From contig JAJOKL010000004.1 of assembly GCA_021129895.1 (NCBI GenBank), forward strand, positions 1 to 45,555: a stretch of DNA of 45,555 nucleotides, given 5' to 3'. A program made the position numbers and the translations under genes. The notes beneath the pieces were generated by a model. It was not told the DNA's origin and searched no databases. It saw nothing but the letters and a program-made list of their open reading frames with translations. Each line of letters starts with the position of its first letter. Position 1 is the stretch's first letter. This DNA is from Candidatus Bipolaricaulota bacterium. GTDB lineage: Bacteria > Bipolaricaulota > Bipolaricaulia > Bipolaricaulales > Bipolaricaulaceae. This document shows positions 1-45,555 of this stretch, piece by piece.

Positions 1-1
1 G

Positions 2-175
2 GCGGTCCGGGGGCGGATCCGGCCGGGCGATATCCTCGTGGCGGGGGAGAACTTCGGCTGTGGCTCCTCCCGGGAGCACGCCGTCCTGGCCCTCCGGGGG
101 GCGGGGATCGCGTGCGTGGTGGCGAAAAGCTTCGCCCGGATCTTCTTCCGGAACGCGGTGAACCTGGGGTTCCCG
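2..175 (+). pseudogene. leuD: LeuD (3-isopropylmalate dehydratase small subunit) fragment, 5'-partial at the window edge and 3'-truncated, running in frame into an ilvE remnant
   Basis: Frame 2 reads ...[51 protein letters not shown], the conserved LeuD core. The frame is open to position 2. The usual C-terminal part is absent, and the frame continues directly into IlvE-like sequence at about 176-181. Confidence 0.7.
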
Positions 176-181
176 TCCTGC

Positions 182-809
182 TACATCCGCCCCCTGGTCT
201 TCCGGGGGCTGGGGAGCTTCAGCCTCGATGCCCGCCGGGACTGCCCGGTGGAGGTGGCGATCCTCACCATCGAGTGGGGGGCGTACCTGGGGACGGAGGC
301 GCTGGAACAGGGGGTGGACGTGGGTGTCTCCACCTGGGCTCGGATGGCGCCGAACACCTATCCCTCCCTGGCCAAGGCCGGGGGCCACTACACCAACTCC
401 CAGCTCATCGTCATGGAGGCCCATGACCGGGGGTTCTCCGAGGGGATCGCCCTGGACGTGTTCGGGTAGGTGAGCGAGGGGAGCGGCGAGAACCTGTTCA
501 TCGTCCAGGACGGGGTCCTCTACACCCCGCCGCTCAGCTCCTCCATCCTGGGCGGGGTGACCCGGCGGTGCGTGATGGCGCTCGCGGGGGACCTGGGGAT
601 CCCGGTGCGGGAGGAGCCCATCTCCCGGGAGCGCCTTTATCTTGCGGACGAGGCCTTCTTCACCGGGACGGCGGCGGAGATCACCCCCATCCGGTCGGTG
701 GACGGGATCCCGGTGGGGCCCGATCACCGCCAAGCCGCAAAGAGAATTCTTCGGGATCGTGCGGGGGGAGATCCCGGACCGCCACGGCTGGCTCACCCCG
801 GTAAGTTAA
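182..809 (+). pseudogene. ilvE: Branched-chain amino acid aminotransferase (IlvE) remnant: N-terminus missing, in-frame TAG, and a frameshift near the 3' end
   Basis: YIRPLVFRG...[42 protein letters not shown]...[14 protein letters not shown]...[17 protein letters not shown] matches class IV aminotransferases. TAG at 467-469 sits where IlvE has Tyr (E. coli, from memory: DVNGYISEGAGENLF). The frame changes around 712-720 (G4/C3 run). The expected C-terminus [30 protein letters not shown] is read in another frame and stops at 807-809. Confidence 0.8.
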
Positions 810-964
810 AAAAGGCAATACGCTGTCTGGTGTGGGAAGGTTCAGTCAGCTTTGCCTCACCTCTGCCCCCCATGCCGGGGAAGGGTTGAGGGGCAACCAG
901 CAACTACCCTCCGGGGTACCCACACAAGGGAGCGAGGAGACCGGATTACCTTTGGCCGGGGGCG

Positions 965-3667
965 TTACAGGTCACCCCAGTTGGTGCCCAATTTGATGTC
1001 CACCTTGAGGGGCACCTTGAGCTCCCACACCCCCTCCATCGCCTCCCGGATCAGCCGCGCCGCCCCCTCCGCCTCCCCTTGGTCCACCTCGAAGATGAGC
1101 TCGTCGTGGATCTGCAGGATCATGTCCGCGGCGAGCTTTCCCGCCTCCCACAGCCGATGGACCTCAAGCATGGCCAGCTTCATCAGGTCCGCCGCCGAGC
1201 CCTGGATGGGGGTGTTGATGGCGTTGCGCCGGTCGTAGCCCTGCCGCCTGCGGTCCTTGGAGGCCAGGCCCGGAAGGGGCCGCCTCCGGCCCAGGATGGT
1301 CACCGCATAGCCGGTACGCCTCGCCTCCTCCACCTTGCGGTCGATGAACTCCCGCACCTTGGGATAGGCGGCGAAGAACCGGTCGATGAACAATTTGGCC
1401 TCCTCCTGAGGGATCCCCAGGTCCCGGGCCAGGCCGTAGGGGCTGATCCCATACACGATCCCGAAGTTCACCCTCTTGGCCACCGTGCGCATGCGGGGAT
1501 CCACCTCGTCCGGGGAAACGCCGAAGATCTCGGCAGCGGTGCGCCGATGCAGGTCCTCCCCGCTCCTGAACGCCTCGATCAGCCCCTCGTCCCCGGAAAG
1601 ATGGGCCAGGATCCGGAGCTCGATCTGGGAGTAATCCGCCGCCAAGAGCAGCCTCCCCTCCGGGGCCACGAACGCCCGCCGGATGTCCACCCCCACCTCG
1701 TGCCGGGCTGGGATGTTCTGGAGGTTCGGCTCGGAGGAGGAGAGCCGGCCGGTGGCGGTGCCGGTCTGGTTGAACGAGGTGTGGATGCGGCCTGTCTCGG
1801 GGTTCACGTGGCGCGGGAGCTTCTCGATGTAGGTGTTGCGGAGCTTCTCCAGCTCCCGGTAGGCGATAAGCTTCGCCGGAAGCTCGTGGTAGGCGGAGAG
1901 CTCCCGCAGCACCTGGGAGTCGGTGGAGGGGCCGGTCTTGGTCCTTGAGAGCACCGGGAGCTTCAGCCGCCCGTAAAGCACCTCCCGCACCTGGGGCACC
2001 GAATCCGGGTTGAACTCTCCCCCGGCCAGGGCGAACAGCTCCTCCCGGAGCCGCCCGATCATCGCCTCCAGCTCCTTACCCTGCTCGTGCAATACCTCCG
2101 GGTCCAGGAGCACCCCCCGTCGCTCCATCCAAGCCAAGACCTCGATGAGCGGCACCTCCACCTCCTGGAACAGGGGGAGGAGCCCGGCCTCCCGGAGCCT
2201 GTCGGTGAGGGGGCGCCGCAGTCGGCACACCGCCTCCGCGTCCTCGCCGGCGTAGCGGCCGGCCCTGGCCAGGGGCACCTGGCGCAGCTCCCGCTCCCCG
2301 CCCTCGGCCAGAAGCTCCCGATAGGACTGCACCCGCTCCCCCAGCTCGTCCCGGACGATCACCTCCAGGGAGTGGCTGGGGGCATTGGGGTGGAGGAGCC
2401 AATGGGCGATCATGGCGTCGAAGGCGATCCCCCGCACCTCCACCCCATAGCGGGCCAGGACCTCCAGGTCGTACTTCAGGTTCTGGCCGATCACCCGGGT
2501 TTTTTCCCCTTCCAGAAGCGGCCGCAGCAGCTCCAGTACCTCCGGCAGGGAGAGCTGGGCCGGGACCCCGAGGTAGCTATGGCCCACCGGGATGTAAAAG
2601 CCCTCGTAGGGCCGCATGGCCAGGGCGATCCCCACGATCTCGCACCTGAACGGGTCCACCCCGGTGGTCTCAAGGTCCAGCGAGAACTCCTCCGTCTCCT
2701 CCAGGCGGGCCACCAGTTCCTCCAGCTCCCCCCGCTCGGTGATCACCCGGTAGCGGGGCTCCGGGCCCTCCACCACCTTGAGCTCGGCCAGGATGGACTT
2801 GAACTCAAGTTCGGAAAGGACCTGAACGAGTTCATCCGGGTCGATCTCCCGGGGGATGAGATCGGGGAGCTCCAGGTCGAGCTCCACCTCCCGCAGCCGC
2901 ACCAGCTCCCGGGAGAGGAGCGCCTCCTCTCGGTGCTCCACCAGGGCCTGGGCGGCGCGCTTGTTGGCCACCTTGTCCGCGTTCGCTAGCAGTGCCTCCA
3001 GGGAGCCGTATTCGGCGAGGAGCCTTTTGGCCGTCTTGTCCCCGATCCCCCGTACTCCCGGGACGTTGTCCGAGCTATCCCCTACCAGGGCCAGGAGGTC
3101 CACGATCCTTTCGGGGGGGACGCCGAACTTCTCCTCCACCCCCTTCCGATCCAGCAGTGCCAGGCCCTCGCTGGGTTTTCTGCCCGGCCGGAGCAGGAAC
3201 ACCCGCTCGGAGACGAGCTGAGCCATGTCCTTATCCCCGGTGAGGAGGAGAGCCGGCACGCCCTGCCCCTCCGCCAGCCGGGCCAGGGTGGCCATGATGT
3301 CGTCCGCCTCGTAGCCGGGGAGCTCCAGGCGCGGCACCCCCAAGGCGTCCAAAAGCTCCTTGCCCCGGGGGAGCTGCTGGGCGAGGGCATCGGGCATCTC
3401 CTTGCGGGTGGCCTTGTAAGCGGCGAACTCCTGGTGCCGCACCGTCACCCCGCCAGCGTCGAATGCCACCGCCAGGTACCGGGAGGGGTACTCGCGCAGG
3501 GCCATGAGCAGCGTGCGCGTAAAGCCGTACACCGCATTCACCGGCTCCCCTTTGGAGGTGGTGAGCTCGGGGATGGCGTAGAAGGAACGGAACAGGGCGG
3601 AGTGCCCGTCGATGAGGAGCAGTCGCTCGGGCACTTCCTCGATCCCCAGCGCCTGGTAGATGTTCAT
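965..3667 (-). CDS. polA: DNA polymerase I
   Basis: 900-aa product from ATG at 3667 (MNIYQALGIEEVPERLLLIDGHSALFRSFYA, 5'-nuclease N-terminus). Family A motifs are present: DYSQIELRILAH, RTVAKRVNFGIVYG, ILQIHDELIFEV. The longer in-frame extension to 3805 overlaps ruvC and looks non-coding. Confidence 0.95.
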   Translation of the reverse strand: MNIYQALGIEEVPERLLLIDGHSALFRSFYAIPELTTSKGEPVNAVYGFTRTLLMALREYPSRYLAVAFDAGGVTVRHQEFAAYKATRKEMPDALAQQLPRGKELLDALGVPRLELPGYEADDIMATLARLAEGQGVPALLLTGDKDMAQLVSERVFLLRPGRKPSEGLALLDRKGVEEKFGVPPERIVDLLALVGDSSDNVPGVRGIGDKTAKRLLAEYGSLEALLANADKVANKRAAQALVEHREEALLSRELVRLREVELDLELPDLIPREIDPDELVQVLSELEFKSILAELKVVEGPEPRYRVITERGELEELVARLEETEEFSLDLETTGVDPFRCEIVGIALAMRPYEGFYIPVGHSYLGVPAQLSLPEVLELLRPLLEGEKTRVIGQNLKYDLEVLARYGVEVRGIAFDAMIAHWLLHPNAPSHSLEVIVRDELGERVQSYRELLAEGGERELRQVPLARAGRYAGEDAEAVCRLRRPLTDRLREAGLLPLFQEVEVPLIEVLAWMERRGVLLDPEVLHEQGKELEAMIGRLREELFALAGGEFNPDSVPQVREVLYGRLKLPVLSRTKTGPSTDSQVLRELSAYHELPAKLIAYRELEKLRNTYIEKLPRHVNPETGRIHTSFNQTGTATGRLSSSEPNLQNIPARHEVGVDIRRAFVAPEGRLLLAADYSQIELRILAHLSGDEGLIEAFRSGEDLHRRTAAEIFGVSPDEVDPRMRTVAKRVNFGIVYGISPYGLARDLGIPQEEAKLFIDRFFAAYPKVREFIDRKVEEARRTGYAVTILGRRRPLPGLASKDRRRQGYDRRNAINTPIQGSAADLMKLAMLEVHRLWEAGKLAADMILQIHDELIFEVDQGEAEGAARLIREAMEGVWELKVPLKVDIKLGTNWGDL

Positions 3668-4125
3668 CTCCGATCGAACAGCGCGCACACCGCCACCGCC
3701 AGGGCGTCGGCAGCGTGATCGGTGCCCAGCTCCCGGGTGGAAAGGAGGTGCTCCATCATCCGGATCATCTGGTCTTTGGGGGCCGAGCCGTTTCCGCAGA
3801 TCCACTTCTTTATCTCCCGGGGGGCGTAAGAGCGGAGCTCGCAGCCGTGGGCGGCCAGCTTCACCACCCCCAGCACCTGGGCGGTGAGCATGGCCGAGGG
3901 GGCGTTGCGGGCTAGGTACACCTCCTCCACCGCCACTGCGTCCGGCCGGTACTCCTCCACCACCTGCCTGAGGGCGCGGTAGATCTTGGCCAGCCGGTCC
4001 GGGAGCGGGGCCTTGCTGGAGGTACGGACGGTGCCGCGGGCCACGGGCCGCAAGCCCTCGTCCTCCTCCTCCACCACCCCGTAGCCGGTGGCGGTGAGCC
4101 CCGGATCCACTCCCAATACCCTCAT
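3664..4125 (-). CDS. ruvC: Crossover junction endodeoxyribonuclease RuvC
   Basis: MRVLGVDPGLTATGYGVV..., AVAVEEVY, and C-terminal GTDHAADALAVAVCA are typical RuvC blocks. ATG at 4125. The stop overlaps the polA ATG (ATGA). The upstream part of the 241-aa ORF is low-complexity Gly/Pro and was rejected. Confidence 0.9.
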   Translation of the reverse strand: MRVLGVDPGLTATGYGVVEEEDEGLRPVARGTVRTSSKAPLPDRLAKIYRALRQVVEEYRPDAVAVEEVYLARNAPSAMLTAQVLGVVKLAAHGCELRSYAPREIKKWICGNGSAPKDQMIRMMEHLLSTRELGTDHAADALAVAVCALFDRR

Positions 4126-4595
4126 AGCAAGTCCCGGAGCTTCTCCAGGCGGGGATCCCCCTGGGGGCGGGTTGCCTCGCAGCCGGGCCGGTGGTCCTCC
4201 CGGTTGAGGTCCGCCCCGCAGGAAGGGCAGATACCCTTGCAATCCGGACGGCACAGGGGCCGGGAGGAGAGGGCCAGCTTGACCCCCGACTCCACCAGCG
4301 GCCGCAGCTCCAAATAAGCCCCGGCCTCCTCCACCGGGACCTCGAGGAAGTCCCGATGATGGAAGGCCTCCACCATTTCCGCCAGGCACCGGGAGCAGCG
4401 GCGGCGAACCCGGCCGCTCACCTCCAGGGTGACGAACACCCGCTCCTCCTGGAAGAAGGCGCTAGCTTGAACCTCTACCGCCCCCTCCAAAGGCAAACCC
4501 TCACCCCACCACTCCACGGTGGGGAGGGTTTCCTGGCCCGACAAGCGAAACGGCCGGCCCGGGGCCGTCCGCATCCTGGAAAGCTCGAACCTCAT
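4122..4595 (-). CDS. YceD/DUF177 family protein (23S rRNA accumulation protein-like)
   Basis: 157-aa product from ATG 4595 with GGAGGG RBS upstream. It has the C-terminal Cys cluster CSRC...CRPDCKGICPSCGADLN typical of DUF177. The stop overlaps the ruvC ATG (ATGA). Confidence 0.8.
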   Translation of the reverse strand: MRFELSRMRTAPGRPFRLSGQETLPTVEWWGEGLPLEGAVEVQASAFFQEERVFVTLEVSGRVRRRCSRCLAEMVEAFHHRDFLEVPVEEAGAYLELRPLVESGVKLALSSRPLCRPDCKGICPSCGADLNREDHRPGCEATRPQGDPRLEKLRDLL

Positions 4596-4644
4596 GGCTC
4601 TCCCTCCTTCGCCTCTCCCTCCATGAGTATAGCACGGGCGAAAG

Positions 4645-4673
4645 TTGAGCCCGAGCCCCCTTGCCCCTACCAT
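4645..4673 (+). promoter_or_regulatory. Candidate sigma-70 type promoter for rplI (TTGAGC-N17-TACCAT)
   Basis: TTGAGC at 4645-4650 and TACCAT at 4668-4673, 21 nt upstream of the rplI ATG, with AAGGGGGG as SD in between. Motif match only. Confidence 0.35.
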
Positions 4674-4694
4674 TGGCGGACAAGGGGGGTCGAC

Positions 4695-5141
4695 ATGAAA
4701 GTGCTGTTGGTGAAAGAAGTGCCCGGCCTGGGGATCCCGGGCGATGTGGTGGAGGTAAAGGACGGGTATGCCCGCAATTATCTGCTTCCCAGGGGACTGG
4801 CCACCATGCCCACGCCCCACGAGATGGCCCGCTACGAGAAGCTCCGGGCGCAGTATCAGGCGGAGCTCGCCGACCGGCGCACCCGGGCCCAGATGTTGGC
4901 GGAGAAGCTCCAAGGAGCCGAGCTCTCCTTCGCCCGCAAGGTCCACGACGAGGACAAGCTATACGCCATGGTCAAACCACAGGATGTGGCCAAGGCCATT
5001 GAAGAACAGTTCGGGGAGAAGGTCGATCCCCATCGGATCAAGATGGAGCCCATCGAGTCCCTGGGGGAGTACGAGGTACAGATCGGCATCTATGAGGACA
5101 TCACTGCCACGGTCAAGGTCACGGTGACCGCGGCCGACTGA
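4695..5141 (+). CDS. rplI: 50S ribosomal protein L9
   Basis: MKVLLVKEVPGLGIPGDVVEVKDGYARNYLLPRGLA is the canonical L9 N-terminus. The product is 148 aa. SD AAGGGGGG lies upstream of the ATG at 4695. Confidence 0.9.
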   Translation: MKVLLVKEVPGLGIPGDVVEVKDGYARNYLLPRGLATMPTPHEMARYEKLRAQYQAELADRRTRAQMLAEKLQGAELSFARKVHDEDKLYAMVKPQDVAKAIEEQFGEKVDPHRIKMEPIESLGEYEVQIGIYEDITATVKVTVTAAD

Positions 5142-6703
5142 TGCCCCCCGCCCCCCTCCGGGGCCGACTGCGCTCCCTGAGCGGGATCATCGCCGGGGGG
5201 CGCGAGTTTTTGCCCCCCCTTTTCGGGGGAGCGTTCTCCGGGGCGGTGTTCCGCGGGGCGGCGGGGACCGCCCTGTCCCGGTTGGTGGGGTTGGGCCGGG
5301 AGGTGACCCTGGCCCACGTGTTCGGGGCTTCCGCGGCCCTGGATGCGTTCTTCATCGCCTACTTCGTGCCGAATCTGTTGCGGCGCCTGCTGGGGGAGGG
5401 GGGGATGGCCGCCGCCTTCCTGCCCCTGTATGTGCAGGCCCGGGGGGAGGGCGCCCCGTTCGCCCGGGCCGCGCTGCGGGCGTTGGTGGCGGTGCTGGTC
5501 CCGGTTTGCGCCCTGGGGGCGCTTTTGGCGCCCCTCTACATCCCCGCCCTGGCGGCCGGCTTCTCCCAGGAGAAGCTGGCCCTGGCCATATCCCTGGCCC
5601 GCTGGACGTTCCCCTTTCTGGCGTTGGCCTCACTTTCCGCCCTGGCCGGGGCGATCCTGAACGCCCACGGCCGCTTCTTCCTGCCGGCCGCCGCCCCCAG
5701 TGCCTGGAGCCTGGGACTGATCCTGGGGGCGCTGTTCGGCTCCCGGCTGGTCTCACCGCCGGTGCTGGGCCTGGCGGTGGGGCTCCTCCTCGGGGGCGTC
5801 GGGATGGTGGTCATCCAGGCACCGGCTGCTCTGCCCCATCTGCGGGGGCCGGGCCAGTCCTCCCCGCGGCAGCTGGTGGAGCTAGGACGCCGGCTCCTCC
5901 CGGTGCTGGGGGGGCTGGCGGTGGCGGAGGTGAACCTGCTCGTGGACAACCGCCTCGCCTCCTACCTCGCCGACGGGTCGGTGGCCATCCTGCAATACGC
6001 CATGCGCCTCTTCCAGCTCCCATTGGGGATACTGGCGGTGTCGGTGGCCACCGCCGCCCTGCCTCGCCTGTCCGCCCACGTGGCCCAGGGGACGGAGCAC
6101 GGGTTCCGGCAGGCCCTGGGGAAAGGAGTGGCGCTGGGGGCGGCGCTCCTGCTCCCGGCCACCGCCGGCCTGCTGGTTCTGAGGAGGCCAGTGGTGGAAC
6201 TGCTGTTCCAGCACGGGGCGTTCACCGCCGCCGACACTGTCCGCACCGCCGCGGCCCTGGCCGCATACCTTGCCGGCCTGTGGGGATATGGGCTGGTGTA
6301 CCTGTTCTCCCGGGGCTTCTATGCCTTGGGCCGGCCGGTGGTCCCGGTGCTCACCGCGGCGGTGGCGGTGGGGGTGAACGTGGGGTTGGACCTGGCTTGG
6401 GTGGGACCGTGGGGCACCTTCGGGCTGGCCCTGGCCACCGGGGTGGCCGGCTGGGTGGACGCACTGCTGCAGGGGATGCTGCTGTGGCGTCGGGGAAGGG
6501 GCTGGGTGCCCTGGCGGGCCGTGGGCGCCGCCGGGCTGGCCGCCCTGGGGATGGGCCTCTTGCTGTGGGGCTTTGACCGGGTGGCCCTGGCCGGCCTCGG
6601 GCCTTGGGGCCGGGTCCTGTTGGGGGTGCCGGCCGGCCTCCTCCTCTACCTCTCCTTTGGCCGCCTATTGGGGCTCGACCGCGCCCTCAGGGGCGCAGGA
6701 TGA
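5141..6703 (+). CDS. murJ: Lipid II flippase MurJ/MviN
   Basis: 520-aa polytopic membrane protein. It carries LSRLVGLGREVTLAHVFGASAALDAFFIAYFVPNLLRRLLGEGGMAAAFLPLY, the typical MurJ N-terminal signature. The ATG overlaps the rplI stop (TGATG). Confidence 0.85.
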   Translation: MPPAPLRGRLRSLSGIIAGGREFLPPLFGGAFSGAVFRGAAGTALSRLVGLGREVTLAHVFGASAALDAFFIAYFVPNLLRRLLGEGGMAAAFLPLYVQARGEGAPFARAALRALVAVLVPVCALGALLAPLYIPALAAGFSQEKLALAISLARWTFPFLALASLSALAGAILNAHGRFFLPAAAPSAWSLGLILGALFGSRLVSPPVLGLAVGLLLGGVGMVVIQAPAALPHLRGPGQSSPRQLVELGRRLLPVLGGLAVAEVNLLVDNRLASYLADGSVAILQYAMRLFQLPLGILAVSVATAALPRLSAHVAQGTEHGFRQALGKGVALGAALLLPATAGLLVLRRPVVELLFQHGAFTAADTVRTAAALAAYLAGLWGYGLVYLFSRGFYALGRPVVPVLTAAVAVGVNVGLDLAWVGPWGTFGLALATGVAGWVDALLQGMLLWRRGRGWVPWRAVGAAGLAALGMGLLLWGFDRVALAGLGPWGRVLLGVPAGLLLYLSFGRLLGLDRALRGAG

Positions 6704-7277
6704 TCCCCGAATCTTCCGGCTCCTCTGGGGGATAGGTGCCCAAAAGAGCGGTCACGAACCGGTCCGGCTCCTTTCGGGAGAAGTGGTCCAGGAAGGCCGC
6801 CAGCCCCTCACATGCCTCCCGCAGCCCCTGTGGGTGAAGCCTCCCCTCCCGCACCAGCGGCAGCAGCCCCCGCTCCAACAGCTCCCCCAGCTTGGGCACG
6901 TACGGCTCCACTAGCTCAATGGGGGAGAGGCGTCGGGCCAGATACCCCAGGGCGGCGGCCACGTCGGCGTCCTGGAAGGGGTAGCGGTGAAGGAGCTGAG
7001 CGAGGGCGTACTTGAGGACCTCCAAGTGAGGGAGGAGGCCCTCCATGCCCCGGCGGGCCAGCGCCTCCTCGTACTCCTGCCAAGCTTGAGCCAGCTCCCG
7101 GGCCTTCCGCTCCCGCCGCCGCCGCTCCGCGGCTACAAGATAAGTGCAGCCGGTGGGGCAACCCAGCGCCTTCCCCCGATGGGTGCCACAGCAGGTGCTG
7201 CAGATCAGGGCATCCAGTGCCGGGCAGCGGCGCTCCCCCAACCTCTGCCCGCACAACGGGCACCGCTCGGCGCTCAC
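6687..7277 (-). CDS. Hypothetical Cys-rich protein (putative metal/Fe-S binding N-terminus, helical C-terminus)
   Basis: 196 aa with N-terminus CPLCGQRLGERRCPALDALICSTCCGTHRGKALGCPTGC. The GTG start overlaps the stop of the upstream DUF59 gene (GTGA). I recognise no family. Confidence 0.6.
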   Translation of the reverse strand: MSAERCPLCGQRLGERRCPALDALICSTCCGTHRGKALGCPTGCTYLVAAERRRRERKARELAQAWQEYEEALARRGMEGLLPHLEVLKYALAQLLHRYPFQDADVAAALGYLARRLSPIELVEPYVPKLGELLERGLLPLVREGRLHPQGLREACEGLAAFLDHFSRKEPDRFVTALLGTYPPEEPEDSGIILRP

Positions 7278-7579
7278 AGGCCGCTGAAGTGCCTACGGGC
7301 CTCCTCGGACATCATCTCCGGCGTCCAGCGGGGCTCCCACACCAGGCTCACCTCCACCTCGTAGCCCTCGAACGCCTGCCGTAGGGCCTGCTCCACTTGG
7401 GCGGCCAGAGTCCCGGCCAGGGGGCAGCCCGGGGTGGTGAGGGTCATGTCCACCGCGATCTTGCCCTCGGAGATGTCCACATCGTAGATCAGCCCCAGGT
7501 CCACCACGTTGATCCCCAGCTCGGGGTCGATCACCTGCTCCCGCAGCACCTCTCGCACAGCATCGGTGGTGGGCTTCAT
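7274..7579 (-). CDS. DUF59 / SufT-like Fe-S cluster assembly protein
   Basis: 101 aa. VIDPELGINVVDLGLIYDV...MTLTTPGCPLAG is the hallmark of the DUF59 (MIP18/SufT/PaaD-like) family. Confidence 0.8.
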   Translation of the reverse strand: MKPTTDAVREVLREQVIDPELGINVVDLGLIYDVDISEGKIAVDMTLTTPGCPLAGTLAAQVEQALRQAFEGYEVEVSLVWEPRWTPEMMSEEARRHFSGL

Positions 7580-7580
7580 G

Positions 7581-7991
7581 TCAGTCCGCCTTCCTCGCCA
7601 TTCTCACCACGTCTGCCAGGGTGAGCCGGGAGAGCTCCTCCTGGATCAGCCGCTCCAGATGGCGCCACAGCGGGGCGGTAGGGCACCCATCGTCGATCTC
7701 GCAGTCCTCGCCTACGATGCAGGCGAGTTTGGGCATCGGACCCTCCAGGGCGGCCAGCACCCGGCTCACCGAGATCTCCTTGGGGGCCAGGGCCAGCCGA
7801 TACCCTCCGGTGCGGCCCTTCTGGGTGGCCACGATCCCCGCTTGCCTGAGATCCTGGAGGATCTTGCGTAGGAAGGCCTCTGGAACCCGATGACGATCGG
7901 CCAGCACCCGGGCTGAGTGCCACCGATCGGCCTCCACCGCGAGCTCGTACAGTATCCGCATCCCGTAGTCCGAACGCTTGCTCAGGATCAT
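7581..7991 (-). CDS. Rrf2 family transcriptional regulator (IscR/NsrR-like)
   Basis: MILSKRSDYGMRILYELA..., a winged HTH (ARVLADRHRVPEAFLRKILQDLRQAGIVATQKGRTGGYRLA), and a Cys cluster (CIVGEDCEIDDGC). Confidence 0.85.
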   Translation of the reverse strand: MILSKRSDYGMRILYELAVEADRWHSARVLADRHRVPEAFLRKILQDLRQAGIVATQKGRTGGYRLALAPKEISVSRVLAALEGPMPKLACIVGEDCEIDDGCPTAPLWRHLERLIQEELSRLTLADVVRMARKAD

Positions 7992-8000
7992 GGCCCCATT

Positions 8001-9175
8001 TTATGCCGCCCAGCCCGCTCCATCCACAAACTCGCGGGCGAGGGCCCGGGCCCACGAATCGGCCGCCTCGATATCGGATAGGGACCGGACTTCGCTGGGG
8101 GAGTGGCGGGCCAGCACCCAGTCCAGCCCGGCGGCGATACCCGTAAACGGGAGCCTCCCGGCGAGGAACGCCTCCACCAGCACCTCGTCGGCGGCGTTGG
8201 CCACCGCCGGGGCGGTCCCCCCCGCCTGCCCGGCGGCCAGCACCGTCCAGTAGGCCGGGTACCGCTCCCGGGGGAGCTCCCGGAACTCCAGGGACAGGCC
8301 GGGCAGGGACAGCCGGCTGGGGGGAGGGCCGAGGCGGCGGGGGTGGGTGAGGGCGGCCTGGATGGGGATGCGCATGTCCGGCGGGGCGAGCTGGGCCACA
8401 AACGAACCATCCCGCAGCTCCAGCAGGGCATGGACGATCGACTGGGGATGGAGTACCACCCCGATCTCCTCCCAGGAGAGGCCGAACAGGAAGCGGGCTT
8501 CGATGACCTCGAACGCCTTGTTCACCAGCGTGGCCGAGTCCACGGTGATGCGGGGCCCCATGCGCCAGGTGGGGTGGGCCAGGGCCTGCTGCGGGGTCAC
8601 CGCTGCCAATTGTTCCGGCGCTAGGTCCCGAAACGCCCCCCCGGAGGCGGTAATCCAGACTTTTTCCACCTCTTCCCTTGCGACACCGGAGAGGAGCTGG
8701 TATAGGCCGGCGTGTTCTGAGTCCACCGGGATGATCTGCTCGGGGTGCCGGCGGGCGGAAAGGACCAGCTCCCCCCCAACCACCAAGGACTCCTTGTTGG
8801 CCAAGGCCAGGGTCTTGCCGGCCTCCAAGGCGGACAAGGTGGCGTAAAGGCCCAGCGCCCCCACCACCGCGTTCAGCACCAGGTCCGCCTGGGGATGGGA
8901 AGCGGCTCGGGCCAGCCCCTCTCGCCCCCGAGCGAGTTCCACCCCGGCGGGGAGCAAGGGTCGGATCGCTCTCGCCTCCTCCTCCCCGGCCACCGCCACC
9001 AGGGCGGGGTGGAACTCGCGGGCCAGTGCGGCCAGGGCCTGCACCCTGCGGCCGGCGGCCAGGGCCACCACCTGCAGGGGTTCTCCTTGCGCCCGCAGCC
9101 GGCGCACCACCTCTAGGGCTTGGGTGCCGATGGAGCCGGTGGCGCCCAGGATGGCCAGGCGCCGGGGGGAGGGGG

Positions 9176-9179
<4 letters not shown>
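8001..9179 (-). CDS. dxr: 1-deoxy-D-xylulose 5-phosphate reductoisomerase
   Basis: LAILGATGSIGTQALEVV, LANKESLV, IPVDSEH and HPTWRMGPRITVDSATL are conserved Dxr blocks. The product is 392 aa. Confidence 0.95.
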
Positions 9180-11014
<1,835 letters not shown>

Positions 11015-11126
11015 GTCTCACTCGTAGCCCCACGCCGCGGTCCCCGCCTTCGGAGGGGGAACGGCAGCCGTTCGGACTTCAGCCGATGCAAGTTTACCTG
11101 GCCCCTCTCCCCACTACAACGGCGGT

Positions 11127-11156
11127 TTGGTTGGCCCTGCCGCCCCCGGTTACAAT
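11127..11156 (+). promoter_or_regulatory. Candidate promoter TTGGTT-N18-TACAAT driving a (near-)leaderless subtilase mRNA
   Basis: TACAAT at 11151-11156 lies 9 nt before the ATG at 11166, with no SD in between. A TTGGTT -35-like hexamer sits 18 nt upstream. Confidence 0.4.
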
Positions 11157-11165
11157 GCCGTTTCG

Positions 11166-12956
11166 ATGAAACGAAATTTGGTCCTGATTGCCCTGGTGTT
11201 GCCACTCGCCATCGCCCTCGGCGGTCCGGAGAAACTAGCCCCCGACCTGCGGCTCCTCTTGCAACACGACCTTTCCTCGCCTCTCGCGCAGGGCTTGGGG
11301 CTCCAGGCAGAAGATGGCCTGCGGGTGCTCATCTGGACCCGCGAGGCGGGGGCGGCCTGGGAGCTCCCTGGGTTCACCCCCTCCGGAGTGTGGGGGACGC
11401 TGGCCACCGGCTGGGTGGACCCGGCGGCGCTGTCCCGGCTGGCCGAGGTGCCGGAGCTGCTGTACATAGAGCCGGCCCGGCGGCTCCGTCCCAGCCTGGA
11501 CGTGTCCGTGCCCGAGGTGGGAGCCCCGGTGCTCTGGGCCGGGCCTCCGGGCACCCGCGGCGGGGGGACCTTGGTGGCCATCGTGGACTCCGGCATCGAC
11601 CCCCTGCACCCGGACTTCCGCGTGGACCGGGACGGGGATGGCTGGGAAGAGGGCTCTCGCATCCTGTTTTTGTGGGATCAAACCCTGTCCCCGGGCGGCA
11701 GCACCGCCCCCTGGGGGCTCTCCTACGGTCGGGTGTTCACCCAAGGGGAGCTGGAAGCCCAGATCGCCTCAGGATACTCCGAAAGCAGCGACACCTTGGG
11801 GCACGGCACCCACGTGGCGGGGATCGCCGCCGGGGACGGGAGCTCCTCCACTGCCGGCTACGTGGGGGTGGCACCGGAGGCGAACCTGATCGTGGTAAAG
11901 ACCACCTTCTACGAGGACGCGGTGCTGGATGCCGTCTCCTTCGCCTTCGACCGGGCGGAGGAGCTGGGGCTTCCCTGTGTGGTTAACCTGTCGCTGGGGG
12001 GGCATTCCGGACCACACGACGGGACCAGCCTGTTCGAGCGAGCGGTGGACGCGTTCCTGGACCGCCCCGGGCGGGCGATCGTGGTGGCGGCGGGGAACGA
12101 AGCCCAGGAAGGGATCCACGTGGGGGCCGAGGTGCATAGCCCCACCACCTGGCACCTGGTGCCGGAGGCCTCCTCGGTGACGGCCCGCTTCTGGCACCCG
12201 TTTCAGCTCGGATTCACGGTGGAGGTGGCCGCCCCCGGCGGGGAGCGGACCAGCGTGCTCCCCGGGGGGCAGGGGTACCTGGCCACCCCAGCAGGGCAGG
12301 CCTGGATAGACAACTCCGGCTACCCCGATCCCAGGAACGGGGACCGGCAGATCTTTCTCCAGCTTACCGGGGTTTCCTCCGGGGCGAGCTGGGCCATAAC
12401 CTCCGCCCTGTCCGCTGCGGCCAGTGCGCCGGACTGGTTGCGGCTCCCGGACGGCCGCCACTTCATGCTCCTGGGGACCAGCATGTCCGCCCCCCACGTG
12501 GCCGGGGCGTGTGCCCTGCTCCTATCTTTGGAGCCGAACCTGTCTTGGGATGAGTTGTGGGACGCGTTAACCGGCGGCGCCAGGGTGGACGGGTTCGTGG
12601 GCCAGGTCCCCAATCCGGGCTGGGGTTGGGGGAAGCTAGCCCTCCCCGGGGCCAGTGAGGGGATCGTGCCCTCGCCCAGCGGGGCCCGGCCGCGGCTGTG
12701 GCTCCTGGAGTCGCCGGTGGACCGGGAGGCCCGGTTCCTGTACCAACTGCCTAGGGATACCGGCTGGGCGGAGCTGCGGGTGTACACGATCACCGGCCGG
12801 CTCCTGTGGCGCCAGGCGCTGGAGCCAGGCGGGGGGGAGATCCATTGGCCCCTGATGACCTCCCGCGGGAACCCGGTCGCCAGCGGCTTGTATCTCGCGG
12901 TGATCGTGAGTGATCGGGGCACTTCGACTATCCTGCGGGTGGTGGTCCAGAGATGA
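11166..12956 (+). CDS. Secreted S8 (subtilisin-like) serine peptidase with a T9SS/FlgD-type C-terminal sorting domain
   Basis: Signal peptide MKRNLVLIALVLPLAIALG. Catalytic blocks VAIVDSGID (Asp), HGTHVAGIAAG (His), VVNLSLGG (oxyanion Asn), GTSMSAPHVAG (Ser). The last ~85 aa (ARFLYQLPRDTGWAELRVYTITGRLLWRQALEPGGGEIHWPLMTSRGNPVASGLYLAVIVSDRGTSTILRVVVQR) follow the Por_Secre_tail/FlgD-Ig pattern. Confidence 0.85.
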   Translation: MKRNLVLIALVLPLAIALGGPEKLAPDLRLLLQHDLSSPLAQGLGLQAEDGLRVLIWTREAGAAWELPGFTPSGVWGTLATGWVDPAALSRLAEVPELLYIEPARRLRPSLDVSVPEVGAPVLWAGPPGTRGGGTLVAIVDSGIDPLHPDFRVDRDGDGWEEGSRILFLWDQTLSPGGSTAPWGLSYGRVFTQGELEAQIASGYSESSDTLGHGTHVAGIAAGDGSSSTAGYVGVAPEANLIVVKTTFYEDAVLDAVSFAFDRAEELGLPCVVNLSLGGHSGPHDGTSLFERAVDAFLDRPGRAIVVAAGNEAQEGIHVGAEVHSPTTWHLVPEASSVTARFWHPFQLGFTVEVAAPGGERTSVLPGGQGYLATPAGQAWIDNSGYPDPRNGDRQIFLQLTGVSSGASWAITSALSAAASAPDWLRLPDGRHFMLLGTSMSAPHVAGACALLLSLEPNLSWDELWDALTGGARVDGFVGQVPNPGWGWGKLALPGASEGIVPSPSGARPRLWLLESPVDREARFLYQLPRDTGWAELRVYTITGRLLWRQALEPGGGEIHWPLMTSRGNPVASGLYLAVIVSDRGTSTILRVVVQR

Positions 12957-13758
12957 GATGGGCACGGGTACTGGTGCTGGGCCTGGGGGTCCTGGGGCTG
13001 GGGAGCTACGTGGGCACCGGAGAGCTGTTCTCGCTGGGCCTGGACGCTTGGGATGCCGGGATGGCCGGGGCGGGCCTGGCGCTGGCTTCCGGGCCGGGAG
13101 CATTGCTGGCGAACCCGGCCGGCCTGGCCGGGGAGACTGGGCTCCAACTCTCCTCCACCTTCGGCAGCACCTTCGGGCAGGCGTCCGCCTCCACCGCGGC
13201 GGTGAGTCTGGCCTGGCTGGGGGTGGGCGGGGTCAGGTTGAGCCTCCCCCCCGACGGGGGGACCCCCTTCCTGCAAGAGGGGGCCCTGCTGGGGGTGGGG
13301 ATTCCGATCAGTCCCGACTTTTCCATCGGGGCCAGGGGGCGGCTTCTGCACCTGGTGTATCCGGAGGAGCATACCGGGGGGGCCCTGGATTTGGCCGCCC
13401 TGTATCGGGGGCCGGTGTCCGCCGCCCTGGTGGTGGAAGGAGCCCTGGCCAAGGACCCCACCCCGAGGGAGGAGTGGCCCCCCTCCTTGTCCTTGGACTC
13501 GCTTTCCAGCTTCCTTTGGGGGATCAGCTCTCCGGCCACTTGGCCCTTGCCGCCACCGGGATCGGGGCGGATGCCCCTACCCTCCGGCTGGGGGCCGAGC
13601 TGTGGGTGGGGGAGTTGGGGCTGCGGTGCGGGCTATCCCCGGAGCTTGCGGCCGTTGGGGTGTCCGCCGGCTGGCGGAATTTCAGGCTTAACTTGGCGGT
13701 GAAGCTGAGCACGGCCCTGTCGGCCTCCTTCTTCGCCACCTTGATCGTGAGGTTTTGA
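12953..13758 (+). pseudogene. PorV/PorQ-like small outer-membrane beta-barrel, interrupted by a +/-1 frameshift in a C6 run (true pseudogene or sequencing error)
   Basis: Signal peptide MRWARVLVLGLGVLGLG, then GLDAWDAGMAGAGLALASGPGALLANPAGLA (the G..A...GMGGA..A...NPAGLA type motif). After the C6 run at 13478-13483 the protein-like sequence continues in the frame of ORF 12910..13758 (LLVLGLAFQLPLG...GWRNFRLNLAVKLSTALSASFFATLIVRF*) and ends in an OMP-type terminal Phe. The ATG overlaps the subtilase stop (ATGA). Confidence 0.6.
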
Positions 13759-13859
13759 AACCCGGTTCCTTGAACCGAAGTGTTAGAGGTGTAGTGAAGC
13801 CCGGAGAAGGGGACAATGGCGGGAGTGGAGCGATTGGCAATCCTAGCCATAATCTCTAC

Positions 13860-13908
13860 GGATCCAGGGGGGAGAGCGAGATGGTGGATAGCTTCACCCC
13901 CTGGATCC
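13860..13908. repeat. Perfect 12-bp inverted repeat (GGATCCAGGGGG / CCCCCTGGATCC) with a 25-nt spacer, 26 nt upstream of the giant OMP start
   Basis: Arms at 13860-13871 and 13897-13908, read directly from the sequence. It lies in the 176-nt gap between the PorV-like gene and the 1288-aa gene. Confidence 0.7.
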
Positions 13909-13934
13909 CCGCGGCCCCAGGAGGGTGGTGTTAG

Positions 13935-16900
13935 ATGGGAAGGGTAAAAGAGGGTTATGCAAACCTGGATCCTCACCGATCCAGGTACAAGATCTTGATC
14001 GCGGCGGTACTCCTCTTCGGATGTTGGGCCCTGGCGGAGGAGCAGACCGAGTCGTTCGCCTTGGAGGTGTCCGGCCAGAAGACCTGGACCATCCGGTATG
14101 GGATCGGTGATCCCACGGTCTTGGCCGGGGAGAACCTGTACCCCGGCCAGCTGTATTTGGATCAATCCCTGCGAGCGGACATCACCGGCACCGCCCCCGG
14201 TTTCCTGACCCTGGAGGCGAGCTTCGACGACCAATTGGGGCCGCACTTCCAGCACTTCGTGCTCAAGTTGGACCAGACCCCATGGCATGGCCTTTTGGGG
14301 GACTTCCATGTGGGTCGGGGGGAGCTGGGGGTGTACAACAAGAAGCTCCTGGGGGTAAAGCTCACCTACGAGGGGGAGGACTTCACCATCTCCGGCTTGG
14401 CCGCTCGGCTGGAAGGTGTCTCCGAATCCCGCGTGTTCCGGGGGCAGGCCGCCCAGGCCGAGGCCACCTACTCCTACCAGGATCCGGAGCGGCCATGGCT
14501 CCCCGCCCCGTACGCCAGGCACCTGGAGGGCCCCTACTTTTGGACCCTGCGGGCACCCTACGTGGAGGGTTTCTCCCAAGTGCAGCTCGCCCTGTCCACC
14601 GGGCCGGAGCTGGCCGCGTTCCTTACGGATTACGGGCTGGGCTACCTCGGCGAGGTGCTGGAGGAGGAGCCCGCCTCCGAGCTCAGGGAAGGCGAGTACC
14701 TGGTGCTCAGGGACGCCGGAGACGTGCTCCTCCTCAAAAGCCCCCCGGATGGCCTCCTGCGCAGCCGGATCCGGGACGCCATCGCGGAGTACAACGACCT
14801 GCATGGGCTCACCGGCGCGGACCGCAAAGACTACCCGTTCGTCTTGGGAAGCGAACTGGAACGGGCCTTCCTGGCCGGGCTGGAGGTCTATGCGAAGATA
14901 CAAGTGGACGGGGAGGACTATCCCTTTCCCGAGGCCGGGCGAAGGCGGTACCTAGTCCTGCCCGAACGGGACGTGATCGAGGGGTCTTTGGAGGTAAAGC
15001 TCCTCCCCCCCGGCGGAGACGAGTTCCGTCCCCTGGACGACCCGGAGTTCGCCGGCTACCAGGTGGACCTTTATCCCCAGCAAGGGATCTTGAAGCTTGA
15101 ATTCCCCGCCGAGTTCTTCCAGCCCGGGGCGGCCGTCCACGTGAGCTTCCGCTACCGGCGCACCGGCGATCTGTTCATGTTGGGGTTCTCCATCGTGCCG
15201 GGCTCGGAGCGGGTGTACCTGAACGGGGAGCCCCTGACCAAGGGAACCGACTACACCATCGATTACGAGACTGGCGCCTTGGTGTTGTTCATGACCCTGA
15301 CCGAAGAGGACGAGCTGCGGGTGAACTTCGAGCGGCAGCGAGGTGGGCTGGGGGTGGCCACGGAGTACGAGCGGCTGTTTTTTGGGGGGACCCTATCGGT
15401 GCCGGGATACGAGGAGCTGGAGATTTCGGTGTGGCGGGCCCTGGACGTGGGGCGGCCCGGCCCGGACACCCGCATCATGCCCAACACCCACACCGTCGGC
15501 GCCCTCCGCATGCGGGGGGAGTCGGAAGGATGGCGGTACTCCCTCAACTTCGGGGCCTCGGAGAACGTGTTTCCCCCTGGTGACAACGACCGGATAGCGG
15601 CGCCCAACCGGATAAACAGCATCGCCTTCGCCTGGGCCCCGGACGGCCAGTACGTGGTGTTCGCCCATCAGAACGGGCTCACCGTTTACTACCAGGATGG
15701 ATTCGCCCCCTACGGGGGCGCCCAGGGCCTGGGAGGGCGGGCGGTACGGACGGTACTGGCCCTGCCAGGCGTGCTCCTTTGTGCCACCGACGCCGGGCTC
15801 ACAGTGGTGAGGCTCACCGATCCGGCGCCGTTTGACCGGGTGGCGAGCTGGGTCAGGCTCTACCCGGAGGATGGCCTGCCTGGGCAGGAGGCGTTCGCCC
15901 TGGCGGAAGGGGAGGGCCTGGTGTACCTGGCCACCGACGAGGCGGTGGCGGTCTTCCCCCTGGAGGAAGTGGAAAACCCGGAGCAGTGGGAGAGCTGGCC
16001 ATTGCCGGAGGGGGTGGGGCGGCCTTGGGTGCTGCTTCCCTCCCGGGCCGGGCTCCTGCTCGGTGGGGAAGGGGGACTGTTCCGGCACGGGGAAGGAGGG
16101 TGGACCGAGATCGCAGAGGTGCCCGAGCCGGTATATGCACTGCTGGAGGTGGGGGAGGAGCTGTATGTGGCCACCGGCCAGGGGGTGCGCCTGCTGCGGG
16201 CCGGAAGCCCGGCCGGCTGGCTTTCCACGCAAGGGCCGGTGTACGCCCTGGCCGAATTCGCGGGAGAGCTGTGGTGGGGCGGGGAAGGGGGCTTGTTCCG
16301 CCGGTCCCAGCCCGGGCCAGTGCTGGAGGTTCGGGTGACGGCCTTGGCCGCGGACCACGCCCTGTGGGCGGGCACTGGGGCCTCAGCCGCGGGAGCCGAA
16401 CCTTACCAGCTGGATCTCTGGCGCTTCAGCCCGGAGCCGACCCGGTTCCCCCAGGAGGAGACCCACATCGATGGCCGGGACCTGGGGCAGTTCACCGATG
16501 CCCCGGCGGCTCTGCACACCGCCCGCGGGGTCACCGGCAGTCTCAGCCTCTCCCGCACCGTGGGGGATTGGGACCTCTCGCTGGAGGCGGGGACAAGGTG
16601 GCCGGGCTATCAGGCCATCGGCAGCGCCGGCGGGGGCGACAACCACGGACTCGGGCTCACTGCCCGCTACGAGACCCAGACCCTATCCGCTACCCTGTTC
16701 GGACGGTGGGAAGTGCGGAACCTGTTCTCCCGGCCCCAGGGTAGCCTGCGCGGGGGGGTGGAGGTTACCTGGCGGGGCATCCCCACCCTCAGCCTGTCCC
16801 TCACCCCTACTTACCAGCCCCGGGAGGGGAAGCTGGAGGCCGGCTACCGGCTGGGGGCGAATTGGCAGGGGCAAGGGTGGTCCGGGGCCCTCTCTCTGGG

Positions 16901-17801
16901 CGGCAACCTGGCCGGACCGGACTGGTATTTGGGAGGGAAGCTGAGTGCCCAGGTCGCCTGGCAGCCGCTTCCGGAGTTGGAGCTGGGGGCGCGCCTCGTG
17001 CGGCCATTTCGCTCCCGGGGAAACCCCGGGCAGGAGGAGGCCACCCTCACCGTCGACCTGACCGGCGGCAGCGAGGCGCTCTCCTGGCGGGTTTCCACCA
17101 CCGGCACCCTCACCCACCGCATCGGGGCGGAAGAGTGGACCCCGGCAGCCCAGCTGAGGATGGACCTCAGGTGGAAGCCCTGGTCGGTTGACGGGGGGAG
17201 GCTCACCCCCAACTCCACCTTGCGGGCGAGCTTCACCCCCCAGGAGTGGAACTGGACGGTGCAGGGCGGGGGGCTATGGCAGGTGGGGGAGGCCAACCTG
17301 AGGTTGGCCGTGACCTTCGGCCAAGGGTACCGGCCGGCGAGCCAGCGGGAAAGCCGTACCCTGAACCTGTCCCTGCGCTGGGAGTACCAGGGCTGGGAGG
17401 GGGTGACCCCCAGCCTGAGCTGGCGGCGCCAGTGGCAGCTCCTTTCCCACCCCCGCTACGGGGACAAGCTGACGGGGAAGACCCAGGCCACCCTGCGGGT
17501 GTCCTGGCGCCCGGACGCCCCCTGGCAAAACGACCTCACCGTGAACTACCGGGGGGAGGAAGGCGGGATAAGCTTGACCAACCGGCTCAGCTGGCCCTTG
17601 GAGGTGGGGTCCCTCTCCGCCCAGGCCTCCGCCACCTGGAAGGGTGGCAGGCTGGAGGGGAAGGCGACGGTGGGGTATGGACAGCCGGTGGCCGAGGGCT
17701 GGGACGTGAGCGCGGAGCTGGGCTACGCGTTCGGCGGGGCCCTGGGGGGGGGCCTGAAGCAGGGCCTGTTCGGCCAGCTGTCCCTGGTGGCTACCTTCTA
17801 G
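13935..17801 (+). CDS. Giant (1288 aa) outer-membrane protein: N-terminal beta-rich region, central propeller-like repeats, C-terminal beta-barrel ending in Phe
   Basis: SD AGGAGGG lies before ATG 13935. Signal-like segment YKILIAAVLLFGCWALA. The middle region (about 15600-16420) has repeated GL.V...DG / G.LLGGEGGLF / LYVATGQGV blocks. The last ~450 aa show alternating amphipathic strands (TWRGIPTLSLSLTPTYQ, LEAGYRLGANWQG, LRLAVTFGQGY...). The C-terminus is GQLSLVATF*. Confidence 0.75.
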   Translation: MGRVKEGYANLDPHRSRYKILIAAVLLFGCWALAEEQTESFALEVSGQKTWTIRYGIGDPTVLAGENLYPGQLYLDQSLRADITGTAPGFLTLEASFDDQLGPHFQHFVLKLDQTPWHGLLGDFHVGRGELGVYNKKLLGVKLTYEGEDFTISGLAARLEGVSESRVFRGQAAQAEATYSYQDPERPWLPAPYARHLEGPYFWTLRAPYVEGFSQVQLALSTGPELAAFLTDYGLGYLGEVLEEEPASELREGEYLVLRDAGDVLLLKSPPDGLLRSRIRDAIAEYNDLHGLTGADRKDYPFVLGSELERAFLAGLEVYAKIQVDGEDYPFPEAGRRRYLVLPERDVIEGSLEVKLLPPGGDEFRPLDDPEFAGYQVDLYPQQGILKLEFPAEFFQPGAAVHVSFRYRRTGDLFMLGFSIVPGSERVYLNGEPLTKGTDYTIDYETGALVLFMTLTEEDELRVNFERQRGGLGVATEYERLFFGGTLSVPGYEELEISVWRALDVGRPGPDTRIMPNTHTVGALRMRGESEGWRYSLNFGASENVFPPGDNDRIAAPNRINSIAFAWAPDGQYVVFAHQNGLTVYYQDGFAPYGGAQGLGGRAVRTVLALPGVLLCATDAGLTVVRLTDPAPFDRVASWVRLYPEDGLPGQEAFALAEGEGLVYLATDEAVAVFPLEEVENPEQWESWPLPEGVGRPWVLLPSRAGLLLGGEGGLFRHGEGGWTEIAEVPEPVYALLEVGEELYVATGQGVRLLRAGSPAGWLSTQGPVYALAEFAGELWWGGEGGLFRRSQPGPVLEVRVTALAADHALWAGTGASAAGAEPYQLDLWRFSPEPTRFPQEETHIDGRDLGQFTDAPAALHTARGVTGSLSLSRTVGDWDLSLEAGTRWPGYQAIGSAGGGDNHGLGLTARYETQTLSATLFGRWEVRNLFSRPQGSLRGGVEVTWRGIPTLSLSLTPTYQPREGKLEAGYRLGANWQGQGWSGALSLGGNLAGPDWYLGGKLSAQVAWQPLPELELGARLVRPFRSRGNPGQEEATLTVDLTGGSEALSWRVSTTGTLTHRIGAEEWTPAAQLRMDLRWKPWSVDGGRLTPNSTLRASFTPQEWNWTVQGGGLWQVGEANLRLAVTFGQGYRPASQRESRTLNLSLRWEYQGWEGVTPSLSWRRQWQLLSHPRYGDKLTGKTQATLRVSWRPDAPWQNDLTVNYRGEEGGISLTNRLSWPLEVGSLSAQASATWKGGRLEGKATVGYGQPVAEGWDVSAELGYAFGGALGGGLKQGLFGQLSLVATF

Positions 17802-17971
17802 GCGTTTCCCCGGCTCGACCCCCATTCAGCTCCGGCTTGCCCACCGGGTTTCAATCCGGTTTACGGAGCCGGGTTGGGACCACGTTTGACCGTGTTTGCT
17901 CCCGGACACCGCAGCACCCCGGTTGCCCGGGTTGTGGGCCGCCGCCCCCGTGGTAGGTTTAGAAAAGGCGA

Positions 17972-18904
17972 ATGGTAGAAAACACGGTGCTGCTCATTAT
18001 CGGCCCCACCGCAGTGGGGAAGAGCAGGGTGGCGGCCTTGGTGGCCGAGGCGGTCGGGGCGGAGGTCATCTCCGCCGACGCCCGCGCCGTCTACCGGGGT
18101 CTTGCGATCGGTACCGACCGCCCCCCCGCGGAGCTGCTCCGCAGGATCCCCCATCACCTGATCGGGGTCCTCGATCCCCGGGAGTCCTACGATGCGGCCC
18201 GGTTCCGGGCCGACTGCGAGCGGTTGGTGGAGGAGATCCACGCCCGGGGCCGGCGGGCCATCGTGGTGGGGGGGGGCACCCTGTACGTGCGGGCCCTCAC
18301 CCGGGGGCTGTTCCCAGGACCCTCGGCCGACCCCGCGCTCCGCCGGGAGCTTTCCGCCCGGCCTACGGAGGAACTCTATCAGGAGCTTATGCGCGTGGAC
18401 CCCCAGGCGGCGGGCCGCATTCGACCCCGGGACCGGGTGCGCATCGTGCGGGCGCTGGAGGTGTACCGGCTCACCGGCCGGCCCATCTCCGCCCACTGGG
18501 GACGGGAAGAGCCGTTCCCGTTCCCCCTGGTCAAGGTAGGGTTTACCCTGGACCGCGGGGAGCTGTATCGCCGCATCGAGGCGCGGGTGGAGGACATGTT
18601 CCGCCGGGGCCTCTTGGAGGAGGCGCGCCGGCTGTGGGAGCTGGGGCTGCCGCCGGCGGCCCCGGCGGCCCGCACCATCGGCTACCAAGAGTTGTTCGCC
18701 TACTTCCAGGGGAAATGCACCCTGGAGGAGGCGAAAGGGAGGATCGTGGCCAACACCAAGGCCTACGCCCGGCGGCAGCTCGCCTTCTTCCGGGCAGAGG
18801 AAGGGGTGCACTGGCTCGACGTCACCGCCCGCCCCCCGGAGGAGGTGGCGAGGGAGGTGCAGCGGATTTGGTCTCAGAAGGATCCGACCCTAGAATGTCG
18901 CTGA
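17972..18904 (+). CDS. miaA: tRNA dimethylallyltransferase
   Basis: LLIIGPTAVGKSRVAALVAEAVGAEVISADARAVYRGLAIGTDRP, HHLIGVLDP and GGTLYVRAL are typical MiaA blocks. Confidence 0.9.
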   Translation: MVENTVLLIIGPTAVGKSRVAALVAEAVGAEVISADARAVYRGLAIGTDRPPAELLRRIPHHLIGVLDPRESYDAARFRADCERLVEEIHARGRRAIVVGGGTLYVRALTRGLFPGPSADPALRRELSARPTEELYQELMRVDPQAAGRIRPRDRVRIVRALEVYRLTGRPISAHWGREEPFPFPLVKVGFTLDRGELYRRIEARVEDMFRRGLLEEARRLWELGLPPAAPAARTIGYQELFAYFQGKCTLEEAKGRIVANTKAYARRQLAFFRAEEGVHWLDVTARPPEEVAREVQRIWSQKDPTLECR

Positions 18905-20454
18905 TGAAGCCGGTTTTGTCGGGGCAGGCGATCGGGGAACTGGACCGACGGGCGGAGGAGCTCGGGGTGTGCTCCCTGCTTTTGATGGAGGCGGCCGGGC
19001 GGGGGGCGGCCCAGCGGGTGCGGCACCTTTACCCCGAAGCCGCCCGGGGGCGGGTGCTGGCCCTGGCCGGGAAAGGGGGAAACGGCGGGGACGCCCTGTG
19101 CATGGCCCGCTGGCTGGGGCTGTGGGGGGCGGAGCCCACCGTGCTGCTTCTGGGGAAACCGCAAGGGGCGGCGGAGGCCCAAGCCCGGGCCTTCTCCGCC
19201 TGTTTCCCGGACCGACTCATCAGGATCAGCTCCCAAAAAGAGCTTGAGGACCGGGCCGGGGAGCTATCTCGGGCGGACCTGGTGATCGACGGGATCCTGG
19301 GGGTGGGGGTGAAGGGCCCGGCGCGGGGGCTGGCCCGGGCAGCCATCGAGCTTCTGGCCGGAGCCCAAGGGCCGGTGGTGGCAGTGGACCTACCCTCCGG
19401 GCTCCTGGCCGACAGCGGGGAGGTCCCCGGCCCGGCGGGGTGGGCGGACCTGACCCTGGTCATGGGGGCCCTCAAGCCCTGTCACCTGCTTCCCCCGGCC
19501 GCGGAGCGGTGCGGCCGGCTGGAGCTGGTGGAGGTGCCCTATCCCCCCGTGGCCTGGGAGGAGATCTCCCCCCTGGCCTACGTCCTCACCCGGGATGAGG
19601 TCCGCAGGATGATCCCGGCCCGGGCCCGGTTCGGCCACAAGGGCACGTTCGGCCGGGTGCTGGTGATCGGGGGGGCGGTGGGCATGGCCGGGGCGGTTGC
19701 CCTGGCTGCCGAGGCTGCCCTGCGGGCCGGGGCCGGGCTGGTACACGCGGCGGTGCCGGCCCCCATCTACGGGGTGGTGGAAGGGGCTGTCACCGAGGCG
19801 TTGGTCCATCCCTGCCTTGATGAGGGGGGCACCTTCTCGTCGGAGGCGGCCGCCCAGGTGCTGGAGCTCATGGAGGGGATGGAGGTGGTGCTGTTGGGCC
19901 CAGGGCTGGGCCGGGGGGCGGGCCCGGCCGAGTTGGCACAGGCCGTCCTCACCTCGGGGCACCCCAAATTGCTGGTGGACGCCGATGGCCTATTCGCCCT
20001 GGCCCAGGCCCCGAAGCTCCTCAGAAAGCGTCGAGGCGAGCTCATCCTCACCCCCCACCCCGGCGAGTTCGCCCGCCTGGTAGGAAAGGACGCTAACCAG
20101 GTGGTAGCGGGGAAGATCGAGGAGGCCCGCCGGGCCGCGCGGAAATGGGGGGCGGTGGTGGCCCTGAAGGGACCGCCCACCGCCATCGCCTCCCCGGCCG
20201 GGGACGTCTACCTCAGTACCACTGGCAACACCGCGCTGGCCCACGGCGGGGCCGGGGACGTGCTAGCGGGCCTCATCGCCGGCCTGTGGGCCGGGGGGGC
20301 AACAGCCCTGGAGGCGGCCTGTGCCGGTGCCTTCGTCCATGGCCTGGCCGCAGAACTCCTCTCAGAGGCCGGGGCCGCACGGGCCCTGCTCCCCGGGGAT
20401 CTGTTCCAGGTGCTCCCCCAGGCCTTCCGGGAGCTGGAGGCCGCCCGTGGCTAG
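18895..20454 (+). CDS. nnr: Bifunctional NAD(P)H-hydrate repair enzyme Nnr (epimerase + ADP-dependent dehydratase)
   Basis: N-terminal YjeF_N domain (LMEAAGRGAAQ..., LAGKGGNGGDAL). C-terminal carbohydrate-kinase domain (HKGTFGRVLVIGG..GMAGAVALAAEAALRAGAGLV, LTPHPGEFARL, GGAGDVLAG). The start is ATG 18895 or 18904. Confidence 0.85.
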   Translation: MSLMKPVLSGQAIGELDRRAEELGVCSLLLMEAAGRGAAQRVRHLYPEAARGRVLALAGKGGNGGDALCMARWLGLWGAEPTVLLLGKPQGAAEAQARAFSACFPDRLIRISSQKELEDRAGELSRADLVIDGILGVGVKGPARGLARAAIELLAGAQGPVVAVDLPSGLLADSGEVPGPAGWADLTLVMGALKPCHLLPPAAERCGRLELVEVPYPPVAWEEISPLAYVLTRDEVRRMIPARARFGHKGTFGRVLVIGGAVGMAGAVALAAEAALRAGAGLVHAAVPAPIYGVVEGAVTEALVHPCLDEGGTFSSEAAAQVLELMEGMEVVLLGPGLGRGAGPAELAQAVLTSGHPKLLVDADGLFALAQAPKLLRKRRGELILTPHPGEFARLVGKDANQVVAGKIEEARRAARKWGAVVALKGPPTAIASPAGDVYLSTTGNTALAHGGAGDVLAGLIAGLWAGGATALEAACAGAFVHGLAAELLSEAGAARALLPGDLFQVLPQAFRELEAARG

Positions 20455-21229
20455 CGGTCCGGTCCGGCTGTTCGATACCCACACTCACCTCGATTTCTCT
20501 CAATTCGACCGGGATCGGGAGGAACTGCTCGCCGAGCTCAGGGAGCAGGGGATTGCGGCAGTGAACGTGGGGCTGGACCTCGATGCCTCCCGCGCTTCGT
20601 TGAGGCTGGCGGAAGGACATCCCCACGTGCTGGCCGCCTGCGGGTTCCATCCCCATGAGGCCAAGGCGTTTTCCCCTCAGGCCCAAGAAGCGCTGGAGGA
20701 ATTGCTCCGCCGGGGGGCGGTGGCGGTGGGGGAGATCGGCCTGGATTACTACCGGAACCTGTCGCCCCGGGAGGCCCAGCTTTCGGCATTCCGGGCTCAG
20801 CTCCAGCTGGCCAAGAAGCTTGACCTGCCGGTGATCCTCCACTACCGGGAGGCGGGGGAGGATTTCTTCCGGGTGCTGAGGGAGGAAGGGCCGCTACGGG
20901 GGGTGTGGCACGCCTTCTCCGGGGACGCTGCCCTGGCCCGGCGGGCCCTGGAGCTGGGGCTGCACCTCGGGATCGGGGGTCCCCTCACGTACCGGAAGAA
21001 CGAGCCCCTGAGGCAAGCGGTGACGCTGGTTCCGTTGGATCGCCTGCTCATCGAGACCGATGCCCCCTTCCTCCCCCCGGAGCCCTTCAGAGGCAAAAGG
21101 AACGACCCCCTCAAGCTGCGGCTGGTAGCCCTGAAGCTCGCTGAGCTTCTGGGGATCCCTTTGGAGGAACTGGCGGAGGCCACGTTCGAAAACGCGTGCC
21201 GGCTGTTCGGCGTCCGCCCCGGTTTCTGA
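20447..21229 (+). CDS. tatD: TatD family metal-dependent hydrolase
   Basis: [46 protein letters not shown] and [10 protein letters not shown] are TatD signature blocks. A GTG at 20447 overlaps the nnr stop. The longer ORF start at 20321 lies inside nnr. Confidence 0.85.
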
Positions 21230-21239
21230 GGAGGTAAAG

Positions 21240-21878
21240 GTGAAGATCTTTCTCGACACGGCGAACCTGGATGAGATCAAGGAGCTGGCGGATCTGTTGG
21301 ACGGGGTTACCACCAACCCCAGCTTGGTGGCCAGGGAAGAAAAGCCCTTTCGGGAACTGCTTTCCGAGATCTGCCGCTTGGTCCTGGGGCCGGTATCCGC
21401 CGAGGTGACCGCCTTGGATGTGGAGGGCATGGTGCGCCAGGCCCGGGAGCTCGCCAAGGTGGCGGACAACGTGGTCATCAAGATCCCCATGGGGCTTCCT
21501 GGAGTGCGGGCGGTCAAGCGACTGGCCGCCGAGGGGATCCCCACCAACGTGACCCTGGTGTTCTCCCCAGTGCAAGCCCTGTGGGCAGCCAAGGCCGGGG
21601 CCACCTACGTGTCCCCGTTCGTGGGCCGGATCGACGACCGGGCCGGGGACGGGATGGAACTAGTGGCCCAGATCCTAGGGATCTACGAGAACTATGGCTT
21701 TGACACCCAGGTGATCGTGGCCAGCGTCAGGCACGTCCGGCACGTGGTGGAGGCGGCCCTGCTCGGCGCCCCCATCGTGACCGCACCCTACCGGGTGGTG
21801 CGGCAGCTATTCGACCATCCCCTCACGGATCTCGGGATCGAGCGGTTCCTGGCTGACTGGGAGCGGGCAGCCGGCTGA
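21240..21878 (+). CDS. tal: Transaldolase (short, fructose-6-phosphate aldolase-like type)
   Basis: [15 protein letters not shown]...GVTTNPSL..., [25 protein letters not shown]. The product is 212 aa. GGAGG SD precedes the GTG at 21240. Confidence 0.9.
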
Positions 21879-23040
21879 TGTCCCGCTGGGCGAGGGCCCT
21901 GTTGCTCATCGTCTTCGCCGTGGCCCTGTGGGGGGCCTTCGCCCCGGGCTGGGGGTGGCTGGCCTGGCTTGCCCCCGCCCCGTTCTTCCTGGCCTTGAGG
22001 GGATCGGGCCTAAAGCGCGGGTTCCTGTGGGGCCTCGCCGGTGGACTTCTATTCTTCCTGCTGGAGCTTTCCCCCATACTGGTCCTATGGCCGTTCCTGG
22101 GGGCGCTGTCCGTCCCAGCTTGGCTCTCCCTTTCCCTGTACGGGGCGCTGTTTTTCGCCGTGCTGGGGGCGATGGTGGGGTGGCGGAGGCGGCGGGGGAG
22201 CTGCGGGTGACATTGGTGCAGCCGGGCTTTTCGCAGGAGGAAAAACTGGACCGGGAAAACCTCCCCCAGCTCCTCGTTCGCTACCGGGAGCTCCTCTCCG
22301 GGATCCAGGGCCCGGTGGATCTGGTGGTGGTGCCGGAGAACGCCCTCCCTGCCTTCCTTCTTGAGGAATCCCAGTACCTCGCCCCGTTCCGGGAGACGGC
22401 CCGCCGGCTATCCTGTGATCTTTTGGTGGGGACCGGGGTGAGGAGGGAGGAGGGGGTCTTCAATTCCGTCCTCCTCATCCGCCCCAGCGGGGAGGTGGCA
22501 GGGGCTTACGACAAGGTGCGGCTGGTGCCGTTCGGGGAGTATCTCCCCGCCCGGGGGCTGTGGCGGGCGCTGGGCCTGGGGCCGTTGCTTGCGCGCCTGC
22601 TTCCCTACGATCTCGTCCCAGGGGCCGGACCTCAGCCTCTTGGGCCGTACGGGATCATGATCTGTTTCGAATCCCAGTTCCCCAGCCTGGCCAGAGGCCT
22701 GGCGGCGAAAGGAGCCCCGGTGTTGATCGTCCCCACCAACGATGCCTGGTTCGGAAGGAGCCGCTTTCTCCGTGAGCACTTCGCCATGGGGGCGCTCAGG
22801 GCGGCCGAGTGTGGCCGTGCCCTCCTGCAGGCAGCCCAGACCGGGGTCACTGGCGGCTTTGATGGGAGAGGTCGCTCGCTGGGGACACTGCCCCCCGGGG
22901 ACGAAGGGACTTTTGAGATTGCGGTGCCGCTCTGTCAAGGCCGCACCCCGTTCGTCCGCTGGGGGGACGCACCTGCCCTCCTCCTGGCAGGGGTCCTGGC
23001 CGGGGTGGGGGGCGCCTTCCGACGGCGTGGAGGGCGATAA
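21878..23040 (+). pseudogene. lnt: Apolipoprotein N-acyltransferase (Lnt), frameshifted and with a shortened membrane domain
   Basis: Frame 1 (21878-22210) gives only about 5 TM helices and then stops. The CN-hydrolase domain (LRVTLVQPGF..., VVVPENALP, YDKVRLVPFGEYLP, IMICFES, VPTNDAWFG, final TM) is in the frame of ORF 21928..23040. The switch falls in the G-rich stretch about 22165-22195. The total is about 387 codons against roughly 500 for typical Lnt, and no GFPW-type block was seen. Confidence 0.7.
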
Positions 23041-23077
23041 AAAGGAAGGTGGCCCCACCGCCGAGGGCGGCGGGGCC
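23037..23077 (-). terminator. Candidate intrinsic terminator for the PKD/TolB-like lipoprotein gene
   Basis: GC-rich hairpin 23051-23062 / 23066-23077 (11 of 12 bp, 3-nt loop). On the minus strand it is followed by ACCUUCCUUUUUAU. It sits between convergent genes. Confidence 0.45.
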
Positions 23078-23110
23078 GGCCGGGAACGCTTCCTGTCCCT
23101 TCAATCCCCC

Positions 23111-24376
23111 TTACGGGGCTCCGTCCGCAGGCCCGATGATGGAGTCAGCGGCGCTAGAGAGCTGGGTAACGGTGCCCGTGTTCAGGTCTACCAGGTAGAT
23201 CTGATAGCTTCCGCCGCCCACATCGCGCACGAAGGCGATGGCGTCCCCGGTCTCCACCCACCACGGATCGAACTCGTCCGCGGTCGTGTTGGGTGAGCCA
23301 CCGGAGTAAGCGTTTAGGTTTTGAGCGGTGGCGGTGGCCACGTCCAAGATCCAGATGTCCAGGCCGCCGCGGCCGCCCCCCCGGTCCGAGGTGAACGCGA
23401 TCTTGGTCCCGTCCGGGGACCAGGCCGGGGTGGAAAGGCCGCCTCCAGCTGGGAGGCCGGCCACGATCCCAAGGCCTGGATCGATGGCCCCATCGTGGCC
23501 ACCGGAGTCAAAGAGGAGCTCCGGGGCGGCCGCCCCCTCTCGCCAGATCCAAAGAGCCGAGCCGCCTTTGGCCGGCCCGCCCGAGCCCTTGTTGGATACG
23601 AACACCAGGTCCCCGTTCACCGGAGAGTAGGCCGGGGCTAGGGCCCAGGCCGGGGTCTGTACGGTGAGTTGGGTGACCGCGGTGGCGATGCCCCAGGGAT
23701 AGTCCACGGTCCAGATCTCCCAGTTTCCGGCCTGATCCGAGGCGAACGCGAGCTTGGTCCCGTCGTAGTACCAGGTGGGCTGGATCTCTGAGTAGGTCTG
23801 GACGTCCAGGTGCTCCAGGGCCAGGTCACTCACATCCGCCACCCCGATGTCCCAATCGCTCCCGCTCTCGTCCCAGAAGGACACGGCCAGCTTGTCCCGA
23901 GTGTTCCAGTTCAGGGCCGGGGTGATGCCATCGAACCGCAGCCCCTCTTCCTCGGTGCCGTCCAGCTTCACCCGGAAGATCTGCCAATCGAGATTGCGGT
24001 TCGAGGAGAAGTAGACCCGCGGCGCCAGCACCGTGATCACCACCGAGGCCTGGTCCTTCTGGCCCGCGTTGTCCTTCACCTCCAGGGTGGCGATGTAGGT
24101 CCCCTCGGCCTGGTAGGTGTGCTCCACCGGGACGGTGACGTCGGTGCCGGTGGCCGGCGGCGTCCCGTCCCCGAAGTCCAGGGTCCAGGCCACGATCTCC
24201 CCATCCGGGTCCCGGGAGCCCGACAGGTCGAAGGTGATCCTGATCGGGGCCTCGTAAGTCCTCTCCGGCTCATAGATGAGCACCGCCACCGGGGCCTGGG
24301 TGAAAAAACCTCTACAGGCCGAAAGCCCGATGGCCAGGCTCAACAGCAGCATTCCCGCCAATAACTTCCTGATCAT
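23111..24376 (-). CDS. Lipoprotein with a PKD domain and a TolB-like (PD40) beta-propeller
   Basis: ATG 24376 is preceded by AAGGAGGG. Lipobox LLSLAIGLSAC. PKD block FDLSGSRDPDGEIVAWTLDFGDGT...HTYQAEGTYIATLEVKDNAG. PD40-like repeats are present (KLAFASDQAGNWEIWTVD, KIAFTSDRGG..LDIWILD, AIAFVRDVGGGSYQIYLVD). Confidence 0.8.
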   Translation of the reverse strand: MIRKLLAGMLLLSLAIGLSACRGFFTQAPVAVLIYEPERTYEAPIRITFDLSGSRDPDGEIVAWTLDFGDGTPPATGTDVTVPVEHTYQAEGTYIATLEVKDNAGQKDQASVVITVLAPRVYFSSNRNLDWQIFRVKLDGTEEEGLRFDGITPALNWNTRDKLAVSFWDESGSDWDIGVADVSDLALEHLDVQTYSEIQPTWYYDGTKLAFASDQAGNWEIWTVDYPWGIATAVTQLTVQTPAWALAPAYSPVNGDLVFVSNKGSGGPAKGGSALWIWREGAAAPELLFDSGGHDGAIDPGLGIVAGLPAGGGLSTPAWSPDGTKIAFTSDRGGGRGGLDIWILDVATATAQNLNAYSGGSPNTTADEFDPWWVETGDAIAFVRDVGGGSYQIYLVDLNTGTVTQLSSAADSIIGPADGAP

Positions 24377-24497
24377 CTCTTCCCTCCTTACACGCAAGAT
24401 TGCACCGTTACCTTAGCTGTCGCCACCTGTGTCTCTGAGGACCGGAGGAAGTGGGGGAGGGTGGGTCCGTCCGGCGCAAGGGTGACGGCTGTCCGGG

Positions 24498-24525
24498 GGG
24501 AACCCCCCGGGCCGCTGGGTGTATA
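24498..24525 (+). promoter_or_regulatory. Candidate ECF-type autoregulatory promoter (GGGAAC-N16-TGTATA)
   Basis: GGGAAC at 24498-24503 and TGTATA at 24520-24525 resemble the GAAC-N16/17-CGT(A) class of ECF promoters. It lies about 25 nt upstream of the proposed sigma start. Motif match only. Confidence 0.35.
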
Positions 24526-24547
24526 TTGGGGTGGAAGGAGGGCGGGG

Positions 24548-25093
24548 TTGGTTCTCGGTGAACTGGAGCTGGTGCAGAGAAGCCTAGAGGGTGACCTTGA
24601 GGCATGGGGGGAGATCGTGAGGCGCTACAAGGAGGCGGTGTTCGGGGTGGCACTCGCCATCCTGCGCAATCGAGCGGATGCCGAGGACGCCACCCAGGAA
24701 GCGTTCATCCGGGCCTACGAGCGCCTCCACTACTACGACCTCTCCCGCAAGTTCTCCACCTGGCTGTTCGCCGTGGCCGCCAATGTGGCGAAGAACATGT
24801 TGCGCAAGCGACGGCGCCCTGACCCCCAACCCTCCCCCGGTCGGCTCCCGGATCCGGCCGAGGTGGTGTGGAAAGAGGAAATGCAAGAGGCGGTGAAGGA
24901 AGCGGTGTGGTCTTTGCCCGACTCGTATCGGGCACCACTGATCCTGCGGTACTGGCATGAGATGGACCTGGCGGAGATCGCACAGGTGCTCGGCCTCCGG
25001 GTGGGCACGGTGAAAACCCGGCTGCATCGGGGGCGAGCACTGGTGAAGATGCGCCTGGCTGAACAAGGGGTGATACATGATGTGGTCCAGTGA
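24548..25093 (+). CDS. ECF-type RNA polymerase sigma-70 family factor
   Basis: Region 2 (AEDATQEAFIRAYERL, FSTWLFAVAANVAKN) and region 4 (YRAPLILRYWHEMDLAEIAQVLGLRVGTVKTRLHRGRA). I propose a TTG start at 24548, 6 nt after AAGGAGG. The ORF is open from 24461, but that extension is Gly/Pro/Arg-rich. The start is uncertain. Confidence 0.85.
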   Translation: MVLGELELVQRSLEGDLEAWGEIVRRYKEAVFGVALAILRNRADAEDATQEAFIRAYERLHYYDLSRKFSTWLFAVAANVAKNMLRKRRRPDPQPSPGRLPDPAEVVWKEEMQEAVKEAVWSLPDSYRAPLILRYWHEMDLAEIAQVLGLRVGTVKTRLHRGRALVKMRLAEQGVIHDVVQ

Positions 25094-25619
25094 CCTGGAG
25101 GAACGGATCCGAGAGGTTCTGGCCCAAGAAGCGGAAGCGGCCCGGGAGGGGCTGGAAGGCCTGGAGGAGCGGGTGATGCGGGCCATCGCCCAGCGCGCCG
25201 CCCAACCCAGCCTGTGGCAGCGCCTTAAGGGGCGGTGGGGGCTCACTTTCTCCCCCCGCTGGGCACTGGCCGGGGCGGCTTCCCTCGCCCTGATCCTCGG
25301 GTTCGCGCTGGGTAGGATGTTCGCCCCCTCCCCTCTGCCCCTGTCCGCCCAGGCGGGCACCCTGTTCGCCGTGGTAAATCCCCAGGCCCACTCGGTGGCG
25401 GTGATGGGGGATTTCTCCGCCTGGGAACCCATCCCCCTCACAGATCCGGATGGAGACGGGATCTGGACAGCGGTGTTGGAACTCCCGCCGGGCCGGTACG
25501 CGTACGCGTTCTTGGTGGACGGCAGGTGGGTAGGACAGGATCCGCAGGCGGATGAGTACGTGCGCAGCTTCGGGGAGTACGCATCGGTGCGCTACGTGGG
25601 GACCGGAGGTGGAGCGTGA
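25077..25619 (+). CDS. Single-pass membrane protein (putative anti-sigma factor) with an extracytoplasmic CBM48/AMPK-beta-like glycogen-binding-type domain
   Basis: It overlaps the sigma gene by 17 nt. It has a short helical N-terminus, a TM segment ALAGAASLALILGFALG, then FAVVNPQAHSVAVMGDFSAWEPIPLTDPDGDGIWTAVLELPPGRYAYAFLVDGRWV. No HxxxCxxC zinc anti-sigma motif is present. Confidence 0.6.
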   Translation: MMWSSDLEERIREVLAQEAEAAREGLEGLEERVMRAIAQRAAQPSLWQRLKGRWGLTFSPRWALAGAASLALILGFALGRMFAPSPLPLSAQAGTLFAVVNPQAHSVAVMGDFSAWEPIPLTDPDGDGIWTAVLELPPGRYAYAFLVDGRWVGQDPQADEYVRSFGEYASVRYVGTGGGA

Positions 25620-26332
25620 GGAGCTGGGGCCTGGTGGGGCTGGTCCTCCTGATGGGAGGGCTCGGTTGGGCCCAAGTTCCTTTGGCCCCACCTGCCACCC
25701 CCGATCAGGTACTGGAGCTTCTCCAGACCCTGCCCGCTCCCCCTGACCTGAAACAGTCCTTGACCGGGGAGTTGATCGCCGCCATGCAGGAAGCCCGCCT
25801 CACCCCTGGGGTGGCCCTGGCCTTCCTCAAGGAGGTGGCGGAGCTGTCCCAGGCGGATGGGGAGGATGCGCTGGGGATACTCAACCACGCCCTGGCAGGG
25901 GGATACATCTTGGACCCACTTTTGAACGCGGCTCTGAAGGGGCTCCGGCTGGGCAGGCCCTGGTCGGAGGTGGCGGGGGTGTTGAAGCTGCGGATCAGAC
26001 TACTTGACACCACCCAGCAGGTGTTTCAGCGGCAGGGGGTCCTCCTTATGCCCCTGGGGGAGGCCCAGCCGTCCGTGCTGCGCGCCCCCCAGCCCGGGCC
26101 TCTACCCGAGGCGAAGTTGGTGTTGGAGACCGCTTGGGCCATCGGGGATTTCTTGGTGGCGGGGGGAAGCCCGGCCGATGCAGTAAGCATGGCGAGAGAG
26201 GTGGAAGAGCGGCTGTTGCGGCTACGAGGCTGGTTGCTGCCGGCCGACCTGGTGGACCGCCTGCTCGCAGAGCTATCGCCAGCCCTGATCCAGCAGATCG
26301 TGGGGCTGGCACTGAGTCCGGAAAGGAGGTAG
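25616..26332 (+). CDS. Hypothetical secreted helical protein
   Basis: The GTG overlaps the preceding stop (GTGA). Signal peptide WGLVGLVLLMGGLGWAQ. The protein is Leu/Ala-rich and helical-looking, and I recognise no family. Confidence 0.6.
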   Translation: MRSWGLVGLVLLMGGLGWAQVPLAPPATPDQVLELLQTLPAPPDLKQSLTGELIAAMQEARLTPGVALAFLKEVAELSQADGEDALGILNHALAGGYILDPLLNAALKGLRLGRPWSEVAGVLKLRIRLLDTTQQVFQRQGVLLMPLGEAQPSVLRAPQPGPLPEAKLVLETAWAIGDFLVAGGSPADAVSMAREVEERLLRLRGWLLPADLVDRLLAELSPALIQQIVGLALSPERR

Positions 26333-26334
26333 TG

Positions 26335-28182
26335 ATGAAGAAGTTGGCGCTGTTGGGATTGTTGCTTGTCACCTTGGGGGTAGTGGGATTCCCCCAGGTG
26401 GAGCCGTTGGGGATCATCATCGAACCCCCGGATGAGGGGTTGACCGTCAGCATCTGGGTGGACAAGCCCGTCTACGTCCTGGGTGAGCACATCACCATCC
26501 ACTTCGAGGTCAACCAGGATGCCTACGTGTACATCTGGGACATCTCCCCGGATGGGGTATGCCTGATTTTCCCTAACCAGATCGAGATGGACAATCACGT
26601 CACGGCAGGGCAGCACACCGTCCCCGGCCCCGGGATGCCGGATTACCTGCGGGTGGCCCCGCCGGTGGGCACGGAGTGGCTTCAGATCGTGGCCACCAAA
26701 CAGCCCGTGGACGCCATCGTCCAGCTCTTCGGGGGCTTCGCCCCCGGGTCGGAGTTCGCTTGCTCCCCGGCCGGCCGCCAAGCTGTGTCCCAGCTGGACC
26801 AGGTGAAGGCGATGATCGACGCCGCGGTCCCTGAGGAGGAGCGGGCGTTTGACTTCACCGGCTTCGAGGTGGTTTCCGGAGCCCCGCCGGCCTATGGCAC
26901 CCTGCAGGTGAGCACCAACCCGCCGCTGGCCCGGCTGTACGTGGAGGGGGTGTTCCGGGGTTGGACCCCCAAGTCAGTGAACCTGGTCCAGGGGTTCCAC
27001 GATGTGCTGATCCGCAAGACCGGGTACGAGGACTACTCGGCCCGGGTGTACATCATGGGCGGCCGCACCCGGACCCTGAACGTGACCCTCACCCCCCTGG
27101 CGATGAACCAACCGCCGGTGGCCCAGTTCACCTTCTCCCCTGCTAGCCCCCAGCCCGGGCAGTGGATCCAGTTCGACGCCACGGCTTCCTACGATCCTGA
27201 CGGCACCGTGACCGATTACCGCTGGGACTTCAACGCCGACGGGACGATCGACGCCACCGGCCCGGTGGTCTACTACCGGTTCATGGCAGTGGGGGTGTAC
27301 CCGGTGAGACTACAGGTGATCGACGACGATGGGGCTACCGGGGAGATCACCCAGCCGGTGACGGTGACCGCGCCGGCGCCCAACCAGCCGCCGGTGGCTC
27401 AATTCACCGTCTCCCCGGCCATTCCCCTGGTGGGCATGGCGGTGACGGTCGATGGTTCCGCCTCTTACGACCCCGACGGCACGATCACCAGCTACCAGTG
27501 GGATCTGGACGGGGATGGGGCGGTGGACCACTTCGGCCCGGTGGTGACCACCACCTACTACGCGCCGGGGGTGTACACCGCCACCCTGTACGTGACCGAC
27601 AACCAGGGGGCTACTTCCCAGGCCAGCCAGCCGGTGCAGGTGGTGGTGGGCCCGCCCGGGATGCCGCCCATGGGCGGGGTGCCGGGCATCTACGTCTGGG
27701 GCACTGATTCCTGGAACATCACGGTGAACGGGGCCTCCACCTGGACCACCGCCCATGCCTACCGGCTGGAGCTGCGCACCGACGGGGAGTTCGTCAACCT
27801 TTCCACCGCGGCGGGGCCGGCCCCGCTGGGGTTGGTACCTGAGCCGGTCAGCGAGGGTTGGAGGATGGTGCTGGAAGGCGTGGTGACCTCAAACTGGATC
27901 ACCTACACGTTCCAGGTCAGGAACGCCCAATCCATCCACTTCGACCTGCGGCTGGACATCGATGGCGACGGGGATCTGGAGCGCTCGGCCGGGTTCGTGC
28001 ATCTGCGGCAGCTGATGGTGAGCCCGCCCACCAACCCGTTCGTGGTGGGGATCCCCGAGGGCTACACCGGCCCGTTCGTCCCCTCCATCAACTTCCGGGT
28101 CGGCCAGGCTTATGCCTACTCGGAGCACGTGAGGATCGTCTACTACCTCACCACCATCGAGGCGCTGGAGGGAGGCTCCTAG
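26335..28182 (+). CDS. Secreted multidomain protein: DUF4384-like, PEGA, two PKD domains, and an unknown C-terminal domain
   Basis: AAAGGAGG SD precedes ATG 26335. Signal peptide MKKLALLGLLLVTLGVVG. DUF4384-like block (VYVLGEHITIHFEVNQDAYVYIWDISPDGVCLIFPN). PEGA-like block (GTLQVSTNPPLARLYVEGVFRGWTP...GFHDVLIRKTGYEDY). Two PKD repeats each begin NQPPVAQFT.SPA and contain ASYDPDGT...W.F..DG. Confidence 0.8.
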   Translation: MKKLALLGLLLVTLGVVGFPQVEPLGIIIEPPDEGLTVSIWVDKPVYVLGEHITIHFEVNQDAYVYIWDISPDGVCLIFPNQIEMDNHVTAGQHTVPGPGMPDYLRVAPPVGTEWLQIVATKQPVDAIVQLFGGFAPGSEFACSPAGRQAVSQLDQVKAMIDAAVPEEERAFDFTGFEVVSGAPPAYGTLQVSTNPPLARLYVEGVFRGWTPKSVNLVQGFHDVLIRKTGYEDYSARVYIMGGRTRTLNVTLTPLAMNQPPVAQFTFSPASPQPGQWIQFDATASYDPDGTVTDYRWDFNADGTIDATGPVVYYRFMAVGVYPVRLQVIDDDGATGEITQPVTVTAPAPNQPPVAQFTVSPAIPLVGMAVTVDGSASYDPDGTITSYQWDLDGDGAVDHFGPVVTTTYYAPGVYTATLYVTDNQGATSQASQPVQVVVGPPGMPPMGGVPGIYVWGTDSWNITVNGASTWTTAHAYRLELRTDGEFVNLSTAAGPAPLGLVPEPVSEGWRMVLEGVVTSNWITYTFQVRNAQSIHFDLRLDIDGDGDLERSAGFVHLRQLMVSPPTNPFVVGIPEGYTGPFVPSINFRVGQAYAYSEHVRIVYYLTTIEALEGGS

Positions 28183-28694
28183 GCCTCCGCGGGAGCCGCG
28201 CTGGGGACCCGGCCGCCGGGGAGGCGGCCGGGTCCCTTTCCGATCGCCCCTTCCAGCTCCAGCAGCTTGAGCTTCCACTCAAGGCCGGGGCCGAACCCGC
28301 CCAGCCCCCCATCGGCCCGCACCACCCGGTGGCAGGGGACAAGGATCGGCACGGGATTCGCTCCCACCGCCCCGCCCGCGGCCCGGGCCGCCCGGGGATG
28401 GCCGATCCTGCCGGCGAGTTCCCCATAGCTGACCACCTGCCCATAAGGGATCTTGCGCAGCTCCTCCCATACCGCCAGCTGAAACGGCGTCCCGGCGAGG
28501 GACAGGGGCAGGGAGAACGCCTGCGTCTTCCCGGAAAAATAGGCATCAAGCTGCCGGCCAAGTTCGAGGAAGGGGCCGCCCCGGACGAGCGGCGCCGGCG
28601 GGGGGAAGCCGGGGAAGCGTAGGGTGCAGAAGCCCCGTCCGTCCCAGGCGGCGTAGAAACATCCCCAACGGGTAGGCACCTCTCCCCAGTGCAT
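28179..28694 (-). CDS. ogt: Methylated-DNA--protein-cysteine methyltransferase
   Basis: TPFQLAVWEELRKIPYGQVVSYGELA and the active site PILVPCHRVV. The product is 171 aa. Confidence 0.9.
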   Translation of the reverse strand: MHWGEVPTRWGCFYAAWDGRGFCTLRFPGFPPPAPLVRGGPFLELGRQLDAYFSGKTQAFSLPLSLAGTPFQLAVWEELRKIPYGQVVSYGELAGRIGHPRAARAAGGAVGANPVPILVPCHRVVRADGGLGGFGPGLEWKLKLLELEGAIGKGPGRLPGGRVPSAAPAEA

Positions 28695-28712
28695 GCCCGG
28701 AGTTTATCCCCT

Positions 28713-28742
28713 TTGGAGCCTGCCGGGCAGCGTCCGTACAAT
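28713..28742 (+). promoter_or_regulatory. Candidate promoter TTGGAG-N18-TACAAT driving a (near-)leaderless mRNA
   Basis: TACAAT at 28737-28742 lies 9 nt before ATG 28752, with no SD in between. Confidence 0.4.
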
Positions 28743-28751
28743 GGTTTGCCC

Positions 28752-30068
28752 ATGAGGATCATCTCGATCGGATGGGAACTGGAAGGGCCGGAACTGGAAC
28801 GGGCGGAGCTGTTCTCCGCCGAATCCCTTGCCAGCTACGACGCGGTGCTTTGGGATCCGGAGGCGGTTCCCCAACTCTGGCGCGGCCACGCCCAGCTGGA
28901 AGGGGAGGGCATTTGGCGGATCTACCCGGGCCGGGATTTGGGCTTGTCCAGGGCATTGGAACGCCTGCTCTCCCTGCGCCGGGACGAACTTTCGGACCTG
29001 TTGCAGCGTGGCGGCGGGCTGCTGGTGGTGCGGGTTCGGCCCGAGGAGGAGGAGCTGGAGATCGCAGGCAACCCGCCCCGGCGGATCACCCCTTATTCAT
29101 TGCTGCCGCACCTATCCCTGGTGGCCGATCCCCATCACCTGGCATTGCCCCAAGGGCTTAGGTTCGTGCCCCGCCGGGGGAGGGACATCGCCTGGGTGGA
29201 AGCTGCCCATCCCCTGACCCCTTACCTCGAGTCCTTCCGACCGCTGGGCTATCAAGCGGTGCTGGCAAGCTCCCTGGGGGCGCCCCTTTCCGCGTTCGGG
29301 CGGGTGCTGGTCACCAACCGGGTGGGGGACGCGGTAGCGTGGGACCTGCCGGTGGGGACGGGGCGGATCCTGTTTTTGCCCGCCTTCCCCGGGGCAGACC
29401 CTCGGCGGGCCTGGGAGCTCCTCCTCCCGGCCCTGGTCGAGCTTTTAGAGAGCCCCCTGCCGGAGGAGGGGCCGGACTGGCTCTCCCACTACTCCCTCCC
29501 GGAGGAGGAAGAGCTTTCGGCCAAGCTCTCTCAGCTTGAGGATGAGCGCCGGCGGCTGGAGGAGGAGGCCTTGGGGATCAAACAGCGATTGGAAAAGGTC
29601 TCCGGGCTGCGGGGGCTCCTCTATCCCCGGGGCCTGGCCGGCCTTAGGGCGGCAGTTAAGCTAGCTCTGGAGCGGCTGGACTGCTCGGTTGCCCCTCACG
29701 GGGAGCGGTTCCTGGCTGCCCAGGCGGGGAAGCGGGAGCTCCTCATCAGACCGGCCCTGTCCCTCTCCGGCCCGGTGGGCCCGGAGCCGTATCGAGAACT
29801 GCTCCTCGAGCTAGATCGGCTGGCGACGGAGGAGGGGCGGGAGGTGCATGGGGTACTGGTGGCGGTGGCCGAGCCGCGGCTTGATCCCCGCCGGCGGGGC
29901 CTCCAGTGGACAGAGGCGGTGCGCCGGGGCTGCCGGGAGCACGGGATCACCCTCATCTCGGGGTACCAACTGTTCCAGGCCCTCCAAGTGGCCCTGGCCG
30001 AGGACCGGGCCGGGGAGGTGCGGGAGGCGCTGGCTGAGACCGAGGGCGAATGGCGGCTGAAGCTTTAG
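28752..30068 (+). CDS. Hypothetical protein (438 aa): unknown N-terminal alpha/beta domain, central coiled coil, unknown C-terminal domain
   Basis: Protein-like composition from MRIISIGWELEG... The central segment EEEELSAKLSQLEDERRRLEEEALGIKQRLEKV is coiled-coil-like. The C-terminus is LAGLRAAVKLALERLDCSV...HGVLVAVAEPRLDP...GITLISGYQLFQAL. I recognise no catalytic motif. Confidence 0.7.
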   Translation: MRIISIGWELEGPELERAELFSAESLASYDAVLWDPEAVPQLWRGHAQLEGEGIWRIYPGRDLGLSRALERLLSLRRDELSDLLQRGGGLLVVRVRPEEEELEIAGNPPRRITPYSLLPHLSLVADPHHLALPQGLRFVPRRGRDIAWVEAAHPLTPYLESFRPLGYQAVLASSLGAPLSAFGRVLVTNRVGDAVAWDLPVGTGRILFLPAFPGADPRRAWELLLPALVELLESPLPEEGPDWLSHYSLPEEEELSAKLSQLEDERRRLEEEALGIKQRLEKVSGLRGLLYPRGLAGLRAAVKLALERLDCSVAPHGERFLAAQAGKRELLIRPALSLSGPVGPEPYRELLLELDRLATEEGREVHGVLVAVAEPRLDPRRRGLQWTEAVRRGCREHGITLISGYQLFQALQVALAEDRAGEVREALAETEGEWRLKL

Positions 30069-30070
30069 GA

Positions 30071-30951
30071 TTGAAGGTTTTCTGGGCCCGGCTCGGGCGC
30101 CAGAGAGGAACTTTCCTCTCGGGGGGCGGAGGCGGCGGTGATCACCTCACCCCGGGCCATCGTTTGGCTCACCGGCTACTTTGCCCTGCCCACCGAGCGC
30201 CCCTTCGCCCTGGTGGTCCCCCAGCGGGGCGGGCCGTTCGCGTTCGTGCCGGGGGTGGAGTGGGAGGCGGCAGCCCAGGTCCCCACCCTGGAGGAGGTGT
30301 GGCGCTACTACGAGTATCCGGGGCCCCTTCCCCCGCTCTCAAGGAACTCCTCCCCGGGGTGGAACTGGTCGTGGATCCAGGGTTGGTAGCGAGGTGCTGG
30401 CAGGAGAAATCCCCGGAGGAGATCGAGCTCCTCAGGATCTCCGGGGAGCGGACCGGGCCCATGCCATGAGCCAGGACCGGAAGCTGGAAGTGGGGGACGT
30501 GATCATCACTGGGGTGGCGGTGCAGGTGTGGGGGTATTCGGTGGAGCTTGAGCGGACCTTGATCCTGGGGGAGCCCACTTCCGAGCAGGCCCGCCATTTT
30601 TCCGCCATGCTCAAGGCTCAAGAGGCGGGGCTCTCGGCCTGCGGCCCCGGGGTCCCCCTGCGGGAGGTGGACCGGCGGGTGAGGCAGGTGCTCCTCGCCG
30701 AGGGCCTGGGACGCTCCCTGCGTCACCATACCGGTCACCACCTGGGCTGGGAGGGGCACGAGCCACCGTACATCGACGCGTTCGCCGCCGGGGAGATGCG
30801 GCCGGGTCAGGTGTTCTCCATCGAACCCGGGGTGTACGTGCCGGGGCTGGGGGGCTTCCGCCACTCGGACACGGTGCTCATCACCGAGGACGGGGCAGAA
30901 CTCCTCACCCGCTACCCCCGGGACCTGGGTTCCCTCACGGTGGAGGCGTAG
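30071..30951 (+). pseudogene. M24 family Xaa-Pro peptidase/aminopeptidase remnant with three frame changes and an internal deletion
   Basis: Homologous segments lie in three frames. LKVFWARLG is in the frame of ORF 30050. AREELSSRGAEAAVITSPRAIVWLTGY...YEYPGP is in the frame of 30138. ALKELLPGVELVVDPG...KSPEEIELLRISGE is again in the frame of 30050. HAMSQDRKLEVGDVIITG...HHTGHHLGWEGHEPPY...FSIEPGVY...FRHSDTVLITEDG is in the frame of 30181. About 70 aa normally found between the KS.EEI..LR block and the PH...R.LE.GD block are missing. Confidence 0.75.
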
Positions 30952-31941
30952 ATGGGCTGGCCGGTCCTGGTCATCGCCCTGTTGGAGTTCCCCCTGGTGG
31001 CCTGGGGGAGCTACCACTTCGCCCGGCGCCTGCGGGCCGGGCAGTACATCCGCCCCGAGGGACCGCAGGGGCACGTGGCCAAGGCCGGCACCCCCACCAT
31101 GGTCGGGATCGTCCCCTTGCTCGGCCTCTCCGCCGGCGCCCTCCTGTGGTGGGCCCTGGGCGGGGCTTTCAGTGCTCGGGGGGGATTCGCCCTGGCCTCC
31201 GCCTGGCTGGCCGGGGGGATCGGGCTGTGGGACGATCTCCTCTCGCAGCGGCGCCGTTCCTCCCAAGGCCTTTCCCCGGGCCAAAAGCTCTTTCTGGGGC
31301 TGGGGGCGGCCGCGGTCCTGTTCCTCTTCTTCCCGGCCCTGAAGGGGGTGGAGCTCGTGGTCCCCTTCTCCCAGGCCCGCCTCCTCCTAGGCTCCCTCCC
31401 CCCTTGGGCGGCCTTCTTACTGTTGCTGTTTGGTTTTTGGGGCACCACCAACGCGGTCAACCTGACCGACGGCCTGGACGGCCTGGCCCCCGGGGCCACG
31501 GGCATCGTGCTGCTTGGCCTGGTGCCCCTCCTCTGGGGCCAAGGGGAGCTTTTCGGCTTGGCCCTGGTCTCGGCCGGGGCGGTGGCTGGCTTCCTGTGGG
31601 TGAACGCCTATCCTGCCGGAGCGTTTTTGGGGGACGTGGGCTCCCTCGGCCTGGGAGGGCTCCTGTTCGGCCTCGCCTTCTCCGGGGGCCTTGTCTTCCT
31701 CTTACCCATCCTGGGCGGGCTGTTCGTGCTGGAGGCGTTGTCGGTGATCGTCCAGGTCCTCTCCTTCAAGCTCGCCGGGGTGCGGCTCCTCAAGATGTCC
31801 CCCCTGCACCACCACCTGGAGGAGGGGGAGGTCCCCTGGCGGCACCTCCTCCCGGGGGCGGACTGGCCGGAGCCGAAGGTGGTGGTGCGTCTGTGGCTCC
31901 TTTCCGCCCTGTTCGTCGCCTTGGGGATCCTAGCCGCCTGA
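30952..31941 (+). CDS. mraY: Phospho-N-acetylmuramoyl-pentapeptide transferase
   Basis: IRPEGPQGHVAKAGTPTMVG, TNAVNLTDGLDGLA, FLGDVGSLGLGG and KMSPLHHHLE...EPKVVVRLW are MraY signature blocks. The product is 329 aa. Confidence 0.9.
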   Translation: MGWPVLVIALLEFPLVAWGSYHFARRLRAGQYIRPEGPQGHVAKAGTPTMVGIVPLLGLSAGALLWWALGGAFSARGGFALASAWLAGGIGLWDDLLSQRRRSSQGLSPGQKLFLGLGAAAVLFLFFPALKGVELVVPFSQARLLLGSLPPWAAFLLLLFGFWGTTNAVNLTDGLDGLAPGATGIVLLGLVPLLWGQGELFGLALVSAGAVAGFLWVNAYPAGAFLGDVGSLGLGGLLFGLAFSGGLVFLLPILGGLFVLEALSVIVQVLSFKLAGVRLLKMSPLHHHLEEGEVPWRHLLPGADWPEPKVVVRLWLLSALFVALGILAA

Positions 31942-31948
31942 CCTCCGA

Positions 31949-33895
31949 TCAGCCCCCTTCGGCCAAGCTGGCGGCCACGTCGGGGAGCTCCTCAGCCCCC
32001 ACCGGGATGGTGAGGCTCGCGCCCCGGAAGTCGTCCCCGATGGGCTCGGCCCGCCCCCCCAGGAACCTCCCCAGGAAGGCCTCGGCGATGGCGGAAAAGG
32101 AAAGGCGGTTCTCCTGCCGCAGGAAGCCGTGGCCCTCGTCGGGATAGAGGACGTAGATCACCGGGATCCCCTTGCCCTGCAGGGCCTGGACGATCTGGTC
32201 CGATTCCTGCTTTTTCACCCGGGGGTCGTTGGCCCCTTGGCCGATGAGCAGGGGCTTTTGGATTCGATCGGCGTACTTCAGGGGGGAGCGGTCCCAAAGG
32301 AATTCCCGGTCCTCTGGGTTCTGGGGGTCGCCCACCCGCACGGAGAGGAGGGGCCGCATGGGCATCCAGTACGGGGGAATGTTCTCGAGCAGGGTCACCA
32401 GGCTCGAGGGCCCCACGATGTCCACCCCGCAACAGAAGACCTCCGGGGTGAAGGTGAGCCCCACCAGGGTGGCGTAGCCCCCGTAGCTTCCCCCCATGAT
32501 GGCCACGCGCTCCCGCTCGGCGATCCCCTCCCGGACGGCCCACTCCACGGCGTCGATCAAGTCCTGGTGCATCTTACCCGCCCACTCCCGATTTGCCGCG
32601 TTGACGAAGGATTTCCCGAAGCCGGTGGAGCCGCGGAAGTTCACGCTCAGGACGGCATACCCCCGGTTGGCGAGCCACTGATGCCAGGGGTTGAAGCCCC
32701 ACTTGTCCCGCCACCAGGGACCGCCGTGGACGAATAGGACCATGGGCAAGGGCCGCTCGGGCCTTCCGCCCCGGTCCTCCCCGGGGGGAAGGGACAGGTA
32801 GCTCACCAGCCTAAGTCCGTCCCGGGCCTCGATCACCACCGGGTACATCCGCGCCAATGTGTAATCCTCGAGTTCCGGCCGGTCGGAGAACAGGAATTTT
32901 TCTGCTCTTGCCTCGCGGTCGTAGAGGTAGTAGAGGGTGGGACCATTGTCCCGGACGTAAGCAACCAGCCACAGGCGGTCGTCCAGGGAGCGGGATAGCA
33001 CCTCCAGCTCCCCGTCCACCAGGGCGGAAAGCCGGGAGAAATCCTCGACGATCTCCCCGTCAACTACTTCCCAGCGGCGGCGGTCATAGTCGAAGGCCAC
33101 CGCCTGGGGTCTCCTGGTCAGGGGATGCTCCAGAACCCCTTGAGCATCGCAACGGGGGTCCGCGGCCAGCTCCCGGAACTCTCCTGACTCGAAGTCCAAA
33201 GCTACCAACGCCGCGGTGTCCCGGCCCCGGGAGTCCACGAGGTACAGGGTCCTCCCCTCGGCGTCCAGGCCCACGGGCTGGGTCGCGGCGGCGTCCTCGG
33301 GCCCTATCCGGGCGAGTTCTTCCCGCCCCCCGTCCCGCAGCGCCAGGAGCTCGAACCCCCCGTCTGGAAGGAACCGCAGGGCCACCTGTACCTCAAGGGC
33401 ATCATCAGCCAGGAACTGGAAGAACCCCTCCTCGTTCCGGAGCACCAGTTCCCGGGCGCCGCTTTCGAGGTCCAATGAGAAGACGTCGTGGAAGCGGGGG
33501 TCCCGCTCGTTCAGGGCCACCAAGATCCTCCCCGGGTGCCGGGGGCTCAGATGGACTAGCCTCGCCTGCGTCCCTTCCTCGGGGGTGAGGGCCCGGGTCT
33601 CGCCGCTTTCGAGCTCCACCCGATAGAGACAGAAATTCTCGTCCCCGCCCCGGTCCTTGAGGTAGAGGATGTGCCGGGAGTCGTAGGCCCAGTGGTAGGA
33701 GAACACCCCGCGCTCCCGCTCCCGGGTGATGACCCGGGCCGCCTCGGGTTCCTCCGCGGGGGCGACCCACACGTTCCGCACTCCCTCCCAGGGGGCGAGG
33801 AAGGAAATCCAGCGCCCATCGGGGCTCAGCCTGACTAAGGACCGCTCGGGATCCCCGAACAGGATCCGCCTCGGGATGAGGGGTACATCCGCCAT
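31949..33895 (-). CDS. S9 family serine peptidase (prolyl oligopeptidase / acylaminoacyl-peptidase type)
   Basis: N-terminal beta-propeller-like region. The C-terminal alpha/beta hydrolase domain has the nucleophile elbow IMGGSYGGYAT, plus GANDPRV and YPDEGHGF (Asp/His). GGAGG SD precedes the ATG at 33895. Confidence 0.9.
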   Translation of the reverse strand: MADVPLIPRRILFGDPERSLVRLSPDGRWISFLAPWEGVRNVWVAPAEEPEAARVITRERERGVFSYHWAYDSRHILYLKDRGGDENFCLYRVELESGETRALTPEEGTQARLVHLSPRHPGRILVALNERDPRFHDVFSLDLESGARELVLRNEEGFFQFLADDALEVQVALRFLPDGGFELLALRDGGREELARIGPEDAAATQPVGLDAEGRTLYLVDSRGRDTAALVALDFESGEFRELAADPRCDAQGVLEHPLTRRPQAVAFDYDRRRWEVVDGEIVEDFSRLSALVDGELEVLSRSLDDRLWLVAYVRDNGPTLYYLYDREARAEKFLFSDRPELEDYTLARMYPVVIEARDGLRLVSYLSLPPGEDRGGRPERPLPMVLFVHGGPWWRDKWGFNPWHQWLANRGYAVLSVNFRGSTGFGKSFVNAANREWAGKMHQDLIDAVEWAVREGIAERERVAIMGGSYGGYATLVGLTFTPEVFCCGVDIVGPSSLVTLLENIPPYWMPMRPLLSVRVGDPQNPEDREFLWDRSPLKYADRIQKPLLIGQGANDPRVKKQESDQIVQALQGKGIPVIYVLYPDEGHGFLRQENRLSFSAIAEAFLGRFLGGRAEPIGDDFRGASLTIPVGAEELPDVAASLAEGG

Positions 33896-33962
33896 GTTTC
33901 ACCTCCTCGTGGTCTTCAACGCCGCAACCCTGCAACCCTAGGGGCCGCCTCAGGGGAGTGGG

Positions 33963-35360
33963 TCATGCGGAAAGGGCGGCCTCCAGGGCGTAGGCGGCCC
34001 TCAGGAGCTTTTCCTCCCCGAGTCTTGGGGCGATGAGCTGGAGGCCAAACGGAAGCCCCTCCACCTCCCCCCCGGGGATGGAGATGGCCGGCAGGCCCGC
34101 CAGGGCCGAGGGCAGGGTGAACACGTCCGACAGGTACATGGAGAGGGGATCCGCCTTCTCCCCCAGCCGGAACGCCGGGGTGGGGGAGGTGGGCCCGAGG
34201 ATGAGGTCCACCTCCTGGAAGGCGGCCTCGAACTCCCGGGCGATCAGGGTCCTGACCCGTTGGGCCTTGCCGTAATATTGGTCGTAATAGCCTGCGGACA
34301 GGGCGAAGGTGCCGAGCATGATCCTCCGCTTCACCTCCCGGCCGAAGCCGGCGGTGCGGGTGGCGGCCATCATCTCCGCCATCAGCTCTCCGGGCACCCG
34401 GAGGCCGTACCGCACCCCATCGTAGCGGGCCAAGTTGGCCGAGGCCTCCGCCGAGGACACCAGGTAATAGGCCGGGAGGGCGTATTCGGTGAGCGGCAGG
34501 GAGATCTCCACCACCTCCGCCCCCAGCTCCTGGAGGGCTTGACACCACCGGTCCACCAGTCCCCGGGCAGCCGGGGAGAGTCCTGGCGGCACGTACTCCC
34601 GGGGAAGGCCGATCTTCAGGTCCTGAAGATCTTTAGTTTCTAGGTTTTCCGTGTAATCATGCGGGGGGAGGGGCAAGGAGGTGGCATCCTTAGGGTCGTG
34701 GCCGGCGATGATGGACAGGACCAGGGCCGCATCCCGCACGGTCCGCGCCAGCACCCCCACCGTGTCCAAGGAGGAGGCGAACGCCACCAGGCCCCAGCGG
34801 GAGACCCGCCCATAGGTGGGCCGCAAGCCCACGATCCCGCACAGGGCCGCAGGCTGCCTGACCGAACCCCCGGTGTCGGTGCCCAGGGCGGCCAGTGCCT
34901 CCCCAGCGGCCACCGCCGCCGCGCTCCCCCCCGAGGAGCCCCCCGGGACCCGGTCCGGGTCGCAGGGGTTTCTAGTGGAGCCGAACGCGGAGTGTTCGGT
35001 GGAGGAACCCATGGCGAACTCGTCCAGATTGGTCTTCCCCTGCACCTGGGCCCCGGCGGCCTTGAGCCGGGTCACACAGGTGGCATCGAACGGGGGTCTG
35101 AAGCCGGACAGGCTCTTGGAGCCGCAGGTGGTAGGAAGGTCCACCGTAGTCAGGTTGTCCTTGATCGCGATGGGCAAGCCGCGTAGCGGCTGGGAGGAAA
35201 GCGCTTCTTCCCGCCTCATGAGGGCTTCGGGGTCTGCGAGCCGAATGAACGCGTGGATTTCCGGTTCTCGCTCCTCGATCCTCTTCCAAAGGGAGGCCAC
35301 GACATCGGCCAGGGCTAGCTCCTTCTGGTTCAAGGCGGTCAAGGTTTCGGTCAAGCTCAT
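33963..35360 (-). CDS. gatA: Glutamyl/aspartyl-tRNA amidotransferase subunit A
   Basis: Amidase signature KDNLTT..LPTTCGSK, GKTNLDEFAMGSSTEHSAFG, PGGSSGGSAAAVAAG, GTDTGGSVRQPAALCGIVGLRPTYGRVSRWGLVAFASSLD. The ATG at 35360 has an AAGGAG SD. The 19 extra upstream codons of the ORF were rejected. Confidence 0.9.
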   Translation of the reverse strand: MSLTETLTALNQKELALADVVASLWKRIEEREPEIHAFIRLADPEALMRREEALSSQPLRGLPIAIKDNLTTVDLPTTCGSKSLSGFRPPFDATCVTRLKAAGAQVQGKTNLDEFAMGSSTEHSAFGSTRNPCDPDRVPGGSSGGSAAAVAAGEALAALGTDTGGSVRQPAALCGIVGLRPTYGRVSRWGLVAFASSLDTVGVLARTVRDAALVLSIIAGHDPKDATSLPLPPHDYTENLETKDLQDLKIGLPREYVPPGLSPAARGLVDRWCQALQELGAEVVEISLPLTEYALPAYYLVSSAEASANLARYDGVRYGLRVPGELMAEMMAATRTAGFGREVKRRIMLGTFALSAGYYDQYYGKAQRVRTLIAREFEAAFQEVDLILGPTSPTPAFRLGEKADPLSMYLSDVFTLPSALAGLPAISIPGGEVEGLPFGLQLIAPRLGEEKLLRAAYALEAALSA

Positions 35361-35469
35361 TCGGGCTCCTTTTTGCCTGCAGGGATCCCGGGTAGCTGGT
35401 CCCCCGCTATGTGGCACCCAATCTTACCGCGTCTGGCCGCGGGGGTCAACATCCCCGCCTGGGGGGACG

Positions 35470-35502
35470 AAAAAGCGCCCCGGCCTAAGGAAGCTGGGGC
35501 GC
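35470..35502 (-). terminator. Candidate intrinsic terminator downstream of tRNA-Leu
   Basis: On the minus strand the sequence is GCGCCCC-(14 nt)-GGGGCGC followed by UUUUU. On the plus strand this is the A5 run at 35470-35474 with stems at 35475-35481 and 35496-35502. Confidence 0.55.
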
Positions 35503-35507
35503 CCTCT

Positions 35508-35597
35508 TGGTGCCGGGGGTGGGACTCGAACCCACACGGGGGTTACTTCCCCACTGGATCCTGAGTCCAGCGCGTCTACCAATTCCGCCACCCCGGC
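35508..35597 (-). tRNA. tRNA-Leu (anticodon CAG), class II with long variable arm, CCA encoded
   Basis: The reverse complement reads GCCGGGGTGGCGGAATTGGTAGACGCGCTGGACTCAGGATCCAGTGGGGAAGTAACCCCCGTGTGGGTTCGAGTCCCACCCCCGGCACCA. It has a 7-bp acceptor stem, anticodon stem CTGGA/TCCAG with loop CTCAGGA, T-arm GTGGG-TTCGAGT-CCCAC, and discriminator A. Confidence 0.95.
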
Positions 35598-35641
35598 CGA
35601 CACCGCAATTCTATGGCCCCGGGCGGGCAAGTCAAGAACAT

Positions 35642-35671
35642 TTGACGGGCATGGGGGAAATCCGGTAGACT
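35642..35671 (+). promoter_or_regulatory. Candidate promoter TTGACG-N18-TAGACT for the Crp/Fnr gene (leaderless-type spacing to GTG 35681)
   Basis: TTGACG at 35642-35647 and TAGACT at 35666-35671. There are 9 nt to the GTG, with no SD in between. Confidence 0.4.
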
Positions 35672-35680
35672 GCGATCCGG

Positions 35681-36364
35681 GTGAGGGGGATGCTCGAACT
35701 GAAAGATTTCAAGGTGTTCGCGGACCTGAAGCCGGAGGATGTCGACAAGCTCGGGCAGCTGGTACGAAGGATCGATTACGGAGCGGACGAGCTCATCTTC
35801 ATGGAGGGGGCGCCTGCGTTCGGGTTCTATCTCGTTTTCGCCGGTGCAGTCAAGGTGGTTAAGCGCTCCGCTAAGGGCAAATCCCAGATCCTCAAGATCG
35901 TGGGCCCGGGGGGGCTGTTGGGGGAGACCACCCTGTTCGATAAGGGTGTGCACAACGCCTACGCCAAGACCTTGGCGCCCTCTACCGTGGGCTTCATCGA
36001 ACGGGGGGACTTCTTCTACTTCCTGGAACATCATCCCAAGGTCATCTTCCGGTTCTTCGAACGGCTTTCCTTGGAGATAAAGGCCTTTCAGAACAAGCTC
36101 GCCGAACGCTCCTACGCCTCCAGCAAGGAGAGGTTGGCCCGGCTGATCCTGGCCCTGGGGCGATCCGGGATCGAGCTCTCCCGCAGCGAGCTGGCCGAGA
36201 TGGCCGGCGTGTCTTCCAAGACCGCCATCCGCACCCTGGGGGAGCTTGAGTCCCGGGGCATCATCTCCTTGGACAACCGCAAGATAAACGTGCTCAAGGA
36301 GGATTACCTGCGCCGCCTGATGGAACCGTCCGCCGTGTCGGTGGACGAGGCCGTCATCATTTAG
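35681..36364 (+). CDS. Crp/Fnr family transcriptional regulator
   Basis: cNMP-binding domain (LIFMEGAPAFGFYLVFAGAVKVV...LKIVGPGGLLGETTLF) and C-terminal HTH (LSRSELAEMAGVSSKTAIRTLGELESRGII). No N-terminal Fnr-type Cys cluster is present. The start is GTG 35681 or ATG 35690. Confidence 0.85.
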   Translation: MRGMLELKDFKVFADLKPEDVDKLGQLVRRIDYGADELIFMEGAPAFGFYLVFAGAVKVVKRSAKGKSQILKIVGPGGLLGETTLFDKGVHNAYAKTLAPSTVGFIERGDFFYFLEHHPKVIFRFFERLSLEIKAFQNKLAERSYASSKERLARLILALGRSGIELSRSELAEMAGVSSKTAIRTLGELESRGIISLDNRKINVLKEDYLRRLMEPSAVSVDEAVII

Positions 36365-36452
36365 CTCGGTCGACAAACTGGGAGGGGGCGGTGATGGGTG
36401 TCCTTGGCAGTGGACCGGCCCGGCGGGCATCCTTTCCCGAGGTATTCCGGAC

Positions 36453-38297
36453 ATGAGGCGAAGAAGAAGGGTTCGGTGGAGCCGGTGGGCCCCGGCGCTG
36501 ATTTTCTATGCCCTCCTGGGCGGGGTATTCGGCGTCTGGGGGGGGAAGCTAGAGGTGGGGGCAAGCTTTCTTCTGGCCTCCGTCCCCCTGATGGTGGCCG
36601 CCTGGATGGTGGGGCGGTGGGGCGCGGCCCTGGGCCTGTGTGGAAGCCTGGGGCTGATCTTCCCGGCTCTCTTACGCCAACCGCCCGGGGTGGGGGCAGC
36701 GGCGGCCTTGCTCTTGGCCGGAGTTGCCCTGGTGGCCCTGGGGGCAGAGCATCTGTGGCGCCGGCGCGTTCATACCTCACGGGTGGCCCGCAAGGTCGAC
36801 GTGTGCTACGGGGAAGAGGTGTTCGAGAACTCCCTGAATATCGTCCACGTCATCGACCGAGAGGGGAACGTGATCCGCCGCAATCGGGCCTCCCGGGAGC
36901 TGTTGGGCTGGAACCATAAGAAGACCCTTCACCTCACCGAATATGTCCATCCCCAGGACATCGGGAAGTTCAAGGCGGAGCTGGAGCTCCTGTTCGAGCG
37001 GGGAGAGGTGCGGGGAGTGGAGCTGAGGTTCGTGTCCGAGGGGAAACGCTCCATCCCTGTGGAGCTGCAGGCCAAACGGGTCACGGGCAAGGTGGCGGTG
37101 CTGGAGGCGAGGGATCGGCTGGAGGTGGCGGCCTGGGAGAGGAAGCTGGCCGCCGAGCAGGCCCGGTACCGGTTCCTCATCGAGGAGGGCATCGACACCA
37201 TGGACCTGGGGGTGCTGCTGGTGGACCAGCAGGGGCAGGTCCTGTGGGCCAACCGGGCGGTGGAAGAGTTCTTCGGGGTCGCCCGGGATGACCTCATCGG
37301 CCGGGCTGCCACCCGGGCCCTCCAGATGTTCACTCACGTGTTTGAGCACCCACAGGAGTTTTGGGCCACCGTGCGCGAGGCCTATCAACAGGGCACCGAG
37401 GTGGAAGGGCTCATCCTGCGGGTGCTGCCAGGCCTGGGACGGGAGGAACGGGTGCTCCAGTACCGCTCCATCCCCATCCGCGCCGATGACGGTTCCCCCG
37501 GAGGGAGGATCGATTACTACGCCGATGTCACCGAACTCAAGAAGCTGGAAGCGGAGCTGCGGGCCCGCAACCGAGAGCTGACCGAAGTGAACGCCAAACT
37601 GGGGGAGTTCACCACCGTGGTGTCCCACGACCTGCGCAGCCCGCTCGTCACCGCCCTGGGGTTCATGTCCACCATCCTCTCCAACTACAACGGACAGCTC
37701 CCCAGCCAGGTTCGGGAGGACCTGGAGAAGATGCGGGGAAGGCTGGAGTACATGGACCGGTTGGTGGATGACCTCTCCCGTTACTCCTCCATCAAACCCC
37801 GAGCGGCGGACTTCGAGCGGGTGGACCTACGGCGGGTAGTGCGAGAACGGCTGGAGGACCTAGGCCCCATGCTACATGGGGTCAACCTCCGGGTGGCGGA
37901 GGACTTGCCGGTGGTGTGGGGGGTGCCCACCATGATCGGTGAGGTGTTCTCCAACCTGGTGCGCAACGCGATCAAGTTCAACGACAAGGCCTTACCGGAA
38001 GTGGAAATAGGATGGAGGGAAGGCGAAGGCGGCACTTACCTCTTGTTCGTTAGGGACAACGGTCCTGGTATCGAGGCCGAGTGGCAGGAGAAGATCTTTG
38101 GGCTGTTTGAGAAACTGGATCGTAACAGGGAAGGTACGGGGGCCGGGTTGGCGATTTGCAAGAGGATCGTGGAGGAACATGGAGGAAAGATCTGGGTGGA
38201 GTCGAAGGTTGGAAGCGGGAGCACCTTCTACTTCAGCTTGCCCAAGGTACCCGTGAAAAAAAGGGGTGGAACAGCATGCCCAATGAACGCCGAATGA
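36453..38297 (+). CDS. Membrane-anchored PAS-domain sensor histidine kinase
   Basis: N-terminal TM helices and two PAS-like segments. H-box FTTVVSHDLRSPL, N-box NLVRNAIKFN, G-boxes DNGPGI and GTGAGLAICKRIVEEHGG. Confidence 0.9.
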   Translation: MRRRRRVRWSRWAPALIFYALLGGVFGVWGGKLEVGASFLLASVPLMVAAWMVGRWGAALGLCGSLGLIFPALLRQPPGVGAAAALLLAGVALVALGAEHLWRRRVHTSRVARKVDVCYGEEVFENSLNIVHVIDREGNVIRRNRASRELLGWNHKKTLHLTEYVHPQDIGKFKAELELLFERGEVRGVELRFVSEGKRSIPVELQAKRVTGKVAVLEARDRLEVAAWERKLAAEQARYRFLIEEGIDTMDLGVLLVDQQGQVLWANRAVEEFFGVARDDLIGRAATRALQMFTHVFEHPQEFWATVREAYQQGTEVEGLILRVLPGLGREERVLQYRSIPIRADDGSPGGRIDYYADVTELKKLEAELRARNRELTEVNAKLGEFTTVVSHDLRSPLVTALGFMSTILSNYNGQLPSQVREDLEKMRGRLEYMDRLVDDLSRYSSIKPRAADFERVDLRRVVRERLEDLGPMLHGVNLRVAEDLPVVWGVPTMIGEVFSNLVRNAIKFNDKALPEVEIGWREGEGGTYLLFVRDNGPGIEAEWQEKIFGLFEKLDRNREGTGAGLAICKRIVEEHGGKIWVESKVGSGSTFYFSLPKVPVKKRGGTACPMNAE

Positions 38298-38719
38298 TCA
38301 TCCTGGTGGTGGAGGACGAAGATCTCCACTACGAGCTCATCGAACGGTCGGTGAAGCAGGTGGAGAAGGAGACGAAGGCCCGTTACGAGCTCTTCCGAGC
38401 CATTGACGGCGCTGAGGCACTGGAGTTCCTGTTCCGCAAGGGGAAATACGCCGATGCCCCACGGCCCAACTTGATCCTCCTTGATCTGCGGTTGCCGAAG
38501 GTGGGGGGGATGGAAGTGCTGGCCAAGATCAAGGAGGACGAGCGCCTGCGGAAGATCCCGGTGGTGGTGCTCACCGTCTCCACCAACGAGGAGGAGATGG
38601 TGCGGGCCTACGATTCCGGGGCGGCTGGTTTCCTGACCAAGCCGGCCAAGCCCGAGGACTTCGAGCGGCTTCTCACCACCGTTTGGGAGTATTGGCGCAT
38701 CGCCCGCCTGCCTGAATAG
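38276..38719 (+). CDS. Stand-alone receiver-domain response regulator (no output domain)
   Basis: ILVVEDEDLHYEL, phospho-acceptor LILLDLRLPKVGG, VVVLTVS, FLTKPAK. The product is about 147 aa. It overlaps the kinase stop. The start is ATG 38276 or 38294. Confidence 0.85.
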   Translation: MPNERRMIILVVEDEDLHYELIERSVKQVEKETKARYELFRAIDGAEALEFLFRKGKYADAPRPNLILLDLRLPKVGGMEVLAKIKEDERLRKIPVVVLTVSTNEEEMVRAYDSGAAGFLTKPAKPEDFERLLTTVWEYWRIARLPE

Positions 38720-38818
38720 GCCCCCTGTCCCCTTCCGGGCCGACAAATCACCCCCCGCAGGGTGCCGCACGTCCTGTAACCCCCACCCCGGCAGGAGTGT
38801 ATTTTAAGTGAGAGATGG

Positions 38819-38953
38819 CCACGTGCCCAATGGCGTGGTGCCGACCGAGAGGGGTTTCCGACCCCCCGGACCGGGGCCTGAGGGGATGAAGACGTGGGAC
38901 CGCCCGGTTGCCCCGGTCCGTGAGGTTGCCGTTCGAATCGGCGGGGCACGTGG
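38819..38953. other. Block of nested perfect inverted repeats (candidate structured ncRNA or palindromic DNA element) between convergent genes
   Basis: CCACGTGCCC (38819-38828) pairs with GGGCACGTGG (38944-38953). GCCGA (38840-38844) pairs with TCGGC (38938-38942). CGGACCGGGGC (38867-38877) pairs with GCCCCGGTCCG (38910-38920). A further hairpin GGCTCCC/GGGAGCC lies at about 38974-38999. No credible ORF covers the region. Confidence 0.4.
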
Positions 38954-39006
38954 GAAACTGGGCCCACTTTTATGGCTCCCTTTCCCGCCCGGGGAGCCTC
39001 GGTTCC

Positions 39007-39046
39007 GCGAGGGAGGGACGAAGTGTCCCTCCCTCGCCCCATTTTT
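39007..39046 (+). terminator. Strong GC hairpin (13 bp) followed by a T5 run; candidate terminator in the convergent gap
   Basis: GCGAGGGAGGGAC-GAAGT-GTCCCTCCCTCGC at 39007-39037, then CCCA and TTTTT (39042-39046). There is no U-tract on the minus strand. The T-run overlaps the stop of the minus-strand gene. Confidence 0.45.
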
Positions 39047-39767
39047 ACCCCGGCTCCCGGTGCAGCAATCCGTCCAGGACGGCCTGTGCCGCTGCCCGGG
39101 CGGCTTCCTCCTCCTCGGGCGAAAGCCTCCGGTTGGCTAGCGCTAGGAGTTCTTCCAGCGCGGACAGGACCCCAGCCGGGGTCCAAGGGGGGGCGTTATC
39201 GCGGAGGAACACTGCCCACTCCTGCTGGATCCTCAGGTACATGGGGGAGGGGGACAGGAGCACGGTCTGAGCCAGGAAAGCGGTCTGAAACTCCCAGCCC
39301 TCGCCGGCGGCAGCCGCGGCGTCGGTGGCCGCCAGAAGAAGCGCGTCCAGTGCCTCTCGCCCTTTCCCGAGCGCGTCCATAAGCTCATCTAACCCTCCAG
39401 CCGGCAGCTCCTCCGCCTTCGGGCCCTTTTCCCCGAGAACGGCTGTCAGCCGGGAGAGGACGGTGGAGGCCGTCTGCAGGGCAAGGGAGGCCGGTCCCCC
39501 TTCGGGCAGGGCCTGGAACAGCTCCCCCAGTTCGCCAAGCCCTTGCCGCACTTCCGCGAGGCCAGCCAGGGCTGCCTCTACCGCCGGCGGTTCTCCCCCC
39601 CTCAATCGCCACAGGGCGAGGCGCTGCCTGTACAGTTCCACCGGAGCGTAGGAGGAAAGAAGAGAGGCTAGGTCCTGACCTGCCTCAGCCCACCCGCCGG
39701 CCAGCTCCCCCAGCCCCGGCAGCGTGAGGGCCAGGAGCACCAAGCTCACGGTCAAGCTCGCTTTCAT
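39045..39767 (-). CDS. Hypothetical secreted Ala/Leu-rich helical protein
   Basis: Signal peptide MKASLTVSLVLLALTLPGLG. I recognise no family. I prefer ATG 39767 over GTG 39773, because a TGgTACAAT extended -10 (39774-39782 on the minus strand) abuts the GTG. Confidence 0.6.
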   Translation of the reverse strand: MKASLTVSLVLLALTLPGLGELAGGWAEAGQDLASLLSSYAPVELYRQRLALWRLRGGEPPAVEAALAGLAEVRQGLGELGELFQALPEGGPASLALQTASTVLSRLTAVLGEKGPKAEELPAGGLDELMDALGKGREALDALLLAATDAAAAAGEGWEFQTAFLAQTVLLSPSPMYLRIQQEWAVFLRDNAPPWTPAGVLSALEELLALANRRLSPEEEEAARAAAQAVLDGLLHREPG

Positions 39768-39990
39768 GTGCACATTGTACCAAGGAGCGCAGAGGGACTA
39801 CCATAGCGAGTCCTACCGAAGAGGCCGACTTCACCAGCCGTCCGCCGGGGAGGCCTTGAACCCGAGGAGAGAACCGCGTAAGAATAATTGCCATGGGGAT
39901 CGAACGTGAGGAGGGCTGCCCGGCCCTCCAGTCGGTCTGCCCACTTCCCCAATTCAATTCCCGTTTGGCTGTCCTTGGGAGGCACTCGAC

Positions 39991-40951
39991 ATGAGGCTTG
40001 TTCACCATCCGATCTTGGAGTTCAAGCGCGGGAAGAGGATCACCTTCTCCTTCGACGGCAGGGAGATCGAAGCCTACGAGGGCGAGACCATCGCCGCGGC
40101 ACTGCACGCCGCCGGGGTTCGTGCCCTCTCCCACACCAAGCAGGGGAGCCCAAGGGGGCTCTTTTGTGCCATCGGGAAGTGCTCCTCCTGCTTGATGACG
40201 GTGGACGGTATCCCCAACGTGCGCGCCTGTGTGACCCCGGTGCGGGAGGGGATGGAGGTGTGCTCCCAAACCGGGCCTGGGGCGATCGATCCCGGCTTCC
40301 GTCCCCGCCACCGCGCCCCGGCGAAGCGGCGGGCCGTGGAAGTGGCCATCGTGGGGGCGGGGCCGGCCGGACTGTCCGCTGCCCACACCCTCCTGGAATG
40401 GGGGGTGCGTCCTTTGGTGGTGGACGAAAACCCGCACTTGGGTGGGCAGCTCATAAAGCAGACCCACAAGTTCTTCGGCTCCCGGGCCGAACGGGCCGGG
40501 ACCCGGGGGGTTTTCCATCGCCCAGGCCCTGGTGGAGGAAGTGAAGGGGAAGACAGAGGTCCTTAGGGAGGCCCGGGTGGTCGGGCTCTATCCAAGGGAT
40601 GGGGGGAGGATCCTCGTTGTCCAACATGGGGACGATTTGCACCTCGTCGAAGCCCAAGCACTGATCGTGGCCACCGGGGCCGAGGAACGGTTCCCCCCCT
40701 TCCCGGGGAACACCCTTCCCGGGGTGTACGGGGCCGGGGACTGCGCGGGGATCGGGGAGGCCTCCACGGCGATGCTGGAGGGGCGGCTTGCGGCCTTGGC
40801 CATTTTGGGCCAGCTGGGGAAAAAGATCGGTCAGGCCAGAGCGGGAACCCGGGCCAGTCTGGAGCGACTCCGGGCGGGGCCGTTCGGGACCCGGCCCCGC
40901 CAGGGCAAGGGAAAGCTCCGGGCCCTGCTGAAGGAGGTGGCCTGTGGCTAG
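39991..40951 (+). pseudogene. 2Fe-2S-binding / FAD-dependent pyridine-nucleotide-disulfide oxidoreductase fusion (HcnA-HcnB / OoxA / sarcosine-oxidase-alpha-like), frameshifted and lacking the central dinucleotide-binding domain
   Basis: The N-terminus ITFSFDGREIEAYEGETIAAALHAAGVRAL...GLFCAIGKCSSCLMTVDGIPNVRAC is of the 2Fe-2S type. VAIVGAGPAGLSAA...DENPHLGGQ is the FAD fold. After the G6/T4 run at 40505-40514 the sequence continues in the frame of ORF 40532..40951 (FSIAQALVEEVKGK...LIVATGAEERFPPFPGNTLPGVYGAGDCAGIGEASTAMLEGRLAA). The ATGA...PGV block runs directly into the C-terminal GD motif. Confidence 0.7.
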
Positions 40952-41426
40952 CTTCCGGGAGACCGGGGTGCTGTCTTCTCAGGACTTGGCGGGGAGGCTC
41001 CCATCCCCAGAACGACTGGGGCGGGGCCCCTGCGCCCTGATCGAGTGCGTGGAGGAGATCCCCTGCAACCCCTGTGAGGACGCGTGTCCGGTGGGGGCCA
41101 TCTCCGTGGGCGATCCCATCACCAACCCCCCTGTCCTGGACTTTGAGCGCTGCACCGGTTGCGGCACCTGCTTGGGGGTGTGTCCTGGGCTCGCCATCTT
41201 CCTCCTGGATCTCTCCAGTGGGACCGCCAAGGTGACCCTGCCTCATGAGCTCCTGCCCGTCCCCCAGCCGGGGGAGGAGGTGGAGCTCCTCTCCCGGGCG
41301 GGGGAGCCCTTGGGAAGAGGCACGGTGGTGCGAACGCGCAGGGCCGAGACCACTTGGCTCGTCACCGTGGAACTCCCGGGAGAGGGGCTTTTGTGGGAGG
41401 TCAGGGCAATAAGGAGGCCACTGTGA
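40944..41426 (+). CDS. 4Fe-4S ferredoxin-domain protein of the oxidoreductase cluster
   Basis: CNPCEDACPVGAI and CTGCGTCLGVCPGLAI are two CxxCxxCxxxCP-type motifs. The GTG at 40944 overlaps the upstream stop. Confidence 0.75.
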   Translation: MASFRETGVLSSQDLAGRLPSPERLGRGPCALIECVEEIPCNPCEDACPVGAISVGDPITNPPVLDFERCTGCGTCLGVCPGLAIFLLDLSSGTAKVTLPHELLPVPQPGEEVELLSRAGEPLGRGTVVRTRRAETTWLVTVELPGEGLLWEVRAIRRPL

Positions 41427-41737
41427 CCCGTCACGCATCACGCGTCACGCGTCACGTTCCCCAAGATGATCCCATCGTCTGCCGCTGCGAAGAGGTAACG
41501 GTATCGCAGGTGGAGGGGGCGATCGCCGAGGGCTACGACTCCCTAGAGGAGCTAAAGCGACACCTACGGGTGGGGATGGGGCCTTGCCAAGGGAGGACGT
41601 GCCTTCCGCTGGTCGCCCAAATTCTGGCCCGGAAGACCGGCCGACCTTTGGAACAGGTGTTCAGCGCCGTTTCTGTGCGGCCCCCGTTGGCCCCGGTGCC
41701 GGTGACCCTGTTCTTGGGAGGGGATGATGAAGGGTAG
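41423..41737 (+). CDS. BFD-like (2Fe-2S)-binding small subunit
   Basis: GTG 41423 lies 5 nt after AAGGAGG and overlaps the upstream stop (GTGA). IVCRCEEVTVSQVEGAI...GMGPCQGRTCLPLV is the BFD-like [2Fe-2S] pattern. Confidence 0.7.
   Translation: MTRHASRVTRHVPQDDPIVCRCEEVTVSQVEGAIAEGYDSLEELKRHLRVGMGPCQGRTCLPLVAQILARKTGRPLEQVFSAVSVRPPLAPVPVTLFLGGDDEG
41429..41456 (+). repeat. Four tandem heptanucleotide units (CGTCACG / CATCACG / CGTCACG / CGTCACG) at the 5' end of a coding region
   Basis: Read directly from the sequence: cgtcacg catcacg cgtcacg cgtcacg. It encodes RHASRVTRHV at codons 3-12 of the BFD-like gene. Confidence 0.8.
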
Positions 41738-42869
41738 CGCGGACGTGGTGATCATCGGGGCCGGGGTCACCGGGGCGGCTCTGGCCTACACCCTCGCCAA
41801 GCGGGGGCTGCGAGAGGTGGTGGTTTTGGAACGAAGGTTCCCCGGGGCGGGGGCTACCGGCCGCTGCGGCGGCGGGATCCGGCAACAGTTCACCACCGCC
41901 CCCAACATCCGCCTGGCCATGGGCTCAGTGCGGATCTACGAGCAGCTCTCCCAGGAGCTCGACTGGGACATCGAATACGTGCAGGGAGGCTACCTGATCC
42001 TGGCGGAAACGGAGGAGGAACTGGAGCTGCAGCGGCGGGCGGTGGCTCTCCAGAACGAGCTGGGCCTTCCCTCCCGCTGTCTTGCCCCGGAGGAGGTCCC
42101 GGAGATATTCCCCTTGTTCGACCCCACCACCATCGCCGGAGCCACCTTCTGTCCCACCGACGGCCACGCCAACCCGTTCCGGGTGGTGGAGGGATACCTG
42201 CGGGCAGCGAAACGGCTCGGGGTCACGCTGGAGAAGTTCACCGAGGTGACTGACCTGGTGGTGCGGGGAGATCGGGTAGCCGAGGTGGTGACGAGCCGCG
42301 GCCGGATCTCCCCCGGGGTGGTGGTGAACGCGGCCGGGGCTTGGTCGGGGGAGATCGCCCGCATGGCCGGGATAGAGCTCCCCAATCAGCCGGTCCGACA
42401 CGAGATCCTGATCACCGAGCCGGTGCAGCCGATCACCGAGGTGATGGTGATCTCCCTCCATACCGGCCTCTATTTTTCCCAGACCGTCCAGGGGCAGATC
42501 CTGGGCGGGATCGGGGATCCGGAGGAACGGCCGAGCTACCACTTGCATTCCAGTCTCCGGTTCCTGCGCCGGTTCCTGAGGGAGCTGGTCCGGCACGTGC
42601 CGGCGTTGGGACAGCTTACAGTGCTCCGGCAGTGGGCGGGCTTTTACGATGTAACCCCGGATGCCCAGCCGATTCTCGGGCCCACCCCTGGCCTCGCGAA
42701 CTTCATCCAGGCCAACGGCTACTCGGGCCACGGGTTCATGATCGCTCCCAAGGTGGCGGAGATTTTAGCGGACTACATCGAGCACGGGACGGTGTCCGCT
42801 GACCTGGCCCGCCTGTCCCTGGCCCGGTTCGAAGGGGAGGTGGAAGGGGAAGCGTTCGTGGTAGGCTGA
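41724..42869 (+). CDS. FAD-dependent oxidoreductase, DAO family (SoxB / HcnC / proline-dehydrogenase-beta-like)
   Basis: DVVIIGAGVTGAALAYTLAKRGLREVVVLE (GxGxxG), GATGRCGGGIR, and C-terminal GYSGHGFMIAP. The product is 381 aa. Confidence 0.9.
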   Translation: MMKGSADVVIIGAGVTGAALAYTLAKRGLREVVVLERRFPGAGATGRCGGGIRQQFTTAPNIRLAMGSVRIYEQLSQELDWDIEYVQGGYLILAETEEELELQRRAVALQNELGLPSRCLAPEEVPEIFPLFDPTTIAGATFCPTDGHANPFRVVEGYLRAAKRLGVTLEKFTEVTDLVVRGDRVAEVVTSRGRISPGVVVNAAGAWSGEIARMAGIELPNQPVRHEILITEPVQPITEVMVISLHTGLYFSQTVQGQILGGIGDPEERPSYHLHSSLRFLRRFLRELVRHVPALGQLTVLRQWAGFYDVTPDAQPILGPTPGLANFIQANGYSGHGFMIAPKVAEILADYIEHGTVSADLARLSLARFEGEVEGEAFVVG

Positions 42870-43201
42870 CCAGCGGGCTCTCGGATATTGCCCGTCCCTG
42901 GAAAGCCCGGTAAAATAAGTCTTGCTCTGGCCTTTCGTGGAGAGCACCCTAAATGCCAGCCCACATGTCCTACCAACCCGTTACCGAGGAGGTGATGGGA
43001 GATGGTGGATGTGATGGACTGGTACCTGCTAGAGCGGGGCGAGTGGGAGCTCCTGACGGAGACGGAGCAGGCCCGCCTCGCCCGCCAGGGGAACAGGGCG
43101 TTCCTGCCGTTGCTCGTGTGGCGGTGGGTCGCTGCCTGCCGGGGAGGCGGGCCTTGTTCACGCCCGGCCTTCCGGTGACGAAACCCGCCAAGGGGGCCTG
43201 C

Positions 43202-43774
43202 TTAAATCCCGGTCCCGGCGACATGTACCTCCTCAAGCTGGTGCAGCTGGGCAGTGCGCTCCGGTTTTAGAATCACCCGGGGAGCCCCCGGGAGCACGAT
43301 CGCCCCCGGAGGCACGTCCTCCCTCACCACCGCCCCGGCCCCGATCTTGGCCCCTTTCCCCACCCGGATCGGCCCCAGCAGGACCGCGTTGGCCCCGATG
43401 ATCACCCCGTCCTCGATGGTGGGGTGGCGCTTTCTCCTTTCCCGGGACACCCCGCCGATCACCACCCCGGAGTACATGTGCACATCGTCCCCGATCTCAG
43501 CCGTCTCCCCGATCACAATCCCCATGCCGTGGTCGATGGTCACCCGCCGGCCGATCCGGGCACCGGGGTGGATCTCCACCCCGGTGTGCCGGCGGACGAT
43601 GTGGGCGAGGAACCGGGCCAGAAGCCGCAACCCGTGTCGCCACAGCCAGTGGTTCAGCCGGTGTGCCCACAGGGCATGCATCCCCGGATAACAGAGGAGC
43701 ACCTCCAGGGGGTGGCGAGCGGCCGGGTCTCGCTCCAGGATCGCCCGGATGTCCTCTCGTATCCGCCGGATCAT
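43202..43774 (-). CDS. cysE: Serine O-acetyltransferase
   Basis: [30 protein letters not shown], then hexapeptide repeats ([41 protein letters not shown]). The ATG overlaps the cysK stop. Confidence 0.9.
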
Positions 43775-44697
43775 TCGCTACCTCCGTAAAGACCGGTGGA
43801 CAGGTACCGCTCCCCGGTGTCCGGCAAGATCACCACCGAGGTCTTGCCGGCTGACTCGGCTCGGTGGGCCACCCGGAGGGCCGCGGCCACCGCCGCCCCG
43901 GAGGAGACCCCGGCCAGGATCCCCTCCTCCCGCGCCAAGCGCCGGGCCGTCTCCATGGCCTCCTCATCCGTTACCCCGATCACCTCGTCGATGAGGTCCC
44001 GCTCCAACACCTTGGGGACGAACCCGGCCCCGATGCCCTGGATCTTGTGAGCTCCGGGTTTCCCCCCGGAAAGGACCGGGGAGGCCGCTGGCTCCACCCC
44101 CACGATGTGGACCTTGGGGTTCCTCTGCTTGAGCACCCTACCGACCCCGGTGATGGTCCCACCGGTGCCGATCCCAGCCACGAAGATGTCCACCCTGCCC
44201 TCGGTGTCTCGCCAGATCTCCTGCGCTGTGGTTTCCTGGTGGATGGCTGGGTTGGCTGGGTTTTCGAACTGCTGGGGCATGAACGCGCCGTAACGGGCGG
44301 CCAACTCCTGGGCAGCCCGCACCGCCCCGGCCATCCCCTCTTCTCCCGGGGTGAGCACGATCTCCGCCCCCAGGGCGGTCAAGATCGCCCGCCGCTCGCG
44401 GGACATGGTCTCGGGCATGGTGAGGATAAGCCGATACCCCCGGATGGCACACACGAAGGCCAAGCCGATCCCGGTGTTGCCGGAGGTGGGCTCCACTACC
44501 ACCCCGCCGGGCGCAAGGACCCCCCGCTCCTCCGCCTCCCGGATCATGGCCCAGGCGATGCGGTCCTTCACGCTCCCCAGCGGATTTTGGGCCTCAAGCT
44601 TCCCCAGAATGACTGCCTGAGCCCCGTTGCCTATCCGGGACAGTCGCACCAGCGGCGTTTCTCCAATAATGTCAATTAAACTTTCAGCTATTCGCAT
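43771..44697 (-). CDS. cysK: Cysteine synthase A (O-acetylserine sulfhydrylase)
   Basis: IGETPLVRL, the PLP-lysine block [21 protein letters not shown] and [12 protein letters not shown]. The product is 308 aa. AAAGGAG SD precedes the ATG at 44697. Confidence 0.95.
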
Positions 44698-44897
44698 AAA
44701 TTAGCTCCTTTCATGGACGATTAGCACCTACGCCAACGCATACCCAGGCTGGCGTTCGGGTAGCTGGCAGATAAGCTAAGGGAGGATCAACAGCTACAGG
44801 GGGAGAAAGCGCCCTGAGGACAAAGGCGACCACCCGTGTTTAAGTCTCGCAACTTCACCATCGCTTTCACCCCCTTAAGGTTTGAGATAAAGCTCGA
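44698..44897 (-). promoter_or_regulatory. Structured about 200-nt 5' leader of cysK-cysE (candidate cis-regulatory RNA of unknown class)
   Basis: On the minus strand, AGGGGGTGAAAGCG (44875-44862) pairs with CGCTTTCTCCCCCT (44811-44798), 13 of 14 bp, enclosing 50 nt. A GTAGCTG/CAGCTAC hairpin follows (44797-44760), then an ACGCCA/TGGCGT hairpin (44755-44730), then the SD. Confidence 0.4.
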
Positions 44898-44903
44898 CGC
44901 GAA

Positions 44904-44933
44904 ACTGTAACCCTTTTGGTGGCGTAATGTCAA
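44904..44933 (-). promoter_or_regulatory. Candidate sigma-70 promoter of cysK (TTGACA-N18-TACAGT)
   Basis: A consensus TTGACA is on the minus strand at 44933-44928, and TACAGT at 44909-44904. Confidence 0.5.
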
Positions 44934-44974
44934 GTGGCGCGTGTTACACTCGAGGGAAAGGACGGTGGACATCC

Positions 44975-45328
44975 ATGGAACGGTGGCTAGGGGCGATAGC
45001 GCTGACGTTGGTGGTGGGGCTGTTGGCGGCCATCTTGGTGGTGTTGTTGGGGTTGGGGGGCGGGGGGATCCAGATCCGCCTGGCAGGCCCGATCGCGATC
45101 CAAGGGGCGTCCGGACCGCAGGAGCTACAGGTCGTGCTCACCATCCCCGAGGGGGTGAGGGTGGAGGCCGGGGGGGAGGCGCAAGCCACCCTGCGCACCA
45201 GCGTGGAGGGGCCCCCCTGTCCCGCTTGTGAGGACGGGGTTATGGTACCGGTCAAATGGAACCCGTTTACCGGCGAGATCACTTGGCGCTGCACCACCTG
45301 CGGCTACACCCTGGAGGAGCAGGGGTGA
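44975..45328 (+). CDS. Small membrane-anchored protein with a C-terminal zinc-ribbon-like motif
   Basis: From ATG 44975: a TM helix WLGAIALTLVVGLLAAILVVLLGLGG, then CPACEDG...WRCTTCGY (CxxC...CxxC). I recognise no family. Confidence 0.55.
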   Translation: MERWLGAIALTLVVGLLAAILVVLLGLGGGGIQIRLAGPIAIQGASGPQELQVVLTIPEGVRVEAGGEAQATLRTSVEGPPCPACEDGVMVPVKWNPFTGEITWRCTTCGYTLEEQG

Positions 45329-45352
45329 GGGGAGGGAAGGCGCATAACCCGC

Positions 45353-45378
45353 AACCGAGGCAACCGTTGCCTCCGGTT
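45353..45378 (+). terminator. Hairpin downstream of the small zinc-ribbon gene (weak terminator candidate)
   Basis: AACCGAGGCAA-CCG-TTGCCTC(C)CGGTT forms 11 bp with one bulged C. It is followed by GGUUCAGG, a poor U-tract. Confidence 0.3.
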
Positions 45379-45390
45379 GGTTCAGGCCTC

Positions 45391-45420
45391 TTGTCGCGGA
45401 GGCTCACGTCGCGGTATACT
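45391..45420 (+). promoter_or_regulatory. Candidate promoter TTGTCG-N18-TATACT for the gene starting at 45518
   Basis: TTGTCG at 45391-45396 and TATACT at 45415-45420. This is the same N18 spacing as the other candidate promoters in the window. Confidence 0.35.
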
Positions 45421-45517
45421 TTTTCTTGTGATATCGACAGCACAAGGGGGTGATGAGGGAGCCGAGGATTCGTGTGGGGCATCTGATCCGACCTGATTTG
45501 GTAAAAGGAGGAGGCTG

Positions 45518-45555
45518 ATGCGAAGGATGGGCCTGCGCCCGTGGAGCGGAAACAC
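45518..45555 (+). CDS. 5' end of an unidentified CDS running off the window
   Basis: The ATG at 45518 is preceded by AAAAGGAGGAGG. Only 12 codons (MRRMGLRPWSGN) are visible. Confidence 0.3.
   Translation, partial: MRRMGLRPWSGN

Follow-up and report, generated by a model that had tools for sequence, protein, structure and literature searches.

The closest described counterpart of the locus reported here is the SprA(Sov)-PorV complex from the type IX secretion system, or T9SS, in Flavobacterium johnsoniae and Porphyromonas gingivalis (6H3I, 8GL6), whose components are a giant outer-membrane barrel formed by one chain, a carrier barrel of FadL fold that has 14 strands and bears the N-terminal motif G.GAR..G.GGA...NPAGL, and cargo proteins that begin with a signal peptide and end in a sorting domain of ~90 aa. 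Long PorV loops project into the pore of SprA and bind the C-terminal domain (CTD) of the cargo; loading of substrate onto SprA-PorV is energy-free and its release energy-dependent (PMC10994853). A second group of described systems comprises the PorU-PorV and PorZ-PorQ pairs and type-B cargo with PorP/SprF-like barrels, in which there is one CTD surface protein per small barrel and the two genes are often neighbours; PorV anchors PorU, and PorQ anchors PorZ (PMC7463736). Members of the FadL/TodX family and OmpG share with the carriers a 14-strand barrel and an N-terminal NPA(G)L segment.

We describe here a compact locus of Candidatus Bipolaricaulota in which each of these elements has a counterpart. 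The window, by which we mean the whole 45,555-nucleotide stretch of DNA analysed, contains at positions 11127-17801 three plus-strand genes encoding an S8 protease, a small barrel and a giant outer-membrane protein, arranged just as an earlier sequence-only reading had proposed. Its features are as follows.

11127..12956, + strand: gene for a subtilisin-like S8 protease that has a Sec signal peptide and, at its C terminus, a sorting domain (PF00082, orthologue alignment)
12400..12401, + strand: junction of a ~285-nt in-frame deletion within the S8 catalytic domain (blastn against L006, protein alignment)
12669..12953, + strand: CTD of the protease (its final 95 aa), a sorting domain like those of T9SS type A (TIGR04183, profile matches)
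12953..13758, + strand: gene for a PorV/PorQ-like 14-strand outer-membrane barrel (profile A5, AF2, Foldseek)
13495..13496, + strand: 1-nt deletion (GG, GGG implied) that frameshifts the small barrel (sequence, alignment to intact orthologues)
13759..13934, + strand: lineage-specific spacer, part of a ~220-nt insertion (blastn against L006)
13935..17801, + strand: intact gene for a SprA/Sov-like outer-membrane protein of half size (1288 aa; AF2/Foldseek, TIGR04189, hhalign)
14058..15533, + strand: N-terminal region of the giant, aa 42-533, which shares homology with the N-terminal part of the SprA family (hhalign, TIGR04189)
15594..16496, + strand: inserted Reg_prop-type beta-propeller of ~7 blades (aa ~554-854; profile, DSSP, PF07494)
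16518..17798, + strand: main part of the giant barrel, a C-terminal series (aa 862-1286) of ~25 antiparallel long strands whose last residues are ...LVATF (DSSP of the AF2 model)

The giant is, by profile homology and predicted fold, a remote homologue of SprA. Its own homologues fall into 74 clusters, none of them named. The AF2 model of aa 89-1288 (pLDDT 87.7) has a long run of beta-strands, and a Foldseek search of the PDB returned SprA chains as the top four matches (E 5.4e-19 to 1.9e-11) with LptD next (1.9e-8), although the model and SprA superpose poorly overall (rmsd ~19 A; TM 0.33 by query and 0.22 by target). The protein matches the SprA model TIGR04189 (E 1.2e-6), positions ~580-668 of which are matched in every family member tested. 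A profile of its N-terminal part finds proteins of 1700-1930 aa (E ~1e-22 to 1e-30), three of five of which, when checked, pass the TIGR04189 cut-off of 200 (252, 243 and 204 bits), and hhalign of profile A3 against profile A9 of these short SprA-family proteins aligns residues 42-533 over 449 columns (99.65%, E 4.8e-25). Within this segment lies the motif VPGSERVYLNG...DYTIDYETG (aa 404-468, nt 15144-15338). The predicted propeller is recognized by a profile of positions ~554-780 (4a2l_A, E 8e-12; 3ott_A, E 1.9e-10), by DSSP, in which model residues 466-766 form about 7 x 4 strands, and by precomputed PF07494 matches on two giant homologues; the C-terminal strands occupy model residues 774-1198, where pLDDT is mostly >90. 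The giant had been read as a propeller followed by a C-terminal barrel, and both elements are borne out, but barrel strands are also predicted in the N-terminal and middle parts of the protein. The short SprA-family proteins, which come from uncultured bacteria (e.g. P0311, P0323, P0282), are its nearest sequence relatives outside the giant family, and at L088 (P0286, with PorV and M6-peptidase neighbours) cargo, PorV and a SprA-like gene are similarly clustered. However, P0311, P0323 and P0282 pass TIGR04189 whereas the Bipolaricaulota giants score ~17-30 bits, and the short proteins are 400-650 aa longer.

The small barrel is, from its sequence and from the model of a close homologue, a member of the PorV/PorQ superfamily. 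Its start codon, the ATG at 12953, shares bases with the stop codon of the protease gene (ATGA), and its open reading frame is divided between two frames; once repaired by 1 nt it yields a product of ~268 aa that contains a GMAGAG...NPAGLA motif. The family profile A5 matches PorV (6h3i_F) over nearly its full length with E 7.3e-9, FadL reaching only 0.14, and NF033709 (PorV_fam) is matched by 25 of the 28 members; TIGR03519 (PorP/SprF) is absent among the family-model matches, and the barrels are closer to PorV/PorQ than to PorP/SprF. The AF2 model of P0075, a 97%-identical intact homologue, has 14 strands (pLDDT 90.3), and its best Foldseek match is PorV (8gl6_F; E 3.7e-9, TM 0.79); FadL (TM 0.62), TodX and CymD are also among the matches. 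PorV is thus a better match than the FadL/TodX family and OmpG, by sequence as well as by fold, and in the genome the small barrel goes together with CTD proteins, with no pointer to a substrate channel.

The protease, which likely starts at the ATG at 11166 (MKRNLVLIALVLPLAIALGG), matches Peptidase_S8 (PF00082) with E 2.5e-29, and profile comparison indicates that its C-terminal domain is a T9SS-type CTD. It scores 21.1-21.4 bits on TIGR04183 (Por_Secre_tail; cut-off 23), a model matched by 28 of the 29 CTDs in the family, and the best matches of the CTD profile A8, which also took in CTDs of PKD cargo, are the retained CTDs of PorU (6za2_A, E 3.6e-10) and PorZ (5m11_A, E 1.6e-5). The T9SS affinities that the earlier reading had assigned to the protease tail and to the small barrel are therefore upheld, neither falling into an unrelated family, and its suggestion that models of the CTD, PorV and SprA be run against the three products gave matches in every case, all of them below the curated cut-offs (SprA 26 vs 200 bits, PorV_fam 24 vs 90, CTD 21 vs 23). 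We take the three products to be remote T9SS homologues and not ordinary family members.

The order of the three genes is conserved beyond chance. Among related loci across the phylum with at least 3.3 kb of upstream sequence, 53 of 57 have protease, barrel and giant in the same order and on the same strand, and in relatives the barrel stop and giant start lie 0-60 nt apart, the genes abutting or overlapping. All named matches are from Bipolaricaulota/Acetothermia. The complete genome of isolate J31 has the trio at 35% identity with different flanking genes, and no fourth conserved gene adjoins the trio in ~80 genomes. Against an 86%-identical relative, dN/dS is 0.15-0.20 for each of the three genes. 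Relatives often encode, beside the giant, further pairs of CTD cargo and barrel, the same CTD being carried by PKD or cohesin proteins that are each followed by their own barrel paralogue; some of these CTDs score above the cut-offs (PF18962, 28.9 vs 27; TIGR04183, 24.4 vs 23). The likeness to the attachment-complex pairs extends to these several cargo-barrel pairs per genome, but the cargos here are S8 protease, PKD or cohesin proteins.

Compared with SprA-PorV, the locus retains homology over the N-terminal ~490 aa of the giant but departs from it in several respects. The giant has 1288 aa against 2403 aa for SprA, in which the Reg_prop-type propeller is unmatched, and the carrier has ~270 aa against ~400 aa for PorV, with all modelled loops <=10 residues long; the long loops with which PorV enters the SprA pore and binds the CTD are missing from the model. 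The trio forms one operon whereas T9SS genes lie at scattered loci, and the host, a bacterium with a toga but no LPS, belongs to neither Bacteroidota nor the FCB superphylum; in Acetothermia, LPS genes are missing and the outer membrane is toga-like (PMC6092417; bioRxiv 10.1101/2025.11.21.689855).

We consider it likely that the trio is the Bipolaricaulota version of the T9SS translocon core, an identification grounded in the homology and gene order demonstrated above. By analogy with Flavobacterium SprA-PorV, the protease would cross the inner membrane by the Sec route by means of the signal peptide at its N terminus, the Ig-like domain at its C terminus would be recognized at the giant SprA-like barrel jointly with the adjacent PorV-like barrel, and the giant barrel would provide the passage. 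The exported protease may then be kept on the surface non-covalently by its own small barrel, which would hold the retained CTD much as PorV does for PorU, PorQ for PorZ, and PorP/SprF-like proteins for type-B cargo; covalent attachment to LPS would be unavailable because these bacteria are without LPS genes, and no A-LPS pathway is expected. In relatives, the giant would be a pore shared by the further cargo-barrel pairs. The trio encodes distant, miniature relatives of SprA, PorV and a protease cargo with its sorting tail, conserved across a phylum for which we found no report of T9SS parts in the literature searched.

There are other plausible models to consider. The trio could belong to an ordinary complete T9SS, with divergent GldK/L/M/N (PorK/L/M/N), SprE/PorW, PorT and sortase genes encoded elsewhere and missed by annotation. 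The SprA, PorV and CTD homologues are all sub-threshold, and equally divergent motor genes could escape notice; moreover, the complex of carrier and substrate in Flavobacterium requires the motor for its release (PMC10994853). We nonetheless regard this as rather unlikely, since nothing resembling a motor or ring gene lies in the 45-kb window, GldKLMN, SprE, Plug and PPI genes were not seen near the trio, and the ~80 genomes lack a conserved fourth neighbor. Strain J31 is described as non-motile (bioRxiv 10.1101/2025.11.21.689855), and surveys and reviews limit T9SS to Bacteroidota or the FCB (Fibrobacterota-Chlorobiota-Bacteroidota) superphylum; a weaker point is that gliding, GldM, PorV and type IX go unmentioned in the portions consulted of the supplementary text to the Ran1 and J31 genome papers.

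It is also conceivable, though to our minds unlikely, that the S8 protease is a fixed part of the machine, a barrel-held surface peptidase analogous to the PorU sortase that trims or releases the CTDs of PKD or cohesin cargo. Its gene is always first in the conserved operon while the other cargo types vary, and the family CTD profile is nearest to that of PorU, a surface protease anchored by PorV. However, PorU belongs to the C25-type cysteine peptidases and has no relationship to S8, the closeness to PorU is not specific to the S8 protein since PKD cargo CTDs entered the same profile, and the loss of protease and barrel with retention of the giant, in this strain and a near-identical one, fits better with a dispensable cargo. 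We think it very improbable that the giant is instead a protein of envelope biogenesis, lipid transport, hydrophobic uptake or toga structure, with the FadL-fold barrel importing hydrophobic or peptide products of the protease. LptD is the second-best fold class of the giant, FadL, TodX and CymD turn up when the small barrel is compared by fold, and J31 takes up hydrocarbons via its toga (bioRxiv 10.1101/2025.11.21.689855), but SprA leads LptD by ~10 orders of magnitude and its profile homology is significant, PorV outranks FadL by both measures, and every small barrel is paired with a T9SS-type CTD protein.

Returning to the translocon core, the copy in the window is damaged. Blastn matches window position 12401 to L006 position 4819 and 12400 to 5103, and the missing segment of ~95 aa includes core subtilase strands (...VITVGAY...) kept in all aligned orthologues (699-701 aa), so the S8 gene here is probably a pseudogene. 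In the barrel, orthologues read WPPSLSLG, and with a G inserted the window copy again reads SLSLGLAFQ... and ends in ...LIVRF; intact 266-aa (P0075) and truncated 249-aa (P0078) versions both occur in public data. A 99.3%-identical strain (L005) shares the S8 deletion and the barrel frameshift and has two extra S8 frameshifts. Comparison of these sequences indicates that protease and barrel have been recently inactivated in this strain and that only the SprA-like gene is intact, which suggests a role for the giant independent of this particular pair. The earlier proposal of a possible minimal T9SS-like export unit is thus sustained in homology and conserved order, but the cassette in the window is probably non-functional. 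The insertion spans about 13755-13994, where L006 has ~20 nt, so the first ~20 codons of the giant are also insertion-derived; its spacer holds a perfect 12-bp inverted repeat (13860-13871 / 13897-13908).

Between 11127 and 17801 the window, which has a G+C content of ~68%, carries three forward-strand open reading frames whose codon bias is that of genuine genes (GC3 0.86-0.87 wherever it could be measured):

11127-12956, + strand: S8 peptidase open reading frame with a plausible signal peptide, ATG start at 11166 (PF00082, E 2.5e-29)
from 12953, + strand: small-barrel open reading frame with a frame change near 13495; 268 aa after repair
13935-17801, + strand: giant open reading frame, encoding 1288 aa

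The sequence-only reading had described a cluster of three genes on this strand, an S8 protease, a ~268-aa barrel and a 1288-aa outer-membrane protein, and we find it at 11127-17801 as proposed; the ATGA coupling is also present, the small-barrel start at 12953 overlapping the S8 stop. Peptidase_S8 is the sole meaningful Pfam match in the trio (PF00082, 102.9 bits with a cut-off of 21.8), and the motifs IVDSGID, GHGTHVAG, AAGNE and GTSMSAPH are aligned and conserved. The small barrel matches no Pfam family, PF19572 included, and a DUF2460 match on the giant protein, the only Pfam match there, was dismissed as meaningless.

The neighborhood is conserved among relatives. HMM searches of locus ORFs recover the order S8-barrel-giant on one strand in 53 of the 57 related loci that have at least 3.3 kb of upstream sequence, and in relatives the genes abut, with the barrel stop 0-60 nt from the giant start. 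The cultured strain J31 has an intact trio at 35% identity in its closed genome, amid entirely different flanking genes, and the trio is also found in Acetothermia bacterium 64_32. When all flanking ORFs in the related loci are clustered, no further gene proves to be conserved alongside the trio; the clusters that come next are antisense shadow ORFs or lineage-specific synteny. The giant protein has 74 homologue clusters at 28-99% identity, and the named ones are all 'hypothetical protein' of Candidatus Bipolaricaulota/Acetothermia. A scan with one genome per species returned 312 relatives, the best 80 of which are Bipolaricaulota-type MAGs; some of these 80 bear the label 'uncultured Thermotogae', and a few are assigned to other phyla, probably as a result of binning or labelling. 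The tight operon is not universal, because at one related locus (L089, 209-6939) three housekeeping genes (methyltransferase, SurE and GDT1-like) part the small barrel from the giant gene. At another locus (L087, 313-5124), from a Limnochordaceae MAG (diderm Bacillota), the 1603-aa protein P0254 matches the giant N-terminal profile at E 1.8e-89, and its upstream context ends at the contig end; given this match, the giant family may extend beyond Bipolaricaulota.

The sequence-only reading had set the giant barrel beside SprA from type 9 secretion systems (T9SS), and both the model search and the structural comparison of the 13935-17801 product point to the same family. The window protein matches TIGR04189 (SprA/Sov) in no more than aa 404-468, at 26 bits (E 1.2e-6), short of the 200-bit cut-off, and the same model positions (~580-668) are matched in four other family members, with members scoring 17-30 bits, likewise under 200. 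SprA of F. johnsoniae is a very large single-chain barrel of 36 strands, with an extracellular cap, a lateral opening covered by PorV, and an alternative Plug-bound state. Our AlphaFold2 model of the giant protein, built from a family-only alignment of 70 sequences and covering aa 89-1288 (the first 88 residues lie outside it), has a mean pLDDT of 87.7 and a pTM of 0.51, and runs from N-terminal strands through an alpha/beta insert, five further long strands and a propeller of ~7 blades to ~25 long C-terminal strands; DSSP assigns ~37-41 long strands outside the inserted domains, again leaving aside the first 88 residues. In a Foldseek search of the PDB the top four matches are SprA chains (8gl6_A and 8gl8_A at 5.4e-19, 6h3i_A at 1.3e-17 and 6h3j_A at 1.9e-11), and the next fold is LptD (1.9e-8). 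The giant-SprA TM-scores are low (0.33/0.22), and therefore only part of the protein superposes. The inserted propeller is similar to those of Reg_prop type found in hybrid sensors of Bacteroides (4a2l, E 8e-12).

Homology of the giant protein to accepted SprA family members is demonstrable by profile comparison. In a transitive search of 1.84 billion representatives with a profile of the N-terminal 560 aa, proteins of 1500-1930 aa outside the family were matched at E ~1e-21 to 1e-30; five of five that were checked match TIGR04189, three of them above the cut-off (P0311 at 252, P0323 at 243 and P0282 at 204 bits). By hhalign, the Bipolaricaulota giant family aligns with 22 of these short SprA-like proteins over 449 columns (query 42-533), with a probability of 99.65% and an E-value of 4.8e-25. 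Taking these profiles together with the predicted fold, we identify the giant protein as a remote, divergent and half-size relative of SprA.

The small barrel was proposed to be of the PorV type, and this proposal holds up at the level of fold, motif and nearest relative, although the curated cut-off is not reached. A single-sequence homologue search found eight proteins, and the wider family came from an alignment-query search. Alignment A5 (28 orthologues and paralogues) conserves an N-terminal G.GAR..G.GGA...NPAGLG and a C-terminal ...SHR.S..FRF, and over profile positions 1-200 and 216-276 its profile matches PorV of F. johnsoniae (6h3i_F; E 7.3e-9), whereas the FadL-family proteins TbuX and CymD are matched at E 0.14-0.29 only. 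The NF033709 PorV_fam model is matched by 25 of the 28 members (best E 3.8e-16), PorVQ2 by 18 and PorQ by 11, all below curated cut-offs; on NF033709 the repaired window barrel scores 24.2 bits and the best family member 59.6, against a cut-off of 90. For structure prediction with AlphaFold2 the target was P0075, an intact homologue 97% identical to the window barrel, with an alignment of database homologues. The model (pLDDT 90.3, pTM 0.85) is a FadL-fold barrel of 14 strands after a short N-terminal helical segment, and Foldseek ranks PorV (8gl6_F) first, at E 3.7e-9 with a TM-score of 0.79 by query and 0.58 by PorV length, followed by OmpG (TM 0.52) and FadL (TM 0.62). In PorV, extended extracellular loops project into the pore of SprA and bind the C-terminal sorting-type domain (CTD) of cargo, whereas the small-barrel model is without such loops, every inter-strand loop being of 10 residues or fewer. 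At the sequence level there is a gradual transition from this family to the PorV/PorQ and UPF0164 proteins of Krumholzibacteriota, Zixibacteria, KSB1, Elusimicrobiota and Gemmatimonadota, and both profile and model point to the small barrel being a miniature, remote PorV/PorQ relative. We also note that three database proteins of 413-436 aa (P0110, P0111 and P0113) have a precomputed FlgD_ig domain together with similarity to the PorV-like barrel profile, and could each represent a CTD-like domain fused to a carrier barrel.

The third component is the tail of the protease. T9SS type A CTDs occupy the C-terminal ~70-95 aa of a protein and form a seven-strand Ig-like sandwich. The interpretation of the S8 tail as a type A sorting tail finds support across the family, in which 28 of 29 CTDs match TIGR04183 at E <=0.01 (best E 4.8e-9), but the C-terminal ~95 aa of the window copy score 21.1-21.4 bits, just under the cut-off of 23. 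The tail also matches the CTD portion of the PorZ model, and the best matches of the CTD profile (A8) are the CTDs of PorU (6za2_A, E 3.6e-10) and PorZ (5m11_A, E 1.6e-5), followed by FlgD Ig-like domains and T9SS substrate CTDs; the profile similarity to PorU, PorZ and FlgD would favour the Ig-like sandwich for the S8 tail as well. The window proteins are thus below the curated thresholds of all three families, SprA, PorV/PorQ and CTD.

The CTD is not confined to S8 proteases. An HMM made from 58 S8 CTDs and run on the relatives' loci finds the same domain at the end of other proteins, each of which then has its own divergent barrel paralogue. These non-S8 cargo-barrel pairs are usually convergent with the giant gene, and their CTD proteins are PKD-repeat proteins, at L067 and L068 also with cohesin domains. 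The CTDs of the PKD/cohesin proteins match Por_Secre_tail, CHU_C and FlgD_ig, some above gathering scores, and one paralogous cargo CTD reaches 24.4 bits on TIGR04183, above its 23-bit cut-off. L067, which has several such proteins in a row, carries three small CTD proteins in series on the reverse strand immediately downstream of the giant gene (10050-15739), two with cohesin and PKD domains, interleaved with two PorV-like barrel paralogues; its S8 gene lies directly upstream of the giant gene with no barrel between.

In this strain the giant gene is the only intact member of the trio. Alignment with intact orthologues shows that the small-barrel gene lacks one G (GG at 13495-13496, with GGG implied); the repaired product of 268 aa reads ...WPPSLSLGLAFQ...LIVRF. 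Relative to all orthologues (687-701 aa), ~95 residues are absent in frame from the S8 protease, corresponding to a ~285-nt deletion at about 12400/12401 by comparison with L006, a related locus at 86% identity. The missing stretch, GGRVDGWV...VITVGAY..., falls in the segment from the oxyanion Asn to the catalytic Ser and comprises core strands of the subtilase fold, so the catalytic fold of the window copy is incomplete. Two explanations for this damage were considered. Sequencing error is unlikely, because both the deletion and the frameshift are common to an independently deposited and separately assembled scaffold of a near-identical strain (L005, 99.3% identity over 18 kb), and because, of the seven positions at which the window and that scaffold differ by an indel, five fall within the S8 gene, which in L005 has two further frameshifts. 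Public data contain both an intact barrel (P0075, 266 aa, 97% identical) and a truncated one (P0078, 249 aa). That the S8 and barrel genes are long-standing pseudogenes was rejected on the dN/dS values relative to L006, which are 0.145 for S8, 0.183 for the small barrel and 0.195 for the giant gene; since the ratios for the two damaged genes are only 0.15-0.18, we regard their lesions as recent, and the substitution pattern indicates that purifying selection acted on the trio genes until recently. Between barrel and giant there is in addition an insertion of ~220 nt (about 13755-13994, where L006 has ~20 nt), to which the spacer 13759-13934 belongs. This spacer is lineage-specific and differs from the sister strain more than any other stretch does (2.8%); a perfect inverted repeat of 12 bp lies within it (13860-13871 / 13897-13908). 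The spacer could be what is left of a small mobile element, or it could provide the giant gene with a new promoter or terminator.

The comparisons establish remote homology of the three parts to T9SS components, together with operon organization, one-to-one pairing of cargo and barrel, and phylum-wide conservation. On sequence grounds the trio shares ancestry with the T9SS translocon core, and by analogy we infer that it works like that core. It differs from the T9SS core in its half-size pore, its propeller insert and a carrier without long loops, in being encoded in one operon, and in residing in a phylum outside Bacteroidota/FCB and without LPS genes. A complete T9SS has the GldK/L/M/N (PorK/L/M/N) motor and ring, SprE/PorW, PorT and the PorU sortase, and none of these is found within the 45-kb window, where the genes include PolA, MurJ, Dxr, FtsH, MiaA, YjeF-like, TatD, transaldolase, an ECF sigma cluster, PKD proteins, peptidases, a histidine kinase and similar genes. 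Two unknown ORFs of the window (28689-30068 and 25616-26332) have no informative PDB match. In reviews the T9SS is said to be confined to Bacteroidota or to the FCB (Fibrobacterota-Chlorobiota-Bacteroidota) superphylum; Candidatus Bipolaricaulota lies outside both, and the usual T9SS host and LPS setting does not apply. In the open-access literature that was searched, T9SS or gliding terms show no meaningful co-occurrence in Bipolaricaulota/Acetothermia papers and supplements. A compact cluster of cargo, PorV and SprA-like genes similar to the trio is seen in another lineage, an unclassified LptFG-encoding bacterium (L088, 203-10799), where P0286, a short SprA-like protein of 1682 aa, is adjoined by a Peptidase_M6 protein of 572 aa and by a PorV of 496 aa that Pfam recognizes, with a UPF0164+TPR protein downstream.

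A plausible route for the protease can be drawn by analogy with the SprA-PorV structures (PMC10994853). Sec would export the protease across the inner membrane, and the giant barrel, jointly with the cognate small barrel, would be where its CTD is recognized; the protein would then exit through the giant barrel and stay non-covalently on its carrier barrel. Covalent attachment to LPS is unlikely because Acetothermia genomes lack LPS genes, as reported for Ran1 (PMC6092417); the outer membrane is described as toga-like (PMC6092417; J31 preprint, bioRxiv 10.1101/2025.11.21.689855). In Flavobacterium, loading onto SprA-PorV is free of energy cost and release needs the GldLM motor (PMC10994853). 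Retention of an intact giant gene despite loss of the S8-barrel pair is consistent with a pore held in common with other cargo-carrier pairs. More speculatively, and with some doubt on our part, Bipolaricaulota, and perhaps further LPS-less or atypical diderms such as Limnochordia, might use a motor-independent minimal type 9 pathway, in which a half-size SprA and dedicated mini-PorVs would suffice to carry folded CTD proteins over the outer membrane and fix them at the surface. On that reading the SprA-PorV-CTD core would predate the GldKLMN motor and the gliding apparatus of Bacteroidota, and would be more widespread than they are. A T9SS translocon core present as a compact operon in a phylum outside the groups named by reviews would make the minimal requirements for type 9 transport testable (half-size pore, carrier without long loops, a separate carrier for each cargo), as well as whether the motor is an inherent part of transport or was added later, and the cultured J31 with its intact trio offers experimental access. 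Such a system would also explain the surface placement of proteases and PKD/cohesin proteins in these bacteria.

Other genes for putative surface proteins lie elsewhere in the window. A cluster at 24461-28182 includes genes for an ECF-type sigma factor (24461-25093) and for a protein containing a CBM48/AMPK1_CBM domain (25077-25619), together with an unknown ORF of 238 aa and the gene for a PKD/PEGA/DUF4384 protein of 682 aa (26134-28182), and none of the proteins of this cluster has a CTD. A 428-aa protein encoded on the reverse strand (23111-24397), also without a CTD, combines a PKD domain with propeller repeats of the PD40 (TolB-like) kind. The 459-aa ORF at 28689-30068 on the forward strand has good codon bias and matches no Pfam family or PDB sequence. 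An Rfam scan gives a sole match in the window, a tRNA gene at 35511-35597 on the reverse strand.
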